A stretch of 64,000 bases of DNA from an uncultured Candidatus Saccharibacteria bacterium. Lineage in GTDB: Bacteria; Patescibacteriota; CAZHWT01. Under the pieces are notes generated by a model. The model did not search any database and was not told where the DNA came from. It was given only the letters and a program-made list of their open reading frames with translations. The translations under genes and the position numbers were made by a program. The DNA lies in NCBI GenBank assembly GCA_964597145.1, contig CAZQWH010000001.1, forward strand, positions 102,441-166,440, written 5' to 3'. Below are positions 1 through 64,000 of the stretch, in pieces (within the stretch, counting starts at the first letter, position 1; each line of letters opens with the position of its first letter).

Positions 1-122
1 CTGGCCTTCGGCTCTGAGGCTCAGGTCATGACTATGAAGCTTGTCGAATAGCTCGAAGAGAGCGCAAGCAAATGGATCTGTAACAGCCTCGAGGTAACAC
101 CCGGGGCTGTTGTGGTTTTACC

Positions 123-163
123 AGTAGGCAAGTAGGCAAGTAGGCAAGTAGGCGAGTAGGCGA
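123..163. repeat. Tandem 8-mer microsatellite (GGCAAGTA)3(GGCGAGTA)2
   Basis: Direct reading of ggcaagtaggcaagtaggcaagtaggcgagtaggcgag. It lies inside the repeat-rich island 1-500. Confidence 0.8.
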
Positions 164-339
164 GATAGCTAGATTGCAAGAGTGACTTCGCTCCTCATTC
201 CCCACCCTACCTCCCCGCCACTTCCGCCATTAGACTTGCAGGCTGAAGCTCTGAATCTGCAACGCTTGCGTCGCGCGGGCAGGTGATGAAGCCACGGGCT
301 TTAACCTGTGGAGAGTCATTTCCGCCCACACCCTGTCAT

Positions 340-475
340 TCCTGCGCCGCAGGCTCTGAGCAGAGTCGAAGAGGGGGCGGGAATCTAAACGCTTGGATTT
401 ACTGGGCGAGTTTCTGGAGACTTAGTTTAAGTAATTTTGAGTATCCGTCATTGCGAGCAAAGCGCGGCAATCTTG
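340..475 (+). repeat. Intergenic mosaic repeat modules: ctgagcagagtcgaagag and cgtcattgcgagcaaagcgcggcaatcttg
   Basis: Near-identical strings recur at 35618-35640, 42311-42330 and 59248-59300. Confidence 0.55.
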
Positions 476-562
476 GTTGTTCTCTGTTGCAATACTCGGC
501 GGAATAGTTTTTGTCTATCTTATGCTTACTGTATACTCTTCTCTGTTATAATTCACTCCATA

Positions 563-1204
563 ATGACTGATTTACTCCAAAACCACCTTACCCAAATTGC
601 CCGGCAGCAAATTCCAGATAACGATCCTGCTCACGATATCCACCACACATTGCGCGTTTTAGCTAATGCGCTCAACATTGCCGCCGCCGAAAATGCCGAC
701 TTAGATGTTATAGTGCCCGCGGCGCTATTTCATGATGTCATAACCTATCCTAAAAATGATCCACGTTCCACCCATGCCCAAGAGGAAAGTGCCCAGGTTG
801 CGCGACAAATTCTCAAAAAAATCGATGCGTTTCCCTCAGCCAAGATCGAGCTGGTGATGGAAGCAATTCGACTATGCTCGTTCTCAAAGGGAATTACCCC
901 CGACCACCTAGAAGCCAAGGTGCTACAAGACGCCGATGGTTTGGAAGCAACTGGGGCCATATCTATCATGCGGACCTATGCTTCGACTGGGCAAATGTCT
1001 AGACCTTTTTACCATCCGCAAGACCCCTTCGCTCAGCATCGGGATGTTGACGCTAAATCGTATGCGTTAGATCTATTTTACGAGCGATTGCTAAAAGTAG
1101 AAGAGCGGATGCACACAAAATCGGCTAGAGCCATTGCTCGTCGCCGCACCAAATTCCTCCACCAATTTTTGGATGAGTTTAAGGTAGAACTCGAAGGAAA
1201 ATAA
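563..1204 (+). CDS. HD-domain metal-dependent phosphohydrolase
   Basis: H..HD..H..D motifs (HDIHHTLRV, LFHDV, DADGLEA). ATG at 563 (MTDLLQNHL) is preferred over 437, which lies in a repeat. Confidence 0.65.
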   Translation: MTDLLQNHLTQIARQQIPDNDPAHDIHHTLRVLANALNIAAAENADLDVIVPAALFHDVITYPKNDPRSTHAQEESAQVARQILKKIDAFPSAKIELVMEAIRLCSFSKGITPDHLEAKVLQDADGLEATGAISIMRTYASTGQMSRPFYHPQDPFAQHRDVDAKSYALDLFYERLLKVEERMHTKSARAIARRRTKFLHQFLDEFKVELEGK

Positions 1205-1287
1205 ACTACCAAGTCGTATGCCCTAGGCAGCATGAGTGGCATAAGTAAGCCAGGTTGGTTTGTTACGGAGATATATAATAAAATAAT

Positions 1288-1866
1288 ATGCGTTTAATTA
1301 CCCTATTTGACGGCCGTAGCCGTCGAGAAATAATAGCAACCGGGTTATTGGTGGTGGCAACCTTGTGGGCACTACGGTTCGACTACACCTACTCCATGTT
1401 GCCTTATAATGTAAAGGCTGGCGATACTTTAGAGACTATTTTAGACCAGCACCTGTTCCATAACCCGGTAATTGCCAATGCCAGCATCGATTATATTAGC
1501 GCGACCCAATCGGCATACGATGTTGACTATGTCATGAAGAACATAGGCCGTGAAGGCGGATATAGGATTGAGGTGTGGTTTAATCAACTTTCTATTTATG
1601 GGCCTAATAACGCTATGGTGGTGCGCTCTAATCTACTAGTCTCATCAGTCTTATTGAATCATTTACTTCAGGTAGCAGTACATAATCTAGTTGTCATCGT
1701 ACTTGCCGGATGGGCCTGGCTTGTGCTCAAAGAGTATGACTTCCGGCTTAATACAACGTGGAGGCGGGAAGTAATGTGGCCGAGCGTGGCGCTTATTATA
1801 TTAGCTCCTGTGTTGTTCATCGTAGTTGTATATACGTTACTGATTATCGTAACTTCAGTGCTATAG
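1288..1866 (+). CDS. Hypothetical membrane protein
   Basis: 192-aa ORF with hydrophobic N- and C-terminal segments. Confidence 0.4.
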   Translation: MRLITLFDGRSRREIIATGLLVVATLWALRFDYTYSMLPYNVKAGDTLETILDQHLFHNPVIANASIDYISATQSAYDVDYVMKNIGREGGYRIEVWFNQLSIYGPNNAMVVRSNLLVSSVLLNHLLQVAVHNLVVIVLAGWAWLVLKEYDFRLNTTWRREVMWPSVALIILAPVLFIVVVYTLLIIVTSVL

Positions 1867-1879
1867 AAAGGTTCATAAT

Positions 1880-2110
1880 ATGCCAAGTGTTGGAAGCTTT
1901 GCGCCTCGAGCAGTCAATGTCGAGCTTTTTGAATATCGCTACACGATTTTGGTGGGGTACATTCTGTTTGTCCTATTTGTGCTTAGCTTGTATCGGGGAT
2001 ATCGGACCAGGCAACGGATGTGGTTTGTGTCGGCCGCTTTGTTGGGCTTGGGAGGGCTGAGTCTGTTTTTGCTTAATCTGTATTTATTAGGCGTTCCAGT
2101 AATTGGTTAA
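1880..2110 (+). CDS. Small hypothetical membrane protein
   Basis: 76-aa ORF with two predicted TM helices, directly downstream of the previous ORF. Confidence 0.3.
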   Translation: MPSVGSFAPRAVNVELFEYRYTILVGYILFVLFVLSLYRGYRTRQRMWFVSAALLGLGGLSLFLLNLYLLGVPVIG

Positions 2111-2154
2111 GGTAATTGGTCTGGCGAATACTCCGCCAGACCAATTCGTTAATC

Positions 2155-2454
2155 CTAAAATGGATCAAGGTCAATACCAAATTTGGCTTTAACCAAAGCC
2201 GCCACTCGCTCCTGCTCTGCAGGGGCAAAGTCTTCCAGTGCCTGGGTCCACCACAACGTGCGATGGGAATCATCGGTGAACACCAAGCAGACCCAGTCAC
2301 TCCGACCGTTGTCTGACTGGTACACCTTAACCCCATCCACCACAACCTCGTACGGGGCCACCAAACGCAAACCGTGGCTTGGTTGGATCCGCACCTGTGG
2401 GGTGCCTGCTGTCGGCGACAGAGCTATTGGATGCAACGCCGTTATTGGTACCAT
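2155..2454 (-). CDS. Hypothetical protein
   Basis: 99-aa ORF. The reverse complement has a ggaaagga RBS 8 nt upstream of the ATG. Confidence 0.45.
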   Translation of the reverse strand: MVPITALHPIALSPTAGTPQVRIQPSHGLRLVAPYEVVVDGVKVYQSDNGRSDWVCLVFTDDSHRTLWWTQALEDFAPAEQERVAALVKAKFGIDLDPF

Positions 2455-2598
2455 CTACTCGTTCCTTTCCTAATGGCCTCTCGGGGGTATTAAACACAAT
2501 AATCGTTGCCGTTAGCCCGATAATTATGCCACTTTAACCCGCATTCGTCAATACCTAGTTGCCATTATGTTGTTGGAAAATGTCTGAGTTAATAACGA

Positions 2599-2630
2599 TT
2601 AATTATATAATTAATTATATAATTAAATTT
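2599..2630. promoter_or_regulatory. AT-only double palindrome TTAATTATATAATTAATTATATAATTAAATTT (copy 1), candidate promoter/operator
   Basis: Two tandem copies of the perfect palindrome AATTATATAATT, each containing TATAAT. It is 130 bp upstream of the UDG-like gene, and the same motif occurs at 36235, 59628 and 60183. Confidence 0.6.
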
Positions 2631-2762
2631 ATCCTATACCATAGCCATCCAGGGCCAATAGGATTGTCAGGATGCTGCCTCCTACCAATACACAACAAGC
2701 TAATCCATTTAGCGATATAATAACCTCACGAAAAGTATTCGAATTTCATTGGCGAGAACCTC

Positions 2763-3413
2763 ATGCAAAGCAGCACGCTACAAGATTTACATATCTGGTT
2801 TAAGAAATTGGCAGAATTACCCAGCCTGCCCGCCGTTCACAATATATATTCTGCCAAATCCAACAATGGCATTATTCGACTACATAACCTCAAGCGATAT
2901 TTTGAGGTTATGTTGCCACACCAGCCCCAAGTTCTATTAGTAGGCGAAGCACCCGGCTATCAGGGAACCTACCGCACCGGTGTGCCATTTTGCAGCGAAT
3001 CAATTCCACTTGGTCCTCCTAATCAATTTAACTTATTTGGCGGAGAGGCGAATGGATTCCATCGGGTTTACCATGGGGACAAAGTATGGAAAGAGCCTAG
3101 CGCCACCATTGTCCAGCGAACGTTAGACGAAATTAAAAAGCCAATACTCATTTGGTCTACCTTCCCTCTGCATCCACATCAACCAGGCATCGAATTATCC
3201 AATCGAGCGCCTAATCTCCAAGAGATAACACTGGGCAGTCAGCTACTCCAAGAACTCTTAACTATTCTTCAGCCGCCACAAATAGTGGCAGTGGGTAATA
3301 TCGCGCACAAATGTTTAACCTCAATCGGCATCAAAACCGCCAAAGTTCGACACCCTTCACACGGCGGAGCAACCCAATTTCGTCAACAACTACTTCAGCT
3401 AGTAGCCGAGTAA
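2763..3413 (+). CDS. Uracil-DNA glycosylase superfamily protein (family 4-like)
   Basis: Motif A GEAPGYQGTYRTGVPF and motif B HPSHGG match the UDG family 4/5 signatures. Confidence 0.6.
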   Translation: MQSSTLQDLHIWFKKLAELPSLPAVHNIYSAKSNNGIIRLHNLKRYFEVMLPHQPQVLLVGEAPGYQGTYRTGVPFCSESIPLGPPNQFNLFGGEANGFHRVYHGDKVWKEPSATIVQRTLDEIKKPILIWSTFPLHPHQPGIELSNRAPNLQEITLGSQLLQELLTILQPPQIVAVGNIAHKCLTSIGIKTAKVRHPSHGGATQFRQQLLQLVAE

Positions 3414-3438
3414 ACCTTGACCAACCCTTGCTCGCCTC

Positions 3439-3478
3439 GTTTAACCTCAAAGGTTAAATACCTTTGAACCTAGGTTGC
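3439..3478. repeat. REP-like palindromic unit (left of RAYT)
   Basis: Hairpin ttaacc-tcaaa-ggttaa followed by the perfect palindrome aacctaggtt. It overlaps the 3' end of the RAYT gene. Confidence 0.6.
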
Positions 3479-4202
3479 TTGATTCAGTTTCCATCCTGTT
3501 ATACAGGCTTAAATCACCCAACGCATCCTCATTAGCTTCAAGTAACAAGTGTTGATCTGCTTTTAGTCTCCTCTGATAGTCGGCTCTATCTAGGATGAAC
3601 TGCTTGTACGATTCAGTGTTGTGGGAAAACGAATCAAGAATCGGATCTAAAATAGTAAAGCTATTGTCGCGAAGCTTGAGATATTCAGGCAAAGATGACC
3701 AAGGATAACTCCACAACTCGTCTATAGTTGAAACCGCATGCGACGTGTAGGGATTTAAATGAATATATCTTGATACATGGGTAAGCTGCGTAGCTGTTTC
3801 GATTCTGACAGATTTAAATCTAGTATGGAATAAGGTGCCAGAGCAGCTATGCTTGGCATTATAGTAACGAGTAAAGCTATTTTGAAATTGGCTTAGAAAA
3901 GTAGAAATTCCATTGCTAGTATTTTGCTGTAGGAGCAGGTGAAAATGGTTAGGCATTAAACAGTAGGCCAGAATACCCACCATTGGCTTATTTTGGTTCT
4001 GACCTGCAATCACAAGATGCCGATCTTGTGCATTCATCACTAAAAAGCGAGATAGGCTAACAGTGTTGTTAAAAAGATAATAGTGCAATGCTTCAACGGC
4101 TCGACGGTACTCAGTTGAATTTGTAAACGTCGGCTGGTGATTTTGCCCTCGATTAAAGACATGATATATCTGTCCGTTTACAAGCGGTTGTCGTTTTTGC
4201 AT
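3447..4202 (-). CDS. REP-associated tyrosine transposase (RAYT) / IS200-like Y1 transposase
   Basis: YHVFNRG, HuH motif LMPNHFHLLL and catalytic-Tyr motif RYIHLNP. Flanked by REP-like hairpins. Confidence 0.75.
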   Translation of the reverse strand: MQKRQPLVNGQIYHVFNRGQNHQPTFTNSTEYRRAVEALHYYLFNNTVSLSRFLVMNAQDRHLVIAGQNQNKPMVGILAYCLMPNHFHLLLQQNTSNGISTFLSQFQNSFTRYYNAKHSCSGTLFHTRFKSVRIETATQLTHVSRYIHLNPYTSHAVSTIDELWSYPWSSLPEYLKLRDNSFTILDPILDSFSHNTESYKQFILDRADYQRRLKADQHLLLEANEDALGDLSLYNRMETESSNLGSKVFNL

Positions 4203-4287
4203 ATGCCTCCAGTGAATCTGAGCAGAATATATGAATTGTTGCAGGTATACGCTACTCTCAGAATCTTGTCAATCTTAACTTCTTCAG

Positions 4288-4345
4288 GCAACCTAGGTCC
4301 AAAGCTATATCACCTTTGAGGTTAAATGACTTTGAACCTAGGTTA
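4288..4345. repeat. REP-like units (right of RAYT), an inverted doublet
   Basis: 4288-4306 gcaacctaggtccaaag is an inverted copy of 3461-3478. 4311-4343 cacctttgaggttaaatgactttgaacctaggtta has the same stem with a flipped loop plus the aacctaggtt palindrome. Confidence 0.6.
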
Positions 4346-4566
4346 CCTGATATATGTGATAGCACTTAATGATCGAAAATCAAAACGGTAAACGTCAAGT
4401 ATGTCTAGTGCAGCTAAAAATGAGGGGGTAGTGGGGATGAGGGTTTACACCTAAGCGATATGAGAGGCGGCTATTAATTGAATAATCAAAGATGGTAAAT
4501 AGCAGAGATTGCCGTACGAAGCTCTTATGCTGGTTAAATCTACAGCCCCTCTAGAAATGAAAAGAA

Positions 4567-5064
4567 TTAGTCCAGGGTTGGACGATGATGAGCAGTTGCC
4601 AGAAGCTCGTCTAAATCGAGTGGCTTAGTATACATTTCTGGCTTACCATTGGCTTTGCGTGGCCAATCTTCTTTAGGGCGATCCCAGTAGAGCTCTAAGC
4701 CGTTGCCATCTGGGTCTTCTAAGTAAATAGCCTCACTCACTCCATGGTCAGCCGCTCCCGTAATAGGATAGTTGTGCTTTGTCAGTCGCTCGAAGGCCCG
4801 GGCTAACTCTTTACGAGTTGGATACAAAATCGCCGCGTGATAAAGACCAGTATGTCCCTTAGGTGGACGCCCCATCTGACTTTCCCAGGTATTAAGGCCA
4901 ATGTGATGATGATACCCACCCGCCGACAAAAAGGCTGCATGGCCAAAGTCATCCACCACTTCAAAGCCCAACACATCTTGATAAAACTGAATCGATTTAG
5001 CTACATCGGAGACTTTTAAATGAACATGGCCAATTTTAGTTTCGGGATGAAGTGGCTCCGCCAT
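4567..5064 (-). CDS. VOC family protein (glyoxalase/bleomycin-resistance/extradiol dioxygenase fold)
   Basis: Typical VOC sequence: HVHLKVSDVAKSIQFYQDVLGF ... YLEDPDGNGLEL. Confidence 0.65.
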   Translation of the reverse strand: MAEPLHPETKIGHVHLKVSDVAKSIQFYQDVLGFEVVDDFGHAAFLSAGGYHHHIGLNTWESQMGRPPKGHTGLYHAAILYPTRKELARAFERLTKHNYPITGAADHGVSEAIYLEDPDGNGLELYWDRPKEDWPRKANGKPEMYTKPLDLDELLATAHHRPTLD

Positions 5065-5068
5065 AGCC

Positions 5069-5800
5069 TTACTCCTCCAGAAATTTAAGACCAGTAAACG
5101 ACTTGGCTAGTAAGATAAATTCCGCATCGTGCTCGGCCGAATAGCTATAAGTAACTACTAAATTTGGTTCCTGTTTCGTAGGGTTATTTCCAGGTTGGAA
5201 AGGAGAAGCGAAGAATGCCATGTACGCATCTGATCCACAGTCAGAGGTCATGACTACTGGCTTGCTGCCAAAAGTATAAGATTTATCTACCGTTTGTCCA
5301 CAACCTATAAGCTCGAATGGGTACCCCACTACCACAATCTCCTGTCCATTAGCGGATAAGGCCAGACGCTCGTATTGGCGAGTATTGGCTTGATCGTAGG
5401 GATGGCGGACAAACTCTTCTTGCAGTTGCCAGTCGGCGGGGTACTTAAAAGAATATGCGCCATCTTTTTGGGTGTAGGTTTTCCACCCAGCTGTTGGGTC
5501 GGGTGTGGGGGTTGGCGTTGGATTTGGTGTTGGGGTTAAACTAGGAACGGGCGTTGGGGTTGGCGTGGTTGTAACAACTGCTTGGCCCGACGTAGGTTTA
5601 GAAGCCGGCGAGGTGCCATTTTGGTTGGCTAAAATGTAACCACCAACACCTCCGGCCACCAGGGCTATTCCGATTACAACCACCGCAATCAAACCAAACC
5701 GGTTTATGGAGAATGCTAGTTTCGGTGCGGTTTGCGCCTGCACCGGTGGTGGCGTTTCATCTAATTGAGGTGCGTTGGTTGGGTTAGTAGTATCAGGCAT
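5069..5800 (-). CDS. Membrane-anchored protein with Pro/Thr-rich linker
   Basis: N-terminal TM helix, then a TTTPTPTPVPSLTPTPNPTPTPTPDPT linker, then a C-terminal globular domain. Confidence 0.5.
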   Translation of the reverse strand: MPDTTNPTNAPQLDETPPPVQAQTAPKLAFSINRFGLIAVVVIGIALVAGGVGGYILANQNGTSPASKPTSGQAVVTTTPTPTPVPSLTPTPNPTPTPTPDPTAGWKTYTQKDGAYSFKYPADWQLQEEFVRHPYDQANTRQYERLALSANGQEIVVVGYPFELIGCGQTVDKSYTFGSKPVVMTSDCGSDAYMAFFASPFQPGNNPTKQEPNLVVTYSYSAEHDAEFILLAKSFTGLKFLEE

Positions 5801-5918
5801 ACATTTAATATAAAGTAATTGTTACACAGCTATCTGGTATGATGCAAGTGCAGTACAACAATCTTGCGGTATTATCTGAGGTAAGCTTGGTTAAACGAGT
5901 ATGCCTAAGTTAATTATT

Positions 5919-6311
5919 CTACGCAGAAATTCTGGCTATACTCGAATCGAGGGCTTCTAGAATACTTTCATCAGAGGTAGCTATAATTACATTCGGCAGA
6001 GTAAAGAAATGAGCGGAATCTTTCCCACTGACAATCACAACCTTATTTAACCCCATAGCCATGCCAGCTTCATACCTGGCGCTTTCTTGAACCTCTTCCC
6101 ACAAATAGACCAATGCATCGCAGTTTCGAATAGCCTCTTTTTCGTCGTAAGCCTTTTTAACCATGTCAGAAGTATCATGTATTTTGGCTACCCAGTCATA
6201 AGTGATAGTATGACCGGCGTCTTTGAGTTGTTTTATTATCGTGCCTGCTCGATCAAGATCTTTCCCTGCAACGTAAACTTTCATACCTGCAATATAGCAT
6301 GCGTAGTTCAT
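5919..6311 (-). CDS. Nucleoside 2-deoxyribosyltransferase-like protein
   Basis: MKVYVAG start and YEAGMAMGLNKVVIV resemble the Nuc_deoxyrib_tr fold signature (catalytic Glu context). Confidence 0.45.
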   Translation of the reverse strand: MNYACYIAGMKVYVAGKDLDRAGTIIKQLKDAGHTITYDWVAKIHDTSDMVKKAYDEKEAIRNCDALVYLWEEVQESARYEAGMAMGLNKVVIVSGKDSAHFFTLPNVIIATSDESILEALDSSIARISA

Positions 6312-6489
6312 TATTAGAAGGTTCTAAGTGCCAAAAACTCCCGTTATCGCCCCCCCCATCCGTCTCTGACACGAGGCAATTTTGTAGCGATTCTGGCCCA
6401 GTCAAGAAGACTGCCTGTCTACTTGCGCCGTATGACAGAGAGACAATTTAGGTGATGTTCAGTTAGATCACCTCGCTAGGGCCCGCGAT

Positions 6490-6565
6490 GACGGTTTTAA
6501 GTAGTTTGTTTCCAATTTCGAATTTCGAGTTTTCGCCTTTAACCTGTAGTTTTGAGTTTTACCCT
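6490..6565. repeat. AT-rich tcgaaatt-type repeat module (partial)
   Basis: ccaatttcgaatttcgagttttcgcc is related to the modules at 9514, 27865, 35790 and 63445. Confidence 0.4.
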
Positions 6566-6566
6566 G

Positions 6567-6579
6567 TTATATAATTAAT
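6567..6579. promoter_or_regulatory. Half-site TTATATAATTAAT of the AT palindrome, abutting the yjbQ start
   Basis: gttatataattaatgaATGGAG. The TATAAT sits 7 nt before the ATG, which suggests a leaderless transcript. Confidence 0.4.
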
Positions 6580-6581
6580 GA

Positions 6582-6968
6582 ATGGAGTTAACTATACCCA
6601 CCAGTCGCAAGCGCCAAGTAATAGATGTTACCGAAACAGTAGAGCAACAATTACCTCAGCAAAATGGGATAGCAATCGTATTTGTGACCCACACCACTGC
6701 CGCTATCACCACAGCCGATTTAGACCCCGGCACCGACCAAGACTTTTTAGATTTCTTAGCCGCAATTACCCCAGACCTTAATTGGCGACATCCGCATAAC
6801 CCAGATCATGCCCCAGATCATTTACTTGCCTCGATCATTGGATCAAGTCTGACGTTGCCATTCCACCACGGACGGCTGCAGTTAGGCACATGGCAGCGAA
6901 TAGTTTTAGTTGAGTTCGACGGCCCACGCCAGCGGCAGATACTAGTCCAAGTCACACCAACATCATAG
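6582..6968 (+). CDS. yjbQ: YjbQ/UPF0047 family protein (secondary thiamine-phosphate synthase-like)
   Basis: FVTHTTAAITTADLDPG ... GRLQLGTWQRIVLVEFDGPRQR is typical of UPF0047. Confidence 0.65.
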   Translation: MELTIPTSRKRQVIDVTETVEQQLPQQNGIAIVFVTHTTAAITTADLDPGTDQDFLDFLAAITPDLNWRHPHNPDHAPDHLLASIIGSSLTLPFHHGRLQLGTWQRIVLVEFDGPRQRQILVQVTPTS

Positions 6969-6971
6969 CCT

Positions 6972-7646
6972 ATGCTCAAATTAATCTTAATTGATTTTGA
7001 TGATACCTTAGTCCAAACCGAAGCAGCCTGCTTCGAGCTGGAAAATGATATCGCTATTCGTTTGGGCCACTCGCCTATGACCCGGGAGGCGCATAAGCGC
7101 AATTGGGGTGTAGCATTACGTCCAGCTATTTTGGAGCGGATTCCAGGGATCGATGTAGACAAATTCCTCAAGCTACACCAACAATTACTCCCCAAATACG
7201 TGACAGTAGGTAAATTTGACGAAGTGACCGAAGAAAATTTACAGGCTTTACAAGCAGTACGCCAGTCAGGGTATAAAGTGGCAATTTTAACTTCTCGCAC
7301 CTTGGCAGAAACCGAACATTTAGTTCATGCGTCACATCCTTTATCCAACTATATAGATGGGTTCTACCATGGTGATAATTTAGAAGTAGCCAAACCCGAC
7401 CCTAAAGTATTTCGCTTACCCTTGCATCATTTTAAGGTCGAACCTCATCAAGCAGTGTACATTGGTGACGCTCGCAAGGATGGCGAGTGCGCTAAAGCCG
7501 CTGGTTTGCACTTCATTGCTACCCTGGAAAGCGGCCTACTGAGCCAGCAAGATTTCCAGCATATTCCTGTAGACAGTTTTATCAATCATTTTTCCCGCTT
7601 GCCTCAAGCAATTGCCTCATTAGAGCAGACGCTCAAATCGGACTAA
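6972..7646 (+). CDS. HAD-superfamily hydrolase
   Basis: Motif I LILIDFDDTL and a downstream motif IV YIGDARKD. Confidence 0.7.
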   Translation: MLKLILIDFDDTLVQTEAACFELENDIAIRLGHSPMTREAHKRNWGVALRPAILERIPGIDVDKFLKLHQQLLPKYVTVGKFDEVTEENLQALQAVRQSGYKVAILTSRTLAETEHLVHASHPLSNYIDGFYHGDNLEVAKPDPKVFRLPLHHFKVEPHQAVYIGDARKDGECAKAAGLHFIATLESGLLSQQDFQHIPVDSFINHFSRLPQAIASLEQTLKSD

Positions 7647-7847
7647 TTCCTCTATCCTATTAATAAATAGGCAATCTCCAACTCGTCAGCTAAATTGCTG
7701 GCCGATGTACCTAGCTAGATCTGTGGCTAAAATTGTCACTCGTAGCTAGCTTACATAACCACCAGTCTCTACGGTATTGATTTTGCCATCCATTGGGAGT
7801 AATATCCAAAGCTTGGAATATGCAGTTCCACAGCAAGGAGAAAGTCA

Positions 7848-8114
7848 ATGCCACTTCACCTATTAAACTGGGGGAAGCACGATGAGGCTCCAATCGACTC
7901 GCCAACCCACTTCAAAATGGCCGACTTTGGACTGTCCTCGCGGCCAATGAGGCGGAATGTGATACCTGAGGGCCAATTGCTAGGTATCAATGACTTGCCT
8001 CGATGCAGCACCAGGTCGCAATGTCAGCTTGCCTCACAAGCCCGTCGGGCAATTAAGCGTGTTCGAGATTGCAATATGCTCTACACGCTTGAAGAGCAGG
8101 AATTTATTCAGTAG
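7848..8114 (+). CDS. Hypothetical small protein
   Basis: aaggaga RBS 7 nt upstream of the ATG. Confidence 0.3.
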   Translation: MPLHLLNWGKHDEAPIDSPTHFKMADFGLSSRPMRRNVIPEGQLLGINDLPRCSTRSQCQLASQARRAIKRVRDCNMLYTLEEQEFIQ

Positions 8115-8231
8115 TCACTCCTCATGGCTATACTCGCCAGGCAGCACCTAAATGCTGCCTGTTTTTGTAACGGAATAGTAGAGCAACCCTTAATCGTCCT
8201 CGTTGATTTTTATTCAATTAACCGAACATCT

Positions 8232-8633
8232 CTACATTGCATCAGCATCAAAGGGCGATACAATTTGAAAATAATTTCCATCAGGGTCGGTCAGAGTCCC
8301 AATATAGTATTTTTTGTCTTCATCCATAGCCTCCGGTTCCTTTACCACCGAAGCGCCTTCAATAGCTTTCACTCGCTCAAACTCGGCTGGTACATCCCTA
8401 GCTTCAAAGTTAAACATAATTCGCTCTGGATTAGGGCTTTGACCGCTAACTTTATCGTGTGGACCAACGGTTAAATAACAGCTGCCAGCTGGTAAGGTGG
8501 AGTAGCCATCCTGTTCCATAACCGGTTCTTTCTCAATCACTTGCTGATAAAACTTTGCCAGACGTTGTGGGTTATCAGAAAAAAGCAGAATAGAGTTAAA
8601 ATTAAGCATAGAATTCCTCCGAGATGATATCAA
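8232..8633 (-). CDS. VOC/glyoxalase family protein
   Basis: VOC-like fold motifs. The true start may be the internal Met at 8609 (MLNFNSILLF). Confidence 0.5.
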   Translation of the reverse strand: MISSRRNSMLNFNSILLFSDNPQRLAKFYQQVIEKEPVMEQDGYSTLPAGSCYLTVGPHDKVSGQSPNPERIMFNFEARDVPAEFERVKAIEGASVVKEPEAMDEDKKYYIGTLTDPDGNYFQIVSPFDADAM

Positions 8634-8750
8634 AATTGTATGCCTTTAGATTGTTTCTAACAACAAGCAATTTTGCAAATAGCTTGACGCTGGGGCCAGA
8701 AAAGCGTATATAAAGGTACAACTTACTCTCAGTAAGGAAGGAGCAGGACA

Positions 8751-9035
8751 ATGAACAATAACCACCGGCTAATCGGAACTATATTTATTTTCCCCAATAG
8801 CCGCTGTGCAACCACCATTGTGGGCTATAATGCCGAACCCGATCACTACCAATTGCGGATGGATGGTCAGCGCGAAGATTGCTGGATTTCGCGAGAGGAG
8901 TTCGAGGAGGCCTTTGCTGCAGGAGCAATTACCCTAGCTTTCCCAGTCTGGGCACCATTCACTCGGCCGCCGGGATCCAAACTTGGTGGCTTGGCGCTTC
9001 CATCACGAGTAGCCAGCTGGCCCGCCTCGTGCTAA
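8751..9035 (+). CDS. Hypothetical protein
   Basis: ORF only. It overlaps ORF 8879-9121 in another frame, so a frameshift is possible. Confidence 0.25.
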   Translation: MNNNHRLIGTIFIFPNSRCATTIVGYNAEPDHYQLRMDGQREDCWISREEFEEAFAAGAITLAFPVWAPFTRPPGSKLGGLALPSRVASWPASC

Positions 9036-9136
9036 AAAGGAAAATTAACGCCTTGGCTAAACACTCATCAGGCGGCCCTATTTATTATAGAGCCGCCCAT
9101 TTATATTCCTTGAGGTCTTAGGCTAGGAGAGCAGGC

Positions 9137-9451
9137 ATGGCCAAACGAGTATCAGCGGATGTTGCAACCTCATTTGAAGATCTAGGCAAGGTGCGAATTC
9201 GCCGGCTTATGGTGGTGCGAACCGACGGTAAATGTATGATCTCATTTACTCTGTTGCGCAACCGTTCCAACATACCTGCGGTAGGGAATCGCCGGGAGTG
9301 GAATGAGGTGTGCACTCTGGACGGGGAGGAGCTACCTATGACGCCTGACCCCTACGGTTATACTGGCTGGCGGATCGACTATGCATTGAGCCCCGAAGAA
9401 CTAGATCGGTTGGTGTGTGCATATCACTTTCCGCTCAAAGGTGCTCGCTGA
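9137..9451 (+). CDS. Hypothetical protein
   Basis: 104-aa ORF with a GGAG-like RBS (gctaggagagcaggcATG). Confidence 0.35.
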   Translation: MAKRVSADVATSFEDLGKVRIRRLMVVRTDGKCMISFTLLRNRSNIPAVGNRREWNEVCTLDGEELPMTPDPYGYTGWRIDYALSPEELDRLVCAYHFPLKGAR

Positions 9452-9513
9452 AGGTTGCCGTTGTTGACTACAACACCCCATTTGCCGTCGTGCAGGTGGG
9501 GTGTTTGGTTATG

Positions 9514-9735
9514 GGGGACGTATCTCGTATATCAGTTTTTAGTTTTTAGATTTTGATTTGGTATTGGTGATTTCGAACTTGTGATTTGTTTCGACTTCGT
9601 CGAACGGCAGGCACGGATTTCGGATTTCGTACTTCGTATTTCACTCATCGCATCCCGAATTCCGCTCGCTTCGCCATAGCGAAAGCGAGGTGAGCATCCC
9701 GCATCCCTTTTCCGTATCCTGTATCCTAATACCTA
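9514..9735 (+). repeat. Composite intergenic repeat: AT-rich tcgaaatt module plus catcccgcatcc...tgtatcc module
   Basis: Homologous to 27822-27958, the reverse complement of 35790-35945, 63445-63570 and 36068-36088. Confidence 0.6.
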
Positions 9736-10427
9736 TGCAGTACATTCTATATAGCATCCTCCAGCTAGGTGTATTGTATTGGCTAGCCAATCAGCTACAG
9801 CGCCAATTAATGCAACTGTTCTACCGTTTGCTCAAAACGCCCCACCATGTAGCCTGGGCCATGAATCTCTTATTCTGGCCAGGAGTATTAGTCCATGAGT
9901 TATCTCATTTGCTTGTTGGTAGATTAGTATTAGTCAAAACCCGTGGGCTAACTATAGTGCCAAAATTAATGCCGAACAACACTGTCCAAATGGGTAGCGT
10001 GCAAGTTCCATCCACCGATCGGCTACGCTTCTTTATAATTGGCGTGGCACCAATTTTTGTTGGCCTCGGCATAATTTTTGGGTTGCTTTGGCTGGCAGAG
10101 CAGCAGCAACTGTGGGGTTATTGGGGGTGGTGGCTAGCAGTAGGTTACGCCATTTTTCAAATTGCCAATAATATGTTTTTAAGTTCCAGCGATCTCCGCG
10201 GTGCACTTACCTTAGGTATAGTAATAGTTTTGAGTGTGGGGCTGTTAAGATGGATGGGCGTCGGGTTGTCGGCTGGCTGGATTGAACCCTGGTTGGCGCA
10301 ACACCAAGCTATTCTAGCCCAGGTCCAACGCTGGCTGTGGGTGCCAATCATAATTGATACCTTTATCCTACTGTTATTTGGATTAAGCCGCTGGTTGCTG
10401 CACAGTCTAAGCCGTCACGGCGTGTAA
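9735..10427 (+). CDS. Polytopic membrane protein with HExxH motif (putative zincin, DUF3267-like)
   Basis: VLVHELSHLLVG lies within a TM segment, and there are multiple TM helices. The ATG at 9735 was chosen because the upstream Met lies inside the repeat. Confidence 0.45.
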   Translation: MQYILYSILQLGVLYWLANQLQRQLMQLFYRLLKTPHHVAWAMNLLFWPGVLVHELSHLLVGRLVLVKTRGLTIVPKLMPNNTVQMGSVQVPSTDRLRFFIIGVAPIFVGLGIIFGLLWLAEQQQLWGYWGWWLAVGYAIFQIANNMFLSSSDLRGALTLGIVIVLSVGLLRWMGVGLSAGWIEPWLAQHQAILAQVQRWLWVPIIIDTFILLLFGLSRWLLHSLSRHGV

Positions 10428-10537
10428 ATCATAGAGCCTTAGCCAAAGCCAAGTATAAAAAATATAGGAGGAGATAAACAATATAAGGTAAAGTTGGGAC
10501 AGAGTCGCAAGATGCGCTCTGTCCCAACCAGGCTTAG

Positions 10538-11233
10538 TTAGGCATCAATGTGCCAAAATTCTTCACCTCGAAACTGATTAATACAGTAACCTTGCTGGTG
10601 GACTGCATTAATCAAGTCTGGCAGGGCGGCTACCGTGTTTGGCTGGATGTCATGCAAAAGCACAACTCCGCCAGGCTCAAGATTGGTAATAACCCGGTCA
10701 ATAATTTCGGCTGAGGACAATCCATCCCAATCTCGGATATCCAGCGCATTAGTCCATGTTACAGCTGTCATACCTCGGCTCTCAATGAGGTCGAGCACAT
10801 GAGGGGTATAGTCGCCATATGGTGGCCGGACATACACCGGAGTGGGAGCTCCAGCTGCCACGATTGCCGCACTAGTTTGGTCGAGCTGTCGTAGCACCTC
10901 TTCATCACTCAACTGAGTCAGGTAAGGGTGGTTCCAGGTATGGTTTTGAACTTGGTGTCCTTCGGCAACCATGCGCTGAATAATGGCCTCATCGCCATCA
11001 ATTTCAGAGCCAATAACGAAGAAGGTCGTCTTTATCCCGTGCTTAGCCAGGATGTCCAAGACAACCGGTGTTAATTCGGTATTTGGTCCATCGTCGAAGG
11101 TAAAGGCAATTGTGCCCGCACAACGATTGGGGCGGGGAGTAATGGTATTATCGGCGGTTACTGCAACAGCTTGAGTAACCATCAATAGACCAATTGCCAT
11201 GAGCGTCCGCATCAACCACCAAAGGTTAACCAT
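10538..11233 (-). CDS. Polysaccharide deacetylase (NodB homology domain), secreted
   Basis: Signal peptide, then FTFDDGPN ... TFFVIG ... HTWNHP NodB motifs. Confidence 0.75.
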   Translation of the reverse strand: MVNLWWLMRTLMAIGLLMVTQAVAVTADNTITPRPNRCAGTIAFTFDDGPNTELTPVVLDILAKHGIKTTFFVIGSEIDGDEAIIQRMVAEGHQVQNHTWNHPYLTQLSDEEVLRQLDQTSAAIVAAGAPTPVYVRPPYGDYTPHVLDLIESRGMTAVTWTNALDIRDWDGLSSAEIIDRVITNLEPGGVVLLHDIQPNTVAALPDLINAVHQQGYCINQFRGEEFWHIDA

Positions 11234-11598
11234 GTGTCTACTCCTTGCCTCTTGTATAACGGTAGCCTTCCATTGGCCAAACGGGCGTAGTCTAACATAG
11301 ACTGGTTAATATATCAACCTATAGTCATACACAGATCTTGATCGGTCGCCCGCTACGCTATAGATACAACAGCTCATAGTTTTTGATAGAGTAGTTAGGT
11401 ACTGTAGCGGCAAGCCATAGCTTGACAGATCGTAATCCGGCCCGTATAATCCACAACTTGTGTGCCAGGCAAGCTATATATCGAGCCTGGAGGCAATCAA
11501 AACTGTAGTTGCACTAGTTAAACAGTCACAACTACAGTCAGAGAACCTTAACAACCTGAGTGCTAGAAAATGCTGTCGGTAGGCAAGAATCCTTAGGT

Positions 11599-12720
11599 AT
11601 GGAGTGGCACATGTCTGACAATTCGAAAGTGGTGACGTTGATTCCAGCTCACAATGAGCAAGATCAGATTGAGGAAACTATTGCCTCACTCTACAATCAG
11701 ACTCGACCACCCGACCAGGTGCTCGTCATAGCCGACAATTGCACGGATAATACAGTAGCCATTGTCCAATGCTTGATGCGAGTCTATCCAACCCTAGAAA
11801 TCTTTGAAACAGTTGGCAACAAAGCCAAGAAAGCCGGTGCCCTTAATCAGGGCGTTGCTCGATTGCAGCCAAGGCAATGGGACTATCTGCTCCAGATGGA
11901 TGCTGATACCGTCCTTGATTGTCAGCTACTCGAGCAAGCACTAAAGGAGTTTGAACGCGAACCGCAACTGGCGGGTGTTGGCTCCCGGTGTTTTCTCAAG
12001 ACATTCGATGACACTGTTAACTGGTGGGGTCGCACATTGTGGCGGTTCCAAAATTTAGAATACGGCATCGCCGACAGTCGCCATATTCAGCGCAATGGCA
12101 AGGCCAAAGTGCTGGCTGGAGCAGTCTGCCTCTATCGGATGGACGTCCTACAACAAGTAGTGCGTCAAAACTGGAACGAGTTTGATCGGCTCGTCATCTG
12201 GCGAGAAGATTCTCTGGTGGAAGACTATGAGCTAACGCTTGATACCCAAAAAATTGGCTACAAAGCCGAGATTGGGCTAAAGATGTTTAGCTATACCGAC
12301 GCCATGTTCTCGCTTCGCGACCTATGGAAGCAACGCTTCCGTTGGTATGGAGGCACAGCGGCTACTCTCAGGCGTCGCGGGTTCGCTCGCGAAGTGCTAA
12401 GTGAAACGATTATCCAATCGTTTTACGTACTAATCATTATGAGTAGGCTGCTGATGCTAGCCATGGTTGCAACCATGGCTGGCTGGGGTTTAGTTGGTAC
12501 TGCCCCAATCCAGTTCTCGTTCACCGTCTGGCTCCTGCCAATGGTGGGGCTCATTCTGGTCAATTACGTCTACCGATTCCGTTATACCCGGAACCGGGAT
12601 TTTCCGCAGTGGTTATTAGTGGTGTCGCTCGTACCAATTGAGCTTTACATCACCTATGACCAATTTCTAACTCTTCTTGCGTATACCAAAAACCTGCTCA
12701 ATCCGAGCAAGTCATGGTAG
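11599..12720 (+). CDS. Processive family-2 glycosyltransferase (PgaC/NodC/cellulose-synthase-like), membrane
   Basis: GT2 motifs (IPAHNEQDQIEETI, DADT), the Q(R)xRW motif (KQRFRW) and C-terminal TM helices. Confidence 0.7.
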   Translation: MEWHMSDNSKVVTLIPAHNEQDQIEETIASLYNQTRPPDQVLVIADNCTDNTVAIVQCLMRVYPTLEIFETVGNKAKKAGALNQGVARLQPRQWDYLLQMDADTVLDCQLLEQALKEFEREPQLAGVGSRCFLKTFDDTVNWWGRTLWRFQNLEYGIADSRHIQRNGKAKVLAGAVCLYRMDVLQQVVRQNWNEFDRLVIWREDSLVEDYELTLDTQKIGYKAEIGLKMFSYTDAMFSLRDLWKQRFRWYGGTAATLRRRGFAREVLSETIIQSFYVLIIMSRLLMLAMVATMAGWGLVGTAPIQFSFTVWLLPMVGLILVNYVYRFRYTRNRDFPQWLLVVSLVPIELYITYDQFLTLLAYTKNLLNPSKSW

Positions 12721-12796
12721 GAAGGAGTTGCGTAGTAGGTAGATAGAGAATCTCTTCTCTTCATTTATGTTGATCCGCTAAAGGAGTTTCACAGGT

Positions 12797-13003
12797 ATGA
12801 CCGGTACCAGCAAGATCATGACAGTCACGGCCCTACCATCAGCTGGCGCTGGTGCAGCCTTCGCCGCCTCCACCCAAGATAACCTGTGGTTATCACAACC
12901 AATGTGGGTGTTAACCATTGCCCTGGTTTTCCTAACCATTGGGCTAATGACTCAGACTCACATTAACCGTGGCCGTTTGCGTCGCGCGGGCCGGCTAGAC
13001 TAG
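12797..13003 (+). CDS. Small hypothetical membrane protein
   Basis: 68-aa ORF with a signal/TM segment. Confidence 0.3.
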   Translation: MTGTSKIMTVTALPSAGAGAAFAASTQDNLWLSQPMWVLTIALVFLTIGLMTQTHINRGRLRRAGRLD

Positions 13004-13225
13004 CATCTCAGGTATCGTGTTTTAGGACCAAATTAGTCCCAAAGCACATAACCAAACCGAGCGGTTCCCAAAAAGGGAGCCGCTTTTTTCTTGGCGTATG
13101 AGAATTGCTTCAGGCGGCGATCAAAAGAATGTGCACTACACGCAGGATAATATTAATAAGTTAACATCATCCTATAGTATTAACAAATTAGTAAATATAG
13201 GGTACTATTTCACCAGAAAGTTGGC

Positions 13226-13633
13226 TTGTTGTTCTTTGCAAATCAAGGAGTGTGGATAATACAACTTATAGCCTCCGAAGTAGCCTTGCCGGTTACGCCA
13301 GTTCCAACCCACCCCGTCCAAGTTGCAGTTGAGCTAGATGCGTCGTCGTGGCCGGTTCCACAGCTAGTGGACCCGAGCTCTATGCAGAATGCACCAATGC
13401 CGGCAGACGGCGGGTTTATCAACTGGGTGGGAGACCAGTTGATAAATGGACTGGATTGGCTCTTCTTGGGCTACAGCTTTAATAACGCCTTCGTGGCCTA
13501 TGGGGCCATTCTGGGGTTTGCTGTGTACATCATACTGCTTAATCGGATCGATCAGCTGGAACAAACCGAAGCCGATCTAACTCGGAAGCGCGACATACTC
13601 AGTCGCATTGATCCCGACATCGTCGATGCGTGA
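13226..13633 (+). CDS. Hypothetical protein
   Basis: ORF only. Confidence 0.3.
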   Translation: MLFFANQGVWIIQLIASEVALPVTPVPTHPVQVAVELDASSWPVPQLVDPSSMQNAPMPADGGFINWVGDQLINGLDWLFLGYSFNNAFVAYGAILGFAVYIILLNRIDQLEQTEADLTRKRDILSRIDPDIVDA

Positions 13634-13720
13634 GCCCCAATTGCGTTACCAGCACCCAAGGTGGTATACTCCCAGCCGAATTATCAAATTTGTCCGCTTT
13701 ATCCCAGGAGGCGTTACGTC

Positions 13721-14266
13721 ATGATGATTACCATCAGAGAAGTTCCTCAGGATATCGAGCGATTCAGCGGTCAGCCAGTCCGCTCCAGTTCATTGACAGC
13801 TATGGCTCAAATGGTGCACCCCTGTTATTGGTCAATTGTTGGTCAAGCTGTGGTAACCGACCGCATACCGACCACAGATGGTTGCTGGTTGGAACGGCTA
13901 GCCTTCAATGCGCGAGAACGGTCCAAACAAAACCAAAATCGGTCACCAGGAGATATCTATACCATCATAGATGGTAAGCAAAAGCTAAGCTTCCTGGTGC
14001 CGCATCCGAGGTTCGAACAATTGTTTGGCCGACATGCAGTGGTGGACTATAAGCAACATGAGGGAGAAGCGAAAGAGTATGGCTTCGAAATTTCATACGA
14101 CGAGTCATACGATATCAGCTACCATCGCTTGGCTATGGGAGAACCGATGATGTCCCAAGTAGTAACTCGCCAAGTCGTGCACGAGGAGATGGTGCAGCGT
14201 GCCATTAGCATGCTGCGCAAGTTTACCAGCCCAGAAGGAGTTGAGGCAGCTCAACAAATATCCTAA
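13721..14266 (+). CDS. Hypothetical protein
   Basis: ORF followed by a clean rho-independent terminator. Start chosen at ATGATG 13721. Confidence 0.4.
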   Translation: MMITIREVPQDIERFSGQPVRSSSLTAMAQMVHPCYWSIVGQAVVTDRIPTTDGCWLERLAFNARERSKQNQNRSPGDIYTIIDGKQKLSFLVPHPRFEQLFGRHAVVDYKQHEGEAKEYGFEISYDESYDISYHRLAMGEPMMSQVVTRQVVHEEMVQRAISMLRKFTSPEGVEAAQQIS

Positions 14267-14305
14267 ATTACAGAAACAAAGCGGGTCCCAATCAACAACC
14301 CCTTA

Positions 14306-14329
14306 CCCCGCCACTACGGCGGGGTTTTT
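14306..14329 (+). terminator. Rho-independent terminator ccccgcc-actac-ggcgggg-TTTTT
   Basis: 7-bp GC stem, 5-nt loop and a T5 run directly after the ORF end. Confidence 0.7.
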
Positions 14330-14501
14330 ATATAATTCATCTCGCCCCTCCCCTTAAAAATATCCAAGTCTAACGGTGAGCTGTCACGGAAAATAACAGC
14401 CAGGCAACTACTCACGAATAGACCCAATCCCCTAAACTTTTAATCCAGGAGATAAAAGGTTATAATCCCACCACACTCTAAGGTAACCAGAGTATATATT
14501 C

Positions 14502-14927
14502 ATGAGCCATAGCGAATTGCCAGTCAAAGTCCAAGGGATTATCTATCGCCGAACCGCCCGCGACCAGGTAGAAATCTTACTCCTCCAGCGTTCAGTTGAA
14601 GACGGAGGATTCTGGCAAATGCTAACTGGCACTCTAGAATTCAACGAAAGCATCGAAGAAACCATACTGCGAGAGCTCAAAGAAGAAACCGGTCTAACCA
14701 AGCCGCTAGCTATCTCCGAAGAGGTCTATCGGTTCAGCTGGCAAAAACAGGAATATACGGTGGTGGAAATGGTGTTTGGCATAGAAGTATCGGCCAAGTC
14801 TAAAGTAAGATTAAGCCGCGAGCATCAAGACTTTCGGTGGGTACCGCTCAACCAAGCATCGGAATACTTTAGACATGAATCAAGTACAGTAGCCTTGGAG
14901 GCGTTTAGGGAAATTGTTTTGGTTTAG
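14502..14927 (+). CDS. NUDIX hydrolase
   Basis: Nudix box ETILRELKEETGL. Confidence 0.75.
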   Translation: MSHSELPVKVQGIIYRRTARDQVEILLLQRSVEDGGFWQMLTGTLEFNESIEETILRELKEETGLTKPLAISEEVYRFSWQKQEYTVVEMVFGIEVSAKSKVRLSREHQDFRWVPLNQASEYFRHESSTVALEAFREIVLV

Positions 14928-15112
14928 CGATATTTTGCCGACGCATACATCTCAATGCAGTCAGTAGCATTAAGTTGCATAGCAGGTTACATAACTTGCC
15001 GTTATCTTTACTCAGGACTCAATGGCTGCATACAATCATTGCGACTCTGCCATCCAGGTGGTATACTCCGCCAAACTGGACGATTGGGATTGACTGAGCA
15101 AAGGAGGCGTCA

Positions 15113-15469
15113 ATGTCAACACAAGGGTGTAATGAGATTGTCCGCGTTTACCCCGTTCCAATGGATGAGAAAGGTCAACATTTCAACAGTCCTTGCTGGA
15201 TCATTGCTCCAGATGGCCAGACACTGCTGATTGTCGGGGTATTCATAGAAGACCAGTCCCATCCACTCATCGGACCGTCTGGCCAAAAACTGAACGTATG
15301 CTTATTCGGCCTAGCCGATGGTATTATCACCATTTACGAAGCAGAGAGCGTACACCAGACCTACAAGTACGAGAGACAAAAACTGCAAGAATTGTTCAAG
15401 AGGATTCAGCAATTCATCCTCAATCCCGAGCGACATCCAACTTCCTACCTGGACTTGCAAGAAGAGTAG
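15113..15469 (+). CDS. Hypothetical protein
   Basis: ORF with a gcaaaggagg RBS. Confidence 0.35.
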   Translation: MSTQGCNEIVRVYPVPMDEKGQHFNSPCWIIAPDGQTLLIVGVFIEDQSHPLIGPSGQKLNVCLFGLADGIITIYEAESVHQTYKYERQKLQELFKRIQQFILNPERHPTSYLDLQEE

Positions 15470-15692
15470 AGTTATCTTCACCACGCACCCTGGGTATTGC
15501 TACCTGGGGTGCAGATCATCTATTCACATTTTTCTCCAACATGTTAAAGAATAAATATATATTTATATACTTATTTATTACACCCTACGCACTACTCACT
15601 ACCAACTACTCAAAATGATTTGCATTTTGCCGTCTCAGATAGATGATGCTATAATCTGGACATCGGAAAGGCAGAGATGAGAGGAGTGAGAC

Positions 15693-16229
15693 GTGCAGCT
15701 CTCTTTGGATAGTCAGACTGCAGATTATTGTCTTGTCCAGTTGCAGCTGGGCGACTTGGGTCCCAACGGTATACATTACCACATCTTGGCTTTACTGGAA
15801 GATCTAGCCATAGATGGTGTCGATAGTGTCGAGTCATCATTGTTGGAACGATTCCTGCAGCTGCCGGATGCAATTGTTGATATGGCAGAAGATATGGTTG
15901 AAGAGCTGAATATAGACCCTCTCTTTACCAGACTACAGAATATTGCCGACGGTCGCCGATCTCTATTAGTTGCCCGATTAACATTGCACGAGGATGGCCT
16001 CGATCCAGTTACCTGGTCAGCCATCGCCAATGTCAAGGAGATTCTCCGAGATTACAATCATCCATTCGACCCTGATTATCAGATCACCGAGCAAGATTTG
16101 GGCTTGATGGACGGCGAATTAGATACGTACCCAGATCCCAAAGTTCGGGTAGAAGGCGGTTGGCGACTCTGGGAAGAATGGCTAGATCATCGCCTCAATG
16201 GCGAACTAGTCAATGCCAACGACAACTAA
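15693..16229 (+). CDS. Hypothetical acidic protein
   Basis: 178-aa ORF rich in Asp/Glu. Confidence 0.4.
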   Translation: MQLSLDSQTADYCLVQLQLGDLGPNGIHYHILALLEDLAIDGVDSVESSLLERFLQLPDAIVDMAEDMVEELNIDPLFTRLQNIADGRRSLLVARLTLHEDGLDPVTWSAIANVKEILRDYNHPFDPDYQITEQDLGLMDGELDTYPDPKVRVEGGWRLWEEWLDHRLNGELVNANDN

Positions 16230-16620
16230 CCCAGCCTGCAGTAGCCAATACACCAGGTGGTGCCCCAGCACCACCTTTTTCTGCTTTGAGTCAAACTAAA
16301 GAATGTACATATCACCAACCACCAACCACCAAACACCAAACACTGCTACAGCATAGCTGGTATCTCTGATGTTTCTACACTTGCCAAGTGGTTATCTCCT
16401 GACACCTAACTTGACTTGAACTTACTCCCTTGCACCCACCCTGCCAGCATTTATCTGAGTTAAATAGGGTTTGTTACGTAGCAAGCTACGTAACATTTTC
16501 CGCTTGCCTGTTGATGATTGAATGATTTAAGCGAATAATACCCGAACATCCTTTTTTATTTTATAGTAGAATGGTTGCTGAGTCGGCTTAGCTTTAAAAA
16601 TACATGGAGAGGTGGTTTCT

Positions 16621-17952
16621 ATGAAAACAATTAAAGTATCAATTCAAGATGAACATACGTTGCTGTTGCAGGAGGATGCCCAGAAGGGGGATTGCATCGA
16701 CCTAAAATCTATACATGAAACCGATATTGATAGGTCCAATGTAGAGGCGGTGATTGAGGCGCTGAAGAATGAAGCATTTGAGGCTGAAGTAGCCAAGCAG
16801 CGCTTGGCTGTAGAGCGGGAAAAATCTCTTGAGCTAAAAATGAAAGAGCAAGAACTTTTACACAAAATTAATCAACTTGAGAAAGAAGCAGCCAATGCCG
16901 TAGAGTTGGCACAAACTAAAACTAAAAGTGAGCTACAGGAAGAGTTGACTAAAAAAGAGACAGAAATCACCAAATTACAATCTCAACTCCAATCGCAAAC
17001 CCAAACTTCAGAGTCGGATAAAAGGTTAGCCCTCGCTGAAGCTGTCGGCCGAATAGAAAAAGAACGCGATCAACTGGCTTATGAACTCAAGAACAAGGAA
17101 TCTGAGAAGCAAGCCGAAGTCTTGCGACTAAACGAAAAGTTCCAAAATGAGCTGAAGACTAGAGATGAAATGATCGCCTACTACAAGGATATGAAGGCCA
17201 AACTGTCGACCAAGATGGTGGGTGAGACATTGGAACAGCATTGTGAGATTGAGTTTGAACGATTGCGAGCCACGGCTTTCCAAAAGGCTATCTTTGGCAA
17301 AGACAACGATGCCAGTAGCGGCAGTAAAGGCGACTATATTTACCGGGAAACTGATGAACAGGGCAATGAATTGATCTCTATCATGTTTGAAATGAAAAAT
17401 GAAGGGGAGGAGACGGCCACCAAGAAGCGTAACGATGATTTCTTGAAAGAGCTAGATAAAGATCGAATTGAGAAAAAATGTGAATATGCCGTGTTGGTTA
17501 GCCTACTAGAGTCTGATAGTGAACTCTACAATGGTGGCATTGTCGACAAATCGCACCAGTATAGCAAGATGTATGTTATCCGGCCTCAGTTTTTTATCCC
17601 GATGATTACGGTTTTGCGTAACGCGGCTCTCAATTCGCTGCAATACAAAGCTGAGCTGGCGATGGTGCGAAGTCAGAATATTGATGTGACGAATTTTGAA
17701 AATCAGCTGAGTGATTTTCAGACTGCTTTTGGTCGAAGTTTCAAACTAGCTCATGATCGCTTTTCCGACGCTATTGAAAACATCGATAAGTCTATTGCCC
17801 AGCTACAGAAAACCAAAGAAAATCTGCTAAAAGCTGACGATCACTATCGCATCGCCAACAGCAAGGCGGACGACTTAACCGTCAAAAAACTGACTCATGG
17901 CAATTCGACCATGACCGCCAAGTTTGCTGAGATTAAACCAGATAACCGTTAG
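16621..17952 (+). CDS. DUF2130/RmuC-like coiled-coil protein with C-terminal PD-(D/E)xK-like motif
   Basis: About 200 aa of heptad-rich E/K/Q coiled coil, then GDYIYRETDEQGNELISIMFEMK (D ... E-x-K). ggagaggtg RBS 6 nt before ATG 16621. Confidence 0.55.
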   Translation: MKTIKVSIQDEHTLLLQEDAQKGDCIDLKSIHETDIDRSNVEAVIEALKNEAFEAEVAKQRLAVEREKSLELKMKEQELLHKINQLEKEAANAVELAQTKTKSELQEELTKKETEITKLQSQLQSQTQTSESDKRLALAEAVGRIEKERDQLAYELKNKESEKQAEVLRLNEKFQNELKTRDEMIAYYKDMKAKLSTKMVGETLEQHCEIEFERLRATAFQKAIFGKDNDASSGSKGDYIYRETDEQGNELISIMFEMKNEGEETATKKRNDDFLKELDKDRIEKKCEYAVLVSLLESDSELYNGGIVDKSHQYSKMYVIRPQFFIPMITVLRNAALNSLQYKAELAMVRSQNIDVTNFENQLSDFQTAFGRSFKLAHDRFSDAIENIDKSIAQLQKTKENLLKADDHYRIANSKADDLTVKKLTHGNSTMTAKFAEIKPDNR

Positions 17953-18067
17953 TTTGATTTGTCCATTTTGCAGAGTTTCGAGGCCAGGTATTACTTATTT
18001 TGACAGCGGACAAGTTGCTCGGTATACTTGCTCGTATCTGAAGTTGTCAAATCCAGGAGAGACGAAC

Positions 18068-18445
18068 ATGGGAGATGTGGTTGACAAGAATCGCAAGATC
18101 GACAATGCGATCATAATCGTGGGATCCATGGCGGGGTTGGCTTGGGTTGTTGGATTGCTTCTGAACCTCTATACCGATTTTGTAACCTGGCCCGTATCCT
18201 TGATTGTGCCGTATTCCTTTGGGCCAGGATTTATAGGCATTCTGGCTTTTGCAGCCTACGGAATCAACGACAGCTTTCACCAAAGAAGTACTCGGCAACG
18301 ATTGTCAGACGATAGCGCAATGAGAAAAAGAGAGTGGAAAAAGGCACGTCAGGTTTGTGAGCGCACGGGCCATGATTGGTGGTATCTAGGCACTATTCAC
18401 CGAGAGTGCAAACGCTGTAGAGCAAAACAAACCCAAGATATTTAA
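18068..18445 (+). CDS. Hypothetical membrane protein with C-terminal Cys/His cluster
   Basis: Two TM helices, then CERTGHDWWYLGTIHRECKRC. Co-directional with and immediately after the DUF2130-like gene. Confidence 0.4.
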   Translation: MGDVVDKNRKIDNAIIIVGSMAGLAWVVGLLLNLYTDFVTWPVSLIVPYSFGPGFIGILAFAAYGINDSFHQRSTRQRLSDDSAMRKREWKKARQVCERTGHDWWYLGTIHRECKRCRAKQTQDI

Positions 18446-18472
18446 CCGAACCGAGATTATGCAGCTCGCACT

Positions 18473-18500
18473 GCCCCGCCTAGAGAGGCGGGGCATTTTT
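18473..18500 (+). terminator. Rho-independent terminator gccccgcc-tagaga-ggcggggc-ATTTTT
   Basis: Same CCCCGCC/GGCGGGG stem family as at 14306, 28904, 32041, 32998 and 36777. Confidence 0.6.
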
Positions 18501-18600
18501 GCTACGCAAATTGCCACTCTTGAGGTGTAGTCTAATCCGACATCGGATGTCGATATCTCCGGCGACGTCGGGATATAGTTGTTTTAATGCTACAACGGTT

Positions 18601-18648
18601 ATTACCACCCCCCCCCCCCCCGAGGTGGTAATCCTCTGACACCTCGGG
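18601..18648. promoter_or_regulatory. Hairpin with a 14-nt poly-C loop (C run 18608-18621), plus a second overlapping hairpin
   Basis: attaccacc-C14-ga-ggtggtaat, then ccgaggtg...cacctcgg. It lies upstream of the CDF gene. Confidence 0.5.
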
Positions 18649-18763
18649 AGGATGATTAATTCGAAGTAAATAAGTGCAAATCTATACTGTATAGGTTTAA
18701 CTTGCAGCCAGCTCCGGGTGGGGCATACAATAAAAGTAGTCTTTAGAGCACCCATCTTCTCAT

Positions 18764-19675
18764 ATGCCTACCAACCAACGCCGTGTTGCAATTTATGCCT
18801 CGTTTGCCGCCAACATTGGGGTGGCCATCGCTAAATTATTGGCCTATTTCGCCACCGGAGCGACATCGTTGCTGGCCGAGTCGGTGCACTCAGTGGTAGA
18901 TAGCAGCAATCAAATTTTATTGCTAATTGGTAGCCATCAGTCATTGCGCCAGCCAACTTCAGCTCATCCACTAGGCTATGGTCGGCTGCATTATTTGTAT
19001 GCGTTTCTTATCTCTATCGCCCTATTTTCCCTAGGTGGCCTATTCGCGATTTTTCAGGGATGGGAAAAAGTACAGCATCCCCATCCGATAGAGTCACCAG
19101 CTATCGCCTATGTTATTATTGCGGTCTCAATGCTATTTGAGGGCCTGGCGCTGCGCACGGCACTCCACGAAGCTCGCCATTTTAAGCCACACCGCCAAAA
19201 TTGGCTAGCCTTTTTGCAACAAACAAAGTCTGTCAATTATGTCGTGCTAGCCTTGGAAGACACAGCCGCGCTGATTGGCTTAACCATCGCAACTATTGGG
19301 GTAACGATGTCGTTAGCAACCAATAATCCAGTCTGGGATGGGGTAAGCACTTTGGCTATTGGCGTTCTATTGATTGTTGTAGCCGTATTTTTAGGCAGGG
19401 AAGTCGTCTCCTTGCTAATTGGCGAGGCTGCCGATCCAGAAACCGAGGCCAAAATACGTCAAATTGTCCTAAAAGTAGACGACGTTGAGCGGATCATTAA
19501 TTTGCGAACAGTTTATGTTGGCCCATCAGACTTGTTTGTCGCGATGAAGGTTGCAGTTGATGGCCGCGACAGTGGTCGGCAGATTACCCAAGCTATAGAC
19601 CAAATTAAATTGCAATTGCGCCAATCTTTTCCGATTGTGCACCGGGTCTACATTGAACCAGATAGTGAAGATTAA
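18764..19675 (+). CDS. Cation diffusion facilitator (CDF) family metal efflux transporter
   Basis: Six TM helices, the LLAESVHSVVDS signature and a C-terminal cytoplasmic domain. Confidence 0.8.
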   Translation: MPTNQRRVAIYASFAANIGVAIAKLLAYFATGATSLLAESVHSVVDSSNQILLLIGSHQSLRQPTSAHPLGYGRLHYLYAFLISIALFSLGGLFAIFQGWEKVQHPHPIESPAIAYVIIAVSMLFEGLALRTALHEARHFKPHRQNWLAFLQQTKSVNYVVLALEDTAALIGLTIATIGVTMSLATNNPVWDGVSTLAIGVLLIVVAVFLGREVVSLLIGEAADPETEAKIRQIVLKVDDVERIINLRTVYVGPSDLFVAMKVAVDGRDSGRQITQAIDQIKLQLRQSFPIVHRVYIEPDSED

Positions 19676-20095
19676 GCGAAAATAGTTCTGCACTAGGGTA
19701 AGATTGCTAGATTGTCGGCATGCAGAGGGGTAATACATGGGCAGTAGAGTCTATAGAGGCAAAGGTGAAAAACTCATTCGCTGGCTAGCGGACCACAAAG
19801 CAAGACGTAAAAAGATGAAATGCGTACCCACCCCGCTTCATTCCGAGCTTCTGGCTAGATAAGTACACGCGTCTTGACTTATTCGGGTTTATTTCGGTAT
19901 GGTGTAATTAGCCTATCAGTAAGTACTCCCTGCAGTGGCATGGCGGTCAGCCCATAATAGGTATCGTTGCAAATCCGTTATCAGGTCAAAAACATCATGA
20001 AGAAGTAAGTAGACACATAAGTGTAAGTTCGGGGCTTGGCCAAGTGTTGGCGAAAACAATGCCTGGGTATTTTACTCTTGGGAGATACATGTCAT

Positions 20096-21928
20096 ATGCT
20101 CACAAGTGAAACAGTACTGCACAATTATTTTGGGTACGAATCTTTTCGTCCGCATCAGCGCGAAGCGGTGGAGGCAGTTTTGCGGGGTCAGGACGCATTT
20201 ATTCTCATGCCAACCGGTGGCGGTAAATCGTTATGCTACGCTATACCAAGCATCATCATGCCAGGAGTAACTATTGTTGTATCGCCATTAATATCTCTTA
20301 TGAAAGATCAGGTAGACTCTTTGCGTCACAATGGTATAACCGCCGCATATATAAATAGCAGTCTCAGTCAATCCGCTCAGCAGCATATTATTCATCAATT
20401 AAAACAAGGTGAGCTATCCATGCTTTATGTTGCTCCTGAAAGGTTAGTACAGCCACAATTTGTTGAGTTGCTAAGCCAGATTAAACTCAACTTCTTTGCT
20501 ATAGATGAAGCTCATTGTATTTCACAATGGGGCCACGATTTTCGACCAGAGTATCGGCGATTGTCTCTAGTGCGTCATCACTTTAAAAATAAGCCAATTA
20601 TGGCCTTAACCGCCACTGCTACCAATCGGGTAAAGCACGATATTGTGCAGCAGCTCGAGCTGCAATCCCCTCAAACCCTTGTCTCTAGCTTTTTCCGGCC
20701 CAATCTGCAGTACGCGGTTGAGCCCAAACAACAAGTTAAGCAAACTATTCGCGATTATATTACGAAACGGCCAAATCAATCCGGAATTGTCTATTGTCAA
20801 TCGCGAAATGGCGTAGAAAGACTGGCCGAATATTTGCAAAGCCATGGAATTAAGGCCAGCACCTATCATGCCGGCTTATCCGATGTAGACCGGATGGCGC
20901 ATCAGGAACTTTTTAAAGCCGATGAAGTCCAAGTAATAGTGGCAACCGTTGCCTTTGGTATGGGAATTGATAAGTCCAACATCCGGTTCATCTTGCATGA
21001 AAGCGCACCACGTAGCTTGGAGCACTACTATCAAGAAACCGGTCGCGCTGGTCGAGATGGCAATCCAAGCCAGTGCGTGTTGTACTTTAGCTCAGGTAAT
21101 TTGCAACTCTATCGTCAGTTTAATCAAAATTTGCCAGCCGAAGAGCAAGCCGTAGCCAATCAAAAATTAAACGTAGTCCAGCGCTATGCCTTATCTGCGA
21201 CCTGCCGGCATTATCAGCTATTGCACTATTTTAACGAGGAGCGACTCGAGGCATCGTGCCAATCCTGTGACAATTGCCTCCACCCACGCCAAATGTTTGA
21301 TGCAACAAAACTGGGCCAAAAGATATTCTCATGCATTGCCCGGCTCGAGCAACCATTCTCGCCAACCTATATAACCAATATTCTCACAGGAAAAACAGAC
21401 GACAACATCCAGCGCCGAAAACATCATCAACTATCCGTGTTTGGCATCATTACCGATTACCAGCCAGCTCAACTTCGCCAGATCATCTTAGAGTTGTCCG
21501 ATCAAGGTTACGTAACAATTGATGCCAATCATTACAACGCCGTATCGTTAACATTACGAGGTGTGCAAGCGTTGAAAGGCCAACACAACATTGAATTATC
21601 AGATCTTTATCTGCCTAAAAAACGCAAGATTAAGCCAGCACCCATAGCAGCTCGCGCTGCCGCAGCTTCATCTAACCAACAGCCGGTCCATGACCAGCTA
21701 TTTGAGCAATTGCGTAAATTGCGTAAGCAGATTGCCTCCGAAGAAGGCATGCCTCCGTATATTATCTTTGCCGATACCAGTCTGACCGATATGGCCGTAC
21801 AGTGTCCCACCACTTTAGCTGAGTTCGCCAATATTTACGGGGTTGGGCAACAAAAGCTCGACAAGTATGGTCGGCAGTTTGTGCGAGTCATTAATCAATA
21901 CTGCCAGGCAGCTCAGGCCACTAGATAA
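20096..21928 (+). CDS. recQ: ATP-dependent DNA helicase RecQ
   Basis: Helicase motifs (PTGGGKS, DEAH), the RQC zinc-binding region (CDNC) and a C-terminal HRDC-like domain. Confidence 0.85.
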   Translation: MLTSETVLHNYFGYESFRPHQREAVEAVLRGQDAFILMPTGGGKSLCYAIPSIIMPGVTIVVSPLISLMKDQVDSLRHNGITAAYINSSLSQSAQQHIIHQLKQGELSMLYVAPERLVQPQFVELLSQIKLNFFAIDEAHCISQWGHDFRPEYRRLSLVRHHFKNKPIMALTATATNRVKHDIVQQLELQSPQTLVSSFFRPNLQYAVEPKQQVKQTIRDYITKRPNQSGIVYCQSRNGVERLAEYLQSHGIKASTYHAGLSDVDRMAHQELFKADEVQVIVATVAFGMGIDKSNIRFILHESAPRSLEHYYQETGRAGRDGNPSQCVLYFSSGNLQLYRQFNQNLPAEEQAVANQKLNVVQRYALSATCRHYQLLHYFNEERLEASCQSCDNCLHPRQMFDATKLGQKIFSCIARLEQPFSPTYITNILTGKTDDNIQRRKHHQLSVFGIITDYQPAQLRQIILELSDQGYVTIDANHYNAVSLTLRGVQALKGQHNIELSDLYLPKKRKIKPAPIAARAAAASSNQQPVHDQLFEQLRKLRKQIASEEGMPPYIIFADTSLTDMAVQCPTTLAEFANIYGVGQQKLDKYGRQFVRVINQYCQAAQATR

Positions 21929-22044
21929 GCCATATGATCCAAAACTCAGACGAATAATATCTACTTGACAGGCAATCAAAATGGGCGTAATTTAACACAG
22001 TTAAATTACGAATTCTTGTTGACTACAAGGGCAAATTCCAACCT

Positions 22045-23811
22045 ATGGCAAAAAAATCATCAACAACTTCCTCCCCCTCACCAAAACCAGCTTCGGGACC
22101 CAATATTTTCTCGCTCTTAAAACCATACCGGTGGGTGGTACTTGGTTTAGCCATGCTGACCATTGCTGGTAACGCCCTAACCTTATGGGCACCAAAAATT
22201 ATTTCTAAAGCCATAGATGCGTACCTACAACAAACGCTAGCCCTACCCACTATTGCTTGGGAATTGGGCCTGCTTGGGTTTGGCGTGTTTCTATTGGTTT
22301 ATCTTCAGAATATTGTCCAAGTTTTATTATCAGAAAAAGTTGCTCGAGATTTGAGAACCAAAGTCGCCAATCAGATTTCCCAACAGGATTTTACTTATAT
22401 TCAAACCGTTACCTCGAGCCGTCTCTTAACCAGTCTTACTTCAGATATAGATGCGATCAAAAGCTTTGTCGCCCAAGGGGTATCCCAACTAATTTCCTCG
22501 ATAGTATTAATTGTTGGTGCCAGTGTACTGTTGTTGCTCACAGATTGGAAATTAGGTATAGCCGTACTCATGATTGTACCAATTATCGGTGGTTTTTTTG
22601 CCATTTCACTCAACCGAGTCAAAGCCTACTTTTTGCAAAGTCGTGAAGTAGTAGATCGCCTTAATCGAGTTATAAACGAAAGCATTCTTGGGGCAGCCTT
22701 AGTGAGAGTATTGCACATTCAATATGATGAACAGGCTAAATTTAATCAAACCAATGCGCAAGCCCGGGATCTGGGGCTTAAAATTGTTGGAATCTTTGCT
22801 AGTTTAATCCCGTTTATCGGCTTTGTAGCCAACATGGCCACTCTCGTTATTGTTGGGCTGGGTGGCCATTTTGTGATAAGCGGCGAGCTGTCTTTGGGCG
22901 ATTTTGCCGCCTTTAATTCGTACATTGGCATCCTCATTTTCCCCATCATTGTTTTAGGCTTTATTAGTAATATGATCGCTCAAGCCAGCGCCTCTTATGG
23001 TCGGGTAATGCAGGTATTAACTGCCCCTCAACCAACCGTTACTGGCACAATCGACACCAAGCTTGGTGGAGGGGTTGAGGTAAAACATCTCACTCTGACC
23101 TATGGCGAAAAGTCGGTACTTTCTCACATCTCATTTTCACTCAAGCCAGGCAGTCGCACTGCCATTATTGGCCCAACCGCAGCCGGTAAAACCCAATTGC
23201 TCTATACCATGATGGGATTGTTGCAACCAACCGAGGGTCAAATCTTATTTGACCATCAACCACTTGCCAACTATAACCCCGAGTCACTCTACCGCCAAAT
23301 GGGCATTGTCTTTCAGGACAGCGTCACCTTTAATATGTCTATTCGGGAGAATATTGCTTTTAATACCCAGGTTTCGGACCAAGATATAGCCAAAGCTATC
23401 GAAACCGCTGAACTGCAAACCTTCATCAACTCACTGCCGCGTGGCTTAGAGACAGTTTTGTCCGAGCGAGGTACAAGTTTATCTGGAGGGCAAAAGCAGC
23501 GCCTAATGTTGGCCCGGGCTCTAGCCCTTAACCCCGCCATATTGTTGCTCGACGACTTTACTGCGCGGGTTGATACTGCCACCGAAGCCCGGATTTTAGC
23601 CAATCTTCAGGCTAATTACCCTGGCTTAACCCTGGTCTCGATCACCCAGAAAATTGGCTCTATTACCGACTACGACCAAGTCTTGCTTCTTATGGAAGGC
23701 GAACTTTTGGCTGTTGGCACCCACCAGCAATTATTAAAGAAATCGCCCGAGTACATGCAAATCTTTGCTTCGCAACAGAGCACCAATGCCTATGAATTAC
23801 ACCCTGAGTAA
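22045..23811 (+). CDS. ABC transporter permease/ATP-binding protein (type I exporter half-transporter)
   Basis: Six TM helices, then Walker A GPTAAGKT, the LSGGQKQR signature and Walker B LLLDD. Confidence 0.85.
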   Translation: MAKKSSTTSSPSPKPASGPNIFSLLKPYRWVVLGLAMLTIAGNALTLWAPKIISKAIDAYLQQTLALPTIAWELGLLGFGVFLLVYLQNIVQVLLSEKVARDLRTKVANQISQQDFTYIQTVTSSRLLTSLTSDIDAIKSFVAQGVSQLISSIVLIVGASVLLLLTDWKLGIAVLMIVPIIGGFFAISLNRVKAYFLQSREVVDRLNRVINESILGAALVRVLHIQYDEQAKFNQTNAQARDLGLKIVGIFASLIPFIGFVANMATLVIVGLGGHFVISGELSLGDFAAFNSYIGILIFPIIVLGFISNMIAQASASYGRVMQVLTAPQPTVTGTIDTKLGGGVEVKHLTLTYGEKSVLSHISFSLKPGSRTAIIGPTAAGKTQLLYTMMGLLQPTEGQILFDHQPLANYNPESLYRQMGIVFQDSVTFNMSIRENIAFNTQVSDQDIAKAIETAELQTFINSLPRGLETVLSERGTSLSGGQKQRLMLARALALNPAILLLDDFTARVDTATEARILANLQANYPGLTLVSITQKIGSITDYDQVLLLMEGELLAVGTHQQLLKKSPEYMQIFASQQSTNAYELHPE

Positions 23812-25558
23812 CGCTCAAAACCAAATTAAGCTACAGGCTAAAACCTGGAAGTCGGTCAAAAAGATCTGGCCCTACATGCGCTCAGAAAAAATCTGGCTAG
23901 TGGTGTCGCTTGTGGCCATTTTGGCAAACTCTGGCCTAACCATTTGGGCACCAATCGTCACCGGACAGATTGTTGACCAATCAATTTTGACGCGGGATTG
24001 GCCAGCGGTGGTTCAGGGCTTAATTCTGCTGGTATCCATTTTTATAGCGACCGCCGTCAGTGGATTTGTGCAGACTCGAGTTATGGGAGCGGTCGGCCAG
24101 CGGATTCTATTCCGCTTGCGTGATGCCGTATTTAGCAAGTTGCAAGACATGCCAGTCGCCTTTTTTAACCAAAACAAAGCCGGCGATTTAATTTCTCGAA
24201 TTAACAATGACACCGAGAAGCTTAATCAGTTTTTCTCCCAAGCCTTAATGCAATTTATTGGTAACGTCTTTGTCATTGTTGGCGCAGGAGTGGCTATGAT
24301 CTGGGTAAATAACCGCCTAGGTCTAGCCTCTATGGTGCCAGCTGCCCTATTACTACTGCTAATTGTTGCAACTTCTAGCTGGATTAAACGAACTAGTTTT
24401 GGCAGTATGCAGGCCATGGGCGGTCTTAGCTCAGAAATTCAAGAAAGTTTAGAGAACTTTAAAGTTATTATTGCCTTTAATCGACGTGATTATTTTCGTC
24501 ATCGGTTTCTCATGGCTAACACGGCTAACTACCATAAAGCCGTCACCGCCGGAATTGCCGGTATTACCTATACTCCAGCTTTTGGCTGGGCTACCAACCT
24601 AGGACAACTGATTGTCGTAGTCTACGGGCTATATTTAATCTCAGTTGGCAATTTGACCTTCGGTTTACTTATTAGCTACTTGGCTTACGTGGCTCGGTTC
24701 TACTCACCATTGCAGCAGCTGGCGTCCATTTGGCCCAATTTTCAAATGGCCTTAGCTGGCTGGGATCGGATTTCAGAAATTTTAGCTCTACAATCGGACC
24801 TAGTTACGATAGATAGCCTTAAAACTAAGCCACGTCCAAACCAAGCTGCTATTGTGTTAAAAAACGTATCTTTTAGCTACACCCCAGAACATAAAGTACT
24901 CCATGCAGTTAATATATCGATGGAGTCGGGCAAAACCTACGCCTTGGTTGGCCCAACTGGTGGAGGCAAAACCACCACGGCTTCGTTAATCGCCAGATTA
25001 TTCGATCCAACTAAAGGCAAGGTGTTGTTGCACGGTAAAGATATCCGCAGCTACACCGACCAGGAGCGAACCAACAAAATTGGCTTTATTCTTCAAGACC
25101 CCTTCTTATTTGGCGGCACGGTGCGGGATAATATTTTGTATGGTAATCGACAATTACAGGCCCTCTCAGCTAAAGATTTAGCCGCCCTGCTAAGTAGGGA
25201 AGGGCTCGATGAAATTCTCCAGCGGTTCGATAAAGGCCTCGATACCATGGTGACCACTGGAGAATCTATGAGTCTCGGTCAAAAACAATTAATTGCCTTT
25301 GTTCGGGCTGTGTTGCGTCATCCAGATATCTTAATTCTAGATGAGGCCACTGCCAATGTTGATACCGTAACCGAAAAGTTATTAGAAAAAGTCTTGCAAC
25401 GGTTGCCCCAGCACACCACGCAAATTGTGATTGCTCACCGTTTAAACACTATTGCCAATGCCGACGAGATTTTCTTCGTCAATAACGGCACCGTCACCGC
25501 TGCTGGATCGCTCGACCACGCCGTTAAACTGCTCCAAGCCGAAGTCCACCAAAGTTAA
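23786..25558 (+). CDS. ABC transporter permease/ATP-binding protein (second half of a heterodimeric exporter)
   Basis: Walker A GPTGGGKTT, signature LSLGQKQL and Walker B ILILDE. Its start overlaps the end of the upstream gene. Confidence 0.85.
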   Translation: MPMNYTLSNAQNQIKLQAKTWKSVKKIWPYMRSEKIWLVVSLVAILANSGLTIWAPIVTGQIVDQSILTRDWPAVVQGLILLVSIFIATAVSGFVQTRVMGAVGQRILFRLRDAVFSKLQDMPVAFFNQNKAGDLISRINNDTEKLNQFFSQALMQFIGNVFVIVGAGVAMIWVNNRLGLASMVPAALLLLLIVATSSWIKRTSFGSMQAMGGLSSEIQESLENFKVIIAFNRRDYFRHRFLMANTANYHKAVTAGIAGITYTPAFGWATNLGQLIVVVYGLYLISVGNLTFGLLISYLAYVARFYSPLQQLASIWPNFQMALAGWDRISEILALQSDLVTIDSLKTKPRPNQAAIVLKNVSFSYTPEHKVLHAVNISMESGKTYALVGPTGGGKTTTASLIARLFDPTKGKVLLHGKDIRSYTDQERTNKIGFILQDPFLFGGTVRDNILYGNRQLQALSAKDLAALLSREGLDEILQRFDKGLDTMVTTGESMSLGQKQLIAFVRAVLRHPDILILDEATANVDTVTEKLLEKVLQRLPQHTTQIVIAHRLNTIANADEIFFVNNGTVTAAGSLDHAVKLLQAEVHQS

Positions 25559-25884
25559 ATGCGTAGTCTTTTCGTATAGCAACCAAGCAAATCGTAACCA
25601 GCCAGATTGACAAGCAAGAGTAGACTATCAATTAGTATAGACAGGCAGTAAATAATACAACCAAAACCGCATCGGGCGGCATAAGGCGCAAGGTAAGCGT
25701 ATGTTTAACCGTAAACAGTCTCAGAAAGATGGTAGGTGGCAATTAGGCTAGGTGTATTTCGAGACCAAAATAACCTACCCTAGCCAGGGCAATCCTCACT
25801 ATAAACTTAATACTACTAACTGCCTACGGTTAGACGGCATCCAACGTTAGCTTTACGGCCAGTATCGATAGTCTCGATAAGGTA

Positions 25885-26352
25885 TTAAAAGTCGGCAATC
25901 ACAATTTTTTTCATTTGCATCATCTTGGCAAAGCCACCTGGCTTAGCTGTCAGCTCGTTCATATTGGCGGGTACCACCTGCCATGATAAGCCATACTTGT
26001 CTTTGCACCAGCCACAGACTTCCGACTCAGGAACAGCAGAGAGCTTGCTCCAATAATAGTCAATCTCTTCCTGGTCTCTGCAGCTAATAGAGAATGAGAC
26101 AGATTCGTTAAATTTAAACTCCGATCCGGCATTAATAGCCACAAATCTAACTCCATCTAGCTCATATTCCAGAGAAAGTTCTTTACCAGCAAACTCTTGC
26201 TGAAAATCGGCTAAGCCTTCTTCCTGGCTTTTGGGGTAATAATCGGTTTTGGTAATTTTACTATTGGGGAACACCGAGACATAAAAGTCCACAGCTTCTT
26301 TGGCAACTTTATTAAACCATAGATTAGGGGTTATCTTTTGGGTAATAGGCAT
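25885..26352 (-). CDS. VOC/PhnB-like glyoxalase superfamily protein
   Basis: NLWFNKVAKEAVDFYVSVF is PhnB/3-demethylubiquinone-9 methyltransferase-like. Confidence 0.55.
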   Translation of the reverse strand: MPITQKITPNLWFNKVAKEAVDFYVSVFPNSKITKTDYYPKSQEEGLADFQQEFAGKELSLEYELDGVRFVAINAGSEFKFNESVSFSISCRDQEEIDYYWSKLSAVPESEVCGWCKDKYGLSWQVVPANMNELTAKPGGFAKMMQMKKIVIADF

Positions 26353-26621
26353 AATAGAACCTCCTTATTACAGTAAGTTATGACAATATTAGATTGCGGT
26401 TGATTGGCTGCTAAGGGTATATGGCGATTAATGTATGTACAACGTCAAGTATACATAGTCTATCGTAATTTATCCATTCAAGTGCAACCGTAGGTACCGT
26501 TTTTTACCATATGGAGATCAAGTTGCCGACTAGTATTTTACGCTTGCTTGATTTTTATCATTTCAGTAGGCATACTAAAGCCAGGTTATGTGTTACTGAA
26601 ATAACACCACAAGGAGGCTAT

Positions 26622-27704
26622 ATGCCAGACGAAAATCGGCCAGATCCGGAGAATAATCCCCAACCGATTCCTCAGGCGGAGGCTCAGCCGGTTGGTGTAG
26701 CGCAACCGCAACCTCAACCAGCCTCCACCCAATTACCGCCATCAGTAGCGACTGATAACAACCCAGATGTGCGACCAACGTCAAGGTGGTATCTCAGAAA
26801 GGTATTCCTGACGCCGGTAATTGCTCTGGTGCTAATCGGAGCAGGGTTATTTGCCGGGTGGCAGTACGTTAAAGCCCAACCACAATATTCAATGTATAAA
26901 ATTTATGAGGCAATTAATAACCGGGACTATACGACATTTAAACAATATGTAGATATGGAAAGTGTGATCGATACAGCCTTGGCAGAATCAATGGAGGCGA
27001 ATAAGTCGGGGGCTGACAGTGAGCTTGCTCAAGCTTTTATCTCTTTGTTGATGCCAGCCATGAAAGACGCAGCTAACACCGCAATTAAAAAGAGTGTAGA
27101 GTCTGGAGAGTTTCAACAAGAGTTTGCCCAAGATGGCATTATGGGATATGCCACTGCTAAAGTGGTGAGAAATGGCAAGGTGGCAACAATAACGTTGACT
27201 TCGGATAAAAAATCGACCGACTATAAAATGCGTGATATGGGTGGCTACTGGCAAATTTTTGAAATGGAGCTAGATAAGTCTACATTTGCCTCAATGGGCA
27301 AAGAAACTGAAGCAAAGACAATTAACGCGACGTTTGGTAAAAGGCAGTCAATCGGCGATGATTGGTTTATGACCGTTGGGGTGCCCCAAGTCTATCAGTC
27401 AACCAATGAATTTAGCCAGCCACAGACGGGCCATAAATATATGGCGGCACAAGTGCTATTCGAAAACACCTCATCCACTCCCAGCAGCTATTCGGTTTTC
27501 GACTTTAAACTCAAAGACACACACAATCAATCATTTAATCCTACTTACTTTGGCGGTAAAGAGCCAGAGTTGAGTAGCGGTGGTAACACAGTAGAGCCAG
27601 GCGGTAAGGAGCAAGGGTATATAACATTCGATGTGCTTGAAGATTCAAGCGTTCAATCGGTTATTTACTCTAGCGGAGAGGTAACGGTAGTTATTTCGGA
27701 ATAA
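26622..27704 (+). CDS. Membrane-anchored protein with Pro/Gln-rich N-terminus and DUF4352-like C-terminal domain
   Basis: RBS caaggagg, one TM helix, and a C-terminal beta-rich domain (YITFDV...). Confidence 0.45.
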   Translation: MPDENRPDPENNPQPIPQAEAQPVGVAQPQPQPASTQLPPSVATDNNPDVRPTSRWYLRKVFLTPVIALVLIGAGLFAGWQYVKAQPQYSMYKIYEAINNRDYTTFKQYVDMESVIDTALAESMEANKSGADSELAQAFISLLMPAMKDAANTAIKKSVESGEFQQEFAQDGIMGYATAKVVRNGKVATITLTSDKKSTDYKMRDMGGYWQIFEMELDKSTFASMGKETEAKTINATFGKRQSIGDDWFMTVGVPQVYQSTNEFSQPQTGHKYMAAQVLFENTSSTPSSYSVFDFKLKDTHNQSFNPTYFGGKEPELSSGGNTVEPGGKEQGYITFDVLEDSSVQSVIYSSGEVTVVISE

Positions 27705-27821
27705 ACGTCAGTACTATCAGTACCAACTCTGGCAGTAGCACCTACAGTATTCCAGGCTCCACCGTATAATCTGGAATGACAAAAAGGTATGGAGCAGGGA
27801 AGACCCCGATCTAATCTGGGT

Positions 27822-27958
27822 TGATCGCCACGCGGTTGCTTTCGCCAGAGGTGGACAGGCGTGATGACAGGAGGGATTCGAAAATCGTATATCAGGTTTT
27901 AGGTTTGGTGTTTCTGATTTCGAGCTTCTGAGTTGTTTCGAATTTCGTATTTAATCTT
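27822..27958 (-). repeat. Composite intergenic repeat, inverted relative to the 35790-35945 copy
   Basis: gatcgccacgcggttgctttcgccagaggtggacaggcgtgatgacaggagggattcgaaaatcgtatatc... is the reverse complement of 35790-35945 with few mismatches. Confidence 0.65.
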
Positions 27959-28079
27959 ACAGTAATCCGATCTCTCATCTCCCACCTCCTATCTAACCTA
28001 CTCCGTTCTGGTATAATACCCATACACATACCCACCTCCTTGGTGGGTTTTGTCGAATCTTAGTGGGAGAGCGTACAGC

Positions 28080-28379
28080 ATGGACATCGAAAATCTGGAT
28101 TGGAACAAACGCGAGATGCAACAAGTATTACTCGGTCTATCGAGGTCAACCAATGCAGCCGGGCAACTACGCTTGTTCGACTCGCATTCACGCGCCCGAT
28201 TACAATCCCGACTAGACACAACCATCGCCTGGATGAGTGTTTTAGGCTTTGCCGCCGAGGCCAGCCAAATTGATAAAGTGGTGGGGATGGCTATTAGTCC
28301 AGTCTGGCGGGTGGTAATTTCTTATCACTACGAGCCGTACCACTTTCAGCAACTACCGCTCCCTGGCCCTTCGCTCTGA
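28080..28379 (+). CDS. Hypothetical protein
   Basis: ORF only. Confidence 0.35.
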   Translation: MDIENLDWNKREMQQVLLGLSRSTNAAGQLRLFDSHSRARLQSRLDTTIAWMSVLGFAAEASQIDKVVGMAISPVWRVVISYHYEPYHFQQLPLPGPSL

Positions 28380-28455
28380 AGGGCCAAACTTTTTACCTAA
28401 CTTCCATTTCTGCTATAATTGGCCCGGCAATTTTGCACTCAACAGGAGATAGGCA

Positions 28456-28869
28456 GTGACAAACCAAACTCGCAACCAAGAGGCTGTGTCTGTTCTTCGG
28501 TTCGCAGTTGAGCAGGCCCTGCTGCTGGTCATGCAAAGTGACCGCCTTGCCTCGGCTGGAGCCGAATTGGGTTGGAGAGATAATCAGCAGGTAGCCCAAC
28601 TCACCTGGAATAATCCGCAAGGAGTGGACTGTGTGATTAAAGTACAACTTGGTCTGCCAGAGCAGACATCCTTGCCCAATATACGTCAGGTAACCTTGGA
28701 GGCTTATTATTATGGCACCGACTACCAGATCCTAGAGAAGAATCCTCAGGTCATTCAAGCGTTTAGTGCCACAGGACTTGTCTTGTTGCCCGAGCTACTG
28801 CGCCTGGTCGCCGAAGCCGACCAATGGACCGATGAAGATCTGTCAGCCGATCTGGCTTTGAGCTATTAA
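28456..28869 (+). CDS. Hypothetical protein
   Basis: ORF followed by a terminator. Confidence 0.4.
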   Translation: MTNQTRNQEAVSVLRFAVEQALLLVMQSDRLASAGAELGWRDNQQVAQLTWNNPQGVDCVIKVQLGLPEQTSLPNIRQVTLEAYYYGTDYQILEKNPQVIQAFSATGLVLLPELLRLVAEADQWTDEDLSADLALSY

Positions 28870-28903
28870 TATAAATAGCATCCAAAGCAATCTCACCTTT
28901 ATA

Positions 28904-28927
28904 CCCCGCCCAAGTGGCGGGGTTTTT
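28904..28927 (+). terminator. Rho-independent terminator ccccgcc-caagt-ggcgggg-TTTTT
   Basis: GC stem plus T5, and the same stem sequence as at 14306. Confidence 0.7.
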
Positions 28928-28980
28928 AGCTAGTAATGCTCCATTGTATTGGATTAATCAGTACCTGATATAATAAAGGC

Positions 28981-29514
28981 ATGAATAATTTTGCCTCCCA
29001 AATCCTCTTAAATCAACTCAAAGCTGCCCATGAAGTCCTCGAGCAAACTATGGACGGTGTGACTAACGAAGTGGCTCATTTTATGCCAGCCGGGAAAGCC
29101 AATCCGATTGCCGGAACCTATGCCCATCTAGTCTTTTCCGAAGATATGTTTCTCCACACCTTTCTCACTAAAACGCCAGCCTTAATGGATGCTACCTATA
29201 AAGGCAAAACCGGGGCTAGCCAAGTCCAGCCAACCGACTGGGTAGAGGCCTACCCTAAATGGCTAAAGGAAGTAAAGCTCGACATGAATCAATTCCACCA
29301 GTACACTAAAGCAGTTTTTGCTGCCAGCGAAGAGTATGTCTCTAGCATAACCGACACAGATTTAGACCAGGAAGTAGATATGAGCGCTTATGGCATGGGT
29401 ACGCGAAAAGTTAGCGATTTTATTGCCAATTTAATCACCGCCCATGCCTGCTCTATTACTGGTGAAATAGCCGTGCTCAAAGGAATTCAGGGTTTGAAGG
29501 GATATCCGTTCTAA
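28981..29514 (+). CDS. DinB/YfiT-like (DinB_2) putative metal-dependent hydrolase
   Basis: His-containing helices TYAHLVFSEDMFLH and AHACSITGEIAVL. Confidence 0.55.
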   Translation: MNNFASQILLNQLKAAHEVLEQTMDGVTNEVAHFMPAGKANPIAGTYAHLVFSEDMFLHTFLTKTPALMDATYKGKTGASQVQPTDWVEAYPKWLKEVKLDMNQFHQYTKAVFAASEEYVSSITDTDLDQEVDMSAYGMGTRKVSDFIANLITAHACSITGEIAVLKGIQGLKGYPF

Positions 29515-29517
29515 GTC

Positions 29518-29802
29518 ATGCTCGCCAAGTATGGATTAAAGTTACTGTTAGGTGTGGGGGTGGCAGGCCTGGGATATGTAGTCCACTACCTGCTGTTCCA
29601 AGTACCCACCTTAAAGATCTTGGCTCAAGCAGCACATGGGGCGTATAATCCCCGTGGGATATATGCTTGGCCAATTATAATTAGTGTAGCTTCAATCCTA
29701 TTCATTGCGGTCGGATTGGGCAAAGTGCGATGGCAAAGGCCCAAGTTGCGGTTAACGCCAGCAGCCAAGAAATCGGCCATTGAGAATTGGCCAAAAATAT
29801 AA
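29518..29802 (+). CDS. Small hypothetical membrane protein
   Basis: Two TM helices. Translationally coupled to the upstream gene. Confidence 0.4.
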   Translation: MLAKYGLKLLLGVGVAGLGYVVHYLLFQVPTLKILAQAAHGAYNPRGIYAWPIIISVASILFIAVGLGKVRWQRPKLRLTPAAKKSAIENWPKI

Positions 29803-30040
29803 GCGCTTCATGCAATATAAAAAACGCATGTATGCGGAAAGGGTAACCAAAAGTATGGGATTTTTTGATTTTTTAAAACCAGCAGACCCAAAGGCAAAAG
29901 GGGCAGCAACAAGCAATGTTAAAGCTAAAAAACAAGACCAGAATAATGACGACTACGAGGAAATAACCAATAACATTGCCGAAGTCGTGACTGAAGATGA
30001 TTCTGATGATTACGATGATGATGGTGGTGGAGACGACTAA
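29780..30040 (+). CDS. Hypothetical protein with poly-acidic C-terminus
   Basis: Ends EDDSDDYDDDGGGDD. Confidence 0.3.
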   Translation: MRIGQKYKRFMQYKKRMYAERVTKSMGFFDFLKPADPKAKGAATSNVKAKKQDQNNDDYEEITNNIAEVVTEDDSDDYDDDGGGDD

Positions 30041-30059
30041 AAAGCGCCATACTCGTCAC

Positions 30060-30581
30060 ATGTTAAACGACCAAGAGTTATTATTCACCGTCGACCACCA
30101 CAATCAACCCATCCAGCCTCAACCACGGTACCTGGTGCATCAGCATCAAATATGGCATCGAACAACCCATGTTTGGCTATACAACACCGATAAGCAAATA
30201 TTGTGCCAGCAACGATCTTTACTCAAAGATAAAAGTCCTGGCTTATGGGAACCATTTTTCGGTGGTCATTTGGCTCCCGGAGTGGAATATATTCAAGGCG
30301 CCTTGTTGGAACTGGGTGAAGAAATTGGAATTAAGCCACAGGCTAGCGATTTGCACCTGTATAAAGTGTACAAGCACCTCGTCAGCACCGAATTTCAGGG
30401 CGTGTTTCTGTATCAATGGGACGGAGAGCCCTCCACCTTAGTGCTGGAGCCAGATGAGGTGGAGCAGGTAAAACTTATGGCCTTAAATGATGTTTTAGTC
30501 GCTATGGAGCGCCAGGATGCCAATTGGTCGATTGCTGGCTATGCGGCTCAGATTCTGCGACACATCAGAGGTTTGGCCTAA
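30060..30581 (+). CDS. NUDIX-family hydrolase (IDI-like)
   Basis: Nudix-like GGHLAPGVEYIQGALLELGEEIGI. Confidence 0.55.
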   Translation: MLNDQELLFTVDHHNQPIQPQPRYLVHQHQIWHRTTHVWLYNTDKQILCQQRSLLKDKSPGLWEPFFGGHLAPGVEYIQGALLELGEEIGIKPQASDLHLYKVYKHLVSTEFQGVFLYQWDGEPSTLVLEPDEVEQVKLMALNDVLVAMERQDANWSIAGYAAQILRHIRGLA

Positions 30582-30889
30582 TGGCCACCAGTAAAGAAAC
30601 GGCTGAATTTATACTAGATACACTAGGCGATCGGGCTACTTTTTCCGTGCGACCAATGTTTGGCGAATACTGTCTCTGTGCCAACCGTAAACCAGTCGGT
30701 TTTATTTGCGATGAAACCTTGTTTGTCAAAATTCTGCCGGCCAGCCAACCTCTGGCTCATCAATGCGAGCAAGGCTCGGCCTATCCTGGTTCCAAGCCCT
30801 ACTATATGGTGGATGAATCCCTCCTGCATCAACCCGAGCTCGGCCAAATCCTCCTATCCATTGCCGAATCTCTACCAGCCAAGAAATAG
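30581..30889 (+). CDS. TfoX/Sxy N-terminal domain protein
   Basis: RPMFGEYCLCANRKPVGFICDETLFVKI matches the TfoX_N pattern. Its start overlaps the upstream stop (TAATG). Confidence 0.5.
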   Translation: MATSKETAEFILDTLGDRATFSVRPMFGEYCLCANRKPVGFICDETLFVKILPASQPLAHQCEQGSAYPGSKPYYMVDESLLHQPELGQILLSIAESLPAKK

Positions 30890-31028
30890 TCAAATTTTGA
30901 CATATTTATTCCTGAAGAGTATAGTCAAAACGTAGGACAGCGGTTCGATGTGTCATCGGACGCCTAGTGCGGCTACGAATTATCTAATAATTCGGGCCGT
31001 TTTTTGTTGGCCCGGGAAAGGCAACTCC

Positions 31029-31661
31029 ATGGCCAAGCAAACTCCCTATGTATCCCTTCCAAACATCCCAATAACGAGCCTTTTAGACCAGATGGTCAAC
31101 AACACGCAATCTAATCCGGTACGCAATGCCCTAGCCCTAGCTCTGGAATGGCATGCCGGTCAGAAGCGCAAGGGAAACGGGCAATCATATGTCGTTCACC
31201 CCATTCAGGTGGCTCTGCGGTTGGCTCAAGCTGGTTTTGACACCGAAACCGTCGCCGCTGGATTAGGCCACGATTTACTCGAAGATACCAACTGTCCACC
31301 TCAAACGATTGGCGATTTGTGTGGCAGCCGAGTATTAACCATTATCCAATCAGTCAGCCAGGATCCCAACTTGCAAAGCTTAGTCGACTGGGAGAAAAAG
31401 AAACAAAAGTACGTCGAGTCGGTCCGAAACGGGCCAGTTGAAGCCAAAGCGGTCTGTTGCGTTGATAAAATTTGCAACTTGCAAGACTTATTGGTGACGC
31501 ATTCCCAGATTGGTTCAGCCGTCTGGCAGCAATTTAACCGAGGTAAAGAGCAAAAGGCATGGTTTGAGCAGCAAGTGCTAATCATGCTGCAGCAAACGTG
31601 GGATCATCCTCTCATAGCTGAGTATGCTCAGCTCGTCAAGTTAGAAGAAACTTTAGATTAA
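31029..31661 (+). CDS. HD-domain (p)ppGpp-hydrolase-like protein (SpoT/RelA HD family, small alarmone hydrolase-like)
   Basis: VVHPIQVALRL ... GLGHDLLEDT is the HD motif of the RelA/SpoT hydrolase domain. Confidence 0.6.
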   Translation: MAKQTPYVSLPNIPITSLLDQMVNNTQSNPVRNALALALEWHAGQKRKGNGQSYVVHPIQVALRLAQAGFDTETVAAGLGHDLLEDTNCPPQTIGDLCGSRVLTIIQSVSQDPNLQSLVDWEKKKQKYVESVRNGPVEAKAVCCVDKICNLQDLLVTHSQIGSAVWQQFNRGKEQKAWFEQQVLIMLQQTWDHPLIAEYAQLVKLEETLD

Positions 31662-31748
31662 TTCATTTGCCTATGACTCAGGCTTTCTCTAGCACCGATC
31701 GTATGCTATAGTTCCAAAAAACGGAGAGATAGATACACCAAGAAAGGG

Positions 31749-32006
31749 TTGAGCATGAAAAACTGGCTTGCCGGCTTGCCGGTGTATGCCATGGCACTAT
31801 TTGCTGTGGCCATCGGATTTCGCCTGTTTGGAAATGTGGGCAGTGCTCACCTCCTCTCATCATTAGGATGTATTCCCCCCACTGCCCATTGTTGGTTGAC
31901 CTATGCTTCAGGAAAGAATGAGTTCTCATCTGGAATACCAGTCTTACCAATCGCGATTTACGTCACGGTCTTGGCCATCATCTACCCGATGGTCGTTACG
32001 GCATAG
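31749..32006 (+). CDS. Small hypothetical membrane protein
   Basis: Two TM helices, followed by a terminator. Confidence 0.35.
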   Translation: MSMKNWLAGLPVYAMALFAVAIGFRLFGNVGSAHLLSSLGCIPPTAHCWLTYASGKNEFSSGIPVLPIAIYVTVLAIIYPMVVTA

Positions 32007-32040
32007 CCAGCAAATTAAAGCTCGCCCCATTTTTTCTACA

Positions 32041-32066
32041 CCTCGCCTAAAACATGGCGGGGTTTT
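32041..32066 (+). terminator. Terminator cctcgcc-taaaacat-ggcgggg-TTTT
   Basis: Near-identical to the terminator at 32998. Confidence 0.55.
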
Positions 32067-32187
32067 CATCATTGTTGATTTAAAATTATATTATAAGCCT
32101 ATAGTTGTAATTATTCTTATTTTATGCTATAGTAACGGTCGAAAATTCGTGGTGCCGACAGCGAGCGGTTAAGCAAGGGAGAGTAGC

Positions 32188-32949
32188 ATGGTCTCAGCGC
32201 TTCGGAATTACGGCTGGGTGGTCGTCACCCTAGCCACCATGACGTTGTCCTACTTCGCCTACATCTACTTTTATCAGTGGATGGGCTACGAACCTAATGC
32301 CGTTACTCTGGCGGGGATGCTGTTGATCAGCATCTCGCTTCACGAGTTCGGCCATTGGCTCGTGATGCAAGAGTATGGCTTGCGGCCATACCTGGTCATC
32401 CTGGTTGTAATCGGCGCTGCTGCGCCGCGTGATACCGAGGCCTATGATCGATTGAATCGTCGTCAGCTAGCGACGATTTTGCTCATGGGTCCCATGGCTA
32501 ACTTCGTTTTGGTGATAGCCGGTCTATGTATGGCCAACTACACCGAGTGGGTGGCCTACGGCAACGCCTTGGCTAGCATTAACGCGGCGCTGATCGTCTT
32601 CAACCTCCTGCCGTTCGGCTGGCTGGATGGTGGGCAGTTCGCCAAGTTGCTGTTCGACAGTGTCAACGAGGTTACCGATCGCCGCATTTCGCTGATCGGC
32701 ACGGGCATCGCCGCCCTAATCGCCACCGTCGCCGTAGCCACCGGCTACTTCAGCCTTTACCCGGCACTGATGGTAATGGGCTTGCTGCGAGCGAGCAGCA
32801 AGGACAACCCCATAGCCTGGCGCGAATCTCGGTCTATGAGCTCCAATCGGAGCTGGACCATGTTTGCGATCTGGATCTTGATGTGGGGTGCCAGCTTGGC
32901 CCTCTACATATACCTCCCCTCCTGGGAGGCTCAGTATCCGCACAGCTAA
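32188..32949 (+). CDS. Site-2-protease family (M50) zinc metalloprotease, membrane
   Basis: HEFGHW within a TM helix plus a downstream NLLPFGWLDGG (LDG motif). Confidence 0.65.
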   Translation: MVSALRNYGWVVVTLATMTLSYFAYIYFYQWMGYEPNAVTLAGMLLISISLHEFGHWLVMQEYGLRPYLVILVVIGAAAPRDTEAYDRLNRRQLATILLMGPMANFVLVIAGLCMANYTEWVAYGNALASINAALIVFNLLPFGWLDGGQFAKLLFDSVNEVTDRRISLIGTGIAALIATVAVATGYFSLYPALMVMGLLRASSKDNPIAWRESRSMSSNRSWTMFAIWILMWGASLALYIYLPSWEAQYPHS

Positions 32950-32997
32950 ATCGTGCGCGACAGTTGTCTGAATAAACTTCGACAGCCGCGCTCGTTA

Positions 32998-33024
32998 CCC
33001 CGCCTGAAACATGGCGGGGTTTTT
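32998..33024 (+). terminator. Rho-independent terminator ccccgcc-tgaaacat-ggcgggg-TTTTT
   Basis: GC stem plus T5. Confidence 0.7.
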
Positions 33025-33144
33025 CTTTAGATTGACAAGATGTTTGGCCCTCACTATGCTAAAAGGTATGAGCGGCCAAACCTAGCTAGGTCGATAATGG
33101 GTTTGCAAAAGAGAAAACGAATAGTAATAAGTAGGGGGTACGCA

Positions 33145-33507
33145 ATGCCGGTAACGACAGTAAATGAATATTTACAAGCAGTTCCAGCGCAATCACAGGC
33201 ATATTTAGATCAGCTACGCGCTATAGTTAAAGCGGAAGCACCCGAGGCGACCGAGGTAATTAGCTATGGCATTCTAGGCTACAAACTTCCGCAGATTAAT
33301 CGGGCGTTTGCCTATGTTTCTGGATTTACCAACCACGTTAGTATTTACCCAATCCCCGCCAATGTACCAGCCAATATTGCAATAGCCATAAAACCATACA
33401 TTGCCGGCAAAGGCACGCTCAAATTTAAGCTAGATCAACCATTGCCCCAGGAGCTTGCTCAAAAAGTTATTCAGGCGTTATATCGTCAAGCCAAAGTAGG
33501 GCCTTAA
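33145..33507 (+). CDS. DUF1801/YdhG-like protein
   Basis: VNEYLQAVPAQSQAYLDQLRAIV ... ISYGILGYKL pattern, with RBS gtaggggg. Confidence 0.45.
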   Translation: MPVTTVNEYLQAVPAQSQAYLDQLRAIVKAEAPEATEVISYGILGYKLPQINRAFAYVSGFTNHVSIYPIPANVPANIAIAIKPYIAGKGTLKFKLDQPLPQELAQKVIQALYRQAKVGP

Positions 33508-33540
33508 ACAGGGGACGATGGTAGATAGTACCAATCACAA

Positions 33541-34917
33541 TTAGTCTGATTTGGCTGTTTGGTTTTGAATCCCTACGGCCGAAATAATTCCACCCAGCAA
33601 TAACAGGCCAGCTGTCACTAAAAGACTACGGTGAAAACCACTAACATCGAGCGATGTCCCTATAATCACACCAATAGTTGCAATAGCCAGTAGTCCAGCA
33701 ATCCGAGACACGGCGTTATTAATTGCCGAACCAATCCCAGCCTGCTCATAGCTAATAGCATCCAAAACAGCGGTGGTGAGGGGTGCAACGGTTATAGATA
33801 GGCCGACAGCAAAAAGTATAATACCCGGCAGCAAGGCAACGTAGTCAACCGACTGATCCACGCCCAGCATAGTCATAAAACCAATCGAGCCCACAATCGG
33901 TCCGGCGGCCATAAACCAACGCGGACCATACCGGCCAGCCAGTGTCCCAAATCGAGAAGATAAAAAGAACATAATAATAGTAATCGGTATCAGTGTCAGC
34001 CCGGCTTGGGTGGCAGAGTAACCGCCAACTTGTTGCACAAAGATCGAAATGATAAAAGTAGCCAGCGATAAACCAGCATAGATCAGCAACGTTGCTAGAT
34101 TGCCAACCCAAAAATTGCGATGAGCAAATAAGCCTAACGGTAGCATCGGTTGAGGTGTGTGCTTTTCTTGCCAGCCAAATGCGAATAAAGATAGCGCACC
34201 AACGGTAAAAGGCATATAAATGAGTGGGTGCAACCACCCGTAATGCGATTGCTCAATCAGGGCAAAAACAACGCCACCCAACCCAACCACGCATAGCAAC
34301 GCTCCCCCTAGGTCAAGTTTTATCCGCTTGTGTACCAAAGGGTCTAATTGGATCTGCCTCAGTAACCACAAGGTGATGACTACGGGAAGAGTATTAATAG
34401 CAAAAATCCAGCGCCACGAACCTGCATCCACCAGCAAACCGCCAACCAATGGCCCAACAATAAAAGCAATACCCGTCCACCCCGTCCACGTTCCAATAGC
34501 TTTTGCTCGCAACTGACCAGTAAAGGCCGAAATAATAAAAGCTAAAGAGCTAGGCACTAAAATAGCTCCGGCTACTCCCTGGAGAGTGCGGGAAACAATT
34601 AAAAACTCTGCTATCGGCGCAACCGCACACAGCAACGAGGTTACACCAAAGCCGAGCAAGCCAAGTATCAGCATACGCTTACAGCCCCACAAATCAGAGA
34701 GCGAGCCGGCAATCAACATGAAAGCCCCCAGACTAATCAGGTAAGCATCTACCACCCATTGCTGGATAGAGAGATTACCACTAAATTCATCAGCGATTGC
34801 TGGGAGGGCCACATTAACTACCGACCCATCTAAAAAGGCAATAAACGACGCCAAAATGCTCACCCACAACACGAGTTTTTGTTGTGTATCCATATAGTTC
34901 ACTATACTCCCAGTCAC
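33541..34917 (-). CDS. MFS transporter (DHA2-like, 14 TMS)
   Basis: About 14 TM helices, with MFS motifs GxLaDrxGrkxxl-like ([10 protein letters not shown]). Confidence 0.8.
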
Positions 34918-34992
34918 CAGATACAGCTAGGACGGAATAATTTGACACTAGAAGGACTGCATCCCTATACTGAGGCCAGAAGACTGCCTGCT

Positions 34993-35562
34993 ATGGAATC
35001 AATTGATATCCCTCCTAAATATAAATACGCGGGAACCACCCCGCCTTCAAAATTAGCTGTTTTTCTCAAGCAGCGCTGGATGCTGGTAACCAGCTTAATA
35101 ATCTGCGCGGTAATTGCTTTAAGTCTTGGCACAATCGTCTGGGTTTTGGCTCAACCAGCCCCCGAATCCTCGCACCGAAGCACCATTAACCCACCTACGC
35201 CAACGCCAACTGTTAGACCTTCAGCAACCCCAACTCCGACGCCAAGCCCTACGCCAACCCCAACCCCGACATTAACTCCCACTCCCACCCCAACTCCGTC
35301 GCCAACCCCTACCCTCAACGCCAATATTACGCCATACACAGCAGCCGACTGCAGTGGAGCTAAACAGGTGTATATTTCTAATCCCCATGGTGCACCTGCT
35401 TCAATCCAGCCTCCAGGCAGCTGGCACACCGTCCGAACCTACGAGTATGGTCAAAAAATAACCGTTTTCTGCCAGATTGGCACCACCGATTATGCGCCAG
35501 AGTATGCTCTGGTTAATGACACCTATATTGCCACTTCCGACCTATCCACCACCAAACCGTAG
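34993..35562 (+). CDS. Membrane-anchored protein with long PT-repeat linker
   Basis: TM helix, then about 50 aa of (PTPT/PSPT)n, then a C-terminal Cys-containing domain. Confidence 0.45.
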
Positions 35563-35789
35563 TTGGTAGAGAGTAGACCCTCCCTCCCCATCATTCCCGC
35601 GCCCTAAGCCCTGAGCAGAGTCGAAGAGAAAGCGGAAATGACAATATAAGTACCAAAGGCCTGACCCCTAAAACGTATATACGCCCGTATATACGTTGGC
35701 CAAAATAACTCAGATAAATGATGGAAGGGTAGTGTGTAGGGTGGGATAGGAAACTAGAAGGCAGAAGGCAGAAGGCGGGATGATTAAAT

Positions 35790-35945
35790 ACAAAATTAGA
35801 AATTCGAAATGAGAAACAAATCACAAGCTCGAAATCACAAACACTAACCAAAAACCCGATATACGATATACGATCTTCGAATCCCTCCCGTCATCTCGCC
35901 TGTCCGCCTCTGGCGGAAGCAACCGCGTGGCGATCTTCTCTTTCT
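35790..35945 (+). repeat. Composite intergenic repeat (AT-rich tcgaaat module plus cgtcatctcgcctgtccgcctctggcggaagc module)
   Basis: Homologous to 9514-9735, 27822-27958 and 59436-59470. Confidence 0.65.
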
Positions 35946-35980
35946 CATCAAGATAGCCACAGTCGCTAGTACTTCTTATT

Positions 35981-36160
35981 CAAGCCTAATCCTTCAACCA
36001 TGAGCTTGAGACTGTCAAATGGGCGATGAACCCACGAGAGATCAGAGTCCAATGGCTTCGCAATACCGCATCCCGCATCCTGTATCCCGACACCCGACAC
36101 CCGACACCCGACACCCCTCCCGTCATTCTGGAACGAAGCGTAGCGAAGAGATAGAATCCC
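35981..36160 (+). repeat. Repeat element copy 1: cctaatccttcaaccatgagcttgagac module, internal (CCGACAC)4 microsatellite (36087-36114), then gtcattctgg module
   Basis: Aligns with 42109-42385 except that the internal microsatellite there is (CAGCATC)7. Confidence 0.7.
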
Positions 36161-36234
36161 TCCACTATGCACCGCTCAAAGTCCACCTCACCTGATAGCC
36201 ATGTTAAAAGATATATACAGAGATAAATACAAAG

Positions 36235-36264
36235 AATTATATAATTAATTATATAATTAAATTT
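36235..36264. promoter_or_regulatory. AT-only double palindrome, copy 2
   Basis: aattatataattaattatataattaaattt, identical to copy 1, upstream of the 36468 ORF. Confidence 0.6.
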
Positions 36265-36467
36265 ACTGAATAATTTGCATCAAAATTACTCCTTTAGGCT
36301 CAAAAGAAGTACTAGGGTAGCATCAATTAACCCCAGCAACGAGCAAGACGAGAACCGTCCTAAATTACGACAAAAAGACTTATAGTATATTCTTGGAGGT
36401 AAAAATATGGTATGATTACAATTACAAGCGAGTGGCCATTTGTTCGTTGACCTGGGAGAGAAGCACG

Positions 36468-36746
36468 ATGGTGGGAATCATTGCGATTTCGGATGAAACA
36501 ACCGAAATTTTGCAAGAGTTTCGCGACAAGTTCGACCAACTCAATCAGCCAGTCGGTATCGATATTAGCGCTGACCAGTTGCTGGAGCAGATTGCAGCCA
36601 TAAACACGCTGCGTAGGCAAGTCGATGACTGGAATATAGAGCAGCTCGATCAATGTAATCAGGCCGATGCCATGATTGCGTCGAGTGATCTGCTAGAGAT
36701 CATCGAGGCCGCCATCAACGACCGGTACGACATTTTGGCTGGCTAA
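36468..36746 (+). CDS. Hypothetical small acidic protein
   Basis: ORF downstream of AT palindrome copy 2, followed by terminator 36777-36804. Confidence 0.4.
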   Translation: MVGIIAISDETTEILQEFRDKFDQLNQPVGIDISADQLLEQIAAINTLRRQVDDWNIEQLDQCNQADAMIASSDLLEIIEAAINDRYDILAG

Positions 36747-36776
36747 CAGGCAACTAACTTGTCCGGCTTAAACCAA

Positions 36777-36804
36777 GCCCTGCCGTTTTAGGCGGGGCTT
36801 TTTG
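36777..36804 (+). terminator. Terminator gccctgcc-gtttta-ggcggggc-TTTTT
   Basis: Stem with one mismatch and a T-run. Member of the GGCGGGG family. Confidence 0.55.
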
Positions 36805-36889
36805 CTTTTTACCTACGTACGTATTTGAATTACCTAAACCTGCATTTTATAATTGACCAGAATGGCGTAGGCACTATAGGAGAGCCACC

Positions 36890-37285
36890 ATGAGCCTTAA
36901 GCACAAGTCCATTCATTCCGGATGGAAGCGGCAAAACGCAGAGACTAAACAGTCGCCAACCAAGGCCAAGCAAAGCCAACTCCAGCGTCTAGAGAGCCAG
37001 TCACTCGTGCTTTACTGTAGGCCCGATACCATATCCAACCAAGATTGGCAACGAATCGAAGCCTGGATACGGCAGACCGTGCCATGCCCTGGACACAGGC
37101 TTCAGGTACTCATCTATATTTGCACCTGTCGGCAGTCGCCTAAGCCTCTTCAGCTGCGGTTAACCCACGAATTAGCCGGGATAAACGCCAACCAGCGGTC
37201 CCGAGTCAGCTTGCGCCAGCATAACCACCAGAACCAGCTGGTGCGGCTGGAAATTATTCTACGTCAAACCGTGCGCCTGGCTTAA
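36890..37285 (+). CDS. Hypothetical basic protein
   Basis: 131-aa ORF with an aggagagccacc RBS. Confidence 0.4.
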   Translation: MSLKHKSIHSGWKRQNAETKQSPTKAKQSQLQRLESQSLVLYCRPDTISNQDWQRIEAWIRQTVPCPGHRLQVLIYICTCRQSPKPLQLRLTHELAGINANQRSRVSLRQHNHQNQLVRLEIILRQTVRLA

Positions 37286-37339
37286 GCCAGGCGCATCCCG
37301 TCTTTTAATTAATAGCAGGAGTTACGAAACTATTCTTCA

Positions 37340-37462
37340 GTAGCAGTCATGCTGGAGCCAAAGGTGATAGCTCTCTCATGAGAGCTGTAGGGGGATCCTA
37401 GGTGTTAAAGCACGAGCCGGTGCGCGTCTATTAAATACGCTATGCTCCAGAATGACCACATC
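37340..37462 (-). repeat. Repeat module gtcattctggagc...gtatttaatagacgc...ggctcgtgctttaacac (minus-strand copy)
   Basis: Reverse complement matches 42274-42385 and 59288-59352. Confidence 0.6.
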
Positions 37463-38091
37463 TGGAATATTGTAGTTATCTCTGCATCAGTTTCGTAATC
37501 CAAGCTAGTGCGTAACTATTCATGATTCCCAATAAAATCATCTAAAGTAATGCTTTGTTGTTGAACGAGGGAATAGTGTTTGGTAGAGTAGAAAAACTCG
37601 TGGATAGATTCACGCGACGAGCCGGAATGGATCGCCAAAAGGCTGACCACCGAACCCATGTTCGTGATGATTTCCTCGAGTTAGGGGATGGGGTGGCGGT
37701 ACGCTGCCAGCATGCGTCTAAGAGCCGAAGCTCGAATAGGGTAGAAGCCCAACCAACCGTGCGTTGGTAGATACTACCACCCTTCCCCGTATCGGGGGAC
37801 GCTGGGCGACCAGCTAACCTCGGGGGTGGATAACCTCCATCCAAGGTCTGTGCTCCAGCCGATCAGCCTAGCTGATTTAGGGTAGCAGACCACCACCCCG
37901 GTACCCATGAGGTTCCGGGGTGATTTTCTTTCTTTTTACAAATTAGCAAGCCACGTAAGGGTCTCTTTGATGCATTGAACGACTAACTATAATTCATTGA
38001 GTAAATCCACACTTGGTTGACAAGTAATCAGCTCAGGTTTAAACTCCGAAAAAGCTTCAGAAACTCGACGTTACCCAGGAGAAAGAGACTC

Positions 38092-38661
38092 ATGAGCAAA
38101 CAACCGCCGCCGATTAACCTGCTTAATCTGGCCGAAGAGTTTGCGATGGCCATAAGTTTACTACCCGGTTTTGAGTCGTGTACGGAAGGCCAGTGGGAAG
38201 AAGCTGACCAAGAAGTGTTCCCCACCGTGACGACAGCTCAATTTGGGTATGTTGAGGATGTACAGATCAGTGTGGCGCAAACTAGGATGGGTGGTACTCA
38301 GATTAGTTTTGTACTAGACCATCCCATAGACGAGGATGATTTTCTGGTTGGAGTGACTTGGCGGTATCATTCGATCAGTCAAGTTGACCTTGATACAGAC
38401 ACGGTGCAATTGCCCGTTCGCCTTCGGATTGAGGGCAACTACGAGGCTTTATTGGCTCATGATGCTATGTTGCGGGCAATTAGGCTAACCGATGATTTGT
38501 TGTCGGGGTTGCTGCTGAATGATGCCAAAACTATTCTTAGCAGCCCGATGCTCGACCCGCAAAAAGGAGACATGAATCAGAATATAAACTGGGGGCTTTC
38601 CCCAGCAGAGCAACGGCACTTTTTCTTTAGCTTTTACACACGGTTGGCGACAGTGGTGTAG
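38092..38661 (+). CDS. Hypothetical protein
   Basis: RBS ggagaaagag, and terminator 38708-38735 downstream. Confidence 0.4.
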   Translation: MSKQPPPINLLNLAEEFAMAISLLPGFESCTEGQWEEADQEVFPTVTTAQFGYVEDVQISVAQTRMGGTQISFVLDHPIDEDDFLVGVTWRYHSISQVDLDTDTVQLPVRLRIEGNYEALLAHDAMLRAIRLTDDLLSGLLLNDAKTILSSPMLDPQKGDMNQNINWGLSPAEQRHFFFSFYTRLATVV

Positions 38662-38707
38662 CTTGCCGGTGCCCCTTAATGAGCTTTGAAGCGCAGCAGT
38701 CTTTTGG

Positions 38708-38735
38708 CCCCCGTTGGGAACAACGGGGGATTTTT
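38708..38735 (+). terminator. Rho-independent terminator cccccgttg-ggaa-caacggggg-ATTTTT
   Basis: 9-bp stem plus T-run. Confidence 0.7.
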
Positions 38736-38934
38736 ATGCGTTATAACGTACAATTTTATTCCTTAAATAGGAGAACTGTAGTTTTATAATGTGAAATCCA
38801 GGAAATGTTCTAAAAATGATTCAGGCCAGCCAAACAGTGATTTTCACTGTCGGGCTGGCCTTTGTGTATCTGACTAGGCTCGATTTTGGAGTCTAGCTAG
38901 ACGTGCGTGCGCATTTTGCGCGTTAGTGTTGTCT

Positions 38935-40002
38935 CTATCCTTCTGGTTTAGTCGCCTCCTCGGTTGGAACCGGATTAGCTTGGGTGTTGGGGATAGACAC
39001 CCCCACCTTGCCAGTATCACCCACAACGACGGTGCAATTGGCACCGGCCTGAACACAAGCCTCAACAGTGTTCAGATTGCCCAAGACTTCCTCGGTATTT
39101 TCCCCGTAGAGGATATGGGCACTGTCGTAGTTCATCTGATTGAGCACCAATCGTCCGGCTGGAGTCTGATACTCATCCGGGGCCACCATCACCGATGTAA
39201 TATCGACTCTGATGTCAGCACAGATGAACTTGTTATCATCGCCTTCGCCAGGACGATCAGGGTGCTGCCAACCCGAAGTGTGGGAACCGCAGATGATATC
39301 GGTATCAAATCCCAGTGTCGTTCGCAGCTCGGCCGCAAAGTTCGTAGAGATTTGATCCTCCAGCAGTTCGATCTGCTCCAGGGAGTTCTTGTACCAAATG
39401 TCATCACTGACATGAAGCATCCCCTTGTTGGCTGCTCCCAAGATAGCGTAGGTAAAGTTCTCCACTATGAATCCACTCCAGCCGACCGTCGCAAAGTTCT
39501 GATTCTGCGCGGCTGGGTCATACGCCTCAGGGCTGGCGCAGGTGTATTTCAGGCACTGTTCCCAAAAGTCCTCCATGGCCGCCCGGTCTTGATTGAGCAT
39601 CCAGTAAATGCCGCCGGTGATGAAGAAGTTGACGCCACTTTGAGAGGTGACCAGCAATGGCTTGTGGTAATCTCCGATGCGAATGCCATCGAGGTAGTAC
39701 TCGTCACCGTTGTTGAAGAGAAAGTTCCGGCCGTTACAATAGACGAACCAAGAATCTTCGCCATCGTCAACGGTGTAGTTGTCATCGTTGGGATAGACGA
39801 CATCATGGATGTTGCCATCATCACCGCCTTTGCTATCTCCAACAATGTAAACACAATTAGCTGGCGGCGCGCCTTCGCTGGCCGCAACCGGGTTGCTACA
39901 AGCAGAGAGTGACATCAAGACCAGCAACAGGATGCTGATCACTTTGTAACGTCGAGGCAGAAGTGTCCGTTTCACGTTGTTACTCCTGTGATTTATGCGC
40001 AC
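38935..40002 (-). CDS. Secreted lipoprotein, Asp/Asn/Tyr-rich, hypothetical
   Basis: Lipoprotein signal with lipobox LSAC. The same-size ORF on the opposite strand was judged antisense. Confidence 0.5.
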   Translation of the reverse strand: MRINHRSNNVKRTLLPRRYKVISILLLVLMSLSACSNPVAASEGAPPANCVYIVGDSKGGDDGNIHDVVYPNDDNYTVDDGEDSWFVYCNGRNFLFNNGDEYYLDGIRIGDYHKPLLVTSQSGVNFFITGGIYWMLNQDRAAMEDFWEQCLKYTCASPEAYDPAAQNQNFATVGWSGFIVENFTYAILGAANKGMLHVSDDIWYKNSLEQIELLEDQISTNFAAELRTTLGFDTDIICGSHTSGWQHPDRPGEGDDNKFICADIRVDITSVMVAPDEYQTPAGRLVLNQMNYDSAHILYGENTEEVLGNLNTVEACVQAGANCTVVVGDTGKVGVSIPNTQANPVPTEEATKPEG

Positions 40003-40059
40003 CGCAGTTGCGGCTAGACTACCGGAAAAACGATCGCGAATACCTCCCTTCGTGCCGAC

Positions 40060-41130
40060 CTAATTATTGTCGGACTGTAACCGACGCTCAAAGTCATCCA
40101 GGCCATTCGGATTATCGTCGGTAAGACGATACAGCGCCTGGGCCTCGTTAGTAATCTGTCTGAATTCCGGAATCTTTTGGTCTGTACCACGCCGGATCGA
40201 GCTCAGAACATGATCCCGAAACTCGCTAAAGTGGCGACTGCCAACGGCAAGCCGCTCGGCAGGGTCCGTCCAAAAGTGAGGGTACGCTTGCGCGTCAAGG
40301 TAAACTTCTTCGAGGTACCTATTGATGTCAGCCAAGTTCTTTTCGAAGAAGAGCGAATCGCCCTTCCTATCCTTACTGGTCGATCGGAAGTATCTCTCGG
40401 TATATTCCTCAACCAGCTTTAAGCTATGCCGATCATTGGAGCTGTGGATCTTCTCGCGCTTGAGCGCAATGTGGTTGAGCAAATCCTGCACCGACAACGG
40501 CACTTGATGGAGTTGTCGACGTCGGAAGTAAATTGCTCCACCGACTAGCACCACAGACATAGTCGGGATGATAGCCATGATTTGCCAAGCTGACCCTCCT
40601 TCATCTGTAGAGGTTGATGGCGTGCTCGGCTTTGGGGTGGGCACCGGAGTCGGTATCTGCTTTGGCTGTGGGTTTTGTGCCAACCAACCATGCATGTAAT
40701 TGACGAACGTCACCAGCGTGCTAACCGGGTTTCGTGAAACCTCGCCCGCCCGCTGCATCATGTCTGCCGCAACGTTGCTTGGCAGATAAGGCGCATAACC
40801 AATCGTTATATCGCCAACGGCCAGACCAATAATGCGCTGGTCTCCCAGCAGTTCCGATAGGGTTGTGGCGATTTCGAGCGGACTTAGGTCGAGGTCTTCA
40901 GCTGCGATAGCTGGAAGAATAACCAGAACGATACGATCGTCCGTAGTTAAGATCTTTTTCAGCTCTAAAGCAGCGCTGGAGTCGATGTTCTCGGTGCCAG
41001 GAGCTACATAGACGGCCGTCTCTGTTAGAGCATTGGCCGCGTCGGTGATGTAGTCTTGAGCTCGGACTAGGCCTGGCATGAGGCATGCCAGAGCCACGAC
41101 TAAAGCAAGTGCTTTAGTAACGCTTCTCAT
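40060..41130 (-). CDS. Bitopic membrane protein (signal peptide, extracellular domain, PT linker, TM helix, cytoplasmic domain)
   Basis: RBS aggaggt, signal peptide ALALVVALACL, linker PTPVPTPKPSTPSTST, and TM helix IMAIIPTMSVVLVGGAIYF. Likely an operon with the lipoprotein gene. Confidence 0.5.
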   Translation of the reverse strand: MRSVTKALALVVALACLMPGLVRAQDYITDAANALTETAVYVAPGTENIDSSAALELKKILTTDDRIVLVILPAIAAEDLDLSPLEIATTLSELLGDQRIIGLAVGDITIGYAPYLPSNVAADMMQRAGEVSRNPVSTLVTFVNYMHGWLAQNPQPKQIPTPVPTPKPSTPSTSTDEGGSAWQIMAIIPTMSVVLVGGAIYFRRRQLHQVPLSVQDLLNHIALKREKIHSSNDRHSLKLVEEYTERYFRSTSKDRKGDSLFFEKNLADINRYLEEVYLDAQAYPHFWTDPAERLAVGSRHFSEFRDHVLSSIRRGTDQKIPEFRQITNEAQALYRLTDDNPNGLDDFERRLQSDNN

Positions 41131-41569
41131 GTTATACCTCCTGTCGCGGGATGTTTTTTGCGGCAATGCGTATTGTGTATATAGCAAACCGCGATCCTTT
41201 CACGTGCGAGGCCTAGATGGAGCACTCCATCATAAGCAACTTATCAAGGTGCAAATTTAACGCTCGGCAGTATAGCACGTTTGCAACGAATTTTCTATAG
41301 GCCTATTAAAACAGGACTGGTTACAAAACTCGCTTTCAATTCAAAACCTCAGAATCACCTAAGCTAAAGTGGTGGTCGGCAAGTAGGACATAAGTGGATT
41401 AATAAATAAACAGATAAACGTAAAGGTTCGCCAAATAGTAAACTGCCCAAACAGGCCAACTAGTGAATTACATCAATTGTTTTATTAAATTACCGTCGTT
41501 AATTTAAGTACAGGAAAAATAAGGAGCCCAGACATCTATCCTTGCAAGGCAGATGCCTGGGCATTGTGA

Positions 41570-41956
41570 CTACCCGTCGTAGGGCGTGCCACAGTCGTCG
41601 CTAGCTTCTTGGTCGTCAATGCTCTCCTCGTCCGGCTCGCAATCGGGTTCAACATTTATCCCGATAGTAACTCCGATTATTTCTTTACCGGTGCAGACGA
41701 AAGCCGAAAGTTGTATACGAATGACTTCGGCAATCTCAGCTTGATCCAGGAATTCCCCCAGCTCTTCGGGCTCAGCCCGCTCCAAAAACGTTGTACCGAG
41801 CTGCTCCCACAGCGCCTGGAACGACTCAATATCACTAAGCTCTGTTTCATCATCGGCAGGGCTTCTCGAAACTGGCGAATCCTCAACAACTGGTGGCTGG
41901 CGCTGGTCAGTAGCCGTTTGCATCAGGAGTACTCCTTTAGCTAGACACGTATCCAC
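41570..41956 (-). CDS. Hypothetical acidic protein
   Basis: ORF with hairpin 41527-41563 just downstream. The start may be the internal Met at 41923. Confidence 0.35.
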   Translation of the reverse strand: MDTCLAKGVLLMQTATDQRQPPVVEDSPVSRSPADDETELSDIESFQALWEQLGTTFLERAEPEELGEFLDQAEIAEVIRIQLSAFVCTGKEIIGVTIGINVEPDCEPDEESIDDQEASDDCGTPYDG

Positions 41957-42108
41957 TCAACCGTGGTTATCGCGGATAATACAGAGCAGACAATATCCTG
42001 TCAAGAATTGACACCCACAATATTTGAAACAAATCCCAAACCAGACCTGCCCGCCATGCTTTCGCTGGCCAAGCAGGCAGGTTGCCGCAGTCGTTATCAC
42101 TCCTCATT

Positions 42109-42385
42109 CAAACCTAATCCTTCAACCATGAGCTTGAGACCGTCGAATGGGTGATGAGGCTTGAGTCTTTAGAGTCCAACAGCTTCACCATGACGTATAC
42201 TAACCTTCTCCAGCATCCAGCATCCAGCATCCAGCATCCAGCATCCAGCATCCAGCATCCCGACACCCTCCCCGTCATTCTGTCATTCGGCTCTGATCTC
42301 TAGCGACCTCATCGCTCAGACTCGAAGAGGAACGCAGTGTATTTTAGACGCGAAGCGGCTCGTGCTTTAGCACATAGAATCCCCT
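42109..42385 (+). repeat. Repeat element copy 2: cctaatccttcaaccatgagcttgagac module, (CAGCATC)7 microsatellite (42211-42260), then gtcattctgtcattcgg...gtattttagacgc...ggctcgtgctttagcacatagaatc module
   Basis: Aligns with 35981-36160 and 59288-59352. Confidence 0.7.
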
Positions 42386-42441
42386 CTACGCTCTACGCTC
42401 TCTCCGGCCTCCTCCACCCATAAATGCGCTCAATATCGGGG

Positions 42442-42470
42442 TTGACTCGCACGGTTTTTTTGGTTATAAT
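42442..42470 (+). promoter_or_regulatory. Sigma70-like promoter TTGACT-17-TATAAT for the rpsL operon
   Basis: Consensus-like -35 and -10 hexamers with a 17-nt spacer. Confidence 0.6.
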
Positions 42471-42483
42471 CCCGTCTGTTGAG

Positions 42484-42509
42484 CCCCTCTTGAGATGGGG
42501 GTCTTTTTT
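42484..42509 (+). promoter_or_regulatory. Leader hairpin cccc-tcttgagat-gggg plus T-run (attenuator-like) upstream of rpsL
   Basis: Stem-loop followed by tctttttt, between the promoter and the rpsL start. Confidence 0.4.
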
Positions 42510-42601
42510 GACTGGTGGGTATCTGCCTGCTGTTTATCTCAGAAATAAGATTGAAAAACAAACAAGGGTTTTTAGTAAACAAGTAGAAAGTTATTTTATT
42601 T

Positions 42602-43036
42602 ATGCCAACAATTAATCAGTTAGTCCGCAAGGGACGTGGCCACAAATCATCAAAAGTTAAGGCGGCAGCTTTCCGCCGCAGCTTTAACGCAATTAAGCGA
42701 AAGGCTGTTGAAACTAACAGTCCTCAAAAGCGCGGCGTGTGTACGATTGTTAAAACCATGACCCCTAAGAAGCCTAACTCAGCTCTGCGTAAGGTAGCTA
42801 GGGTGCGACTCTCTAACCGGTCTGAAGTGACTGCGTATATTCCAGGCGAAGGTCACAATTTGCAGGAACACTCAATTGTATTGGTTCGGGGCGGTAAAGT
42901 AAAAGACTTGCCAGGCGTAAAGTATCACATTGTTCGCGGCGTCTTAGATGCCAAAGGTGTTGAGAAGCGCGGCAAAGCCCGATCCAAATATGGAACTAAA
43001 AGAATAGCAGGAGCACAAGCGGCTAAAGCCTCTTAA
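42602..43036 (+). CDS. rpsL: 30S ribosomal protein S12
   Basis: [12 protein letters not shown] ... [10 protein letters not shown]. Confidence 0.95.
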
Positions 43037-43047
43037 GGAAATAAACT

Positions 43048-43515
43048 ATGCGTGGTAAACGAGCCCCAAAACGAATCATTGCCCCAGACCCAGTCTATAA
43101 TTCACGGGTCATTAATAAATTTATTAACCGAGTTATGATTGGTGGTAAAAAGACCGTTGCCCAAGGTATAGTCTATGGGGCAATGGATCAGTTAAAGCAA
43201 ATGGGTGAAGCTGAGCCTCTGGTCACCTTTGAGACTGCTATGCGTAACGTAGCTCCGCGCCAGGAGGTAAAATCCCGCCGAGTTGGTGGCTCTAGTTACC
43301 AAGTACCAGTTGAAGTCCGAGGCGAGCGCCGGGATGCCCTAGCTGCCCGCTGGATTATTGCGTTCGCGAAAAAGCGACCAGGAAAATCGATGAAAGAACG
43401 CTTAGCTGGGGAACTCTTAGATGCTTCCAAGAATACTGGGGCTGCAGTCAAGCGGCGCGAAGACATGCAAAAGATGGCCGATGCCAACCGGGCCTTCTCT
43501 CACTTTAAATCTTAA
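43048..43515 (+). CDS. rpsG: 30S ribosomal protein S7
   Basis: S7 signature and operon position. Confidence 0.95.
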
Positions 43516-43627
43516 TTGCCTAGCAAATAAGATTTAGCGCTTAGTGTCTAGCAATTTAGATACAAATACGTATAAAAATACTTATAACTACGGACTAAGA
43601 ACTATAAACTAATAACTTCTTATATAT

Positions 43628-45715
43628 ATGGCAAGATCACACACTCTCGACAAAATTCGCAACATTGGTATTATTGCCCACATTGATGCGGGTAAGACCA
43701 CTACAACCGAGCGCATTCTGTTTTACACCGGAAAGAACTACAAGATTGGCGAGACCCACGAAGGTTCAGCCACTATGGACTGGATGGAGCAAGAGCAGGA
43801 GCGCGGAATTACCATTACTTCCGCAGCTACCACTTGTTTCTGGAACGATCACCGTATCAACATTATTGACACCCCTGGTCACGTCGATTTTACCGCTGAG
43901 GTAGAGCGTAGCTTGCGCGTCTTAGATGGTGGCGTAACCGTGTTTGATGGGGTAGCTGGTGTAGAGCCTCAGTCCGAAACCGTCTGGCGCCAAGCCGATA
44001 AATACAATGTGCCTCGGATTTGTTTCGTTAATAAGATGGATCGCATGGGAGCCGACTTTAAGCACTGTGTTGAAACAATTAAGGACCGGTTGGGAGCAAA
44101 ACCAGCGGTAATTCAACTGCCAATTGGCGCTGAAGATACCTTTAAAGGTGTTGTCTTGGTTCTCGAACAAAAAGCCCGTATTTATAAAGATGATCTCGGT
44201 AAAGAGATAGATGAAATTGACATTCCAGCCGAGATGCAAGCCGATGCCGAAAAATACCGAGCCGAGCTCATTGAGCAAATTGCCGAGGCTAACGACGAGC
44301 TATTAGAAAAGTACTTAGCCGGTGAGGAATTAACCATCGACGAATTAAGAGCTGGCTTGCGCAAGGCGACGATTAACAATGAGCTCTATCCGGTTATGTG
44401 CGGCTCAGCGCTCAAGAACAAAGGAGTACAGTTGTTATTGGATGCGGTATTAGACTATTTGCCATCCCCTATTGATGTACCCGCCATTCAGGCACATAAG
44501 AGCAATGACGAAGATGCCGAAGTAGTGGTTGAAACAAAAGATGATGCGCCATTTGTCGCTTTAGCGTTTAAAATCATGTCGGACCCATTTGTTGGTCGAT
44601 TAACCTTCTTCCGAGTTTACTCTGGAGTATTGAGTTCTGGATCCTATGTGACCAACTCCTCCAAGGGAGCCAAAGAACGAGTTGGCCGAATCTTGCAGAT
44701 GCATGCCAATCACCGCGAAGAGATTGACCAAGTCTATGCTGGCGACATCGCCGCCGCAGTTGGGCTCAAGGAAACAATTACCGGCGATACCTTAACCGTT
44801 GAGGGAGGTAGTGTCGTCCTCGAGAGTATTAAGTTCCCTGAGCCGGTAATTCAGGTAGCCGTTGAGCCAAAGACTAAGGCTGACCAGGAGAAAATGGCAT
44901 TAGCTCTGCGTCGTTTGGCTGAGGAAGATCCAACCTTTACCGTAACTTCAAATACCGAAACCTCTCAAACCTTAATTGCTGGAATGGGTGAGTTGCACCT
45001 CGACATCCTTATTGACCGCATGAAGCGGGAGTACAAGGTAGAAGCCAATGTTGGAGCGCCCCAAGTAGCCTTCCGTGAAACCATTAAAAAATCGGTTGAG
45101 CAAGAAGGTAAGTATATTAAGCAGTCTGGCGGCCGAGGTCAGTATGGCCATGTTTGGTTGCGACTAGAACCCAAAAACCCAGGCGAAGGCAATGAATTTG
45201 CCAACGCGGTGGTGGGTGGCTCAGTGCCTCGTGAATACATTCCAGCCGTAGAAAAAGGTGTTCAAGAAGCTTGGGACACTGGTGTGCTAGCTGGTTATCC
45301 GCTGGTCGACACCAAAGTTACCCTCTACGACGGCTCCTACCACGAAGTTGACTCTTCCGAGGTAGCCTTTAAAGTTGCCGCCTCAATGGCCGTTAAAGAC
45401 GGAGCCCGTAAGGCAGACGCGGCCATTTTGGAGCCAGTGATGAAAGTTGAAGTAACCACTCCCGAAGACTTCATGGGAGATGTGATTGGTGACTTAAATA
45501 GTAAGCGTGGTCAAATTCAGGAAATGGAACAGCGTGGTAATGTCCGGGTGGTCCATGCCAATGTACCGCTAGCCGAAATGTTTGGATATTCAACCCAACT
45601 TCGAGGCATGACCCAAGGCCGAGCTAGCTACTCTATGGAACCAAGTCATTACCAAGAAGTACCTAAAACAGTTGCCCAAGAGATTATCTCATCACGTGGG
45701 CAGCAATCGAGTTGA
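43628..45715 (+). CDS. fusA: Elongation factor G
   Basis: G-domain [21 protein letters not shown]. 695 aa. Confidence 0.95.
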
Positions 45716-45869
45716 CGTGAACATATAAAATCAGATAGAGTGTCTCGAGTTTGAGAAACAGCAACTAGTCTAGTCAAGTTAGTGGTTGTTTCTCCAACTC
45801 GGGCCTCTTACTTAGTCCTTTAGAGGCTGGGGAAACATTTAACTATTTTATTTTATAAGGAGGCCACAT

Positions 45870-47069
45870 ATGGCAGAAAAATTTGAGCGAAATAAGCCAC
45901 ATAAAAATGTGGGCACCATTGGTCACGTTGACCATGGTAAAACTACCTTAACCGCGGCTATTACCAAGGTTTTGGAAAGCAAAGGTGGGGCAAAATTTAA
46001 AGCCTACGATGCTATCGATGGCGCACCAGAGGAAAAGGCTCGGGGTATTACCATCTCTATCTCGCACACCGAGTATGAGACCGACAAGTACCACTACGCC
46101 CACATCGATGCTCCTGGGCACGCCGACTACATTAAGAACATGATTACCGGTGCAGCCCAAATGGATGGTGCTATTTTGGTAGTATCCGCCGCTGATGGCC
46201 CAATGCCACAAACCCGTGAGCACATCTTGCTAGCTAAGCAGGTAAACGTGCCACGTATTGTAGTCTTCATGAACAAGATGGATCAAGTTTCAGATCCAGA
46301 ATTGGCCGACTTGGTTGAAATGGAAATCCGCGAACTATTAAGTAAGCAGGGTTTTGACGGCGACAATACTCCAGTATTGCGTGGTAGTGCATTACAGGTT
46401 CTAGAATCGGATAAGATCGACGATGCCGATCCAAATGTTAAGGCTATTTTAGACTTAATGGATGCCGTCGACGAGTACATTCCTGTACCAGAGCGACCAG
46501 TTGACCAGCCATTCTTAATGCCTATCGAAGATGTTTTCACCATCTCTGGTCGTGGTACTGTAGCCACCGGTCGTATTGAGCGCGGTGTCGTTAAAGTAAA
46601 CGAAGAAGTTGAAATCGTTGGTATGGGCGAAAAGGTAAGCAAGACTGTTGTCACGGGCGTCGAAATGTTCAAGAAGATGCTCGATGAAGGTCAAGCTGGA
46701 GACAACGTTGGTCTACTGCTACGAGGCGTTAACCGCGAAGATATTGAGCGCGGCCAAGTATTAGCCAAGCCAGGCAGCATTAAGCCCCATGTTGAATTTG
46801 AGGCCCAAGTCTATGTCCTTAAGAAGGAAGAAGGCGGACGCCATACTCCATTCCTTAAGGGTTACCGACCTCAGTTCTACCTTCGAACTACCGATGTAAC
46901 TGGTGAAGTTACACTGCCAGAAGGCAAAGAAATGGTTATGCCAGGCGATGACGTAACCATGAACGTTAAGTTGATTGTTCCTGTGGCCTTAGAAGAAGGA
47001 TTGCGTTTCGCCATCCGAGAAGGTGGACGAACCGTTGGAGCTGGTGTAGTTACTAAGGTTATTGCGTAA
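45870..47069 (+). CDS. tuf: Elongation factor Tu
   Basis: [21 protein letters not shown]. 399 aa. Confidence 0.95.
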
Positions 47070-47189
47070 TCGCACAAGAATCATCTGGGAAAAGGGGGCG
47101 GGTAGATGAAATTACTCGCCTCCAACCCGGATAAAACTCGCAAGAAAGGCTTGCATCTGAAGTAAATTTAGTGTATAAGGTATCAAGTT

Positions 47190-47498
47190 ATGGCAAAAGG
47201 ACGAATTCGAGTTAGATTAAAATCTTACGACAGCAAAGTACTAGACCAAACCTCCGAAGAGATCTTGGATACTGCTTTGCGAACTGGAGCAAAGATTGCC
47301 GGCCCGGTGCCGTTGCCAACTGATATCCAGCGCTTTACCGTAATCCGATCGCCTCATATCGATAAAGATTCACGTGAAGCATTTGAAATGCGCACTCACA
47401 AGCGCTTGATTGATATTTTGGAACCAACACCAAAGACTATTGATTCCTTAATGCACTTAACCGTGCCAGCCGGAGTTAACATCGAAGTCAAAATGTAG
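47190..47498 (+). CDS. rpsJ: 30S ribosomal protein S10
   Basis: IRVRLKSYD... Confidence 0.95.
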
Positions 47499-47790
47499 GA
47501 TTAACCCTCTCAGTAAGGTACACTTCTGCGTTGACGCTTCCAGTCCGCGTTCGCTGTATCAGGTATGCAGCTCATTTGCGGGCTTCAACGTCGCCTCGAA
47601 TTGCACTTCACTAAGAGCGTTAAGAGATAGAAGTTAAGGTAAAAAATAAAACAGTAAAAAGATTTGGGTTTTACTTGATTGATACGCCAAATGGGGCTGT
47701 CCTTGATTCAAGGAAACGACTATATTGGCTAGTAACTCCCAGGTCTTTTGTTTGCCGATTTTATGAAAGTTTTGAAATTATGCAGCAATT

Positions 47791-48397
47791 AATGGCTCGA
47801 AAAATTGAAATGACTCAGAGATTCGACGAATCTGGTCGACAACTCCCTATCACCGTGGTCCAAGCTGAGCCAGCCGCCGTCGTACGAATTAAGTCAATGG
47901 AAAAGGACGGCTATTCGGCAGTGCAAGTTGGCTATGGTATTGCTAAAGAGAATAAGCTAACTAAACCAGTGGCTGGATTAGTGAAAACCTTAAGCAATAA
48001 GCCCCGCCGCTTCGTTGAAGAGCACCTAGAAGTGGTTGACGGCATCCAAATCGGTCAAACCATTGCCATAGAAGATGTGTTACAGGTGGGCGACATCGTG
48101 TCAGTCACCGGGTTTTCTAAAGGTAAAGGCTTCCAAGGTGGTGTGAAGCGTTGGGGGTTTGGTGGTGGTCCTAAGACCCACGGTCAAAGCGATCGTCATC
48201 GTGCACCCGGAAGTATTGGTGCGGGTACTTCACCTGGCCGAGTTTGGAAGGGTAAAAAAATGGCTGGCCACATGGGTAATAAGCAAATTACCACGGCTGG
48301 TTTGCAAGTAGTCGCCATCGAGGGCAACAAGATTATGCTAAAAGGGGCAGTCCCGGGAGCCCGACAGTCTTGGGTGGTGTTGAGAAAGCAAGGGTAA
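47791..48397 (+). CDS. rplC: 50S ribosomal protein L3
   Basis: MARKIEMTQ start. An alternative start is at 47779. Confidence 0.9.
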
Positions 48398-48403
48398 TAG
48401 ATT

Positions 48404-49183
48404 ATGACTATTGATGTATTAGACCAAACTGGTAAAAAGCTGGACGCCATCACCCTAAACAAGGCAATTTTTGGGGCTCCAGTAGTACCTTCATTAATTG
48501 CTCAGGCGATTCGGGTGCGATTAATCAACGCTCGAACCGGTACGGCCCATACCAAGACTCGCGATGAAATATCTGGTGGTGGACGTAAACCTTGGCGTCA
48601 AAAAGGAACAGGTCGAGCCCGACATGGTTCAACCCGAAGTCCAATTTGGCGTGGTGGTGGAATTACTCATGGTCCACGGTTTCACAAACCATCAGTTTCA
48701 ATGCCAACTGCCATGCGTCGTGCCGCCTTATTTGCGGCGTTAACCGACAAACTACAGCAGAAAAGCATTGTAGTTTTAGATAAATTAAGTGTCAAAGAGG
48801 TTAAGACAAAAGAAATTGCCACCATAGTGGCCGCCTTGCCGGTCGACCGGACTGCCTTAGTGGTTGTACCAGCCAAAGACGAAAAGTTACAGCGAGCCAT
48901 GTCCAACTTGCCTCAGATTAAGCTAATGCAGGCCTCAGTCCTGCATCCCTATGAAATTTTGAAATACCGTACGGTAATTTTCTTGCAAGATAGCTTACCA
49001 GTGTTAGAAAAAACATTCTTAGATAAAACCGTCGCTGAAAAGTCTGACTCAGGTAATGATCAGCCTACAGACGAAATCAATCCAAAGCAGGCAAAGCCCC
49101 GATCAAGGAGTAGTCGCTCCATAGATGAGGCTAAGAAACCGGCTCAGACTAAAACGACAGCTAAGGCTAAGAAGGCAGAATAA
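48404..49183 (+). CDS. rplD: 50S ribosomal protein L4 with a C-terminal basic/acidic extension
   Basis: L4 core plus a roughly 60-aa Lys-rich tail. Confidence 0.9.
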   Translation: MTIDVLDQTGKKLDAITLNKAIFGAPVVPSLIAQAIRVRLINARTGTAHTKTRDEISGGGRKPWRQKGTGRARHGSTRSPIWRGGGITHGPRFHKPSVSMPTAMRRAALFAALTDKLQQKSIVVLDKLSVKEVKTKEIATIVAALPVDRTALVVVPAKDEKLQRAMSNLPQIKLMQASVLHPYEILKYRTVIFLQDSLPVLEKTFLDKTVAEKSDSGNDQPTDEINPKQAKPRSRSSRSIDEAKKPAQTKTTAKAKKAE

Positions 49184-49186
49184 ATT

Positions 49187-49483
49187 ATGAACACGATCAA
49201 TATATTAGTACAACCAGTAATCTCGGAGAAAGCGGTTGGTTTAGCTGCCTTAAATCAGTATTCCTTCGTGGTTGACGCCCGAGCTTCTAAAAACGAGATT
49301 AAAAAAGCAGTTGAGCGCTTTTATCGTGTAGAAGTAATTAATGTCTCAACAGCTCAATATCGGAGCGCTCCGCAACGTCAGACGAAGAAGCGGGTTGAAA
49401 ACCCAGGTGCAATGCATAAAAAGGCGTATGTCACCTTAAAAGCTGGCCAAAGCCTCGACTTGCTTGAGGTAGAGGAGAATTAA
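49187..49483 (+). CDS. rplW: 50S ribosomal protein L23
   Basis: Operon position and size. Confidence 0.9.
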
Positions 49484-49485
49484 TC

Positions 49486-50313
49486 ATGGCAATTAAGACC
49501 TATCGACCACTAACACCAGGACAACGCTTTAAAACCGGTTTAGTCCATACCGAATTGACTAAAAAGGTGAAACCGCTAAAGAGTAAAACCCGCGGCCTAA
49601 AGAGTGTGGCCGGACGCAATGCTTCGGGACGCATCACTGTTCGTCACCAAGGCGGAGGCCATAAGCGGAAATTCCGCGAAATCGACTTGCGTCGCGACAA
49701 GCTTGGCATACCAGGCACCGTCACCACAATTGAGTACGATCCAAACCGGTCGGCTCATATTGCTTTGGTAACGTATGCCGATGGAGACAAGCGGTACATT
49801 CTGGCGCCGGATCAAATTAAAGTTGGACAAAAGGTGATGTCGGGAGAAAAAGCAGAGATTAGTATTGGTAATACCTTGCCTTTGGCTAATATTCCACTCG
49901 GCACCGTCGTCCATAATATTGAATTAACCCCCGGTAAAGGCGGCCAAATGGCCCGATCGGCCGGTTCCTCGGTGCAATTAATGTCGAAGGATAATGGTAA
50001 GGCTCAGCTAAAAATGCCAAGCGGCGAAGTTCGTCAGGTAAACTTGTCATGCTGTGCTACAATTGGTGTCGTTGGTAATACTCAGCACGGAACAATCAAG
50101 ATTGGTAAAGCCGGTCGCAACCGACACAAGGGTATCCGCCCTGCAGTTCGCGGTGTAGCCATGGCCCCCAATGCTCACCCTCATGGTGGTGGTGAAGGTA
50201 AGTCTGGTATTGGTATGGCACCAAAGACTCCTTGGGGTAAAAAAGCCATGGGTCTCCGCACCCGCAAGAAGAATAAAGCTTCGAATAAATCGATTATTCG
50301 ACGTAGGAAATAA
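49486..50313 (+). CDS. rplB: 50S ribosomal protein L2
   Basis: GGGHKR ... [14 protein letters not shown]. Confidence 0.95.
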
Positions 50314-50315
50314 TT

Positions 50316-50597
50316 ATGTCACGATCTAGTAAAAAAGGTCCGTACGTGGACGAAAAATTAATGCAGAAGGTGCAAAAGATGAATGATGCTGGCCGTAAGG
50401 AAGTTATCAAGACCTGGGCTCGCAGTTCATCGATTAGCCCCGACATGGTTGGCCATACGTTTGGAGTACACAATGGTCGAATTCATGTGCCAGTGTTTGT
50501 GACCGAATCAATGGTTGGCCACAAGCTAGGGGAATTCTCATTAACCCGAACCTTTAGGACTCATGCCAAAAAGCAAGCTGGAAAGGCTGGTAAATAA
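50316..50597 (+). CDS. rpsS: 30S ribosomal protein S19
   Basis: [12 protein letters not shown]. Confidence 0.95.
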
Positions 50598-51085
50598 TGA
50601 ACGTGGTTGCCACCGCCCGCTATGTACGTCAGTCGCCACGTAAAGTCCGCTTAGTCGCCACAGCGGTTCGTAGTTTGCCGCCAGTGGAGGCGGTCAACGC
50701 TTTGGGTCTCATGAACGCCCGGGCTGCCCAAGTGGTTCAAGATGTGCTAAAATCGGCGATTGCAAATGCAACCAATAATTTTCAACTAGCCGAAGCCGAT
50801 TTGCGCATTGCCACCTTAGAAGTGGGCGAAGGCCCAACCCTTAAGCGAATGCGAGCAGCCAGCAAAGGCCGGGGTGTTTCAGTCTTAAAGCGTACCTCGC
50901 ATGTTCGCGTGGTGCTAACCAACGATCCGGCTGCACCCAAAAGGAGCGCAACGCCACGAAAGAATCGTCAGAATTTGAAAACAACCGTTGAAACTGCTGC
51001 CTCTCAAGCCACAGCTAAGACAACCTCAAAGACCGAGAAGAAAACAACCGCCAGAACAACTAAGGCCACAAAGGAAAGTAAATAA
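50597..51085 (+). CDS. rplV: 50S ribosomal protein L22 with a C-terminal extension
   Basis: L22 core plus about 50 aa of Thr/Lys-rich tail. Confidence 0.9.
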   Translation: MNVVATARYVRQSPRKVRLVATAVRSLPPVEAVNALGLMNARAAQVVQDVLKSAIANATNNFQLAEADLRIATLEVGEGPTLKRMRAASKGRGVSVLKRTSHVRVVLTNDPAAPKRSATPRKNRQNLKTTVETAASQATAKTTSKTEKKTTARTTKATKESK

Positions 51086-51777
51086 TGGGAAATAAAACAC
51101 ACCCACTTGGATTGCGCTTAGCGCTAAATAAAAATTGGAGCTCAACCTGGTTCGACAAGAAGCGTTTTGTCGACCTCCTACACAAGGATATACAGATACG
51201 TGAGTTCTTAACCAAAAAGCTCAAGGCCGCTGGATGTCAGCGCGTCGAGATTGAGCGATCGGTTAACGAAGTAACCATTAATATACACGTGGCGAAGCCC
51301 GGTATGGTTATTGGTCGAGGTGGATCGGGAAGTGAGCTGTTAAAAAAAGAACTAGAAAAGATGTTGGATGGCGAAAAGCTCCGTTTGAATATCATTGAAG
51401 TTCGTAAGCCAGATCTGTACGCTGCGTTAGTAGCGCGTAATGTAGCCGACATGATTGAGCGCCGCATGTCTCCACGACGGGCGATTAATATGTCGCTAGA
51501 TCGAACCATGTCAGCCGGAGCTAAAGGTATTAAGATTATCGTCAGCGGCCGTTTAAACGGAGCAGATATCGCCCGCAGTGAAAAGAAGCATGTTGGAACT
51601 ATTCCATTGCACACGCTGCGCGCCAATATTGATTTTGCCCACGAGGTAGCAGTTACCTCTTTCGGCACTATTGGGGTAAAGGTCTGGATTAACCGGGACG
51701 AAGATCTAGCCAATAGTCAATCCCAACAGCAACCCGGTCGTCGGATAGGAGGGCCAAGTCGTGCTCGAGCCATCTAA
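51085..51777 (+). CDS. rpsC: 30S ribosomal protein S3
   Basis: KH-domain S3 signature. Confidence 0.95.
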
Positions 51778-52204
51778 GCAGAAGTATCGTCGACAATTCC
51801 GAGGTCGGATGCGGGGCAAAGCCTGGCGAGGTTCAGAGTTGAACTTTGGTGAGTTCGGTATTAAAGCGCTTGATTGTGGTTGGGTATCGGCCCGGCAGAT
51901 CGAAGCTGCTCGTCGTGCCATGACCGGCTATACCAAGCGTGGGGGCAAGATTTGGATTAGAATCTTCCCCGATAAGCCAATTACCAAAAAACCAGCAGAA
52001 GTTCGAATGGGTAGCGGTAAAGGGTCAGTCGATCATTTTGCGGCAGTAGTTCGTCCAGGTGCTATCTTATTTGAGATTGCCGGAGTGCCAGAAGCCACTG
52101 CTCGCGAAGCCATGCGCCGTGCCGCTCACAAACTATCGGTAGGCACCACAATTGTTGCTCGTGAGGAGGAGTCTTCTGCCTCTCGCCAAGAGGAGGAGGC
52201 CTAA
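51761..52204 (+). CDS. rplP: 50S ribosomal protein L16
   Basis: [16 protein letters not shown]. Confidence 0.95.
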
Positions 52205-52207
52205 CGC

Positions 52208-52411
52208 ATGTTAAAGCCGAAAGAATTAGACCAATTGAAAGATAAATCAGTAACCGAGACCTTAAAAGATATCAAGGTTGCTGAGCAAGAATTAGTAGAT
52301 TTGCGAATGAAAAAGCATCGCGGGTCGGTTAACAATGTTCACCAAATTCGTCAGTTGCGCAAAAAAATTGCCCAGCTTCAAACTTTGGTGGCAATGAAGG
52401 AAGTATCATGA
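52208..52411 (+). CDS. rpmC: 50S ribosomal protein L29
   Basis: Operon position and size. Confidence 0.9.
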   Translation: MLKPKELDQLKDKSVTETLKDIKVAEQELVDLRMKKHRGSVNNVHQIRQLRKKIAQLQTLVAMKEVS

Positions 52412-52746
52412 ACGAACAACAACCACAATTAAAAACCTTAGTTGGCATTGTGACTTCAGACAAAATGGCCAAAACAGTTGTGGTCGAGGTGACAACCTTT
52501 AAGGTGCACCGTTTGTATCACAAGCGATTCCGCTGGACCAAGAAGTACTTGTCCGATGTAGGAAGTCTAGAGCCGCAAGTTGGTGATACTGTCCGGATTG
52601 TAGCCAGTCGGCCCATTTCAAAGCTAAAGCGCTGGACTGTTGCCGAGGTTGTTGCTGCGGCAGACGCAAGCCAGAAAAAACCAGTCACCAAAGCTGCAAA
52701 AGCAGCTAAGCCAAAGGCTGCGACAACAAAGAAGAAAGCTAAGTAA
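52408..52746 (+). CDS. rpsQ: 30S ribosomal protein S17 with Lys/Ala-rich tail
   Basis: S17 core. Confidence 0.9.
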   Translation: MNEQQPQLKTLVGIVTSDKMAKTVVVEVTTFKVHRLYHKRFRWTKKYLSDVGSLEPQVGDTVRIVASRPISKLKRWTVAEVVAAADASQKKPVTKAAKAAKPKAATTKKKAK

Positions 52747-52756
52747 GGATTAAAAG

Positions 52757-53125
52757 ATGATTCAGCATCGAACATATTTAAATGTAGCGGATAACACGGG
52801 TGCCAAGCGCTTAATGTGCATTAATGTCCCCGGTGGAACCGGTAAGATGAAGGCTCGACTGGGTGAGCAGATTACGGCAGTGGTTAAGGGAGCAAACCCT
52901 AATGGCACCGTTAAAGATGGTGAAGTGGTTAAAGCCGTGGTGGTTCGCACGCGTAAGGAAATGCGCCGTGTTGATGGCTCGTATATTCGCTTTAGCGAGA
53001 ATGCTGCCGTGGTTGTCGACAAAGACAAGAATCCCCGTGGTACTCGCATCTTTGGCCCAATTGCTCGCGAAATTCGTGAAGCGGGCTATATGAAAATTAT
53101 ATCGTTAGCCCCGGAGGTATTGTAA
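52757..53125 (+). CDS. rplN: 50S ribosomal protein L14
   Basis: [17 protein letters not shown]. Confidence 0.95.
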
Positions 53126-53127
53126 CT

Positions 53128-53442
53128 ATGGCAGGGTTAAAGATTAAAAAAGACGATGTTGTAGCCGTTACCTCTGGTAAATTCCGAGGCAAGCAAGGCA
53201 AAATCTTGCGCACGCTGCCATCCCAAAATATGGTGGTAGTTGAAGGGGTAAATATGGTTAAGCGTCATCGCAAGCCAGTCACACAACGCGATCCCGGTGG
53301 AATTGTAGATGTGATTAAGCCGTTGCCAACCGCCAATGTCATATTGGTTTGCCCAGCCTGTGGTAAAACATCGCGGGTTGGAGTTGTTAAAGAAGATGGG
53401 AAGAAGATGCGCGTCTGCAAGAAATGTCAGGCGAAATTCTAA
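53128..53442 (+). CDS. rplX: 50S ribosomal protein L24
   Basis: KOW motif and operon position. C-terminal CPACG...CKKC zinc ribbon. Confidence 0.9.
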   Translation: MAGLKIKKDDVVAVTSGKFRGKQGKILRTLPSQNMVVVEGVNMVKRHRKPVTQRDPGGIVDVIKPLPTANVILVCPACGKTSRVGVVKEDGKKMRVCKKCQAKF

Positions 53443-53461
53443 GAGATTGGTATTTGAAACT

Positions 53462-54004
53462 ATGTCACGACTAAAAGAAAAGTATCAAACAGAAATTACA
53501 CCAGCCCTAATCCAAGAGCTGCATCTAGATAACGCCATGGCAACTCCACGGCTCGTTAAGGTAATGGTGCATATGAGTTTGGGTCGAGCTCAGGGTAACA
53601 AAGAGGAAATTGAGCGTTCAGCCCAGGATTTGGCTACAATTACCGGTCAAAAGCCGATCATAACCGAAGCTAAAAAAGCGATTGCTGGCTTTAAGTTGCG
53701 TAAAGGTGATAAAATCGGCGCCAAGGTCACATTGCGCGGCAGCAGAATGTGGGATTTCACCGATAAGCTGTTTACTGCAGTTTTGCCTCGAACTCGTGAC
53801 TTTCAAGGGTTACCCCAAAAAGGCTTTGATAAGGCTGGAAACTATACCTTCGGCCTACAAGAGCAAGGAGTATTCTTAGAAATTGACCCCAATCGAATGG
53901 ATCGGTCACGTAGTATGCAGATTACCTTAGTAACAAGCGCACAAAAACCCGAGCATTCACGGGCATTATTAGAAAAGTTAGGATTACCATTAGAGAAAGA
54001 ATAA
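53462..54004 (+). CDS. rplE: 50S ribosomal protein L5
   Basis: MSRLKEKYQTEI. Confidence 0.95.
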   Translation: MSRLKEKYQTEITPALIQELHLDNAMATPRLVKVMVHMSLGRAQGNKEEIERSAQDLATITGQKPIITEAKKAIAGFKLRKGDKIGAKVTLRGSRMWDFTDKLFTAVLPRTRDFQGLPQKGFDKAGNYTFGLQEQGVFLEIDPNRMDRSRSMQITLVTSAQKPEHSRALLEKLGLPLEKE

Positions 54005-54041
54005 TCCTTGCATTACTATTTGAAAGTGTGGTAAGAAATTT

Positions 54042-54227
54042 ATGGCAAAAAAGGCATTAATTGAAAAAAGCAAAAAAGCTCCTAAGTATGTAACGCGCGT
54101 ACACAACCGTTGTCGGAAGTGCGGGCGACCAAAAGCATATATGCGCGATTTTGCATTATGCCGTATTTGTTTTAGAGAACTCGCCTTAAAGGAACAAATC
54201 CCTGGTATTACTAAGGCCAGTTGGTAA
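54042..54227 (+). CDS. rpsN: 30S ribosomal protein S14 type Z (zinc-binding, 61 aa)
   Basis: CRKCGRP...CRIC. Confidence 0.95.
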
Positions 54228-54232
54228 TTATT

Positions 54233-54628
54233 ATGATGACACTCGACCCAATTGCAGATTTATTTACCCGCATCCGAAATGGCTATATGGCTCATTTAGA
54301 TGAAGTGGAAGCACCTTACTCCAAAATGAAGGAAGCCGTCCTCAAAGTTTTGCAGCAAGGAAACTTTATTGCTAGTTTTAGCGTCGAAGAGCGTAAAAGC
54401 CGCAAGTTGTTTGTAATCACCTTGCGTTACAATGGCAAGCGTCCGGCTATTACTCGAATAGAGCGCGCTTCAACCCCTGGCCGTCGATTATACGTTGGCA
54501 CCAGCGATATTCCCAACGTTTTAGGTGGAATGGGTTTGGCTATTCTTTCAACACCGGGCGGCATCATGAATGGTAAAGATGCCAAGAAGAAAAACATGGG
54601 TGGAGAGTTATTGGGGAGGGTTTGGTAA
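54233..54628 (+). CDS. rpsH: 30S ribosomal protein S8
   Basis: DPIADLFTRIRNG. Confidence 0.95.
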   Translation: MMTLDPIADLFTRIRNGYMAHLDEVEAPYSKMKEAVLKVLQQGNFIASFSVEERKSRKLFVITLRYNGKRPAITRIERASTPGRRLYVGTSDIPNVLGGMGLAILSTPGGIMNGKDAKKKNMGGELLGRVW

Positions 54629-55179
54629 TGTCGCGTATTGGCAAAATGCCGGTTGTTATCCCTCAAGGAGTAACCGTCGAGATTAATAACCAGTTACTAA
54701 CGGTTAAAGGGCCAAAAGGTGAATTGAGCCAAGCAATCGAACCGGAAATTGGGGTAACCCAGCAAGACGGCCAACTGGTCGTGGTAATTAAGCAGCAAAC
54801 CAAGCGCTCAGCGGCCATGTGGGGGTTATATCGAGCCCTATTTGCCAATATGATAACGGGTGTGACGCAGGGGTATACCAAGAATTTAGAAATGGCTGGT
54901 GTTGGTCACCGGGCAGCAATGCAAGGCTCCAATCTTCAGTTGTCGGTCGGTTTTTCCCATCCGGTAGTACTAACTCCGCCAACTGGTATTACCTACGCCG
55001 TGGCCGAGAACACTAAAATTAGCGTATCCGGCATTAATAAACAGCAAGTGGGTGAAGCGGCGGCTAAAATCCGAGCCGTCAAGCCGCCGGAGCCGTATAA
55101 GGGCAAAGGCATTAAATACGCAGGGGAAGTGGTTCGACGCAAGGCTGGAAAGGCAGCTAAGGCTGTTGGAGGTAAATAA
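54628..55179 (+). CDS. rplF: 50S ribosomal protein L6
   Basis: MSRIGKMPV. Confidence 0.95.
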   Translation: MSRIGKMPVVIPQGVTVEINNQLLTVKGPKGELSQAIEPEIGVTQQDGQLVVVIKQQTKRSAAMWGLYRALFANMITGVTQGYTKNLEMAGVGHRAAMQGSNLQLSVGFSHPVVLTPPTGITYAVAENTKISVSGINKQQVGEAAAKIRAVKPPEPYKGKGIKYAGEVVRRKAGKAAKAVGGK

Positions 55180-55181
55180 AC

Positions 55182-55532
55182 ATGATAGAGCATAAGATTG
55201 GACGCGCCCGTCGTCACGCCAAAATTCGTTCACAAGTGAAAGGCACCGCAGCCAAACCGCGACTGTCAATGTTTCGGTCTAATAAGCACGTTGTCTGTCA
55301 ACTCATAGATGATGTCAACGGCAAGACAATAGCTGCTGCCTCTGGGTTAGATTTAGCAAAAGAGGTTAAAGGTACCAAAACCAAGCGTGCGGCTATGGTT
55401 GGGCAATTGTTAGCCGAGCGGGCCTTAAAGCAAAAAATTACGACGATTTGTTTTGACCGTGGTGGTTACAAGTATCATGGTCGAGTCAAAGCTGTCGCAG
55501 ATGAACTGCGCCAGAAAGGACTACAATTTTAA
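55182..55532 (+). CDS. rplR: 50S ribosomal protein L18
   Basis: Operon position and L18 signature. Confidence 0.9.
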
Positions 55533-55534
55533 TC

Positions 55535-56128
55535 ATGGCAGAAGCAACAAACCAGGCACAACTAAATACTCGGAATCCACGGACAAGCCCTCGCCAGAGA
55601 GGTCGCAACACCGAAGAGGTAAAAAGCGAATTTACTGAACAGGTGGTCCAGGTTAATCGTACCAGCAAGAAGACAAAAGGTGGCAATAATATGTCGTTTA
55701 GTGCCATTGTGGTAGTTGGCGACAAAAAAGGCCGAGTTGGTGTGGGCATGGGTAAAGCGCCAGAAGTAGCCGACGCGATCCGCAAAGGATCAGCCAAGGC
55801 TAAGAAGTCTTTTATCACCGTACCAATGTACCATGCCACCATCCCTCATCAAATTGAGGTCAAGTTAGGTGCAGCTCGAGTATTATTAAAGCCTGCCTCT
55901 GAGGGCACGGGAGTTATTGCTGGTGGTGCGGTTCGTGCAGTGGTTGAAGCTGCCGGTATTCGTGATGTGTTATCTAAAGTTTTGGGTACAAATAATAAAG
56001 CCAGTAACGTGCATGCTACAATTGAAGCATTAAAGCAGCTCCAAGCCCGGCCCGAAGTTCAAGCTAAAGCCAAAAAGTCTGTCTCAGCCGCCGCTCATCC
56101 TGTAGACGAAGCTAAGGCAAAGGAATAA
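55535..56128 (+). CDS. rpsE: 30S ribosomal protein S5
   Basis: S5 dsRBD. rplO follows 4 bp later, so no rpmD is present. Confidence 0.95.
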
Positions 56129-56132
56129 GATC

Positions 56133-56579
56133 ATGGATTTATCAACCTTACAATCGGTAATTTCAAAACAAAAAAAGCGGGTTGGTCGAGGATATGGTAG
56201 CGGTAAAGCCAAGACTGCTGGCCGTGGAACCAAGGGGCAATTAGCTCGTGGTACCACTCGACCAGGGTTCGAGGGTGGACAGCTACCATTAATTAAACGA
56301 TTGCCATTCCGTCGCGGATTTGGAAACACTTCACGCTATGTGAAGCCATTAGCCATTAATGCCGCTCGGCTTTCAGCAATTCCGGCCGGCTCCATGGTCA
56401 GTCCCGAGACTTTAGTTAAGCACGGACTAGTGCCAGCGTCCTATCGAGGCGAGATTAAAGTGATTGGCTTAACTGGCAAAGAATCATTCAAGTTTGAAGG
56501 TATTTTATTTACCAAAAGCGCCAAAGTTGGCAAAACCCATCCCAAGGACGATCGCCCTTCGGACAAAGCTGAAAAATAA
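56133..56579 (+). CDS. rplO: 50S ribosomal protein L15
   Basis: L15 signature. Confidence 0.9.
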
Positions 56580-56585
56580 CGACAC

Positions 56586-57866
56586 ATGATTGGTTTATTG
56601 CGCAACATCTGGAATACCCCGGATCTCCGCGCTAAAATTCTATTTACACTGGCAATCCTGCTGCTGTTTAGAGTTTTGGCGTATATTCCAATGCCTGGGG
56701 TAAATGTGGCCCAATTGCGTAGCTTCTTTGAGGGCAATCAATTATTAAGCCTACTTAATTTATTTTCCGGTGGCGGTTTGGCCAATTTTTCTATTATTAC
56801 CCTTGGCTTAAATCCATATATTAACGCCTCCATCATCATGCAACTTCTAACCATGGTCTTCCCCCAGTTAGAAGAGTGGTCAAAAGAAGGCGAAAGTGGC
56901 CAGCGTAAGATTAATCAATACACCCGCTTCTTAACCGTCCCGCTGGCTATTATCCAGGGCATTGGCGTGTTTGTGTTGCTCCGTAACCAAGGCCTAATTG
57001 CAGCGCAAGATTACCTACATATCGCGTTGTTAATTCTGACCATGACTGCCGGCACACTACTCATTGTATGGATGGGTGAGCTTGTGAGTGAGAAAGGTAT
57101 TGGCAATGGTGTATCAATTCTGATTTTCGCCGGTATCCTCGCTCAACTACCCGGCATGCTTGGCTCAACCTTTCAAGCCTCTACCACTGGCAACCAATCC
57201 TTAATTTGGTTTGCCATTATCACCTTAGTTGTAATTGTTGGGGTGGTGTATATTACCGAGGGTCGACGGCCAATCCCGGTTCAGTATGCCAAACGGGTAG
57301 CTGGCAATCGAATGGTGGGCGGCCAATCCAGCAATATCCCACTCCGGGTTAACCAAGCTGGCGTTATACCAATTATTTTTGCCATTTCCCTGGTGATGTT
57401 ACCAAGTACCATCTCTGGGTATCTCTTAAACGCCCAGTGGAGCTGGGTAGCTCAAACCGCCCAAGTCATCAACAGTTTCTTTGCCAATACGTATAATTTT
57501 GCCTTAGTCTACTTTATTTTAGTCCTAGCCTTTGCCTTCTTCTATTCAACCGTGGCCTTTAATCCGCAACGGATTAGTGAAGACTTGCAGAAGCAGGGCG
57601 GGTTTATTCCCGGTATTCGGCCTGGTCTGCCAACCAAGAATTATTTGCGGACCGTCTTGCTCCGTATTACCTTAATTGGGGCCATCTTCCTTGGAGTTAT
57701 CGCCGTCTTGCCTTACGCCTTAAGCTCATTAATGCCAGATTTGGGACAGCTAGCTTTGTCACTCGGAGGTACCAGTCTCTTAATTGTGGTATCGGTTATC
57801 TTAGAAACATCCAAGCAAGTCCAAGCTATGCTTGTTATGCGCAATTATGAAGGATTTTTGAATTAG
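56586..57866 (+). CDS. secY: Preprotein translocase subunit SecY
   Basis: Ten TM helices and SecY signatures. Confidence 0.95.
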   Translation: MIGLLRNIWNTPDLRAKILFTLAILLLFRVLAYIPMPGVNVAQLRSFFEGNQLLSLLNLFSGGGLANFSIITLGLNPYINASIIMQLLTMVFPQLEEWSKEGESGQRKINQYTRFLTVPLAIIQGIGVFVLLRNQGLIAAQDYLHIALLILTMTAGTLLIVWMGELVSEKGIGNGVSILIFAGILAQLPGMLGSTFQASTTGNQSLIWFAIITLVVIVGVVYITEGRRPIPVQYAKRVAGNRMVGGQSSNIPLRVNQAGVIPIIFAISLVMLPSTISGYLLNAQWSWVAQTAQVINSFFANTYNFALVYFILVLAFAFFYSTVAFNPQRISEDLQKQGGFIPGIRPGLPTKNYLRTVLLRITLIGAIFLGVIAVLPYALSSLMPDLGQLALSLGGTSLLIVVSVILETSKQVQAMLVMRNYEGFLN

Positions 57867-58405
57867 TGAATATTTTACTGCTCGGCCCCCATGGCGCAGG
57901 AAAATCCACCCAGGCTCACCTTTTATCAGCTTCGCTCCACTTGCCGTATATCTCGACCGGTGAAATGTTGCGAGTGCTCGCTACCCAGTCTACCCCTGCC
58001 GGCAAGCAGATTCGTGACCGACTCGAACGGGGCGAATATATGACCAATGAAGAAATGATTCCATTAGTGAATCAGCGATTGAGTCAAATCGACATTAAAG
58101 ACGGCTTCATTTTGGAGGGTTATCCCCGCACCTTAGAACAGGCCCACAAACTAACAGTGCCAATTGATATCGTACTTAACCTGTACCTCGACAAAGATGA
58201 AGTTATGCATCGGCTACTAGCCCGACATCGGCAAGATGATACTCCCGAGATTATTGAACGGCGATTAACTCATTACTTAGCCGAAGCCGACACCATTCTC
58301 GAGTATTATCATGCGAAAGGAATGTTGCAGCAGGTAAATGCCGATGATACCGTGGAGAATGTGCAACGCGCCTTGCTCATCGAAATAGGCAATAGCAGCC
58401 AATAG
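57866..58405 (+). CDS. adk: Adenylate kinase (short form, GTG start overlapping the secY stop)
   Basis: P-loop GPHGAGKSTQA. 179 aa, lacking the long LID insert. Confidence 0.9.
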   Translation: MNILLLGPHGAGKSTQAHLLSASLHLPYISTGEMLRVLATQSTPAGKQIRDRLERGEYMTNEEMIPLVNQRLSQIDIKDGFILEGYPRTLEQAHKLTVPIDIVLNLYLDKDEVMHRLLARHRQDDTPEIIERRLTHYLAEADTILEYYHAKGMLQQVNADDTVENVQRALLIEIGNSSQ

Positions 58406-58420
58406 AAAGTCGATTATCCG

Positions 58421-59173
58421 ATGATCGAAATTAAAACCCCAGAACAACTCAAAATTATGGCCGAAGGTGGTCATGTCTTAGCCCAAGTTCGTCAGCAATT
58501 AATGGCAGCAGCCGTACCGGGAATCACCACCTTGGAGTTAGAAGATCTATCAGAGCAGCTCATTGCCAGCTTTGGTGCCACATCCAACTTTAAAGGTCAA
58601 TACGATTACCCCTACACCATTTTAACCAGTGTCAACGAGCAAGTTATTCATGGCAAGCCCAATAAACGAGTGCTACGGGCTGGCGATTTATTGTCAATTG
58701 ACGTTGGCTTGTTGTGGAAGAATTGGCATTTAGATACAACCGGCACCCTAATTGTTGGTGGCAAGGAGTCAGCCAACAAAGAAGTACGAGTGTTTGCTGC
58801 GAAAGGATACAAAATCTTAGACGCGGCCATTGCCCAAGCCAAAATTGGGAACCGAGTCGGTGATATTTCGGCCGCTATGCAGCAAGGCATAGAATCAGCC
58901 GGCTACTCTGCTGTCCGCGAATATGTGGGTCACGGCTTAGGCAGCGAACTGCACATGGATCCAATGGTGCCCTGCTATGGTAAGCCAGGTACAGGCCCAG
59001 AACTTAAACAAGGGATGACTCTAGCTATTGAAGTTATGATGAACGCCGGTGGCCCCTATGTCCGCACCTTAAAAGACGGCTGGACCGTAGTCACTAAAGA
59101 CGGATCAATTTCCGGCCAATTTGAACACACCGTAGCCATAACTTCGTCAGGCCCAAAGGTCCTGACGAAATAG
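58421..59173 (+). CDS. map: Methionine aminopeptidase type I
   Basis: Metal ligands, including the VGHGLG...H motif. Confidence 0.95.
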   Translation: MIEIKTPEQLKIMAEGGHVLAQVRQQLMAAAVPGITTLELEDLSEQLIASFGATSNFKGQYDYPYTILTSVNEQVIHGKPNKRVLRAGDLLSIDVGLLWKNWHLDTTGTLIVGGKESANKEVRVFAAKGYKILDAAIAQAKIGNRVGDISAAMQQGIESAGYSAVREYVGHGLGSELHMDPMVPCYGKPGTGPELKQGMTLAIEVMMNAGGPYVRTLKDGWTVVTKDGSISGQFEHTVAITSSGPKVLTK

Positions 59174-59199
59174 TAGGCACTGGGCACCTGCCCGCAAAC

Positions 59200-59560
59200 A
59201 CCAGCAAGCTGGCTTGCGTGGCGGGTGGGGTAGACAGACCTCTTCTCTTCGTCATTGCGAGGAACCAAGCGACGTGGCAATCTTCTCTGACTGTCATCCT
59301 GGAGCGGAGCGTATTTTAGACGCAAGTGGCTCGTGCACTAGCACATAGGATCTGGTCATCAAATCAGAAATCACAAAGCCTAAATACGAAACAAATTCCA
59401 ACTCAGAAGTTATAAGATTGAAACACATAACCGACCGTCATTGCGCCTGTCAGCCTCTGGCTAAAGCGGCCTGTGCTGAGCGCAGTCAAAACAAGCGCAT
59501 CATTCTCCTCTGATTGTCATTCTGGAGCCAGCGAAGCGTGGCGATAGAATCTTGAGAGCG
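59200..59560 (+). repeat. Intergenic mosaic repeat island (gtcattgcgagg module, gtcatcctggagcggagcgtattttagacgcaagtggctcgtgcactagcacatag module, partial AT-rich module, ccgtcattgcgcctgtcagcctctggc module, gtcattctggagccagcgaagcgtggcgatagaatc)
   Basis: Each sub-module has homologues at 428-475, 42274-42385, 37340-37462(-), 35876-35945 and 36121-36160. Confidence 0.65.
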
Positions 59561-59627
59561 CCAATCAGCAGAACAACGCAACCTATATACAACTCTTGCT
59601 AAGTATTATTTACAGAGTTAAATACAG

Positions 59628-59655
59628 TTAATTATATAATAAATTATATAATTAA
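59628..59655. promoter_or_regulatory. AT-only double palindrome, copy 3 (variant TTAATTATATAATAAATTATATAATTAA)
   Basis: About 120 bp upstream of ORF 59778. Confidence 0.6.
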
Positions 59656-59777
59656 CTAACGCATATTCTTTCAATCGTACCATAAGATTCCTAGAAAGAA
59701 TCTTATGGTAATTTACAAGTAGGTGGCTGTGTGGTATTTTATGTGACATTGCTCGATCTGAGTCTGGAGATAGATAA

Positions 59778-60065
59778 ATGGTGGCGACACATTACGATCT
59801 TTTTATGCCGCGTGAAGCTGTTGGAGATCGCAAACACGAGTTAGCAGGTTTGATCCACGAACTGACAGAGCTTGGAGTCACCGCAACTCTCGATTCCACT
59901 TCCTGGCCCGAAGTTCTATGGGTTATCATCCCACAGGGCACAACTGCGGAGACAGTAGGCGGCATCTTGCTTCTTGCCACCGTCCATTATAGACACTTAG
60001 GACTTAACAGCATCGGGGTAACGCCATCTATGCACAATGGCTCAGTTGCTCTCCGATTCAAGTAA
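59778..60065 (+). CDS. Hypothetical small protein (cassette gene 1)
   Basis: RBS ggag 9 nt upstream. Inserted between map and infA. Confidence 0.4.
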   Translation: MVATHYDLFMPREAVGDRKHELAGLIHELTELGVTATLDSTSWPEVLWVIIPQGTTAETVGGILLLATVHYRHLGLNSIGVTPSMHNGSVALRFK

Positions 60066-60182
60066 GGCTCAATCATTCATGGGCTCACTGACATCAGCGA
60101 GCCCATCCCTTATCTTCATTATTTGGTAAACTAAAACCATGTTAACACTAATGTATGTTAACACTAACAGAGATAAAAGTGA

Positions 60183-60213
60183 TTAATTATATAATAAATT
60201 ATATAATTAATTT
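60183..60213. promoter_or_regulatory. AT-only double palindrome, copy 4, ending 13 nt before the ATG of cassette gene 2
   Basis: ttaattatataataaattatataattaattt, followed by RBS aaaggtgg and ATG 60226. Confidence 0.6.
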
Positions 60214-60225
60214 GAAAGGTGGAAC

Positions 60226-60756
60226 ATGTCCAGTTTTGTCTATCATGCAGTGCCCAGAAACTTTCAGGGCACTACAATTTACCCACTCAACCAATTAAAA
60301 AACGTATATCCTACTATCTATACTGAGCGAGTTAAAGCTTACTCCTGGCGACCCGAGGTTATGGAGCAGCCAGTCCACCCTCTCAATTGCTTCTGGAATG
60401 ATTGTATATTCCTCACGGCCACACCGCCGCAATTAGTTAAGCAAGAATTGTATAAAATTGATCCAGGCCACCAGTTTCCATCCAAATTCTGGAAGATTGA
60501 TGCCCATACTTTAGAGCCTCAAAACACCACCATTTACAATTTTGCCACCAACGTTCGCCCACATCCTGCCCAAGATTTTTTACCGTATAACCCAGGTAAT
60601 CTTGAAGAATATACTCAAGTACCATCAAGAACCATAGAATATTGGCAGCAGTGCATTTACGAAGGCCGGAAAAGAATGCTGCTGTACTTGTATATTCCAC
60701 ACATTATGTACAAAGGCACCATCAACACTCGCGAATTGGAAATTGTGGAGGTATAG
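60226..60756 (+). CDS. Hypothetical aromatic-rich protein (cassette gene 2)
   Basis: 176 aa with a strong RBS. Its stop lies 2 nt before the next start. Confidence 0.45.
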   Translation: MSSFVYHAVPRNFQGTTIYPLNQLKNVYPTIYTERVKAYSWRPEVMEQPVHPLNCFWNDCIFLTATPPQLVKQELYKIDPGHQFPSKFWKIDAHTLEPQNTTIYNFATNVRPHPAQDFLPYNPGNLEEYTQVPSRTIEYWQQCIYEGRKRMLLYLYIPHIMYKGTINTRELEIVEV

Positions 60757-60758
60757 AC

Positions 60759-61574
60759 ATGTCGGCTGAAATTACGGTAAATAGCAATCCGGATATAGCT
60801 CTGTCGGGATATGTTCTTAATGTGCTTGGCTTAAAAAAACACCCTTGGACCAAGCGCGGTCCACTGGCTGGCGTGCCAGATGAGTTGATTGAGAAGGCAG
60901 CAGCATACATAGAGTTGAAGTCTAAAATCAGCTTTCAACAGCACCCATTAACAGATCTATCATCCCAAAACCAATCGACAAAGAACCTAATCAAAGAAAT
61001 TGAGCAACTACACAATCGCCAATTAGACCATTACACTGAGAATATTCAAGCCAGTCAGGACTTTTTACAAAAAGTTCTGGATCGAACCGAAGGTCAACTA
61101 GCAGATGTAATTGAGCAATCGACCCGGATATCGTGGCCGTTTGAGCAAGTGTATCTAGTGCCATCGCTTTACCAGGGCGGTACAGTGCATGGTCAGTATG
61201 TATTTATGGGATTCTTCCCCGGTAAGCCAGGAAAGAAAAATGCATCGGGAGTGATACATGAACTAGTTCATGTAAACACGTATGAAGCAAGCAAGCCGCT
61301 ACGGCAATCGTTAAAGCTACCCACGGACTCTATCGAAGCGGCAACCGTTTTAGTGACAAATAAAGCGGTACATCATCTCAATCACCAAATCAAATCTTTA
61401 GACCTGACCGACAACAGCTTTTCAACTTATTATCGAGACTATATTCTTGATCATGGTCAGAATTTAACCAACCTTGCTACTAAGCATGTTAAATATGCCG
61501 AGCTAGTGCAAGCAATTGACCAGTATTTCATCGACAACAAGTACCCGGGCTACTTTAAGCAGCATGGAATTTAG
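60759..61574 (+). CDS. Hypothetical HExxH-motif protein, putative zinc metallopeptidase (cassette gene 3)
   Basis: GVIHELVHVNTYE. Translationally coupled to gene 2. Confidence 0.45.
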   Translation: MSAEITVNSNPDIALSGYVLNVLGLKKHPWTKRGPLAGVPDELIEKAAAYIELKSKISFQQHPLTDLSSQNQSTKNLIKEIEQLHNRQLDHYTENIQASQDFLQKVLDRTEGQLADVIEQSTRISWPFEQVYLVPSLYQGGTVHGQYVFMGFFPGKPGKKNASGVIHELVHVNTYEASKPLRQSLKLPTDSIEAATVLVTNKAVHHLNHQIKSLDLTDNSFSTYYRDYILDHGQNLTNLATKHVKYAELVQAIDQYFIDNKYPGYFKQHGI

Positions 61575-61678
61575 TCCATTAGGAAGCTATATCCTATAGT
61601 AATTGACAATTTCCCTGAGTAGTAGTAATATACACCAACGTTAAGACCTTCTAGTTCTTGTCAAGAAAGGCAGAAGCT

Positions 61679-61987
61679 ATGTCGACGATGGTTAAACAGA
61701 TTTGTGTCAATTGTGGCAAGGAATTTGCAACCAACAACGGTTCCAATTCCTGCTACGATTGCACCTTGTCGCGGACTGCCGGCGGTCTGATTCCGGAGGA
61801 AGGTGACTTCCGCACTGCGCGTATCATCTCCGGAACGATGAGCAACCAGCAGCATCAAGACTTGGTTGGTGACTTGTCATCAATTGAGCTTGATGACCCT
61901 GCGCCGGAGACGGAGAATTGCCCGTACTGCGGGTACTATGACCGGCGCTGGTGCAATAGTAGCAATTGCCCGGGCTCTGAGAGTTAA
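61679..61987 (+). CDS. Hypothetical zinc-ribbon protein (cassette gene 4)
   Basis: CVNCGKE...CYDC...CPYCGYYDRRWCNSSNCPG. RBS gaaagg. Confidence 0.45.
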   Translation: MSTMVKQICVNCGKEFATNNGSNSCYDCTLSRTAGGLIPEEGDFRTARIISGTMSNQQHQDLVGDLSSIELDDPAPETENCPYCGYYDRRWCNSSNCPGSES

Positions 61988-62191
61988 TGGTATCTATCCA
62001 AACTTTCGGGTCGAGGTCTTGGAGTGCCAGCGGAAGCCTTGTTGGCCCCACCCCTGCTTGACCCATACGTCAGGCGTCTACCTGGACGACTCTTTCTTGT
62101 TTTTAATTGAATCTGCAGCCCTAATACCTTTGAGTTTTGACCTGTGATTCTGCCCTTTACCCTTAGAATTTTGACCTAGCTAACCGGAGTG

Positions 62192-62221
62192 TTGACTTCC
62201 AGGGGTTATATGCGTTATAAT
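62192..62221 (+). promoter_or_regulatory. Sigma70-like promoter TTGACT-18-TATAAT upstream of infA
   Basis: Consensus-like hexamers. Confidence 0.55.
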
Positions 62222-62229
62222 CCGCCAGT

Positions 62230-62258
62230 ATCACCAGAGATTACGGTGATCGTTTTTT
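62230..62258 (+). promoter_or_regulatory. Leader hairpin atcacc-agagattac-ggtgat plus T6, abutting the infA ATG
   Basis: The terminator-like hairpin sequesters the GGTGA SD-like element. It may be an attenuator or translational operator. Confidence 0.4.
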
Positions 62259-62489
62259 ATGGCCAATAGCAATAGTATTGAAATTGAGGGAGTAGTGGTT
62301 GAGGCGTTGCCTAACACTATGTTTCGGGTAAAGGTGGATATTGGCGATGGACGAGAACACATTGTGCTAACCACTCTTTCCGGGAAGATGAAGACCCGTT
62401 GGATTCGGGTTTTGCCCGGAGACAAAGTAAAACTAGTAGTTGTTCCGCCCGATTTAACCCAAGGTAGAATTATTTACCGCTTTAGATAA
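62259..62489 (+). CDS. infA: Translation initiation factor IF-1
   Basis: S1-like OB fold, [17 protein letters not shown]. Confidence 0.95.
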
Positions 62490-62512
62490 TGCAAACAAAC
62501 AGGAAATAGAGA

Positions 62513-62626
62513 ATGAAAGTATCTTCTTCTGCCAAAAAACGATGTGAAAGATGTATTATTGTGCGCCGCCGAGGTGTGGTGCGCGTTATTTGTGTCAACC
62601 CTCGCCATAAACAGCGCCAGGGTTAA
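62513..62626 (+). CDS. rpmJ: 50S ribosomal protein L36
   Basis: [37 protein letters not shown]. It is under 60 aa, so it is not in the ORF track. Confidence 0.9.
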
Positions 62627-62654
62627 TTAATAATCTAAAAACGAAAGTAGTCAT

Positions 62655-63038
62655 ATGCCAAGAATTGCCGGAGTAGATATCCCAAACGATAAAAAGATTG
62701 AATTCAGCTTACGTTATGTCCAAGGTATTGGCGAGACAACAGCCAAAAAGTTGGTTTCTATGGCTCGTATCTCTCCCACAACTAAAGCCAAGGATTTGAG
62801 CGACGAAGATGTGTCCAAAATTAACCAGCTAATCGAGCAGCATTATATTGTTGAAGGCGAGCTCCGTCGGGCCGTTAGCGATAGCGTTAAACGCTTAGTT
62901 GATATTGGCAGTTATCGTGGCACCCGTCACAAAAAGGGGCTACCAGCTCACGGACAACGGACTCGGCATAATGCTCGAACCCGTCGGGGCAAGAAGCAGA
63001 CGGTCGGCGGAATGCGCCGAGTATTACAAAAGACATAA
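62655..63038 (+). CDS. rpsM: 30S ribosomal protein S13
   Basis: MPRIAGVDIP. Confidence 0.95.
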   Translation: MPRIAGVDIPNDKKIEFSLRYVQGIGETTAKKLVSMARISPTTKAKDLSDEDVSKINQLIEQHYIVEGELRRAVSDSVKRLVDIGSYRGTRHKKGLPAHGQRTRHNARTRRGKKQTVGGMRRVLQKT

Positions 63039-63054
63039 GGATATTTAGCTACAT

Positions 63055-63438
63055 ATGGCACCGACAAACCGCAAACGAAAACCAATGCGTCAAGTAGCCT
63101 CAGGTAAGGTATATATCTCGGCTACGTTTAACAATACCATTATTTCAATCACCGATGACCAAGGCAATGTACTGGCTTGGGGATCATCGGGATCGGCTGG
63201 ATTTAAGGGCTCACGAAAATCCACTCCGTTCGCTGCCTCAACCGCGGTGGACCAGGTGACCGCTCGAGTTAAAGACGCCGGTTTGCAAAAGGTAGAAATT
63301 TTCGTCAAAGGCCCCGGAGTGGGTCGCGACGCCGCAATTCGGGCTTTTAAAAATGCAAATATCGAAGTAACGGGGATTACCGATACTACCCCTACCCCAC
63401 ATAATGGGTGCCGGCCACGTAAGCGGAGGAGAGTATAG
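63055..63438 (+). CDS. rpsK: 30S ribosomal protein S11
   Basis: SFNNTIISITD. Confidence 0.95.
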   Translation: MAPTNRKRKPMRQVASGKVYISATFNNTIISITDDQGNVLAWGSSGSAGFKGSRKSTPFAASTAVDQVTARVKDAGLQKVEIFVKGPGVGRDAAIRAFKNANIEVTGITDTTPTPHNGCRPRKRRRV

Positions 63439-63444
63439 AAAGGA

Positions 63445-63570
63445 AATTCGAAGTAAAAAATACGAAATCAGAAACAAATAAGAAATAATAAATTAGAAAT
63501 AGGAAACGTTTTTGTAATTTCGAACTTCTCATTTGTTTAGGATTTATGATTTAAGATTTAGGATTTTATT
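63445..63570. repeat. AT-rich tcgaaat-type repeat module between rpsK and rpsD
   Basis: aattcgaagtaaaaaatacgaaatcagaaacaaat...taatttcgaacttctcatttgtttaggattt, related to 9514, 27865 and 35790. Confidence 0.55.
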
Positions 63571-63576
63571 AAAGTT

Positions 63577-64000
63577 ATGGCAAGATATACTGGACCAAAA
63601 CATAAACAATGTCGCCGCGAAGGCATTAAGCTGTGTGACAGCCCCAAGTGCCCTGTAGAGCGTAAGGGTGCAGTGCCTCCGGGACAGCATGGACTACGCC
63701 GCAGCCGCAAACCCTCTAACTTTGCCATTCAGCTACGTGAAAAGCAAAAAGTAAAGCGCTACTATGGTGTATTAGAGCGACAATTTACCAAGTACTACGA
63801 TTGGGCAACCAAGAGTAAATCCACTGGTTCAGCTTTGTTAGTGTTATTGGAAACTCGTCTCGACCATGTCGTCTACCTACTCGGTTTTGCCCCAACCAAG
63901 CGCATGGCCCGTCAACTCGTTAACCATGGCCATATTTTAGTCAATGGTAAGCGGGTCGATATTCCATCATATAATGTAGCACCTGGTGATGTAATCTCAA
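63577..64000 (+). CDS. rpsD: 30S ribosomal protein S4 (partial, continues beyond the window)
   Basis: [16 protein letters not shown]... Confidence 0.9.

What the first reader, a model, noticed from the sequence alone, without database searches (positions are those of the whole stretch)
2599..2630. AT-only double palindrome (AATTATATAATT x2) upstream of four hypothetical genes
A 28-32 bp motif composed only of A and T, made of two tandem copies of the perfect palindrome AATTATATAATT, each with an embedded TATAAT, occurs four times: 2599-2630, 36235-36264, 59628-59655 and 60183-60213. Each copy is in an intergenic region on the 5' side of a plus-strand gene: the UDG-like gene, the 36468 acidic ORF, and cassette genes 1 and 2. 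A half-site sits 7 nt before the yjbQ ATG. In a 48% GC genome, a 30-nt AT-only dyad repeated to near identity is very unlikely by chance. It looks like a shared operator for a dimeric regulator, or a strong duplicated -10 promoter module, and it defines a small regulon.
Basis: seen in the sequence. Interest (0 to 1): 0.65.

Follow-up and report, generated by a model that had tools for sequence, protein, structure and literature searches.

The report
Dispersed AT-only palindromic promoter-like repeat
A 50-65 base intergenic repeat, whose core is two back-to-back copies of the AT-only palindrome AATTATATAATT, sits ahead of four unrelated genes in this Patescibacteria-like genome; it behaves like a portable, promoter-type dispersed repeat rather than the operator of a regulon, and the same core recurs as a dispersed repeat in a scattering of other bacteria.

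Summary
AATTATATAATT (at most 1 mismatch) occurs 8 times, as four tandem pairs at the stated coordinates, against 0.39 expected by chance. These pairs are the four longest AT-only runs in the window.

The element is larger than reported. It is a directional composite of about 60 nt: ATGT, then N11, then CAGAG(A/T)TAAA, then N7, then the core, then AAnTTT.

A related organism in JGI sample Ga0079224 carries the same composite eight times. One copy lies at the orthologous map|95-aa-gene junction. Ten of the 12 composites point at a co-directional gene or tRNA 17-217 nt downstream.

Three results argue against an operator or regulon:
- The downstream genes are unrelated.
- Homologues and orthologues in relatives lack the motif.
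- In about 20 other genomes (Patescibacteria, Bacteroidota) the bare core lies at transcription-unit boundaries. It is often between convergent genes or touching stop codons, as REP elements do.

Best reading (confidence 0.4): a dispersed palindromic repeat carrying perfect -10 hexamers, acting as a portable promoter without a -35 element. Main rival (0.3): a REP-like selfish or structural repeat with no selected promoter role. A RAYT-like Y1 transposase gene lies 820 nt from copy 1, but its link to the motif is unproven.

The motif was not found in the searchable literature. I rate it a new variant of a known kind, of moderate interest.

The parts
2567..2632 (+). Composite copy c1. ATGT at 2567-2570, CTGAG box at 2584-2588 (box 2583-2593), core 2601-2624 (perfect 24-nt palindrome), AT-only run 2598-2632.
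   Evidence: (76% identity to c2 over 49 nt). It lies between a called 99-aa minus-strand ORF (2155-2454), which has a minus-strand promoter-like site at 2551-2523, and the UDG-superfamily gene 138 nt downstream.
36201..36265 (+). Composite copy c2. ATGT at 36201-36204, ACAGAGATAAA at 36217-36227, core 36235-36258 (perfect palindrome), followed by AAATTTA.
   Evidence: (reference copy). The simple scan finds no other sigma-70-like site between it and the ORF at 36468. An intrinsic terminator follows that ORF at 36775-36800.
59596..59655 (+). Composite copy c3. TTGC at 59596-59599, ACAGAGTTAAA at 59612-59622, core 59630-59653 (A at the unit junction).
   Evidence: (88% identity to c2). It is conserved at the orthologous map|95-aa junction in L148, as an island of about 47 nt in otherwise diverged spacer. 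A 13-bp hairpin (59679-59711) and a TTTACA-N17-TATTTT site (59712-59740) lie between it and the gene.
60151..60213 (+). Composite copy c4. ATGT at 60151-60154, ACAGAGATAAA at 60167-60177, core 60185-60208 (A at the junction), AT-only run 60182-60213.
   Evidence: (78% identity to c2). The core ends 17 nt before the ATG at 60226, with GAAAGGTGG in between.
2763..3413 (+). Gene downstream of c1: uracil-DNA glycosylase superfamily, 216 aa.
   Evidence: Pfam PF03167, E = 1.4e-11. NCBIfam family-4 UDG matches fall below the cutoff. Orthologues at 59-66% identity in three relatives have no motif within 13-20 kb.
36468..36746 (+). Gene downstream of c2: 92-aa ORFan.
   Evidence: No Pfam or NCBIfam hit. 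Singleton cluster.
59778..60065 (+). Gene downstream of c3: 95-aa ORFan.
   Evidence: No family hit. 60% identical to the L148 ORF. Only one other relative among 1.84 billion representatives. The single-sequence AF2 model has pLDDT 73 and a ferredoxin-like fold, with no DNA-binding fold match.
60226..60756 (+). Gene downstream of c4: 176-aa ORFan, followed by 271-aa and 102-aa ORFs.
   Evidence: No family hit. Eleven homologues at 32-53% identity sit in other contexts without the motif.

Best explanation
The four sites are copies of a dispersed intergenic repeat of about 50-65 bp. Its core is a tandem pair of the AT-only 12-bp palindrome AATTATATAATT.

Each unit carries a perfect sigma-70 -10 hexamer (TATAAT) on both strands, in DNA that melts very easily. 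I infer that wherever a copy lands it acts as a portable promoter that does not depend on a -35 element.

In this lineage the core is joined to a conserved upstream box (ACAGAG exactly 17 nt before the first TATAAT, and ATGT 11 nt further up). This box makes the element directional. It may stand in for a -35 element or bind an accessory factor. Transcription would start about 7 nt after one of the two TATAAT boxes and run into the downstream gene.

The copies spread or are kept alike as a repeat family, by mobilisation or gene conversion (mechanism not shown), and not as the operators of a functionally coherent regulon.

Shown: the repeat family, its anatomy, its fixed spacing, its orientation bias, its conservation at one orthologous site, and its sporadic distribution.

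Inferred: promoter activity, the role of the upstream box, and the mode of spread.
For: - The motif is strongly non-random and forms a discrete family.
- The composite has fixed spacing in 12 independent copies, 4 in the window and 8 in Ga0079224 contigs.
- The box never occurs without the core.
- Ten of the 12 composites point to a co-directional ORF or tRNA 17-217 nt downstream; binomial p is about 0.02.
- The composite is a conserved island in the otherwise unalignable map|95-aa spacer of two relatives, whose Map is 85% and 95-aa ORF 60% identical.
- Copy c4 has -10, a short leader with a Shine-Dalgarno sequence, and ATG in ideal geometry.
- c2 has no alternative promoter candidate. For c4 the only other candidate is a weak CTGACA-N17-TATCTT site about 110 nt upstream of the ATG (9 of 12 matches).
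- Only 10 of the 64 AT-only palindromic 12-mers contain TATAAT.
- In other genomes the commonest order is gene, terminator, array, next gene. Arrays also lie 4-56 nt upstream of tRNA genes (L001, L018, L030).
- Copies are 76-88% identical over 49 nt and lie upstream of non-homologous genes. This fits the operational definition of putative mobile promoters (PMC3488235).
Against: - No -35 hexamer lies at 16-18 nt, whereas ordinary promoters in the same window are canonical TTGACA-N17-TATAAT.
- c3, its orthologue L148, and L104 each have a separate canonical-looking promoter between the composite and the gene. This was read from the sequences.
- Two of the 12 composites (L123, L134) do not face a co-directional gene.
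- The orientation bias could instead reflect a replication-strand bias of a single-strand transposition mechanism.
- In other genomes 9-11 bare arrays lie between convergent, Pfam-confirmed genes. Seventeen of 50 gene-3' flanks lie within 10 nt of the array, against 1 of 34 gene-5' flanks.
- There are no transcript data.
Confidence: 0.4

Rival explanations
1. REP/BIME-like selfish or structural palindromic repeat with no selected promoter role. On this reading the AT-only hairpin-forming element is copied around the genome. It might be mobilised as single-stranded DNA by a Y1 (RAYT/IS200-like) transposase, or spread by gene conversion. It persists only where it does no harm, namely at the 3' side of genes and at transcription-unit boundaries. 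There it may also serve as a topological or protein-binding boundary element.
For: - In about 20 other moderate-GC genomes the de-duplicated contexts are tandem 16, convergent 9-11 and divergent 2. Both divergent cases are dubious.
- Arrays abut stop codons. From memory of the REP/BIME literature, that is the classic REP distribution.
- The unit number varies from 2 to 4.
- The phylogenetic distribution is sporadic, and the motif is absent from relatives' homologous loci.
- Assemblies break at the array (L071, L074, L157 and many MAG contig ends).
- A conserved box at a fixed distance 5' of a hairpin resembles the recognition architecture of Y1 transposases.
- A RAYT-like Y1 transposase gene lies 820 nt from c1. 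A 29%-identical homologue lies 2.1 kb from an array in L040.
Against: - The extragenic flanks of both RAYT-like genes carry other hairpin repeats, not the AT array. REPINs are expected to flank their RAYT (PMC5581495).
- No terminal inverted repeats or target-site duplications were seen.
- The element is very short.
- The core is exactly the -10 consensus.
- In this lineage the copies are not at gene 3' ends, and 10 of 12 point at downstream genes.
Confidence: 0.3
2. Operator for a dimeric DNA-binding protein. Each 12-bp palindrome would bind a dimer, and adjacent units would bind cooperatively. This would repress or activate the adjacent genes, or a nucleoid-associated protein would mark these sites.
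For: - Perfect dyad symmetry and contiguous units of variable number (2-4), as in tandem operator arrays such as MetJ boxes or Fur hexamer arrays (comparison from memory).
- Near-perfect sequence conservation within and between genomes.
- If block A (ATGTTR) and TAAAT are read as -35 and -10 with a 17-nt spacer, the dyad starts at about +1, a classical operator position.
- The site is conserved at an orthologous position.
Against: - The downstream genes are functionally unrelated and mostly ORFans.
- No regulator gene was found next to any copy. The 95-aa ORF has a ferredoxin-like fold and not an HTH or RHH fold.
- Orthologues and homologues in relatives lack the site.
- Many sites in other genomes lie between convergent genes or are insulated between two terminators, where there is nothing to regulate.
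- The candidate -10 (TAAAWN) lacks the conserved final T in 7 of 12 copies.
Confidence: 0.15
3. RNA-level element. The dyad would be transcribed as an AU hairpin in 5' or 3' untranslated or intercistronic RNA. There it would act in processing, stability or translation, for example as an RNase site, a ribosome-stalling element next to stop codons, or an AU-rich leader.
For: - Arrays lie within 10 nt of stop codons in 17 of 50 gene-3' flanks.
- Arrays lie between cistrons of one operon: secY|adk in L059, 4 nt after the stop codon and 2 nt before the start codon.
Against: - The hairpin is weak: -4.6 to -11.2 kcal/mol as DNA, and the z-score is significant for only 2 of the 4 copies.
- There is no Rfam match.
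- Some arrays are insulated between two terminators (L070/L120).
- In the window the copies lie far from stop codons.
Confidence: 0.08
4. Chance low-complexity AT-rich sequence, or an assembly artefact.
For: The sequence is AT-only and of low complexity. Contigs often end at it.
Against: - 8 hits against 0.39 expected.
- The same sites are present in independent Logan assemblies of several runs and in a second organism.
- The flanking boxes are conserved.
Confidence: 0.01

Closest known systems
Putative mobile promoters (PMPs; Matus-Garcia et al. 2012, PMC3488235)
   Same: A family of highly similar upstream non-coding segments of about 50-100 nt (here 49-66 nt, 76-88% identical) lying in front of non-homologous genes in one genome. 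Some such families are shared across distant taxa.
   Different: PMPs are defined only by similarity and position. Here the core is a 12-nt AT-only palindrome in tandem. It has no -35 element, and in other genomes it also sits between convergent genes, which a promoter family should not do.
REP / REPIN elements with RAYT transposases (Bertels & Rainey 2011, PMC3116915; Bertels et al. 2017, PMC5581495)
   Same: Short extragenic palindromes, over-represented and near-identical, dispersed and lineage-specific. They occur at tandem and convergent gene junctions and close to stop codons. A RAYT-like Y1 transposase gene is present in the window.
   Different: The core is AT-only, whereas classical REPs are GC-rich imperfect palindromes with a GTAG-type 5' tetranucleotide (from memory). 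The repeats flanking the RAYT-like gene are a different sequence. The copy number seen is low (4 in about 74 kb). In this lineage the copies are directional and lie upstream of genes.
Sigma-70 promoters that rely on the -10 element (from established knowledge of bacterial promoters)
   Same: A perfect TATAAT in easily melted AT-rich DNA. For c4 the distance to the Shine-Dalgarno sequence and ATG is right.
   Different: There is no TGn extension and no -35. The hexamers are duplicated and bidirectional. The whole 24-36 nt sequence is conserved far more strictly than promoter function needs.
Tandem-dyad operators such as MetJ met-boxes and the Fur hexamer-array model (recalled from memory; a lead only)
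   Same: Contiguous short palindromic units in variable number. The core can be written as four NAT(A/T)AT hexamers.
   Different: The period is 12 bp. The dyad geometry is ATTAT-0-ATAAT within a unit and ATAAT-N2-ATTAT across the junction, not the Fur-family 7-1-7. My best ungapped match to the 19-bp Fur consensus was 10 of 19. There is no coherent regulon and no regulator.

Membership tests
Sigma-70 promoter | -10 hexamer close to TATAAT | tested here: met
   Two perfect TATAAT per strand in every copy.
Sigma-70 promoter | -35 hexamer close to TTGACA, 16-18 nt upstream of the -10 | tested here: not met
   The consensus scan reports no + strand site using the motif's TATAAT. The hexamer at a 17-nt spacing is ACAGAG.
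Sigma-70 promoter | Lies upstream of, and is co-oriented with, a transcription unit | tested here: met
   4 of 4 in the window and 10 of 12 composites in the lineage. This does not hold for bare arrays in other genomes.
Sigma-70 promoter | A transcription start about 7 nt downstream of the -10 | not testable with these tools
   No transcript data are available.
Putative mobile promoter (PMP) | At least two upstream regions of 50-100 nt, at least 80% identical, in front of non-homologous genes | tested here: inconclusive
   Over 49 nt, identity to c2 is 76%, 88% and 78%. The downstream genes are non-homologous. Length and identity sit at the edge of the definition (PMC3488235).
REP/REPIN-RAYT system | Short, over-represented extragenic palindromes | tested here: met
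   All copies are intergenic.
REP/REPIN-RAYT system | The same repeat fills the extragenic space flanking the RAYT gene | tested here: not met
   The RAYT-like gene at 3447-4202 is flanked by a different 40-nt repeat (3444-3483 and 4312-4351). The nearest AT array is 820 nt away, beyond the UDG gene. The criterion comes from PMC5581495.
REP/REPIN-RAYT system | A RAYT (Y1 HUH transposase) encoded in the genome | tested here: inconclusive
   Pfam Y1_Tnp scores 38 bits, above its cutoff of 23. NCBIfam REP_Tyr_transpos scores 58.5 bits, below its cutoff of 80. HUH (HFH) and YIHLNP motifs are present.
REP/REPIN-RAYT system | Found at gene 3' ends, in tandem or convergent junctions and not divergent ones | tested here: inconclusive
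   Met for bare arrays in other genomes. Not met for the window copies, which lie 119-670 nt from upstream stop codons. c1 is probably in a divergent region.
MITE | Terminal inverted repeats and target-site duplications at sharp ends | tested here: inconclusive
   Alignment of the 12 copies shows no sharp ends or flanking direct repeats. No empty site was available. The paralogous repeat at 42079-42282 ends before the composite.
Integron gene cassette / attC | An attC site with RYYYAAC...GTTRRRY core sites | tested here: not met
   The core is AT-only and so cannot hold these sites. The presence of an integrase gene was not tested.
Intrinsic terminator | A G+C-rich stem followed by a T-run | tested here: not met
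   The terminator scan does not call the motif. The stem is AT-only, at -4.6 to -11.2 kcal/mol. Canonical GC-rich terminators exist nearby.
Fur-family operator | 7-1-7 inverted repeat / 19-bp Fur-box consensus | tested here: not met
   By inspection of the sequence the dyads have a spacer of 0 or 2 nt, not 1. The best ungapped match to the recalled consensus was 10 of 19. The consensus itself is from memory.
Known RNA family | A match to an Rfam covariance model | tested here: not met
   No hit at gathering score in the whole window. In 59400-60400 there was only a sub-threshold NrrF hit of 23 bits, against a gathering score of 60.

The most novel reading that the evidence does not exclude
The AT-only 12-nt tandem palindrome may be the signature of an undescribed class of transcription-unit boundary element shared by scattered Patescibacteria and Bacteroidota. 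It would either be mobilised as a single-stranded hairpin by RAYT-like Y1 transposases, or be bound by a horizontally transferred DNA-binding protein. One Saccharimonadales-like lineage would then have joined it to an upstream box and co-opted it as a directional promoter module.
Probability: 0.2. Interest if true: 0.7.

Novelty: new variant of a known kind. Interest (0 to 1): 0.45.

Why it matters
Regulatory and repeat signals in Patescibacteria (the candidate phyla radiation) are almost uncharacterised.

- If this compact, near-invariant 60-nt module drives transcription, it would be a ready-made promoter part for the new genetic systems in Saccharibacteria. It would also be a marker for transcription-unit starts in MAG annotation.
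- If it is instead a REP-like element, it would extend REP/RAYT biology to ultra-small genomes and to AT-only palindromes. It would also explain a recurrent cause of contig breaks in these MAGs.
- Either way, the motif should not be used to infer a regulon.

Tried and rejected
1. Phage origin. A viral-contig scan gave only 8 single hits, in AT-rich giant-virus or phage contigs.
2. Linkage to a gene family. Homologues of the 176-aa gene and orthologues of the UDG gene lack the motif. The 95-aa ORF has essentially no homologues.
3. Autoregulated transcription factor downstream. The 95-aa ORF has a ferredoxin-like fold with no DNA-binding match.
4. Conserved small ORF across blocks A, B and the core. 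c2 would encode 15 codons, but c1 and L093 stop after 2-6 codons (reading).
5. Orthologous conservation between Harrisonbacteria L037 and Parcubacteria L016. The arrays turned out to lie in different intergenic spacers of a similar murB...secA neighbourhood.
6. Orientation signal from the A/T asymmetry at the unit junction. It is not consistent relative to transcription, and it is flipped between c3 and its orthologue L148.
7. Empty-site comparison using the paralogous 200-nt repeat at 35951-36130 and 42079-42282. Similarity ends before the composite.
8. Known RNA families. None matched. There are no tRNA genes in the window.
9. Literature search by sequence string and by topic. Nothing relevant was found.
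10. The Clostridiales hits in the genome scan are a different element. There the 24-mer is the apex of a conserved imperfect palindrome of about 90 nt in 25-28% GC genomes, with no shared neighbouring gene.
11. Fur-box, attC and terminator readings. See the membership tests.

Full report
**Observation**

AATTATATAATT with at most one mismatch gives eight hits. These form four tandem pairs at 2601-2624, 36235-36258, 59630-59653 and 60185-60208. Dinucleotide-preserving shuffles give 0.39 hits, and none of 100 shuffles reaches eight.

The four sites are the longest AT-only runs in the window, at 28-35 nt. The next longest run is 20 nt. The window's GC content is 0.43-0.50.

The family is discrete. 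No isolated unit has 0-1 mismatches. The nine isolated 2-mismatch matches, including the 'half-site' before the UPF0047/yjbQ gene, are close to the 5.1 expected by chance.

**Anatomy**

Aligning the copies shows that the conserved element is larger than reported and is directional. Its parts, in order, are:
- ATGT at -34 to -31 from the core.
- An AT-rich stretch.
- A[CT][AT]GAG[AT]TAAA at -18 to -8.
- aTT.
- The 24-nt core.
- AAnTTT.

ACAGAG lies exactly 17 nt before the first TATAAT. The box never occurs in the window without the core.

All four copies are on the + strand, in intergenic DNA. They lie 138, 210, 124 and 17 nt upstream of + strand ORFs. As single-stranded DNA the dyad folds only weakly, at -4.6 to -11.2 kcal/mol. 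Rfam and ARAGORN find nothing.

**Organism**

The window's proteins are singletons from a 244-kb NCBI contig and from Logan assemblies of runs SRR118438xx.
- SecY is 54% identical to that of a Patescibacteria MAG.
- A 60%-identical UDG homologue is named Candidatus Saccharimonadales by its source.
- No L30 gene lies between S5 and L15. From memory, this is a trait of the candidate phyla radiation.

I therefore treat the source as a Saccharimonadales-like patescibacterium. This is an inference.

Ordinary promoters in the window look like canonical TTGACA-N17-TATAAT, for example near 11425, 61603 and 62193.

**Downstream genes**

The gene after c1 belongs to the UDG superfamily. The other downstream genes (92, 95, 176, 271 and 102 aa) have no Pfam or NCBIfam family.

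The 95-aa ORF is predicted to have a ferredoxin-like fold with no DNA-binding match. The model is a single-sequence one with pLDDT 73.

Homologues of the 176-aa gene (32-53% identity) and orthologues of the UDG gene (59-66% identity) lie in other contexts. No unit with two or fewer mismatches occurs within 7-20 kb of them, apart from one isolated 2-mismatch unit in L154. There is therefore no functional coherence and no gene-linked conservation, which argues against a regulon.

**A second organism with the same composite**

The metagenome scan found eight contigs from JGI sample Ga0079224 (GC about 0.40). They carry the same composite with identical spacing.

L148 is the orthologous locus: map (85% identical), the composite, then a 97-aa ORF (60% identical). 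The spacers differ in length, 604 against 285 nt, and do not align except for an island of about 47 nt that is the box plus the core.

Ten of the 12 composites face a co-directional ORF or tRNA 17-217 nt away, with binomial p of about 0.02. L123 faces the 3' end of a folA-like gene on the other strand. L134 is ambiguous.

Three composites (c3, L148 and L104) each have a separate canonical-looking promoter between the composite and the gene. These are TTTACA-N17-TATTTT, TTTACA-N17-TATGTT and TTTGAA-N17-TATAAT (and sequences).

**The bare core elsewhere**

The genome-collection scan gave 70 loci. It did not return the window's own genome.

One group of hits is a different element of about 90 nt in Clostridiales, in 25-28% GC genomes. 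Setting that group aside, the 24-mer occurs in moderate-GC genomes as arrays of two to four 12-nt units, without the upstream box:
- About ten Patescibacteria. One Harrisonbacteria MAG has 10 loci, S139_126 has 7, and a Falkowbacteria MAG has 5. There are also several Saccharibacteria and Parcubacteria.
- Four Bacteroidota. At least L011 is a genuine Bacteroidota contig, because it carries a DUF4249 gene.
- A few others.

Other intergenic spacers in the same loci lack the array.

After de-duplication the contexts are 16 tandem, 9 convergent and 2 divergent. Manual checks raise convergent to 11: L005 is rpmA, terminator, array, then rplI on the opposite strand, and L070/L120 is also convergent. 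Both divergent cases are dubious.

Pfam-confirmed genes flank several convergent sites. Seventeen of 50 flanks that are gene 3' ends lie within 10 nt of the array, against 1 of 34 flanks that are gene 5' ends.

The commonest order is gene, terminator, array, next gene. The reverse order also occurs, as does an array enclosed by two terminators. Some arrays lie 4-56 nt before tRNA genes. One lies 2 nt before the adk start codon, inside the secY-adk-map operon. The A/T asymmetry at the unit junction shows no consistent orientation.

From memory of the REP/BIME literature, this is the distribution of a REP/BIME-type element or a boundary element. It is not the distribution of a dedicated promoter.

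**A transposase lead**

The ORF at 3447-4202 (minus strand) is a Y1 HUH transposase:
- Pfam Y1_Tnp scores 38 bits, above its cutoff of 23.
- NCBIfam REP-associated tyrosine transposase scores 58.5 bits, below its cutoff of 80.
- It has HFH and YIHLNP motifs.

It lies 820 nt from c1. Its only homologue among all fetched loci lies 2.1 kb from an array in L040. That family was also the only non-housekeeping family shared between array neighbourhoods of different genomes.

However, each of these genes is flanked by its own, different hairpin repeat. REPINs are expected to flank their RAYT (PMC5581495). The link is therefore unproven.

**Interpretation**

The core is exactly the -10 consensus on both strands, in the most easily melted DNA of the window. 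Only 10 of the 64 possible AT-only 12-mer palindromes contain TATAAT. For c4 the geometry down to the start codon is ideal.

My best reading (confidence 0.4) is a dispersed palindromic repeat that works as a portable promoter without a -35 element. In this lineage a conserved upstream box makes it directional. It resembles the putative mobile promoters of Matus-Garcia et al. (PMC3488235).

The rivals are:
- A REP-like selfish or structural repeat with no selected promoter role (0.3). The cross-genome contexts and the sporadic distribution favour this.
- A true operator for a dimeric protein (0.15). This reading has some support. If ATGTTR and TAAAT are read as -35 and -10 with a 17-nt spacer, the dyad starts at about +1. 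However, that candidate -10 lacks its final T in 7 of 12 copies.
- An RNA-level element (0.08).
- Chance or an artefact (0.01).

**Novelty**

The motif strings and the topic searches returned nothing relevant in the searchable literature. Dispersed palindromic repeats and mobile promoters are known kinds. An AT-only 12-nt tandem palindrome shared by scattered Patescibacteria and Bacteroidota, joined in one lineage to a directional box, looks like a new variant of a known kind. I rate the interest as moderate. The function remains untested.

Noticed in passing
window 3447-4202 (-), with repeats at 3444-3483 and 4312-4351: A 251-aa Y1 HUH (IS200/RAYT-like) transposase gene lies tail-to-tail with the UDG gene. 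It is flanked by two direct copies of a 40-nt hairpin-bearing repeat found nowhere else in the window. This looks like a single IS200-like unit or a RAYT with its own REP.
   Followed up: partly
window 59174-62258: About 3 kb holding four ORFan genes (95, 176, 271 and 102 aa) and many repeats is inserted between map and infA in the ribosomal-protein superoperon. The relative L148 has map followed by the 97-aa homologue and two further small ORFs (104 and 94 aa) that I did not compare with it.
   Followed up: partly
window 331-384, 35586-35639, 36124-36160, 59262-59300, 59440-59550, 42270-42282: A second family of intergenic hairpin repeats of the type GTCATTC(T/C)..GAAGCG..GAATC/GAATGAC is scattered through the long spacers. 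Two members lie about 77 nt upstream of c2 and c3.
   Followed up: no
window 35951-36130 and 42079-42282: A repeat of about 200 nt (85% then 72% identical) ends in heptanucleotide microsatellites, (GACACCC)n and (ATCCAGC)n, followed by CCCGTCATTCTG. The second copy lies upstream of rpsL.
   Followed up: partly
window 9561-9591, 27908-27938, 63508-63538, 35786-35809: Another short repeat family, rich in TTTCGAA/ATTTCG motifs, occurs in several intergenic regions.
   Followed up: no
L071 and L074 (start), L157 (end); many MAG contig ends (L004, L008, L009, L025, L028, L039, L041, L048, L057, L061): Assemblies frequently break exactly at the AT array. Either the array is repeated often enough to tangle assembly graphs, or AT-only palindromes cause coverage drop-outs.
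   Followed up: no
L003, L007, L010, L012, L015, L017, L022, L023, L026, L035, L042, L044, L046, L052-L054, L056, L063, L066, L067, L152: In five Clostridiales MAGs (25-28% GC) the same 24-mer is the apex of a conserved, multi-copy imperfect palindrome of about 90 nt (..GGTGTCGCAATT..ATGTTC[core]GAAC..CAATTGCTCCAGTCGCC). This is a different repeat family of unknown nature.
   Followed up: partly
window 59679-59711: A perfect 13-bp hairpin (GTACCATAAGATTC..GAATCTTATGGTA) lies 25 nt downstream of c3 and just before a TTTACA-N17-TATTTT promoter-like site. It is not conserved in the orthologous L148 spacer.
   Followed up: no
window 55535-56579 (and L072 1270-2314): No L30 gene lies between the S5 and L15 genes of the spc operon, which is consistent with a CPR/Patescibacteria origin.
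   Followed up: no
window 34879-35562: This ORF has a Pro/Thr-rich tandem repeat region (35194-35312), which suggests a surface or linker protein.
   Followed up: no
L104 679-714: A TTTGAA-N17-TATAAT site lies just 6 nt before the ATG of the downstream gene, which suggests a leaderless mRNA in the relative of the window organism.
   Followed up: no

Follow-up and report, generated by a model that had tools for sequence, protein, structure and literature searches.

What occupies the spacer at 9514-9735, and why do its parts recur in different combinations and orientations elsewhere in the window (the whole 64-kb stretch of DNA analysed here)? The initial annotation divided the repeats at nine loci into five modules and considered them to be MITE-like or REP/BIME-like elements, possibly mobilised by a RAYT encoded at 3447-4202, or alternatively small RNA genes. 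Our reading, to which a probability of about 0.55 can be given, is that these loci are DNA-level mosaic repeat arrays, analogues of NIMEs and BIMEs, made of hairpin cassettes and degenerate heptamer arrays and shaped by the mechanism proposed below. Their composition by itself, CGTC/NTS-type DNA repeat cassettes plus heptamer arrays, can be assigned with considerable confidence. The family is a lineage-specific variant of a known bacterial repeat type, the Neisseria NTS/dRS3 frame, in a bacterium of the Patescibacteria (CPR).

Repeat-bearing spacers of the window

Repeats are present at all nine loci cited in the initial annotation, and these nine spacers total 3,925 nt, or 6.1% of the window. 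Self-BLAST (E down to 1e-30), a repeat search and TRF agree on this. Self-BLAST gave extended alignments: 27823-27995 with 35935-35755 as reverse complement (78% over 184 nt, E 1.4e-30) and 35951-36130 with 42079-42282 (69% over 205 nt, E 1.5e-21). Shorter matches link 36122-36260 with 59516-59655 (E 3e-11), 37381-37448 (reverse complement) with 42329-42394 (E 9e-8), 42329-42381 with 59301-59352 (E 6e-7), 37394-37456 (reverse complement) with 59293-59352 (E 4.5e-6), and 308-384 with 35566-35639 (E 4.5e-6). In the focal region, 9515-9592 aligns in inverted orientation with 35813-35889 (73% over 79 nt, E 3e-5), and 9551-9597 matches 27898-27944 directly (81% over 47 nt). Dispersed copies lie tens of kb apart and in both orientations. 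Composite segments of 180-300 nt have been duplicated as units; the array at 27882-27960 belongs to a composite of at least 180 nt, duplicated as 35755-35935 (E 1.4e-30). The copies at 27822-27958 and 35790-35945 are reverse complements as described, but their identity is 78-82%, which does not amount to few mismatches.

All repeat-bearing spacers lie between called genes, as had been noticed. The placement inside the ribosomal operon holds for rpsK/rpsD and fails for map/infA: the spacer 59174-59777 separates map from a 95-aa hypothetical ORF, and infA is found at 62259-62489, about 2.5 kb beyond this spacer. The spacers 35563-36392 and 59174-59777 each contain three to four cassettes of different families plus heptamer modules. 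The rpsK-rpsD spacer is filled by heptamer arrays (63445-63568) and has no cassette.

The five modules reduce to two classes, cassettes and heptamer arrays, and one orphan, module 5. Module 1, thought to be a unique 100-nt module, is a degenerate tandem heptamer array (lag-7 identity 0.47-0.59). Modules 2, 3 and 4 are one structural class, GTCAT...ATC cassettes that differ in their cores. GC content is 0.49-0.66 in the cassettes and 0.22-0.39 in the AT-modules. The tandem arrays and the copies of module 5 are as follows.

123-161 (+): tandem octamer array, AGTAGGCA x4.9 (TRF)
6495-6565 (-): AT-rich degenerate heptamers of the TTTCGAA type, directly 5' of the cassette 6465-6493; lag-7 identity 0.55
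9515-9643 (-): AT-rich degenerate heptamers (AGTTTTT, CGGATTT and others), reversed relative to 35790-35887; lag-7 identity 0.52
9700-9735 (+): C-rich degenerate heptamers of the CATCCCG type, resembling 36063-36090; lag-7 identity 0.62
15585-15612 and 16313-16343: further heptamer arrays (TRF), additional to the initial annotation
27882-27960 (-): AT-rich heptamer array 5' of the cassette 27823-27869; lag-7 identity 0.52
35745-35887 (+): G-poor heptamers, AGAAGGC x3, AAATTAG type and CGATATA x2.6, directly 5' of 35889-35936; lag-7 identity 0.56-0.59
36060-36120 (+): C-rich heptamers CCGCATC and CCCGACA x4.4, directly 5' of the cassette 36121-36159; lag-7 identity 0.76
42205-42272 (+): C-rich heptamers TCCAGCA x7.4 with 100% matches, directly 5' of 42273-42382; lag-7 identity 0.80
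42383-42402 (+): heptamer array CTCTACG x2.6, 3' of the cassette 42273-42382 (TRF)
59354-59435 (+): AT-rich, G-poor degenerate heptamer module 5' of the cassette 59436-59488; lag-7 identity 0.47
63445-63568 (no strand assigned): inverted pair of AT-rich heptamers, GAAATAA type then TTTAGGA x4.4, in the rpsK-rpsD spacer; lag-7 identity 0.59
35951-36059 (+): module 5, copy 1, unexplained unique sequence, 85% over 79 nt to copy 2
42079-42190 (+): module 5, copy 2 (repeat search, BLAST)

TRF recognised 15 period-7 arrays in the window. This corresponds to 23.4 per 100 kb, compared with 18.4 in cassette-bearing contigs, 0 in relatives and 3.9 in controls. The lag-7 excess of the arrays is 0.17-0.55, against -0.006 +/- 0.046 (maximum 0.136) in coding controls. 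The arrays are degenerate, either AT-rich or C-rich, and often, if not usually, lie directly 5' of a cassette. The focal region 9514-9735 consists of the heptamer arrays 9515-9643, a hairpin (9665-9689) in a cassette-like frame, and the C-rich heptamers 9700-9735, which abut a gene start at 9735. In a distant blastn search of a plasmid collection, nothing similar was found except a C-rich heptamer run. Module 5 was also considered as a coding or structured-RNA element and rejected, as it has no conserved ORF and its alifold result is weak.

Frame, stem and cores of the cassettes

The window contains 13-14 cassettes with the common frame Y-GTC / AT-NNN...core...NNN-AT / C-Y. An unpaired (Y)GTC is followed by a 5-bp closing stem that starts with A-T and T-A pairs and encloses the core; behind the stem come an unpaired C and then pyrimidines. 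The core is variable, about 8-90 nt long, and often forms a small hairpin of its own. The cassettes and their parts are listed below with their families (FA to FG).

315-326 (+): solo 5' arm GTCATTTCCGCC, then a C-rich spacer before the cassette 334-386
334-386 (+): complete FA cassette, TGTCATTCCTGCG...core...GCGGGAATCT, with arms close to Neisseria NTS
446-473 (+): compact FC cassette, CGTCATTGCGAG-CAAAGCGC-GGCAATCT
6465-6493 (-): FG cassette, CGTCATCGCGGGCCCTAGCGAGGTGATCT, with one G-T pair in the stem; additional to the initial annotation
9644-9699 (+): possible degenerate cassette, cTCATCGC...GGTGAgcATCC, low confidence; aligns weakly to the reverse complement of 6465-6493
9665-9689 (+): 10-bp hairpin inside the possible cassette 9644-9699, CTCGCTTCGC-CATA-GCGAAAGCGAG; DNA z -2.46
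27823-27869 (-): FB cassette, TGTCATCACGCC-TGTCCACCTCTGGCGAAAGC...GGCGATC (repeat search, BLAST)
35589-35642 (+): degenerate FA cassette, aTCATTCCCGCG...GCGGAAATg (repeat search, BLAST)
35889-35936 (+): FB cassette, CGTCATCTCGCC-TGTCCGCCTCTGGCGGAAGC...GGCGATCT
36121-36159 (+): FE cassette, CGTCATTCTGGAAC...GATAGAATCC (BLAST, frame search)
37393-37457 (-): FD cassette, gGTCATTCTGGAGC...GGCTCGTGCTTTAACACCTAGGATCC (repeat search, BLAST)
42273-42382 (+): composite cassette; solo arm CGTCATTCT, then GTCATTCGG..., FA-like core (CAGACTCGAAGAG), FD core, closing ATAGAATCC
59250-59283 (+): compact FC cassette, CGTCATTGCGAG-GAACCAAGCGACGT-GGCAATCT
59292-59353 (+): FD cassette, TGTCATCCTGGAGC...CATAGGATCT
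59436-59488 (+): FB-like cassette, CGTCATTGCGCC-TGTCAGCCTCTGGCTAAAGC...GCGCAGTCA, with a compensatory change in its inner hairpin
59515-59552 (+): FE cassette, TGTCATTCTGGAGCCAGCGAAGCGTGGCGATAGAATCT (BLAST, frame search)

Ten cassettes are on the plus strand and three on the minus strand, mostly single or head-to-tail on one strand. Arms and cores have been shuffled between cassettes.

The frame matches eight times in the window, while 0.71 matches are expected (100 dinucleotide shuffles, maximum 4), and seven of the eight fall inside the cited spacers. Its density is 12.5 per 100 kb here, 1.8 in CPR relatives, and 1.25 in unrelated genomes (879 kb), the last control being loci L007-L125, chance matches from an early pattern scan. 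That scan covered 596 Gb with TAGACGCN{4,5}GGCTCGTGC, in which 16 specified bases were too few, and its 119 loci (L007-L125) show no wider similarity. These chance loci are mostly from Collinsella and high-GC taxa. A looser rule, GTCAT plus any stem of at least 5 bp within 140 nt, gave 25 matches against about 23 in shuffles; this is no enrichment, and the stricter frame was adopted.

The stem was analysed in 18 cassettes chosen by core or BLAST similarity, not by arm complementarity. Pairs 1-5 of the closing stem are paired in about 95% of cells, a few of which are G-U pairs. AU at pair 1 and UA at pair 2 are each seen in 16 of 17 distinct sequences, and pairs 3-5 covary (UA12/CG4; GC7/CG6/UA1; CG12/UA5). 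The observed values were reached by 0 of 500 shuffles, although this control overstates the significance because cassettes within families are kin; slid registers pair at 25-37%. Pairs 6-8 are unpaired in at least 50% of cells, so the supported stem has only five pairs. The exception is the FA cassette 334-386, which has an 8-bp stem in the DNA fold and lies in the region homologous to 35566-35639. The arms of the FD cassette 59292-59353 differ from those at 42273 by a compensatory change, ATTCT/AGAAT to ATCCT/AGGAT.

T5, C6, A7 and T8 are invariant, and G4, A25, T26 and C27 are conserved at 90% or more. GTC is invariant or nearly so, and a C or T precedes it in 11 of 13 window cassettes. Directly after the stem, 16 of 18 sequences have a C with a pyrimidine behind it, a CYN tail in place of CCA. 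Folding energies of most cassettes are no better than those of shuffles (z about 0), and stability is not claimed as evidence. The FB cassette 35889-35936 is the only one with a clearly stable fold (z -2.82).

Origin and spread of the arrays

In relatives with 68-80% SecY identity, the spacers are compact and the repeat modules of the window are absent. The distance from map to the next gene is 604 nt here and 20-429 nt in relatives, and that from rpsK to rpsD is 130 nt here and 26-29 nt in relatives. Because these relatives lack the repeats in their compact spacers, the arrays have been gained in this lineage. All other contigs of the same organism (L001-006, L136-140) are 100% identical to the window, so no presence/absence polymorphism that would indicate mobility was seen. 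Contigs L147 and L148 carry one common cassette pair.

The core of the FB cassette 35889-35936 is found in 10 metagenome contigs, eight of which have it in the GTCAT...ATC frame. They contain additional cassettes beside the core, which were outside the selection criterion. Derivation of this core from a known RNA gene (L127, L128) was rejected, since it lies near a tRNA-Ser gene, not within it. Cassettes with FC-type arms are present in at least 168 copies on at least 120 viral contigs; pyrimidines, which were outside the search pattern, flank 89% (before GTC) and 97% of these copies. Arm types recur with differing cores and flanking pyrimidines in unrelated genomes of 32-70% GC. FE/FD arms, those of 59515-59552 among them, surround another core in L303. 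Long-core cassettes with NTS arms, and layouts of a solo arm plus a full cassette as at 42273-42382, are also seen in other genomes. Tandem and NIME-like arrays are found in L192 and L185, the latter being a literal cassette-RS-cassette array. In L129, three cassettes are in frame inside a DegT gene, and intragenic copies are in both orientations. Orientation is mixed in L135, L147 and L192, and inverted pairs are seen in L132, L133 and L147. The sequences suggest a cosmopolitan family of GTCAT...ATC cassettes. In the literature searched, we found no paper on such repeats in CPR/Patescibacteria and none linking Patescibacteria with REPs; a literature search with the cassette sequence returned unrelated primers only.

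A mechanism can be proposed from the repeats of Neisseria. NTS/dRS3 repeats, where NTS is CGTCATTCCCGCGMAVGCGGGAATCYRG, serve as targets for SsnA, a GIY-YIG nuclease that acts on ssDNA (Chenal et al. 2025, PMC11893778). For binding by SsnA, the C that immediately follows the palindrome matters most, and for cleavage the three nucleotides that immediately precede it. The identity of the loop does not matter, and the loop may carry ssDNA extensions (PMC11893778). In that system the nuclease gene is of the cd10448 GIY-YIG type and often has the repeats on its flanks, and the repeats are bound and cut strand-specifically in ssDNA form, in contrast to dsDNA and RNA. A cassette that becomes single-stranded on one strand would fold, and a protein acting in trans from another part of the genome would recognise it. 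The likeliest candidate might be an Ssn-type single-domain GIY-YIG ssDNA nuclease, which would bind the hairpin via the flanking GTC and C and cut a few bases 5' of it. That such a nuclease is the partner of the cassettes is a tentative proposal, less likely than not. The effect would be to limit or shape how incoming single-stranded DNA recombines. Breaks together with common arms could let cassettes duplicate, nest and exchange cores. The heptamer arrays would grow and shrink by slippage, and it can be speculated that slippage repair beside the cut feeds them.

Searches for the partner bear on this proposal. No GIY-YIG gene was found in the window plus 9.4 kb downstream (73 kb) by regex and by phmmer with a YhbQ sequence. 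In 1.05 Mb of cassette-bearing viral loci, HMM and jackhmmer searches revealed one GIY-YIG ORF and no enrichment. The probes were imperfect: one was a GIY-YIG consensus, which retrieved 5,282 real small GIY-YIG proteins, and the other an HMM built on a GIY-YIG family of CPR that may not be Ssn. At three loci inspected (L146, L147 and L153), CPR GIY-YIG genes have no flanking cassettes. The GIY-YIG ORF abuts a tRNA-Val gene in L146 and L153.

In a bolder and quite unlikely version, cassettes and heptamer arrays would be two products of one uncharacterised ssDNA-hairpin-directed CPR system. Its nuclease or recombinase would recognise the 5-bp stem between GTC and C irrespective of the loop content and would cleave immediately 5' of this stem. 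If so, the loop would carry arbitrary cargo cores and exchange them among cassettes and genomes, as a gene-free attC-like recombination site. Repeated cutting and slippage repair would yield polar, G-poor heptamer arrays directly upstream. This would be a new repeat-generating and recombination mechanism, beyond an odd REP family.

Mobilisation of the cassettes as REP/REPIN-type elements by the Y1 (RAYT-like) transposase at 3447-4202 is highly improbable. This ORF belongs to Pfam Y1_Tnp, and with the invariant HFH and SRYIHxNP present, so that both HUH and Tyr motifs are intact, the enzyme is judged catalytically intact from its sequence. The RAYT model is its best NCBIfam match, single-stranded hairpins are the substrates of Y1 enzymes, and a second cassette-bearing contig, L131, also encodes the Y1 family. 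However, the RAYT score is 58.5 bits, under the cut-off of 80, and the gene is bracketed by its own 53-nt inverted hairpin repeats (3437-3489 and 4277-4329; DNA z -3.1), which have no similarity to the cassettes and occur only here within 64 kb. The homologue in L131 likewise has private, unrelated terminal hairpins, and a search of the cassette-bearing viral loci (1.05 Mb) gave no Y1 gene. Besides, RAYT-associated REPs are tagged with GTAG, not CGTC, and CGTC REPs are reported to have no associated transposase and no link to Y1 transposases (Di Nocera et al. 2013, PMC3733652). The cassettes are probably not substrates of the neighbouring Y1 transposase and not autonomous. MITEs arise by deletion from a DDE-type insertion sequence, whose transposase moves them in trans; like the cassettes, they are small, non-coding, dispersed and intergenic. 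This origin is hardly credible for units that go down to 28 nt, whose inverted ends are limited to the 5-bp stem and whose flanks do not form a consistent target-site duplication. Flanking sequences like CCTCC and TTCTCT are repeated at no more than 2-3 of 12 cassettes, and richness in pyrimidines is common to all flanks. No DDE transposase was found in the window.

A role at the RNA level, either as small RNA genes or as cis-acting hairpins in operons (terminators, mRNA stabilisers, processing sites), is very unlikely. Of 13 window copies, 12 (6 of 7 loci) are sense to neighbouring genes and therefore probably transcribed, some stem cells are G-U pairs, and REPs can stabilise mRNA in other bacteria (PMC3733652). 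Against this, Rfam gave 0 matches at gathering score over the whole window and nothing credible at E<=10 in 35500-37600, folding z is about 0 in most copies, and the stems are of 5 bp only, with no T-tracts. Orientation is mixed in the three contigs named above, copies lie in frame within a coding gene in both orientations, and relatives do without cassettes at the same operon junctions. The repeats could also have arisen neutrally in permissive spacers, by slippage during replication, local duplication and gene conversion, in which case no dedicated protein would be involved and the frame would be inherited ancestry only. Heptamer arrays are classic slippage products, composite segments are copied as units, no target-site duplications are seen, and neither the window plus 9.4 kb nor the 1.05 Mb of viral loci yielded a partner enzyme. 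Such an origin is rather unlikely, as unrelated genomes of widely different GC content have the frame, the arm types and the flanking pyrimidines in common while cores differ, and this would require horizontal spread or selection on exactly the positions read by SsnA. The stem is moreover kept by covariation, and copies are tens of kb apart in both orientations.

Mosaic DNA repeat arrays, with a trans-acting nuclease as candidate partner, are the reading preferred here. CGTC-tagged repeats "apparently lack a dedicated transposase", and their spread and maintenance have been an open question since 2013 (PMC3733652). The NTS/CGTC recognition frame is present here in a CPR/Patescibacteria genome, with long, exchangeable cores, inside otherwise very compact ribosomal-protein operons, and tied to heptamer tandem arrays. 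If the nuclease link is true, cassette-rich CPR genomes would be natural "loop-extended" substrates for ssDNA tools and a handle on the policing of DNA uptake and recombination in episymbionts. In practice, such repeats cause breaks in assemblies and give rise to spurious ORFs when metagenomes are annotated.

Likeness to known bacterial repeats

Integron attC sites are imperfect palindromes with short conserved outer arms and a variable centre of tens of nt, and they are recognised strand-specifically as folded ssDNA. The analogy is functional only: the cassette arms are not RYYYAAC/GTTRRRY, no gene cassettes lie between them, and no integrase is nearby. In cyanobacteria, Elhai and co-workers reportedly described in 2008 tandem heptanucleotide arrays in intergenic DNA (STRR), into which very small (20-30 nt) dispersed hairpin repeats are said to insert. 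The arrays of the window are likewise head-to-tail 7-nt arrays in intergenic DNA, although the phylum differs and the likeness is by description only. We know of no GTCAT...ATC frame described for the cyanobacterial STRR or small dispersed repeats.

Stripped of its RAYT and MITE parts, the proposal of REP/BIME-like mosaic elements names the right general category, given the CGTC-type REP tag and the NIME-like arrays. REPs, BIMEs and REPINs of E. coli and Pseudomonas are also short extragenic hairpins with an unpaired tag in mosaic arrays, and they are thought to be recognised as ssDNA, as proposed for the cassettes. Their tag is GTAG, while it is GTC/CGTC here. Those REPs flank the RAYT gene, whereas the Y1 gene here has unrelated private hairpins and a sub-cut-off RAYT score. 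CGTC REPs are defined by an unpaired CGTC/TGTC/CCTC tag, A-T at the first two stem positions and a short tail (consensus CCA), and the super-family extends over several phyla and includes Rickettsia RPE-4/RPE-6 (PMC3733652). The cassettes have such a tag, A-T in the first two pairs and no associated transposase, their CYN end may correspond to the short tail, and the in-frame intragenic copies (L129) resemble the Rickettsia RPEs. Stems of 8-9 bp, loops of 4-5 nt and a predominance of head-to-head dimers characterise the described CGTC REP families (PMC3733652), whereas the cassettes have a 5-bp stem, cores of 8-90 nt and mostly one orientation.

NTS, Ssn-related motifs (SRM) and the cassettes share an oriented hairpin with unpaired CGTC/TGTC before the stem, A-T/T-A closing pairs, and then C and a pyrimidine. 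The invariant positions of the cassettes coincide with those critical for SsnA binding and cleavage. Both NTS and cassettes are intergenic and clustered. The arms of the cassette 334-386 (ATTCCTGCG...GCGGGAAT) are essentially those of NTS, with 11/13 and 9/9 arm bases identical, 20/22 together. Experiments that link Ssn to compact NTS-type repeats are confined to Neisseria species and Wolbachia (PMC11893778). The SRM pattern HGTCWYN(0-2)YYVSBRHN(0-5)WNVSBRGN(0-2)RNCYNB has 0 matches in the window, where 0.23-0.26 are expected. Allowing loops of up to 100 nt yields one unrelated match (3.3 expected), and in neither form does the pattern match a cassette. The cassettes escape the published pattern, and therefore current counts of Ssn-type motifs may be underestimates. 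The closing stem of the cassettes is 5 bp and often AT-rich, while SRM has 7 or more GC-rich pairs; cores are 8-90 nt, while SRM loops are 0-5 nt; and the host is a CPR bacterium, while known hosts are mainly Pseudomonadati.

Neisserial intergenic mosaic elements (NIMEs) consist of 20-bp dRS3 inverted repeats (ATTCCC-N8-GGGAAT) flanking 50-150-bp RS elements and are stated to be absent outside Neisseria (PMC1797815). In NIMEs, compact dRS3 palindromes flank RS, whereas most variable segments of the window are inside the hairpin arms. No compact dRS3 is found in the window; two cassettes have ATTCC/GGAAT arms, with the variable segment within them. The cited definition of NIMEs (PMC1797815) does not include heptamer arrays, which form a major component of the repeats here. 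In both systems, intergenic arrays alternate a short conserved hairpin motif with many families of variable segments of 20-200 nt, and GC content alternates between hairpin and spacer. The arrays of the window, with shuffled arms and cores and nested units, look recombinogenic, as NIMEs do.

Dispersed repeats in the intergenic spacers

Dispersed repeats are present at all nine loci named in the initial annotation, and extended self-BLAST alignments bear out their recurrence. In the sensitive self-BLAST, 27823–27995 aligns in reverse complement with 35935–35755 (78% identity over 184 nt, E 1.4e-30), 35951–36130 matches 42079–42282 (E 1.5e-21), and 36122–36260 matches 59516–59655 (E 3e-11). Three copies, 37381–37456(-), 42329–42394 and 59293–59352, are mutually similar, and 308–384 matches 35566–35639. 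At the focal locus, 9515–9592 is an inverted match to 35813–35889, and 9551–9597 is a direct match to 27898–27944. The repeat search and TRF agree with self-BLAST across the window. The long inverted copies, described earlier as having few mismatches, are only 78–82% identical.

As proposed, the repeats lie between genes: nine spacers separating called genes sum to 3,925 nt, or 6.1% of the window (46% GC). One assignment has to be corrected. The spacer at 59.2–59.8 kb, taken for map/infA, is flanked by map and a 95-aa hypothetical ORF, and infA is at 62259–62489. Between map and infA in the ribosomal-protein operon, 59778–61987 carries four hypothetical genes (95, 176, 271 and 102 aa) without credible Pfam or NCBIfam families; relatives have one or two small genes here, different from these four.

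Hairpin cassettes and heptamer arrays

The five modules proposed initially resolve into two classes and one orphan. Modules 2, 3 and 4 merge, with copies not listed before, into class 1, which has 13 cassettes in the window and one further doubtful, degenerate copy at 9644–9699. Module 1 and the C-rich runs form class 2, degenerate tandem heptamer arrays. Module 5 is neither.

42273–42382: composite cassette that opens with a solo arm and continues with an FA-like core joined to an FD core
35951–36059: module 5
42079–42190: module 5, 85% identical to the other copy over the central 79 nt

The frame common to class 1 is (C/T)GTC / A-T, T-A, N, N, N ... core ... N', N', N', A-T / C (C/T), of which GTC, the A-T/T-A pairs and the 3' C are invariant or nearly so in the window. 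A loose version of the rule is not enriched over shuffles. The strict frame has 8 matches in the window, seven of which fall in the cited spacers; 100 dinucleotide shuffles give 0.71, with a maximum of 4. Per 100 kb, the frame occurs 12.5 times in the window, 1.8 times in contigs of CPR relatives and 1.25 times in unrelated genomes totalling 879 kb. The stem was evaluated in 18 cassettes picked by core or BLAST similarity, ignoring arm complementarity. Pairs 1–5 are ~95% paired, and pairs 3–5 covary (UA12/CG4; GC7/CG6/UA1; CG12/UA5); 0 of 500 shuffles reach the observed values, and slid registers give 25–37% pairing. Pairs 6–8 find no support in this set. Most folding-energy z-scores are near 0, with only 35882–35946 at -2.8, and the structure is not backed by folding energy alone.

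Core length varies between 8 and about 90 nt, and the cores group into families FA–FG. Arms and cores are recombined among cassettes; FD and FE have common arms, GTCATTCTGGAGC...ATAGAATC, and unlike cores. In the window arrays, cassette GC is 0.49–0.66 versus 0.22–0.39 for the AT-modules.

TRF finds 15 period-7 arrays in the window. Their lag-7 identity is 0.47–0.80 (excess 0.17–0.55), and coding controls show an excess of -0.006 +/- 0.046 (maximum 0.136). The arrays are G-poor on the GTCAT strand, and at six places in the window one is immediately 5' of a cassette. Contigs with cassettes are rich in period-7 arrays, at 18.4 per 100 kb compared with 3.9 per 100 kb in controls, and none is found in cassette-free relatives. 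Two further arrays, CTACTCA x4 (15585–15612) and CACCAAA x4.4 (16313–16343), are in spacers not listed before and have no adjacent cassette. Both copies of module 5 are followed 3' by a C-rich heptamer array and then a GTCATTCTG cassette. Module 5 has no conserved ORF and no Rfam match, and the consensus fold of its two copies is only weak.

The host is a Patescibacteria/CPR bacterium. The named SecY relatives belong to Levybacteria, WWE3 and 'Patescibacteria group', and the named Y1 transposase relatives to Levybacteria, Daviesbacteria and Parcubacteria. Many Logan assemblies and a 244-kb NCBI contig contain the sequence with 100% identity, so it is not an assembly artefact. In orthologous operons of relatives (SecY identity 68–80%), the map-to-next-gene spacer is 20–429 nt versus 604 nt in the window, and the rpsK–rpsD spacer 26–29 nt versus 130 nt. 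Since these spacers are shorter and the relatives have neither cassettes nor period-7 arrays, the arrays are lineage-specific gains within otherwise compact operons. In the closest relative, L141, a 7,158-bp block from SecY to L17 is present twice in tandem (1–17210), probably an assembly artefact or a circular path wrongly linearised.

Other repeated sequences are seen in the window. A double 12-mer palindromic motif, TTAATTATATAA x2, perfect or near-perfect, is at 2598–2626, 36235–36260, 59628–59655 and 60183–60210, 16–140 nt upstream of the + strand ORFs 2763, 36393, 59778 and 60226. A TACAGAG(A/T)TAAATACA-like sequence precedes it, and the similarity extends upstream (e.g., 36200–36272 versus 59595–59667). 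L141 has a related AT-palindrome at the equivalent place downstream of map (4348–4418), and two Logan contigs terminate exactly at the motif. The motif resembles a shared operator or promoter. At 18590–18640, in the spacer that precedes the gene at 18764, the inverted repeat TTATTACCACC-C12-GAGGTGGTAAT has a homopolymeric C12 loop that could be a slippage-prone switch. A CCAAC(N)CC repeat of 30-nt/6-nt period (35194–35324, inside ORF 34879–35562) has no relation to the intergenic repeats; its probable product is a low-complexity linker rich in Thr and Pro.

Candidate partner enzymes

A RAYT had been suggested as a possible mobiliser.

3437–4329: Y1 (IS200-like) transposase unit, single copy, gene at 3447–4202(-), HUH/Tyr motifs intact

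The protein contains the invariant HFH and SRYIHxNP motifs and scores 58.5 bits against the NCBIfam RAYT model (cut-off 80). Its gene is bracketed by stable 53-nt inverted hairpin repeats (3437–3489 and 4277–4329, 83% complementary) with the 7-bp hairpin CAAAGGT-TAAAT-ACCTTTG; the right flank is palindromic in itself (4284–4350). These repeats are unrelated to the cassettes and have no other copy in the window. A Y1 gene with its own terminal hairpins fits the term TIRtron (Di Nocera et al., PMC3733652). The nearest relatives (about 50–55% identity) are in Patescibacteria. A homologue encoded on L131, a contig with cassettes, also carries terminal hairpins of its own, and 1.05 Mb of cassette-bearing viral loci contain no Y1 gene. 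These facts argue against the Y1 transposase at 3447–4202 as the cassette mobiliser.

SsnA, a 94-aa GIY-YIG nuclease, binds and cuts the Neisseria hairpin repeat NTS (CGTCATTCCCGCGMAVGCGGGAATCYRG) solely as ssDNA and on one strand only, and the system limits transformation (Chenal et al., PMC11893778). Binding depends above all on the C directly following the palindrome and cleavage on the three bases ahead of the palindrome, and the identity of the loop is dispensable, with ssDNA extensions tolerated there (PMC11893778). The invariant positions of the cassettes coincide with those critical for SsnA. In the likeliest mechanism, a trans-acting Ssn-type nuclease would recognise the folded ssDNA frame strand-specifically, and the mosaic would then arise through slippage and through recombination between shared arms. 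The identity of this partner as an Ssn-type nuclease is proposed tentatively. The window and the 9.4 kb downstream of it hold no GIY-YIG ORF, and ORFs adjoining the arrays match neither a Pfam nor an NCBIfam family. An approximate consensus retrieved small CPR GIY-YIG genes, and those inspected in L146, L147 and L153 have no flanking cassettes; GIY-YIG is not enriched near cassettes elsewhere. These negatives are weak: the probes may not represent cd10448, the part of this genome covered is the window and that 9.4 kb, and Ssn is trans-acting, with a repeat beside only 31% of ssnA homologues (PMC11893778).

Small single-domain GIY-YIG ORFs (86–87 aa) occur at 3921–4330 of L146 (GCA_016214055.1, JACRPE010000026.1) and 3925–4330 of L153. 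They terminate inside an intact tRNA-Val gene, within its 5' end, and just upstream of the ORF are a conserved hairpin (TTTACCCGAAC...GGGTGAAG) and a partial duplicate of a tRNA 5' end. The arrangement suggests that a small element carrying a GIY-YIG gene has inserted at tRNA genes of CPR bacteria.

Cassettes in other genomes and relation to known families

The FB core (CGCCTGTCCGCCTCTGGCGGAAGC) is seen in 10 metagenome contigs, in eight of them within the GTCAT...ATC frame with differing arms, including the compensatory pair ATCTC/GAGAT versus ATTGC/GCAAT. Cassettes outside the selection adjoin the FB core in metagenome contigs. The FC arm type (GTCATTGCGAG...GGCAATC) has at least 168 copies on at least 120 IMG/VR contigs of 32–70% GC, where the cores are usually small hairpins; 89% of these copies have pyrimidines just beyond the search pattern on the 5' side, and 97% on the 3' side. 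FE/FD arms enclose a different core in L303, and NTS-type arms with true long cores are found in other genomes. Cassettes also form head-to-tail tandem runs (L192) and cassette-module-cassette arrays (L185), and the layout of solo 5' arm, spacer and full cassette, seen at 315–386 and 42273–42382 of the window, recurs in other genomes. L135 has a cassette at the rplV/rpsC junction. A DegT/DnrJ/EryC1 aminotransferase ORF (L129 348–1754, also L126 and L131) holds three cassettes in frame, in both orientations, with the reading frame unbroken:

L129 481–537: in-ORF cassette
L129 889–924: in-ORF cassette
L129 962–1031: in-ORF cassette

These in-frame intragenic cassettes behave like Rickettsia RPEs.

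The CGTC-tagged REP super-family, which takes in Neisseria dRS3 and Rickettsia RPE-4/6, is defined by an unpaired CGTC/TGTC tag, A-T at stem positions one and two, a short tail and the absence of an associated transposase (PMC3733652). The cassettes have the tag and the A-T closing pairs, but not the described 8–9-bp stem and 4–5-nt loop. Cassette 334–386 has 11/13 and 9/9 arm bases in common with NTS. The cassettes have the critical bases of NTS and the Ssn-related motif (SRM), but fail the published SRM search pattern even with the loop relaxed to 100 nt. In arrays of neisserial intergenic mosaic elements (NIMEs), dRS3 hairpins take turns with variable segments from about 100 families, and GC content follows a wave (PMC1797815). 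The window arrays resemble them in the GC alternation of cassettes and AT-modules, but lack the dRS3-flanks-RS layout. From the SRM pattern, the stem and loop sizes and the NIME layout, the cassettes are therefore treated as a variant that probably works like NTS/SRM and is not a member of those families.

The loci are thus best read, with a probability of about 0.75, as a lineage-specific mosaic in a CPR bacterium, NIME/BIME-like in kind, that combines heptamer arrays with CGTC/NTS-type hairpin cassettes whose long cores are exchangeable. The cassettes are tied to heptamer arrays, such repeats invade ribosomal-protein operons, and the NTS/SRM frame is extended to CPR and to loop-extended forms missed by the current search pattern.

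Follow-up and report, generated by a model that had tools for sequence, protein, structure and literature searches.

A probable long-lived slot for differing accessory genes between map and infA in a small clade of Patescibacteria

We propose that the spacer between map and infA in this genome is an old slot that is shared across a small clade and that holds different accessory genes in different relatives, rather than being a single mobile module of four genes. We put the probability of this reading at roughly 60%. The window that we analyzed is 64,000 nucleotides long, and its map-infA spacer contains four ORFs, which we refer to as g1 to g4. A sequence-only reading of the window had described these as mobile or accessory cargo within a housekeeping operon, perhaps a toxin/immunity module.

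The left edge of the slot is map (methionine aminopeptidase; 58421..59173; Pfam Peptidase_M24, E = 3.8e-39), which is the final gene of the secY-adk-map unit. The right edge is infA (IF-1; 62259..62489; Pfam eIF-1a, E = 1.3e-16), which is followed by rpmJ, rpsM, and rpsK in the gene calls for contigs that are identical to the window. map, infA, the four ORFs, and the promoter-like sites before g4 and infA are on the forward strand. From the end of map at 59173 to the start of infA at 62259, the gap is 3085 bp, while in 51 of 53 other genomes (a diverse set, with secY, map, and infA in this order) the two genes are 20-392 bp apart. Among those 53 genomes, only the two closest relatives, L009 and L010, have kilobase gaps. 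The spacer is indeed oversized within a conserved gene order, as was originally noticed. With secY-adk-map, 3.1 kb of other sequence, and then infA-rpmJ-rpsM-rpsK all collinear, this is an inter-operon insertion.

Small insertions between the operons of the conserved translation cluster are a recurrent and documented pattern, in which a few genes (<10 kb) lie between two cluster operons that are still collinear (PMC8046335). As in those cases, the slot holds a few unrelated genes, the flanking order is kept, and the inserted content is not retained by all descendants. The published cases are from Gammaproteobacteria and Bacilli, whereas this one is in Patescibacteria and at the map/infA junction. 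Also, the content here is wholly different among three related genomes and is mostly from uncurated families.

All four ORFs are present and co-directional, and each has a Shine-Dalgarno-like sequence. Other than frames that overlap them, there are no additional ORFs of 40 aa or more in the spacer. The four proteins do not match any housekeeping family or any curated family, in keeping with the accessory interpretation. No Rfam family was found anywhere in the window at gathering thresholds. With relaxed thresholds, there was a single weak match to NrrF within 59100-62300 (E = 0.14), which we dismissed.

The strongest evidence about the history of the slot comes from the relatives. SecY of the window's organism is 70% identical to that of L009 and 65% identical to that of L010, and map is 60% and 57% identical, respectively. 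The map-infA gap is 2892 bp in L009 and 4146 bp in L010. In L009, the slot contains a split His_Phos_1 gene, a 278-aa protein that is weakly similar to NTP_transf_2, and a 276-aa orphan. In L010, it contains a prolyl oligopeptidase of family S9 and three orphans (185, 151, and 133 aa). None of these are related to the genes in the window's slot. A fourth relative from the same run series (L128-L130) encodes, in this order, homologues of the 278-aa protein of L009 (71% identity), of g2 (53% identity), and of the 185-aa protein of L010 (57% identity). These values are comparable to the 57-70% identity that map, adk, and SecY show among these genomes. The contigs of this fourth relative are at most 1.5 kb long and its genes are not placeable between map and infA. 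Because L009 and L010 have kilobase gaps with unrelated genes and the fourth relative has this mixture of genes, we conclude that this is an old slot, common to the clade, with mosaic content. The clade is sampled by three genomes and one short set of contigs, and the comparison of content is at 65-70% SecY identity, which was the closest that we compared.

These results sharpen the original interpretation. The genes are accessory and lineage-specific, as was claimed, since the two nearest relatives carry unrelated genes; the same four genes were not seen across the lineage. They do not appear to be a recent or strain-specific capture, as the enlarged junction is common to the whole small clade, and a g2 homologue accompanies homologues of other relatives' slot genes at a divergence like that of housekeeping genes. 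The slot is found in one small clade of Saccharibacteria-labelled Patescibacteria. It would be a long-lived permissive site at the junction of two units (secY-adk-map, and infA-rpmJ-rpsM-rpsK onward), with each lineage retaining its own selection from a pool of small accessory genes that is partly shared.

The conservation of the region just upstream of infA may explain why the site is permissive. It contains a promoter-like consensus match (TTGACT-18-TATAAT, 62192-62221) and a leader hairpin, together spanning 62192..62263. The hairpin pairs the Shine-Dalgarno sequence (GGTGAT, 62245-62250) and the UG of the infA start codon. The promoter and leader are nearly identical in L009 and L010, and a 22-nt insertion in L009 is confined to the loop. 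Such conservation across the three genomes means that infA did not gain its promoter recently, contrary to the proposal of a "fresh" one. In our reading, infA in this clade has its own conserved sigma-70-type promoter and a leader that sequesters the Shine-Dalgarno sequence, so insertions upstream would probably leave the expression of the ribosomal genes undisturbed.

Could the strain have captured a recent mobile element, or a series of integron-like cassettes with AT-rich palindromes as recombination sites? The slot's genes do match the codon usage of the genome more poorly than housekeeping genes do (the GC3 of g4 is 0.63, versus about 0.45 for the genome), there is a palindrome before each of two gene units, and some members of the g2 family adjoin IS transposases or lie on plasmids or in a phage. 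However, the spacer contains no integrase, transposase, or other recombinase, the four proteins do not match any recombinase family, no direct repeats flank the spacer, and there are no tRNA or tmRNA genes in the window. The run series yielded eight independent contigs, all of which agree with the window at 100% identity; none of them (0/8) has an empty site, and we found no relatives in viral contigs. The enlarged junction is clade-wide and the nearest homologue of g2 is about as diverged as vertically inherited genes are. We consider recent mobile capture to be very unlikely.

The palindromes and the repeat island in the spacer are real, but they are not the boundaries of a cassette. The palindrome is a 28-nt AT-only sequence (TTAATTATATAATAAATTATATAATTAA) that occurs at 59628-59655 and at 60183-60210 (0 chance matches expected). 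Both copies that were originally reported are there, and near-identical copies at 2599 and 36233 bring the total in the window to four, so the palindrome is not specific to the map-infA region. The distant copies precede a UDG-like gene and another ORF, and the palindrome is absent from the loci that we fetched from relatives. Similarly, the repeat island next to map (59174..59600, reported as 59200-59560) consists of dispersed, GC-rich, non-coding modules (such as 59250-59282, 59293-59311, 59313-59353, and 59516-59534). Modules recur in the window at 446, 36122, 37346, 37438, and 42340 (5 matches versus 0.15 expected), and GC-rich regions with such modules lie at 331-466, 35586-36160, 37346-37456, and 42080-42382. 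The island does not match any Rfam family, and at this position L009 carries a repeat island that differs from it.

The first palindrome, together with an upstream ACAGAGTTAAATACAG motif (59612..59655), is 123 nt before g1. It is followed by a perfect 13-bp inverted repeat (TACCATAAGATTC / GAATCTTATGGTA, with a 7-nt loop; 59678..59710) that abuts a weak promoter-like site (59712-59740); the inverted repeat might have an operator-like role. The second palindrome, together with a ACAGAGATAAAAGTGA motif, is 16 nt before g2, and it is preceded by two copies of a 13-nt direct repeat (ATGTTAACACTAA, 60139-60167; the combined region is 60139..60210). We considered whether the palindromes could be canonical promoters, but the closest hexamer of the -35 type (TTTACA) lies some 20 nt away from the first TATAAT, which does not support this idea. 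At the right boundary, the repeats that had been reported are present as two copies of a 26-nt direct repeat (62118..62177, 77% identity) that contain TTTGACCT and end in TTTTGACCT. They sit just upstream of the infA promoter, and T-rich repeats of the TTTGA type occupy the corresponding position in L010.

Two of the four ORFs belong to conserved but uncurated families. The first of these is g2 (60226..60756), which encodes 176 amino acids, 14.8% of them F, Y, or W. The predicted structure of g2 is confident and matches the ADP-ribosyltransferase fold at the level of the superfamily; the nearest solved structure is DarT (PDB 7OMU, 7OMV, and 7YK3). Sequence searches were negative: neither g2 nor any of 11 family members has a match in Pfam (E up to 10), g2 has no match in NCBIfam, PADLOC, or PHROGs, it does not match the DarT/DUF4433 sequence models, and a search of PDB sequences with the family's profile gave only chance matches. 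Across an alignment of 13 family members, Y39, D59, T136, and H159 are the polar residues that never vary, and no Arg or Glu is invariant at any position. In contrast, catalysis by DarT requires a conserved Arg and Glu (R51 and E160 in the Thermus DarT; PMC9967889). We consider g2 most likely to be a transferase of the ADP-ribosyltransferase superfamily that uses NAD+ and whose active site is non-canonical.

The g2 family is found in Patescibacteria-type contigs, on megaplasmids of Bacillaceae, in Alphaproteobacteria and Actinomycetes, and in a phage. We found no relatives in viral contigs, and a fold search against BFVD gave only weak matches to uncharacterized viral proteins. DarT is paired with an antitoxin, whereas members of the g2 family are usually solitary, with unrelated neighbors: they stand alone amid glyoxalase, Ble-like, DrrA-type ABC, or VanY genes, IS elements, a beta-lactamase, or a carotenoid cluster.

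The second uncurated family is that of g3 (60759..61574; 271 aa). Its structure is also predicted with confidence and matches the zincin fold at the superfamily level. The HExxH motif (HELVH, residues 167-171) is conserved, as the original claim would predict, and a downstream glutamate (E193) lies on the next helix, which is the arrangement in gluzincins (clan MA). (The scan for conserved patterns used a 10-member subset of the family because the full alignment is too diverse.) The closest known proteins are gluzincins (M1 aminopeptidases and thermolysin) and the minimal zincins Wss1 and SprT. By itself, g3 does not match any curated peptidase family in Pfam or NCBIfam. The g3 family's matches to curated peptidase models are sub-threshold (0.006 for SprT-like, 0.011 for eCIS_core, and 0.037 for Peptidase_MA_2) and come from a few of its 28 members. 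A PDB sequence search with the family's profile gave only chance matches. There was also a weak, sub-threshold PADLOC match of g3 to Cas11a (E = 0.006) and no membership in PHROGs. We found no matches to g3 in plasmids or phages and no relatives of the family in viral contigs.

The zincin-like fold and HExxH motif are shared with alpha-ketoglutarate-dependent peptide hydroxylases (ChlH, BpmH, and PflC; IPR026337). Those hydroxylases are encoded next to radical SAM genes, and members of the g3 family often are as well: in at least four metagenome contexts (L099/L100, L101, L105, and L119), they adjoin genes of the radical SAM/SPASM maturase type. (L100 has Radical_SAM and SPASM domains beside the g3 homologue, and the other three have ORFs with CxxxCxxC.) However, neither g3 nor any of the 28 family members matches the NCBIfam model for the TIGR04267-type HExxH hydroxylase (E up to 1), and M1 and thermolysin-type peptidases outscore ChlH in the fold comparison. 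We believe that g3 is most likely a metal-dependent hydrolase that acts on peptides, or possibly an oxygenase. Downstream (3') of six g3 homologues, there is a recurrent 90-aa ORF, which has an implausible composition and no Rfam family and is probably conserved non-coding DNA.

The remaining two ORFs are orphans. We did not find homologues of g1 or g4 in the collections that we searched, and each is a singleton in clustering at 90% identity. g1 (59778..60065; 95 aa) starts at an ATG with GGAGA 7 nt before it, and it has no match in Pfam, NCBIfam, PADLOC, PHROGs, plasmids, or viral contigs. g4 (61679..61987; 102 aa) has two Cys4 clusters (C9, C12, C25, C28 and C81, C84, C92, C97) that are separated by a low-complexity linker. 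Its zinc-ribbon matches in Pfam are sub-threshold, PADLOC and PHROGs assign it to no family, and searches of plasmids and viral contigs found nothing similar. For both orphans, codon usage fails to distinguish the proposed frame from the alternatives. They are supported as genes only by ORF length and ribosome-binding sites, and they may not be genes. In three contigs whose DNA is 100% identical to the window, a 156-aa gene was called over g4, which is an artifact: this frame is open only if TGA is a sense codon.

Several observations argue against a single four-gene module. The slot contains at least three promoter-like starts, and g1, g2-g3, g4, and infA are each preceded by a separate region with a promoter-like site or a palindrome, which for g4 includes TTGACA-17-TAATAT (61603..61631; a consensus match at 10/12 positions). 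The slot would then comprise at least three separately promoted units: the orphan g1, the g2-g3 bicistron, and the orphan g4 with its two putative zinc ribbons. The suggested translational coupling of g2 and g3 is well founded: g3 starts 2 nt past the stop codon of g2, with GGAGG 8 nt upstream of its start. This shows that the two are co-expressed in this genome. However, in profile searches of all of the loci that we fetched, the window is the only place where ORFs of the g2 and g3 families adjoin; the partner is absent from about 13 other contexts of the g2 family and about 27 of the g3 family. Homologues of g1, g2, or g4 are never beside g3 homologues, so a recurring pair of an HExxH protein and a zinc-ribbon protein was not seen. 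The closest homologue of g2 overlaps a different downstream gene, from the unrelated 185-aa family.

These results bear on two more specific proposals, a toxin-immunity module and a peptide-modifying module, neither of which is supported. In the first, g2 and g3 (and possibly g4) would be a toxin-antitoxin or toxin-immunity system in which g2 is a DarT-like ADP-ribosylating toxin and g3 neutralizes it, reverses its modification, or processes it. The DarT-like fold of g2, which is typical of toxins, lends unexpected support to a toxin-like component, and the tight coupling and the variable, accessory location are as expected. Also, a distant g2 homologue on a Thioclava plasmid adjoins a divergently transcribed DUF2268 zincin, which could hint at a functional link between the g2 fold and zincins. 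(g3 is unrelated to this zincin: the hhalign probability is 2.7%, and only the HExxH motif is in common.) Against this, pairing of the two families is not conserved, the closest g2 homologue has another partner, the canonical Arg and Glu are not invariant, and PADLOC gave no hit beyond g3's sub-threshold one. The antitoxin of DarTG is a macrodomain (DarG) or NADAR, whereas g3 has a zincin fold and no match to Macro or NADAR. We view such a conflict module as quite unlikely.

In the second proposal, g2 and g3 would belong to a RiPP-like, peptide-modifying set together with a small ORF, either g4 or g1, that encodes a Cys-rich substrate peptide; g2 would be an ADP-ribosyltransferase, and g3 would tailor the peptide as an HExxH enzyme that is either hydrolytic or dependent on alpha-ketoglutarate and Fe. 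RiPP pathways with an ADP-ribosyltransferase (MicD) or with alpha-ketoglutarate-dependent HExxH enzymes are known (PMC12912966, PMC12636437), g3-family genes adjoin radical SAM/SPASM genes, and g4 is small and Cys-rich. But the window's slot contains no radical SAM gene or precursor peptide, the hydroxylase model and the fold comparison point away from ChlH, and the g2 and g3 families are unlinked elsewhere. Furthermore, g4 has its own promoter-like site and no homologues, and it looks less like a leader-core peptide than like a double zinc ribbon. We consider this highly unlikely. More broadly, g2 and g3 could form an undescribed two-enzyme system, either a toxin and its neutralizer or a pair that tailors g4 as a Cys-rich peptide; this seems unlikely. 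Such a system would combine a DarT-like protein that lacks the canonical Glu and Arg with a radical-SAM-associated HExxH enzyme, in a clade-wide cassette slot. Instead, we think that g2 and g3 are most likely independent accessory enzymes rather than an obligate pair.

The slot extends the pattern of insertions that was described in Gammaproteobacteria and Bacilli and does not overturn the current understanding. Two uncurated families merit family models and biochemical study: the solitary family with a DarT-like fold, and the zincin-fold HExxH family that adjoins radical SAM/SPASM genes. If our reading is correct, then accessory genes can gain a stable landing slot even at the map-infA junction, in a lineage of Patescibacteria with reduced genomes.

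The window has the usual gene order (rplE ... rplO-secY-adk-map, then infA-rpmJ-rpsM-rpsK), with 3085 bp between the end of map (59173) and the start of infA (62259). In 80 loci that we fetched around SecY homologues, secY, map, and infA were in order in 53, and the map-infA distance was 20-392 bp in 51 of those 53. The only exceptions were L009 (2892 bp) and L010 (4146 bp), which are the window's nearest relatives (70% and 65% identity in SecY) and are both labelled uncultured Candidatus Saccharibacteria. The gap is 77 bp in L011 and 63 bp in L014, two more distantly related Patescibacteria. Since kilobase gaps occur only in the window and its two nearest relatives, the enlarged junction characterises a small clade, not a single strain. 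It is real and unusual. Contigs recovered from public runs match the window at 100% identity (8 of 8). Small insertions between operons of the conserved translation gene cluster are known (PMC8046335), and the window is another instance, in Patescibacteria and at the map|infA junction.

The initial 600 bp of this gap, or slot, are non-coding, with GC-rich repeat modules, an AT-only palindrome, and a perfect 13-bp inverted repeat. The gap's four co-directional ORFs each have a Shine-Dalgarno-like sequence: g1 (59778-60065, 95 aa); g2 (60226-60756, 176 aa, 14.8% aromatic residues); g3 (60759-61574, 271 aa, HELVH at 167-171); and g4 (61679-61987, 102 aa, cysteine clusters at 9/12/25/28 and 81/84/92/97). 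The g2 stop is 2 nt before the start of g3, and GGAGG lies 8 nt upstream of g3. The sequence-only reading had described the ORFs, repeats, and AT palindromes accurately, and all are present. At curated thresholds, Pfam and NCBIfam give no match for any of the four proteins; their matches to PADLOC and PHROGs are weak and at chance level (E of 0.006 or worse), and each is a singleton 90% cluster. For g1 and g4, we found no relatives in plasmid and viral contig collections, and codon usage does not establish either as coding. (GC3 of g4 is 0.63, versus about 0.45 for the genome.) A 156-aa gene called over g4 in public data (L003-L005, which match window 61713-62183 exactly) has an open frame only when TGA counts as a sense codon, so it is an artefact of the gene caller's code.

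The palindromes and the repeat island had been taken for features of a mobile cassette, but both recur elsewhere in the window. The AT-only 28-nt palindrome (TTAATTATATAA twice, plus TTAA) has four copies in 64 kb (2599-2626, 36233-36260, 59628-59655, and 60183-60210), with zero matches expected by chance, and is not cassette-specific. The copies are near-identical, share an upstream ACAGAG(A/T)TAAA motif, and lie 16-148 nt upstream of + strand ORFs: a UDG-like gene of the UDG superfamily (2599 copy), an orphan (36233 copy), g1, and g2 (16 nt after the 60183-60210 copy). We did not find the palindrome in the relatives' fetched loci; it may serve a small regulon, as its operator or as an unusual promoter. 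The GC-rich modules (such as GTCATYCTGGARC..., CGTCATTGCGAG..., and GTATTTTAGACGC..GGCTCGTGC..TAGCACATAG) are dispersed over several intergenic regions (331-466, 35586-36160, 37346-37456, 42080-42382, and 59250-59534) and give rise to spurious short ORFs; the repeat set after map in L009 is different. Elsewhere in the window, 6.1 kb of ORFs that match nothing in Pfam lie between the two copies of a direct repeat roughly 330 nt long (35951-36130 and 42079-42282; its segments are 85% and 72% identical). The bracketed region has an AT palindrome at its start, stops a short way upstream of the rpsL promoter, and could be a second variable islet, located where the str operon begins.

The spacer itself has no tRNA gene, recombinase-like ORF, or flanking direct repeat, and nothing indicates a mobile element there. 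As g4 has its own promoter-like site (TTGACA-17-TAATAT), the slot appears to be at least three transcription units instead of one operon. The promoter-like TTGACT-18-TATAAT of infA (62192-62221) had been considered fresh, but promoter and leader are almost identical in the window (62192-62263), L009 (about 15380-15455), and L010 (about 16760-16835), which argues that the promoter is ancestral to the clade and was not created anew by the insertion. Folding of the leader leaves both the Shine-Dalgarno sequence (GGUGAU) and the start codon's UG base-paired, and a 22-nt insertion in L009 falls in the loop only. This hairpin has no match in Rfam and is a candidate element for translational control of IF-1.

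The enlarged spacer is common to the relatives, which argues against strain-specific capture, but the gene content is different in each, so the accessory part of the earlier proposal holds. The L009 slot contains a histidine-phosphatase gene that is split, a protein of 278 aa weakly similar to nucleotidyltransferases, and an orphan of 276 aa; the L010 slot contains an S9 prolyl oligopeptidase (679 aa) and orphans of 185, 151, and 133 aa. Neither set resembles the other or g1-g4. The closest homologue of g2 (P0008, 53% identity) is on short contigs, L128-L130, that come from the sequencing-run series to which the window's organism also belongs. Upstream of P0008 is a homologue of the 278-aa protein (71% identical), and there is a 4-nt overlap between the stop of P0008 and the start of a homologue of the 185-aa protein (57% identical). 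Thus, genes private to the slots of three genomes stand side by side in a fourth, on contigs too short to place between map and infA. They are as diverged as map, adk, and SecY are between these genomes (57-70% identity). Adjacency and divergence together point to an old slot with mosaic content, which came from a common pool via differential retention, shuffling, or both; they do not point to recent capture. A recent mobile insertion would account for the atypical composition, but given that the slot is common to the clade and has no mobility genes, we consider this quite improbable. We also note that the 185-aa family (L128 1162-1503, L129 904-1305, and L010 14853-15410) matches nothing in Pfam and carries the motif YVFHG[ST] at its N-terminal end; its L010 member comes 4 nt after the S9 peptidase, and the one in L128 overlaps the g2 homologue at the latter's stop codon.

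We found 10 homologues of g2 (32-53% identity), with distant members on Cytobacillus and Bacillus megaplasmids, a Thioclava plasmid, a Nonomuraea plasmid, and Stenotrophomonas phage TS-12. An AlphaFold2 model built with the homologue alignment (pLDDT 91) has an ADP-ribosyltransferase fold, closest to that of the toxin DarT. By sequence (Pfam, PADLOC, and NCBIfam), g2 does not belong to DarT. DarT needs R51 and E160 for catalysis (PMC9967889), whereas in the g2 family a Tyr-His motif is present in beta-1 and no Arg or Glu is invariant. We predict that g2 is probably an NAD+-dependent transferase with a non-canonical active site. Its homologues are mostly solitary, with neighbours such as glyoxalase/bleomycin-resistance-like genes, a DrrA-type ABC transporter, VanY, a beta-lactamase, IS transposases, and a methyltransferase. 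One adjoins a divergently transcribed DUF2268 zincin, which has no relationship to g3 apart from the HExxH motif.

For g3, a word-indexed search gave no homologue and an exhaustive phmmer search gave 28 remote relatives of similar length. H167, E168, and H171 are invariant, N173 and E193 nearly so, and the model (pLDDT 95.8) has three strands, the HExxH helix, and then a helix with E193. The family matches no curated peptidase or HExxH hydroxylase model. We predict that g3 is probably a metal-dependent peptide hydrolase or oxygenase; both g2 and g3 are new families within well-known superfamilies. On AT-rich metagenome contigs (L099-L101, L104 3830-5594, L105 173-1905, L110 3047-5582, and L119 4830-8730), g3 homologues repeatedly adjoin radical SAM/SPASM genes (L099/L100, L101, L105, and L119), and they also form tandem arrays with two or three further HExxH ORFs that are unrelated to one another and to g3 and have no Pfam match. 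These may be peptide-maturation neighbourhoods. The radical SAM association of the g3 family, together with published RiPP pathways that use ADP-ribosyltransferase and HExxH enzymes (PMC12912966, PMC12636437), suggests a RiPP-like tailoring set for the slot, but it has no radical SAM gene or recognisable precursor, and this is the least likely of the alternatives. Directly downstream of six g3-family genes is a conserved stretch of about 270 nt (L107 884-1210, L110 5594-5866, L111, L112, L117, and L122); its translation is implausible (Cys/His/Phe-rich), it has no Rfam match at gathering thresholds, and it is probably a conserved non-coding element.

The HExxH and zinc-ribbon proteins had also been suggested to form a conserved pair, perhaps a metallopeptidase-based toxin-immunity module. 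In about 27 g3-family contexts, no g3 homologue had a g4-like neighbour. Across these and about 13 g2-family contexts, profile searches of every fetched locus found the g2 and g3 families adjacent only in the window. The suggested pair thus finds no support. That g2 and g3 are a toxin and its neutraliser is suggested by the fold of g2 and by their coupling, but with the pairing not conserved, the catalytic Glu and Arg absent from g2, and no match to a defence model, we view it as unlikely.

We propose instead, at roughly 60% probability, that the slot is a permissive, clade-wide site at an operon junction, filled by accessory genes that would act independently, including the putative g2 transferase and the g3 hydrolase or oxygenase. 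The autonomous infA promoter would keep this cargo harmless, and is a plausible explanation for why the junction tolerates it. The value of these findings lies mostly in the two families that lack curation and in the mosaic slot, which offers a small model for how genes turn over in a reduced genome.
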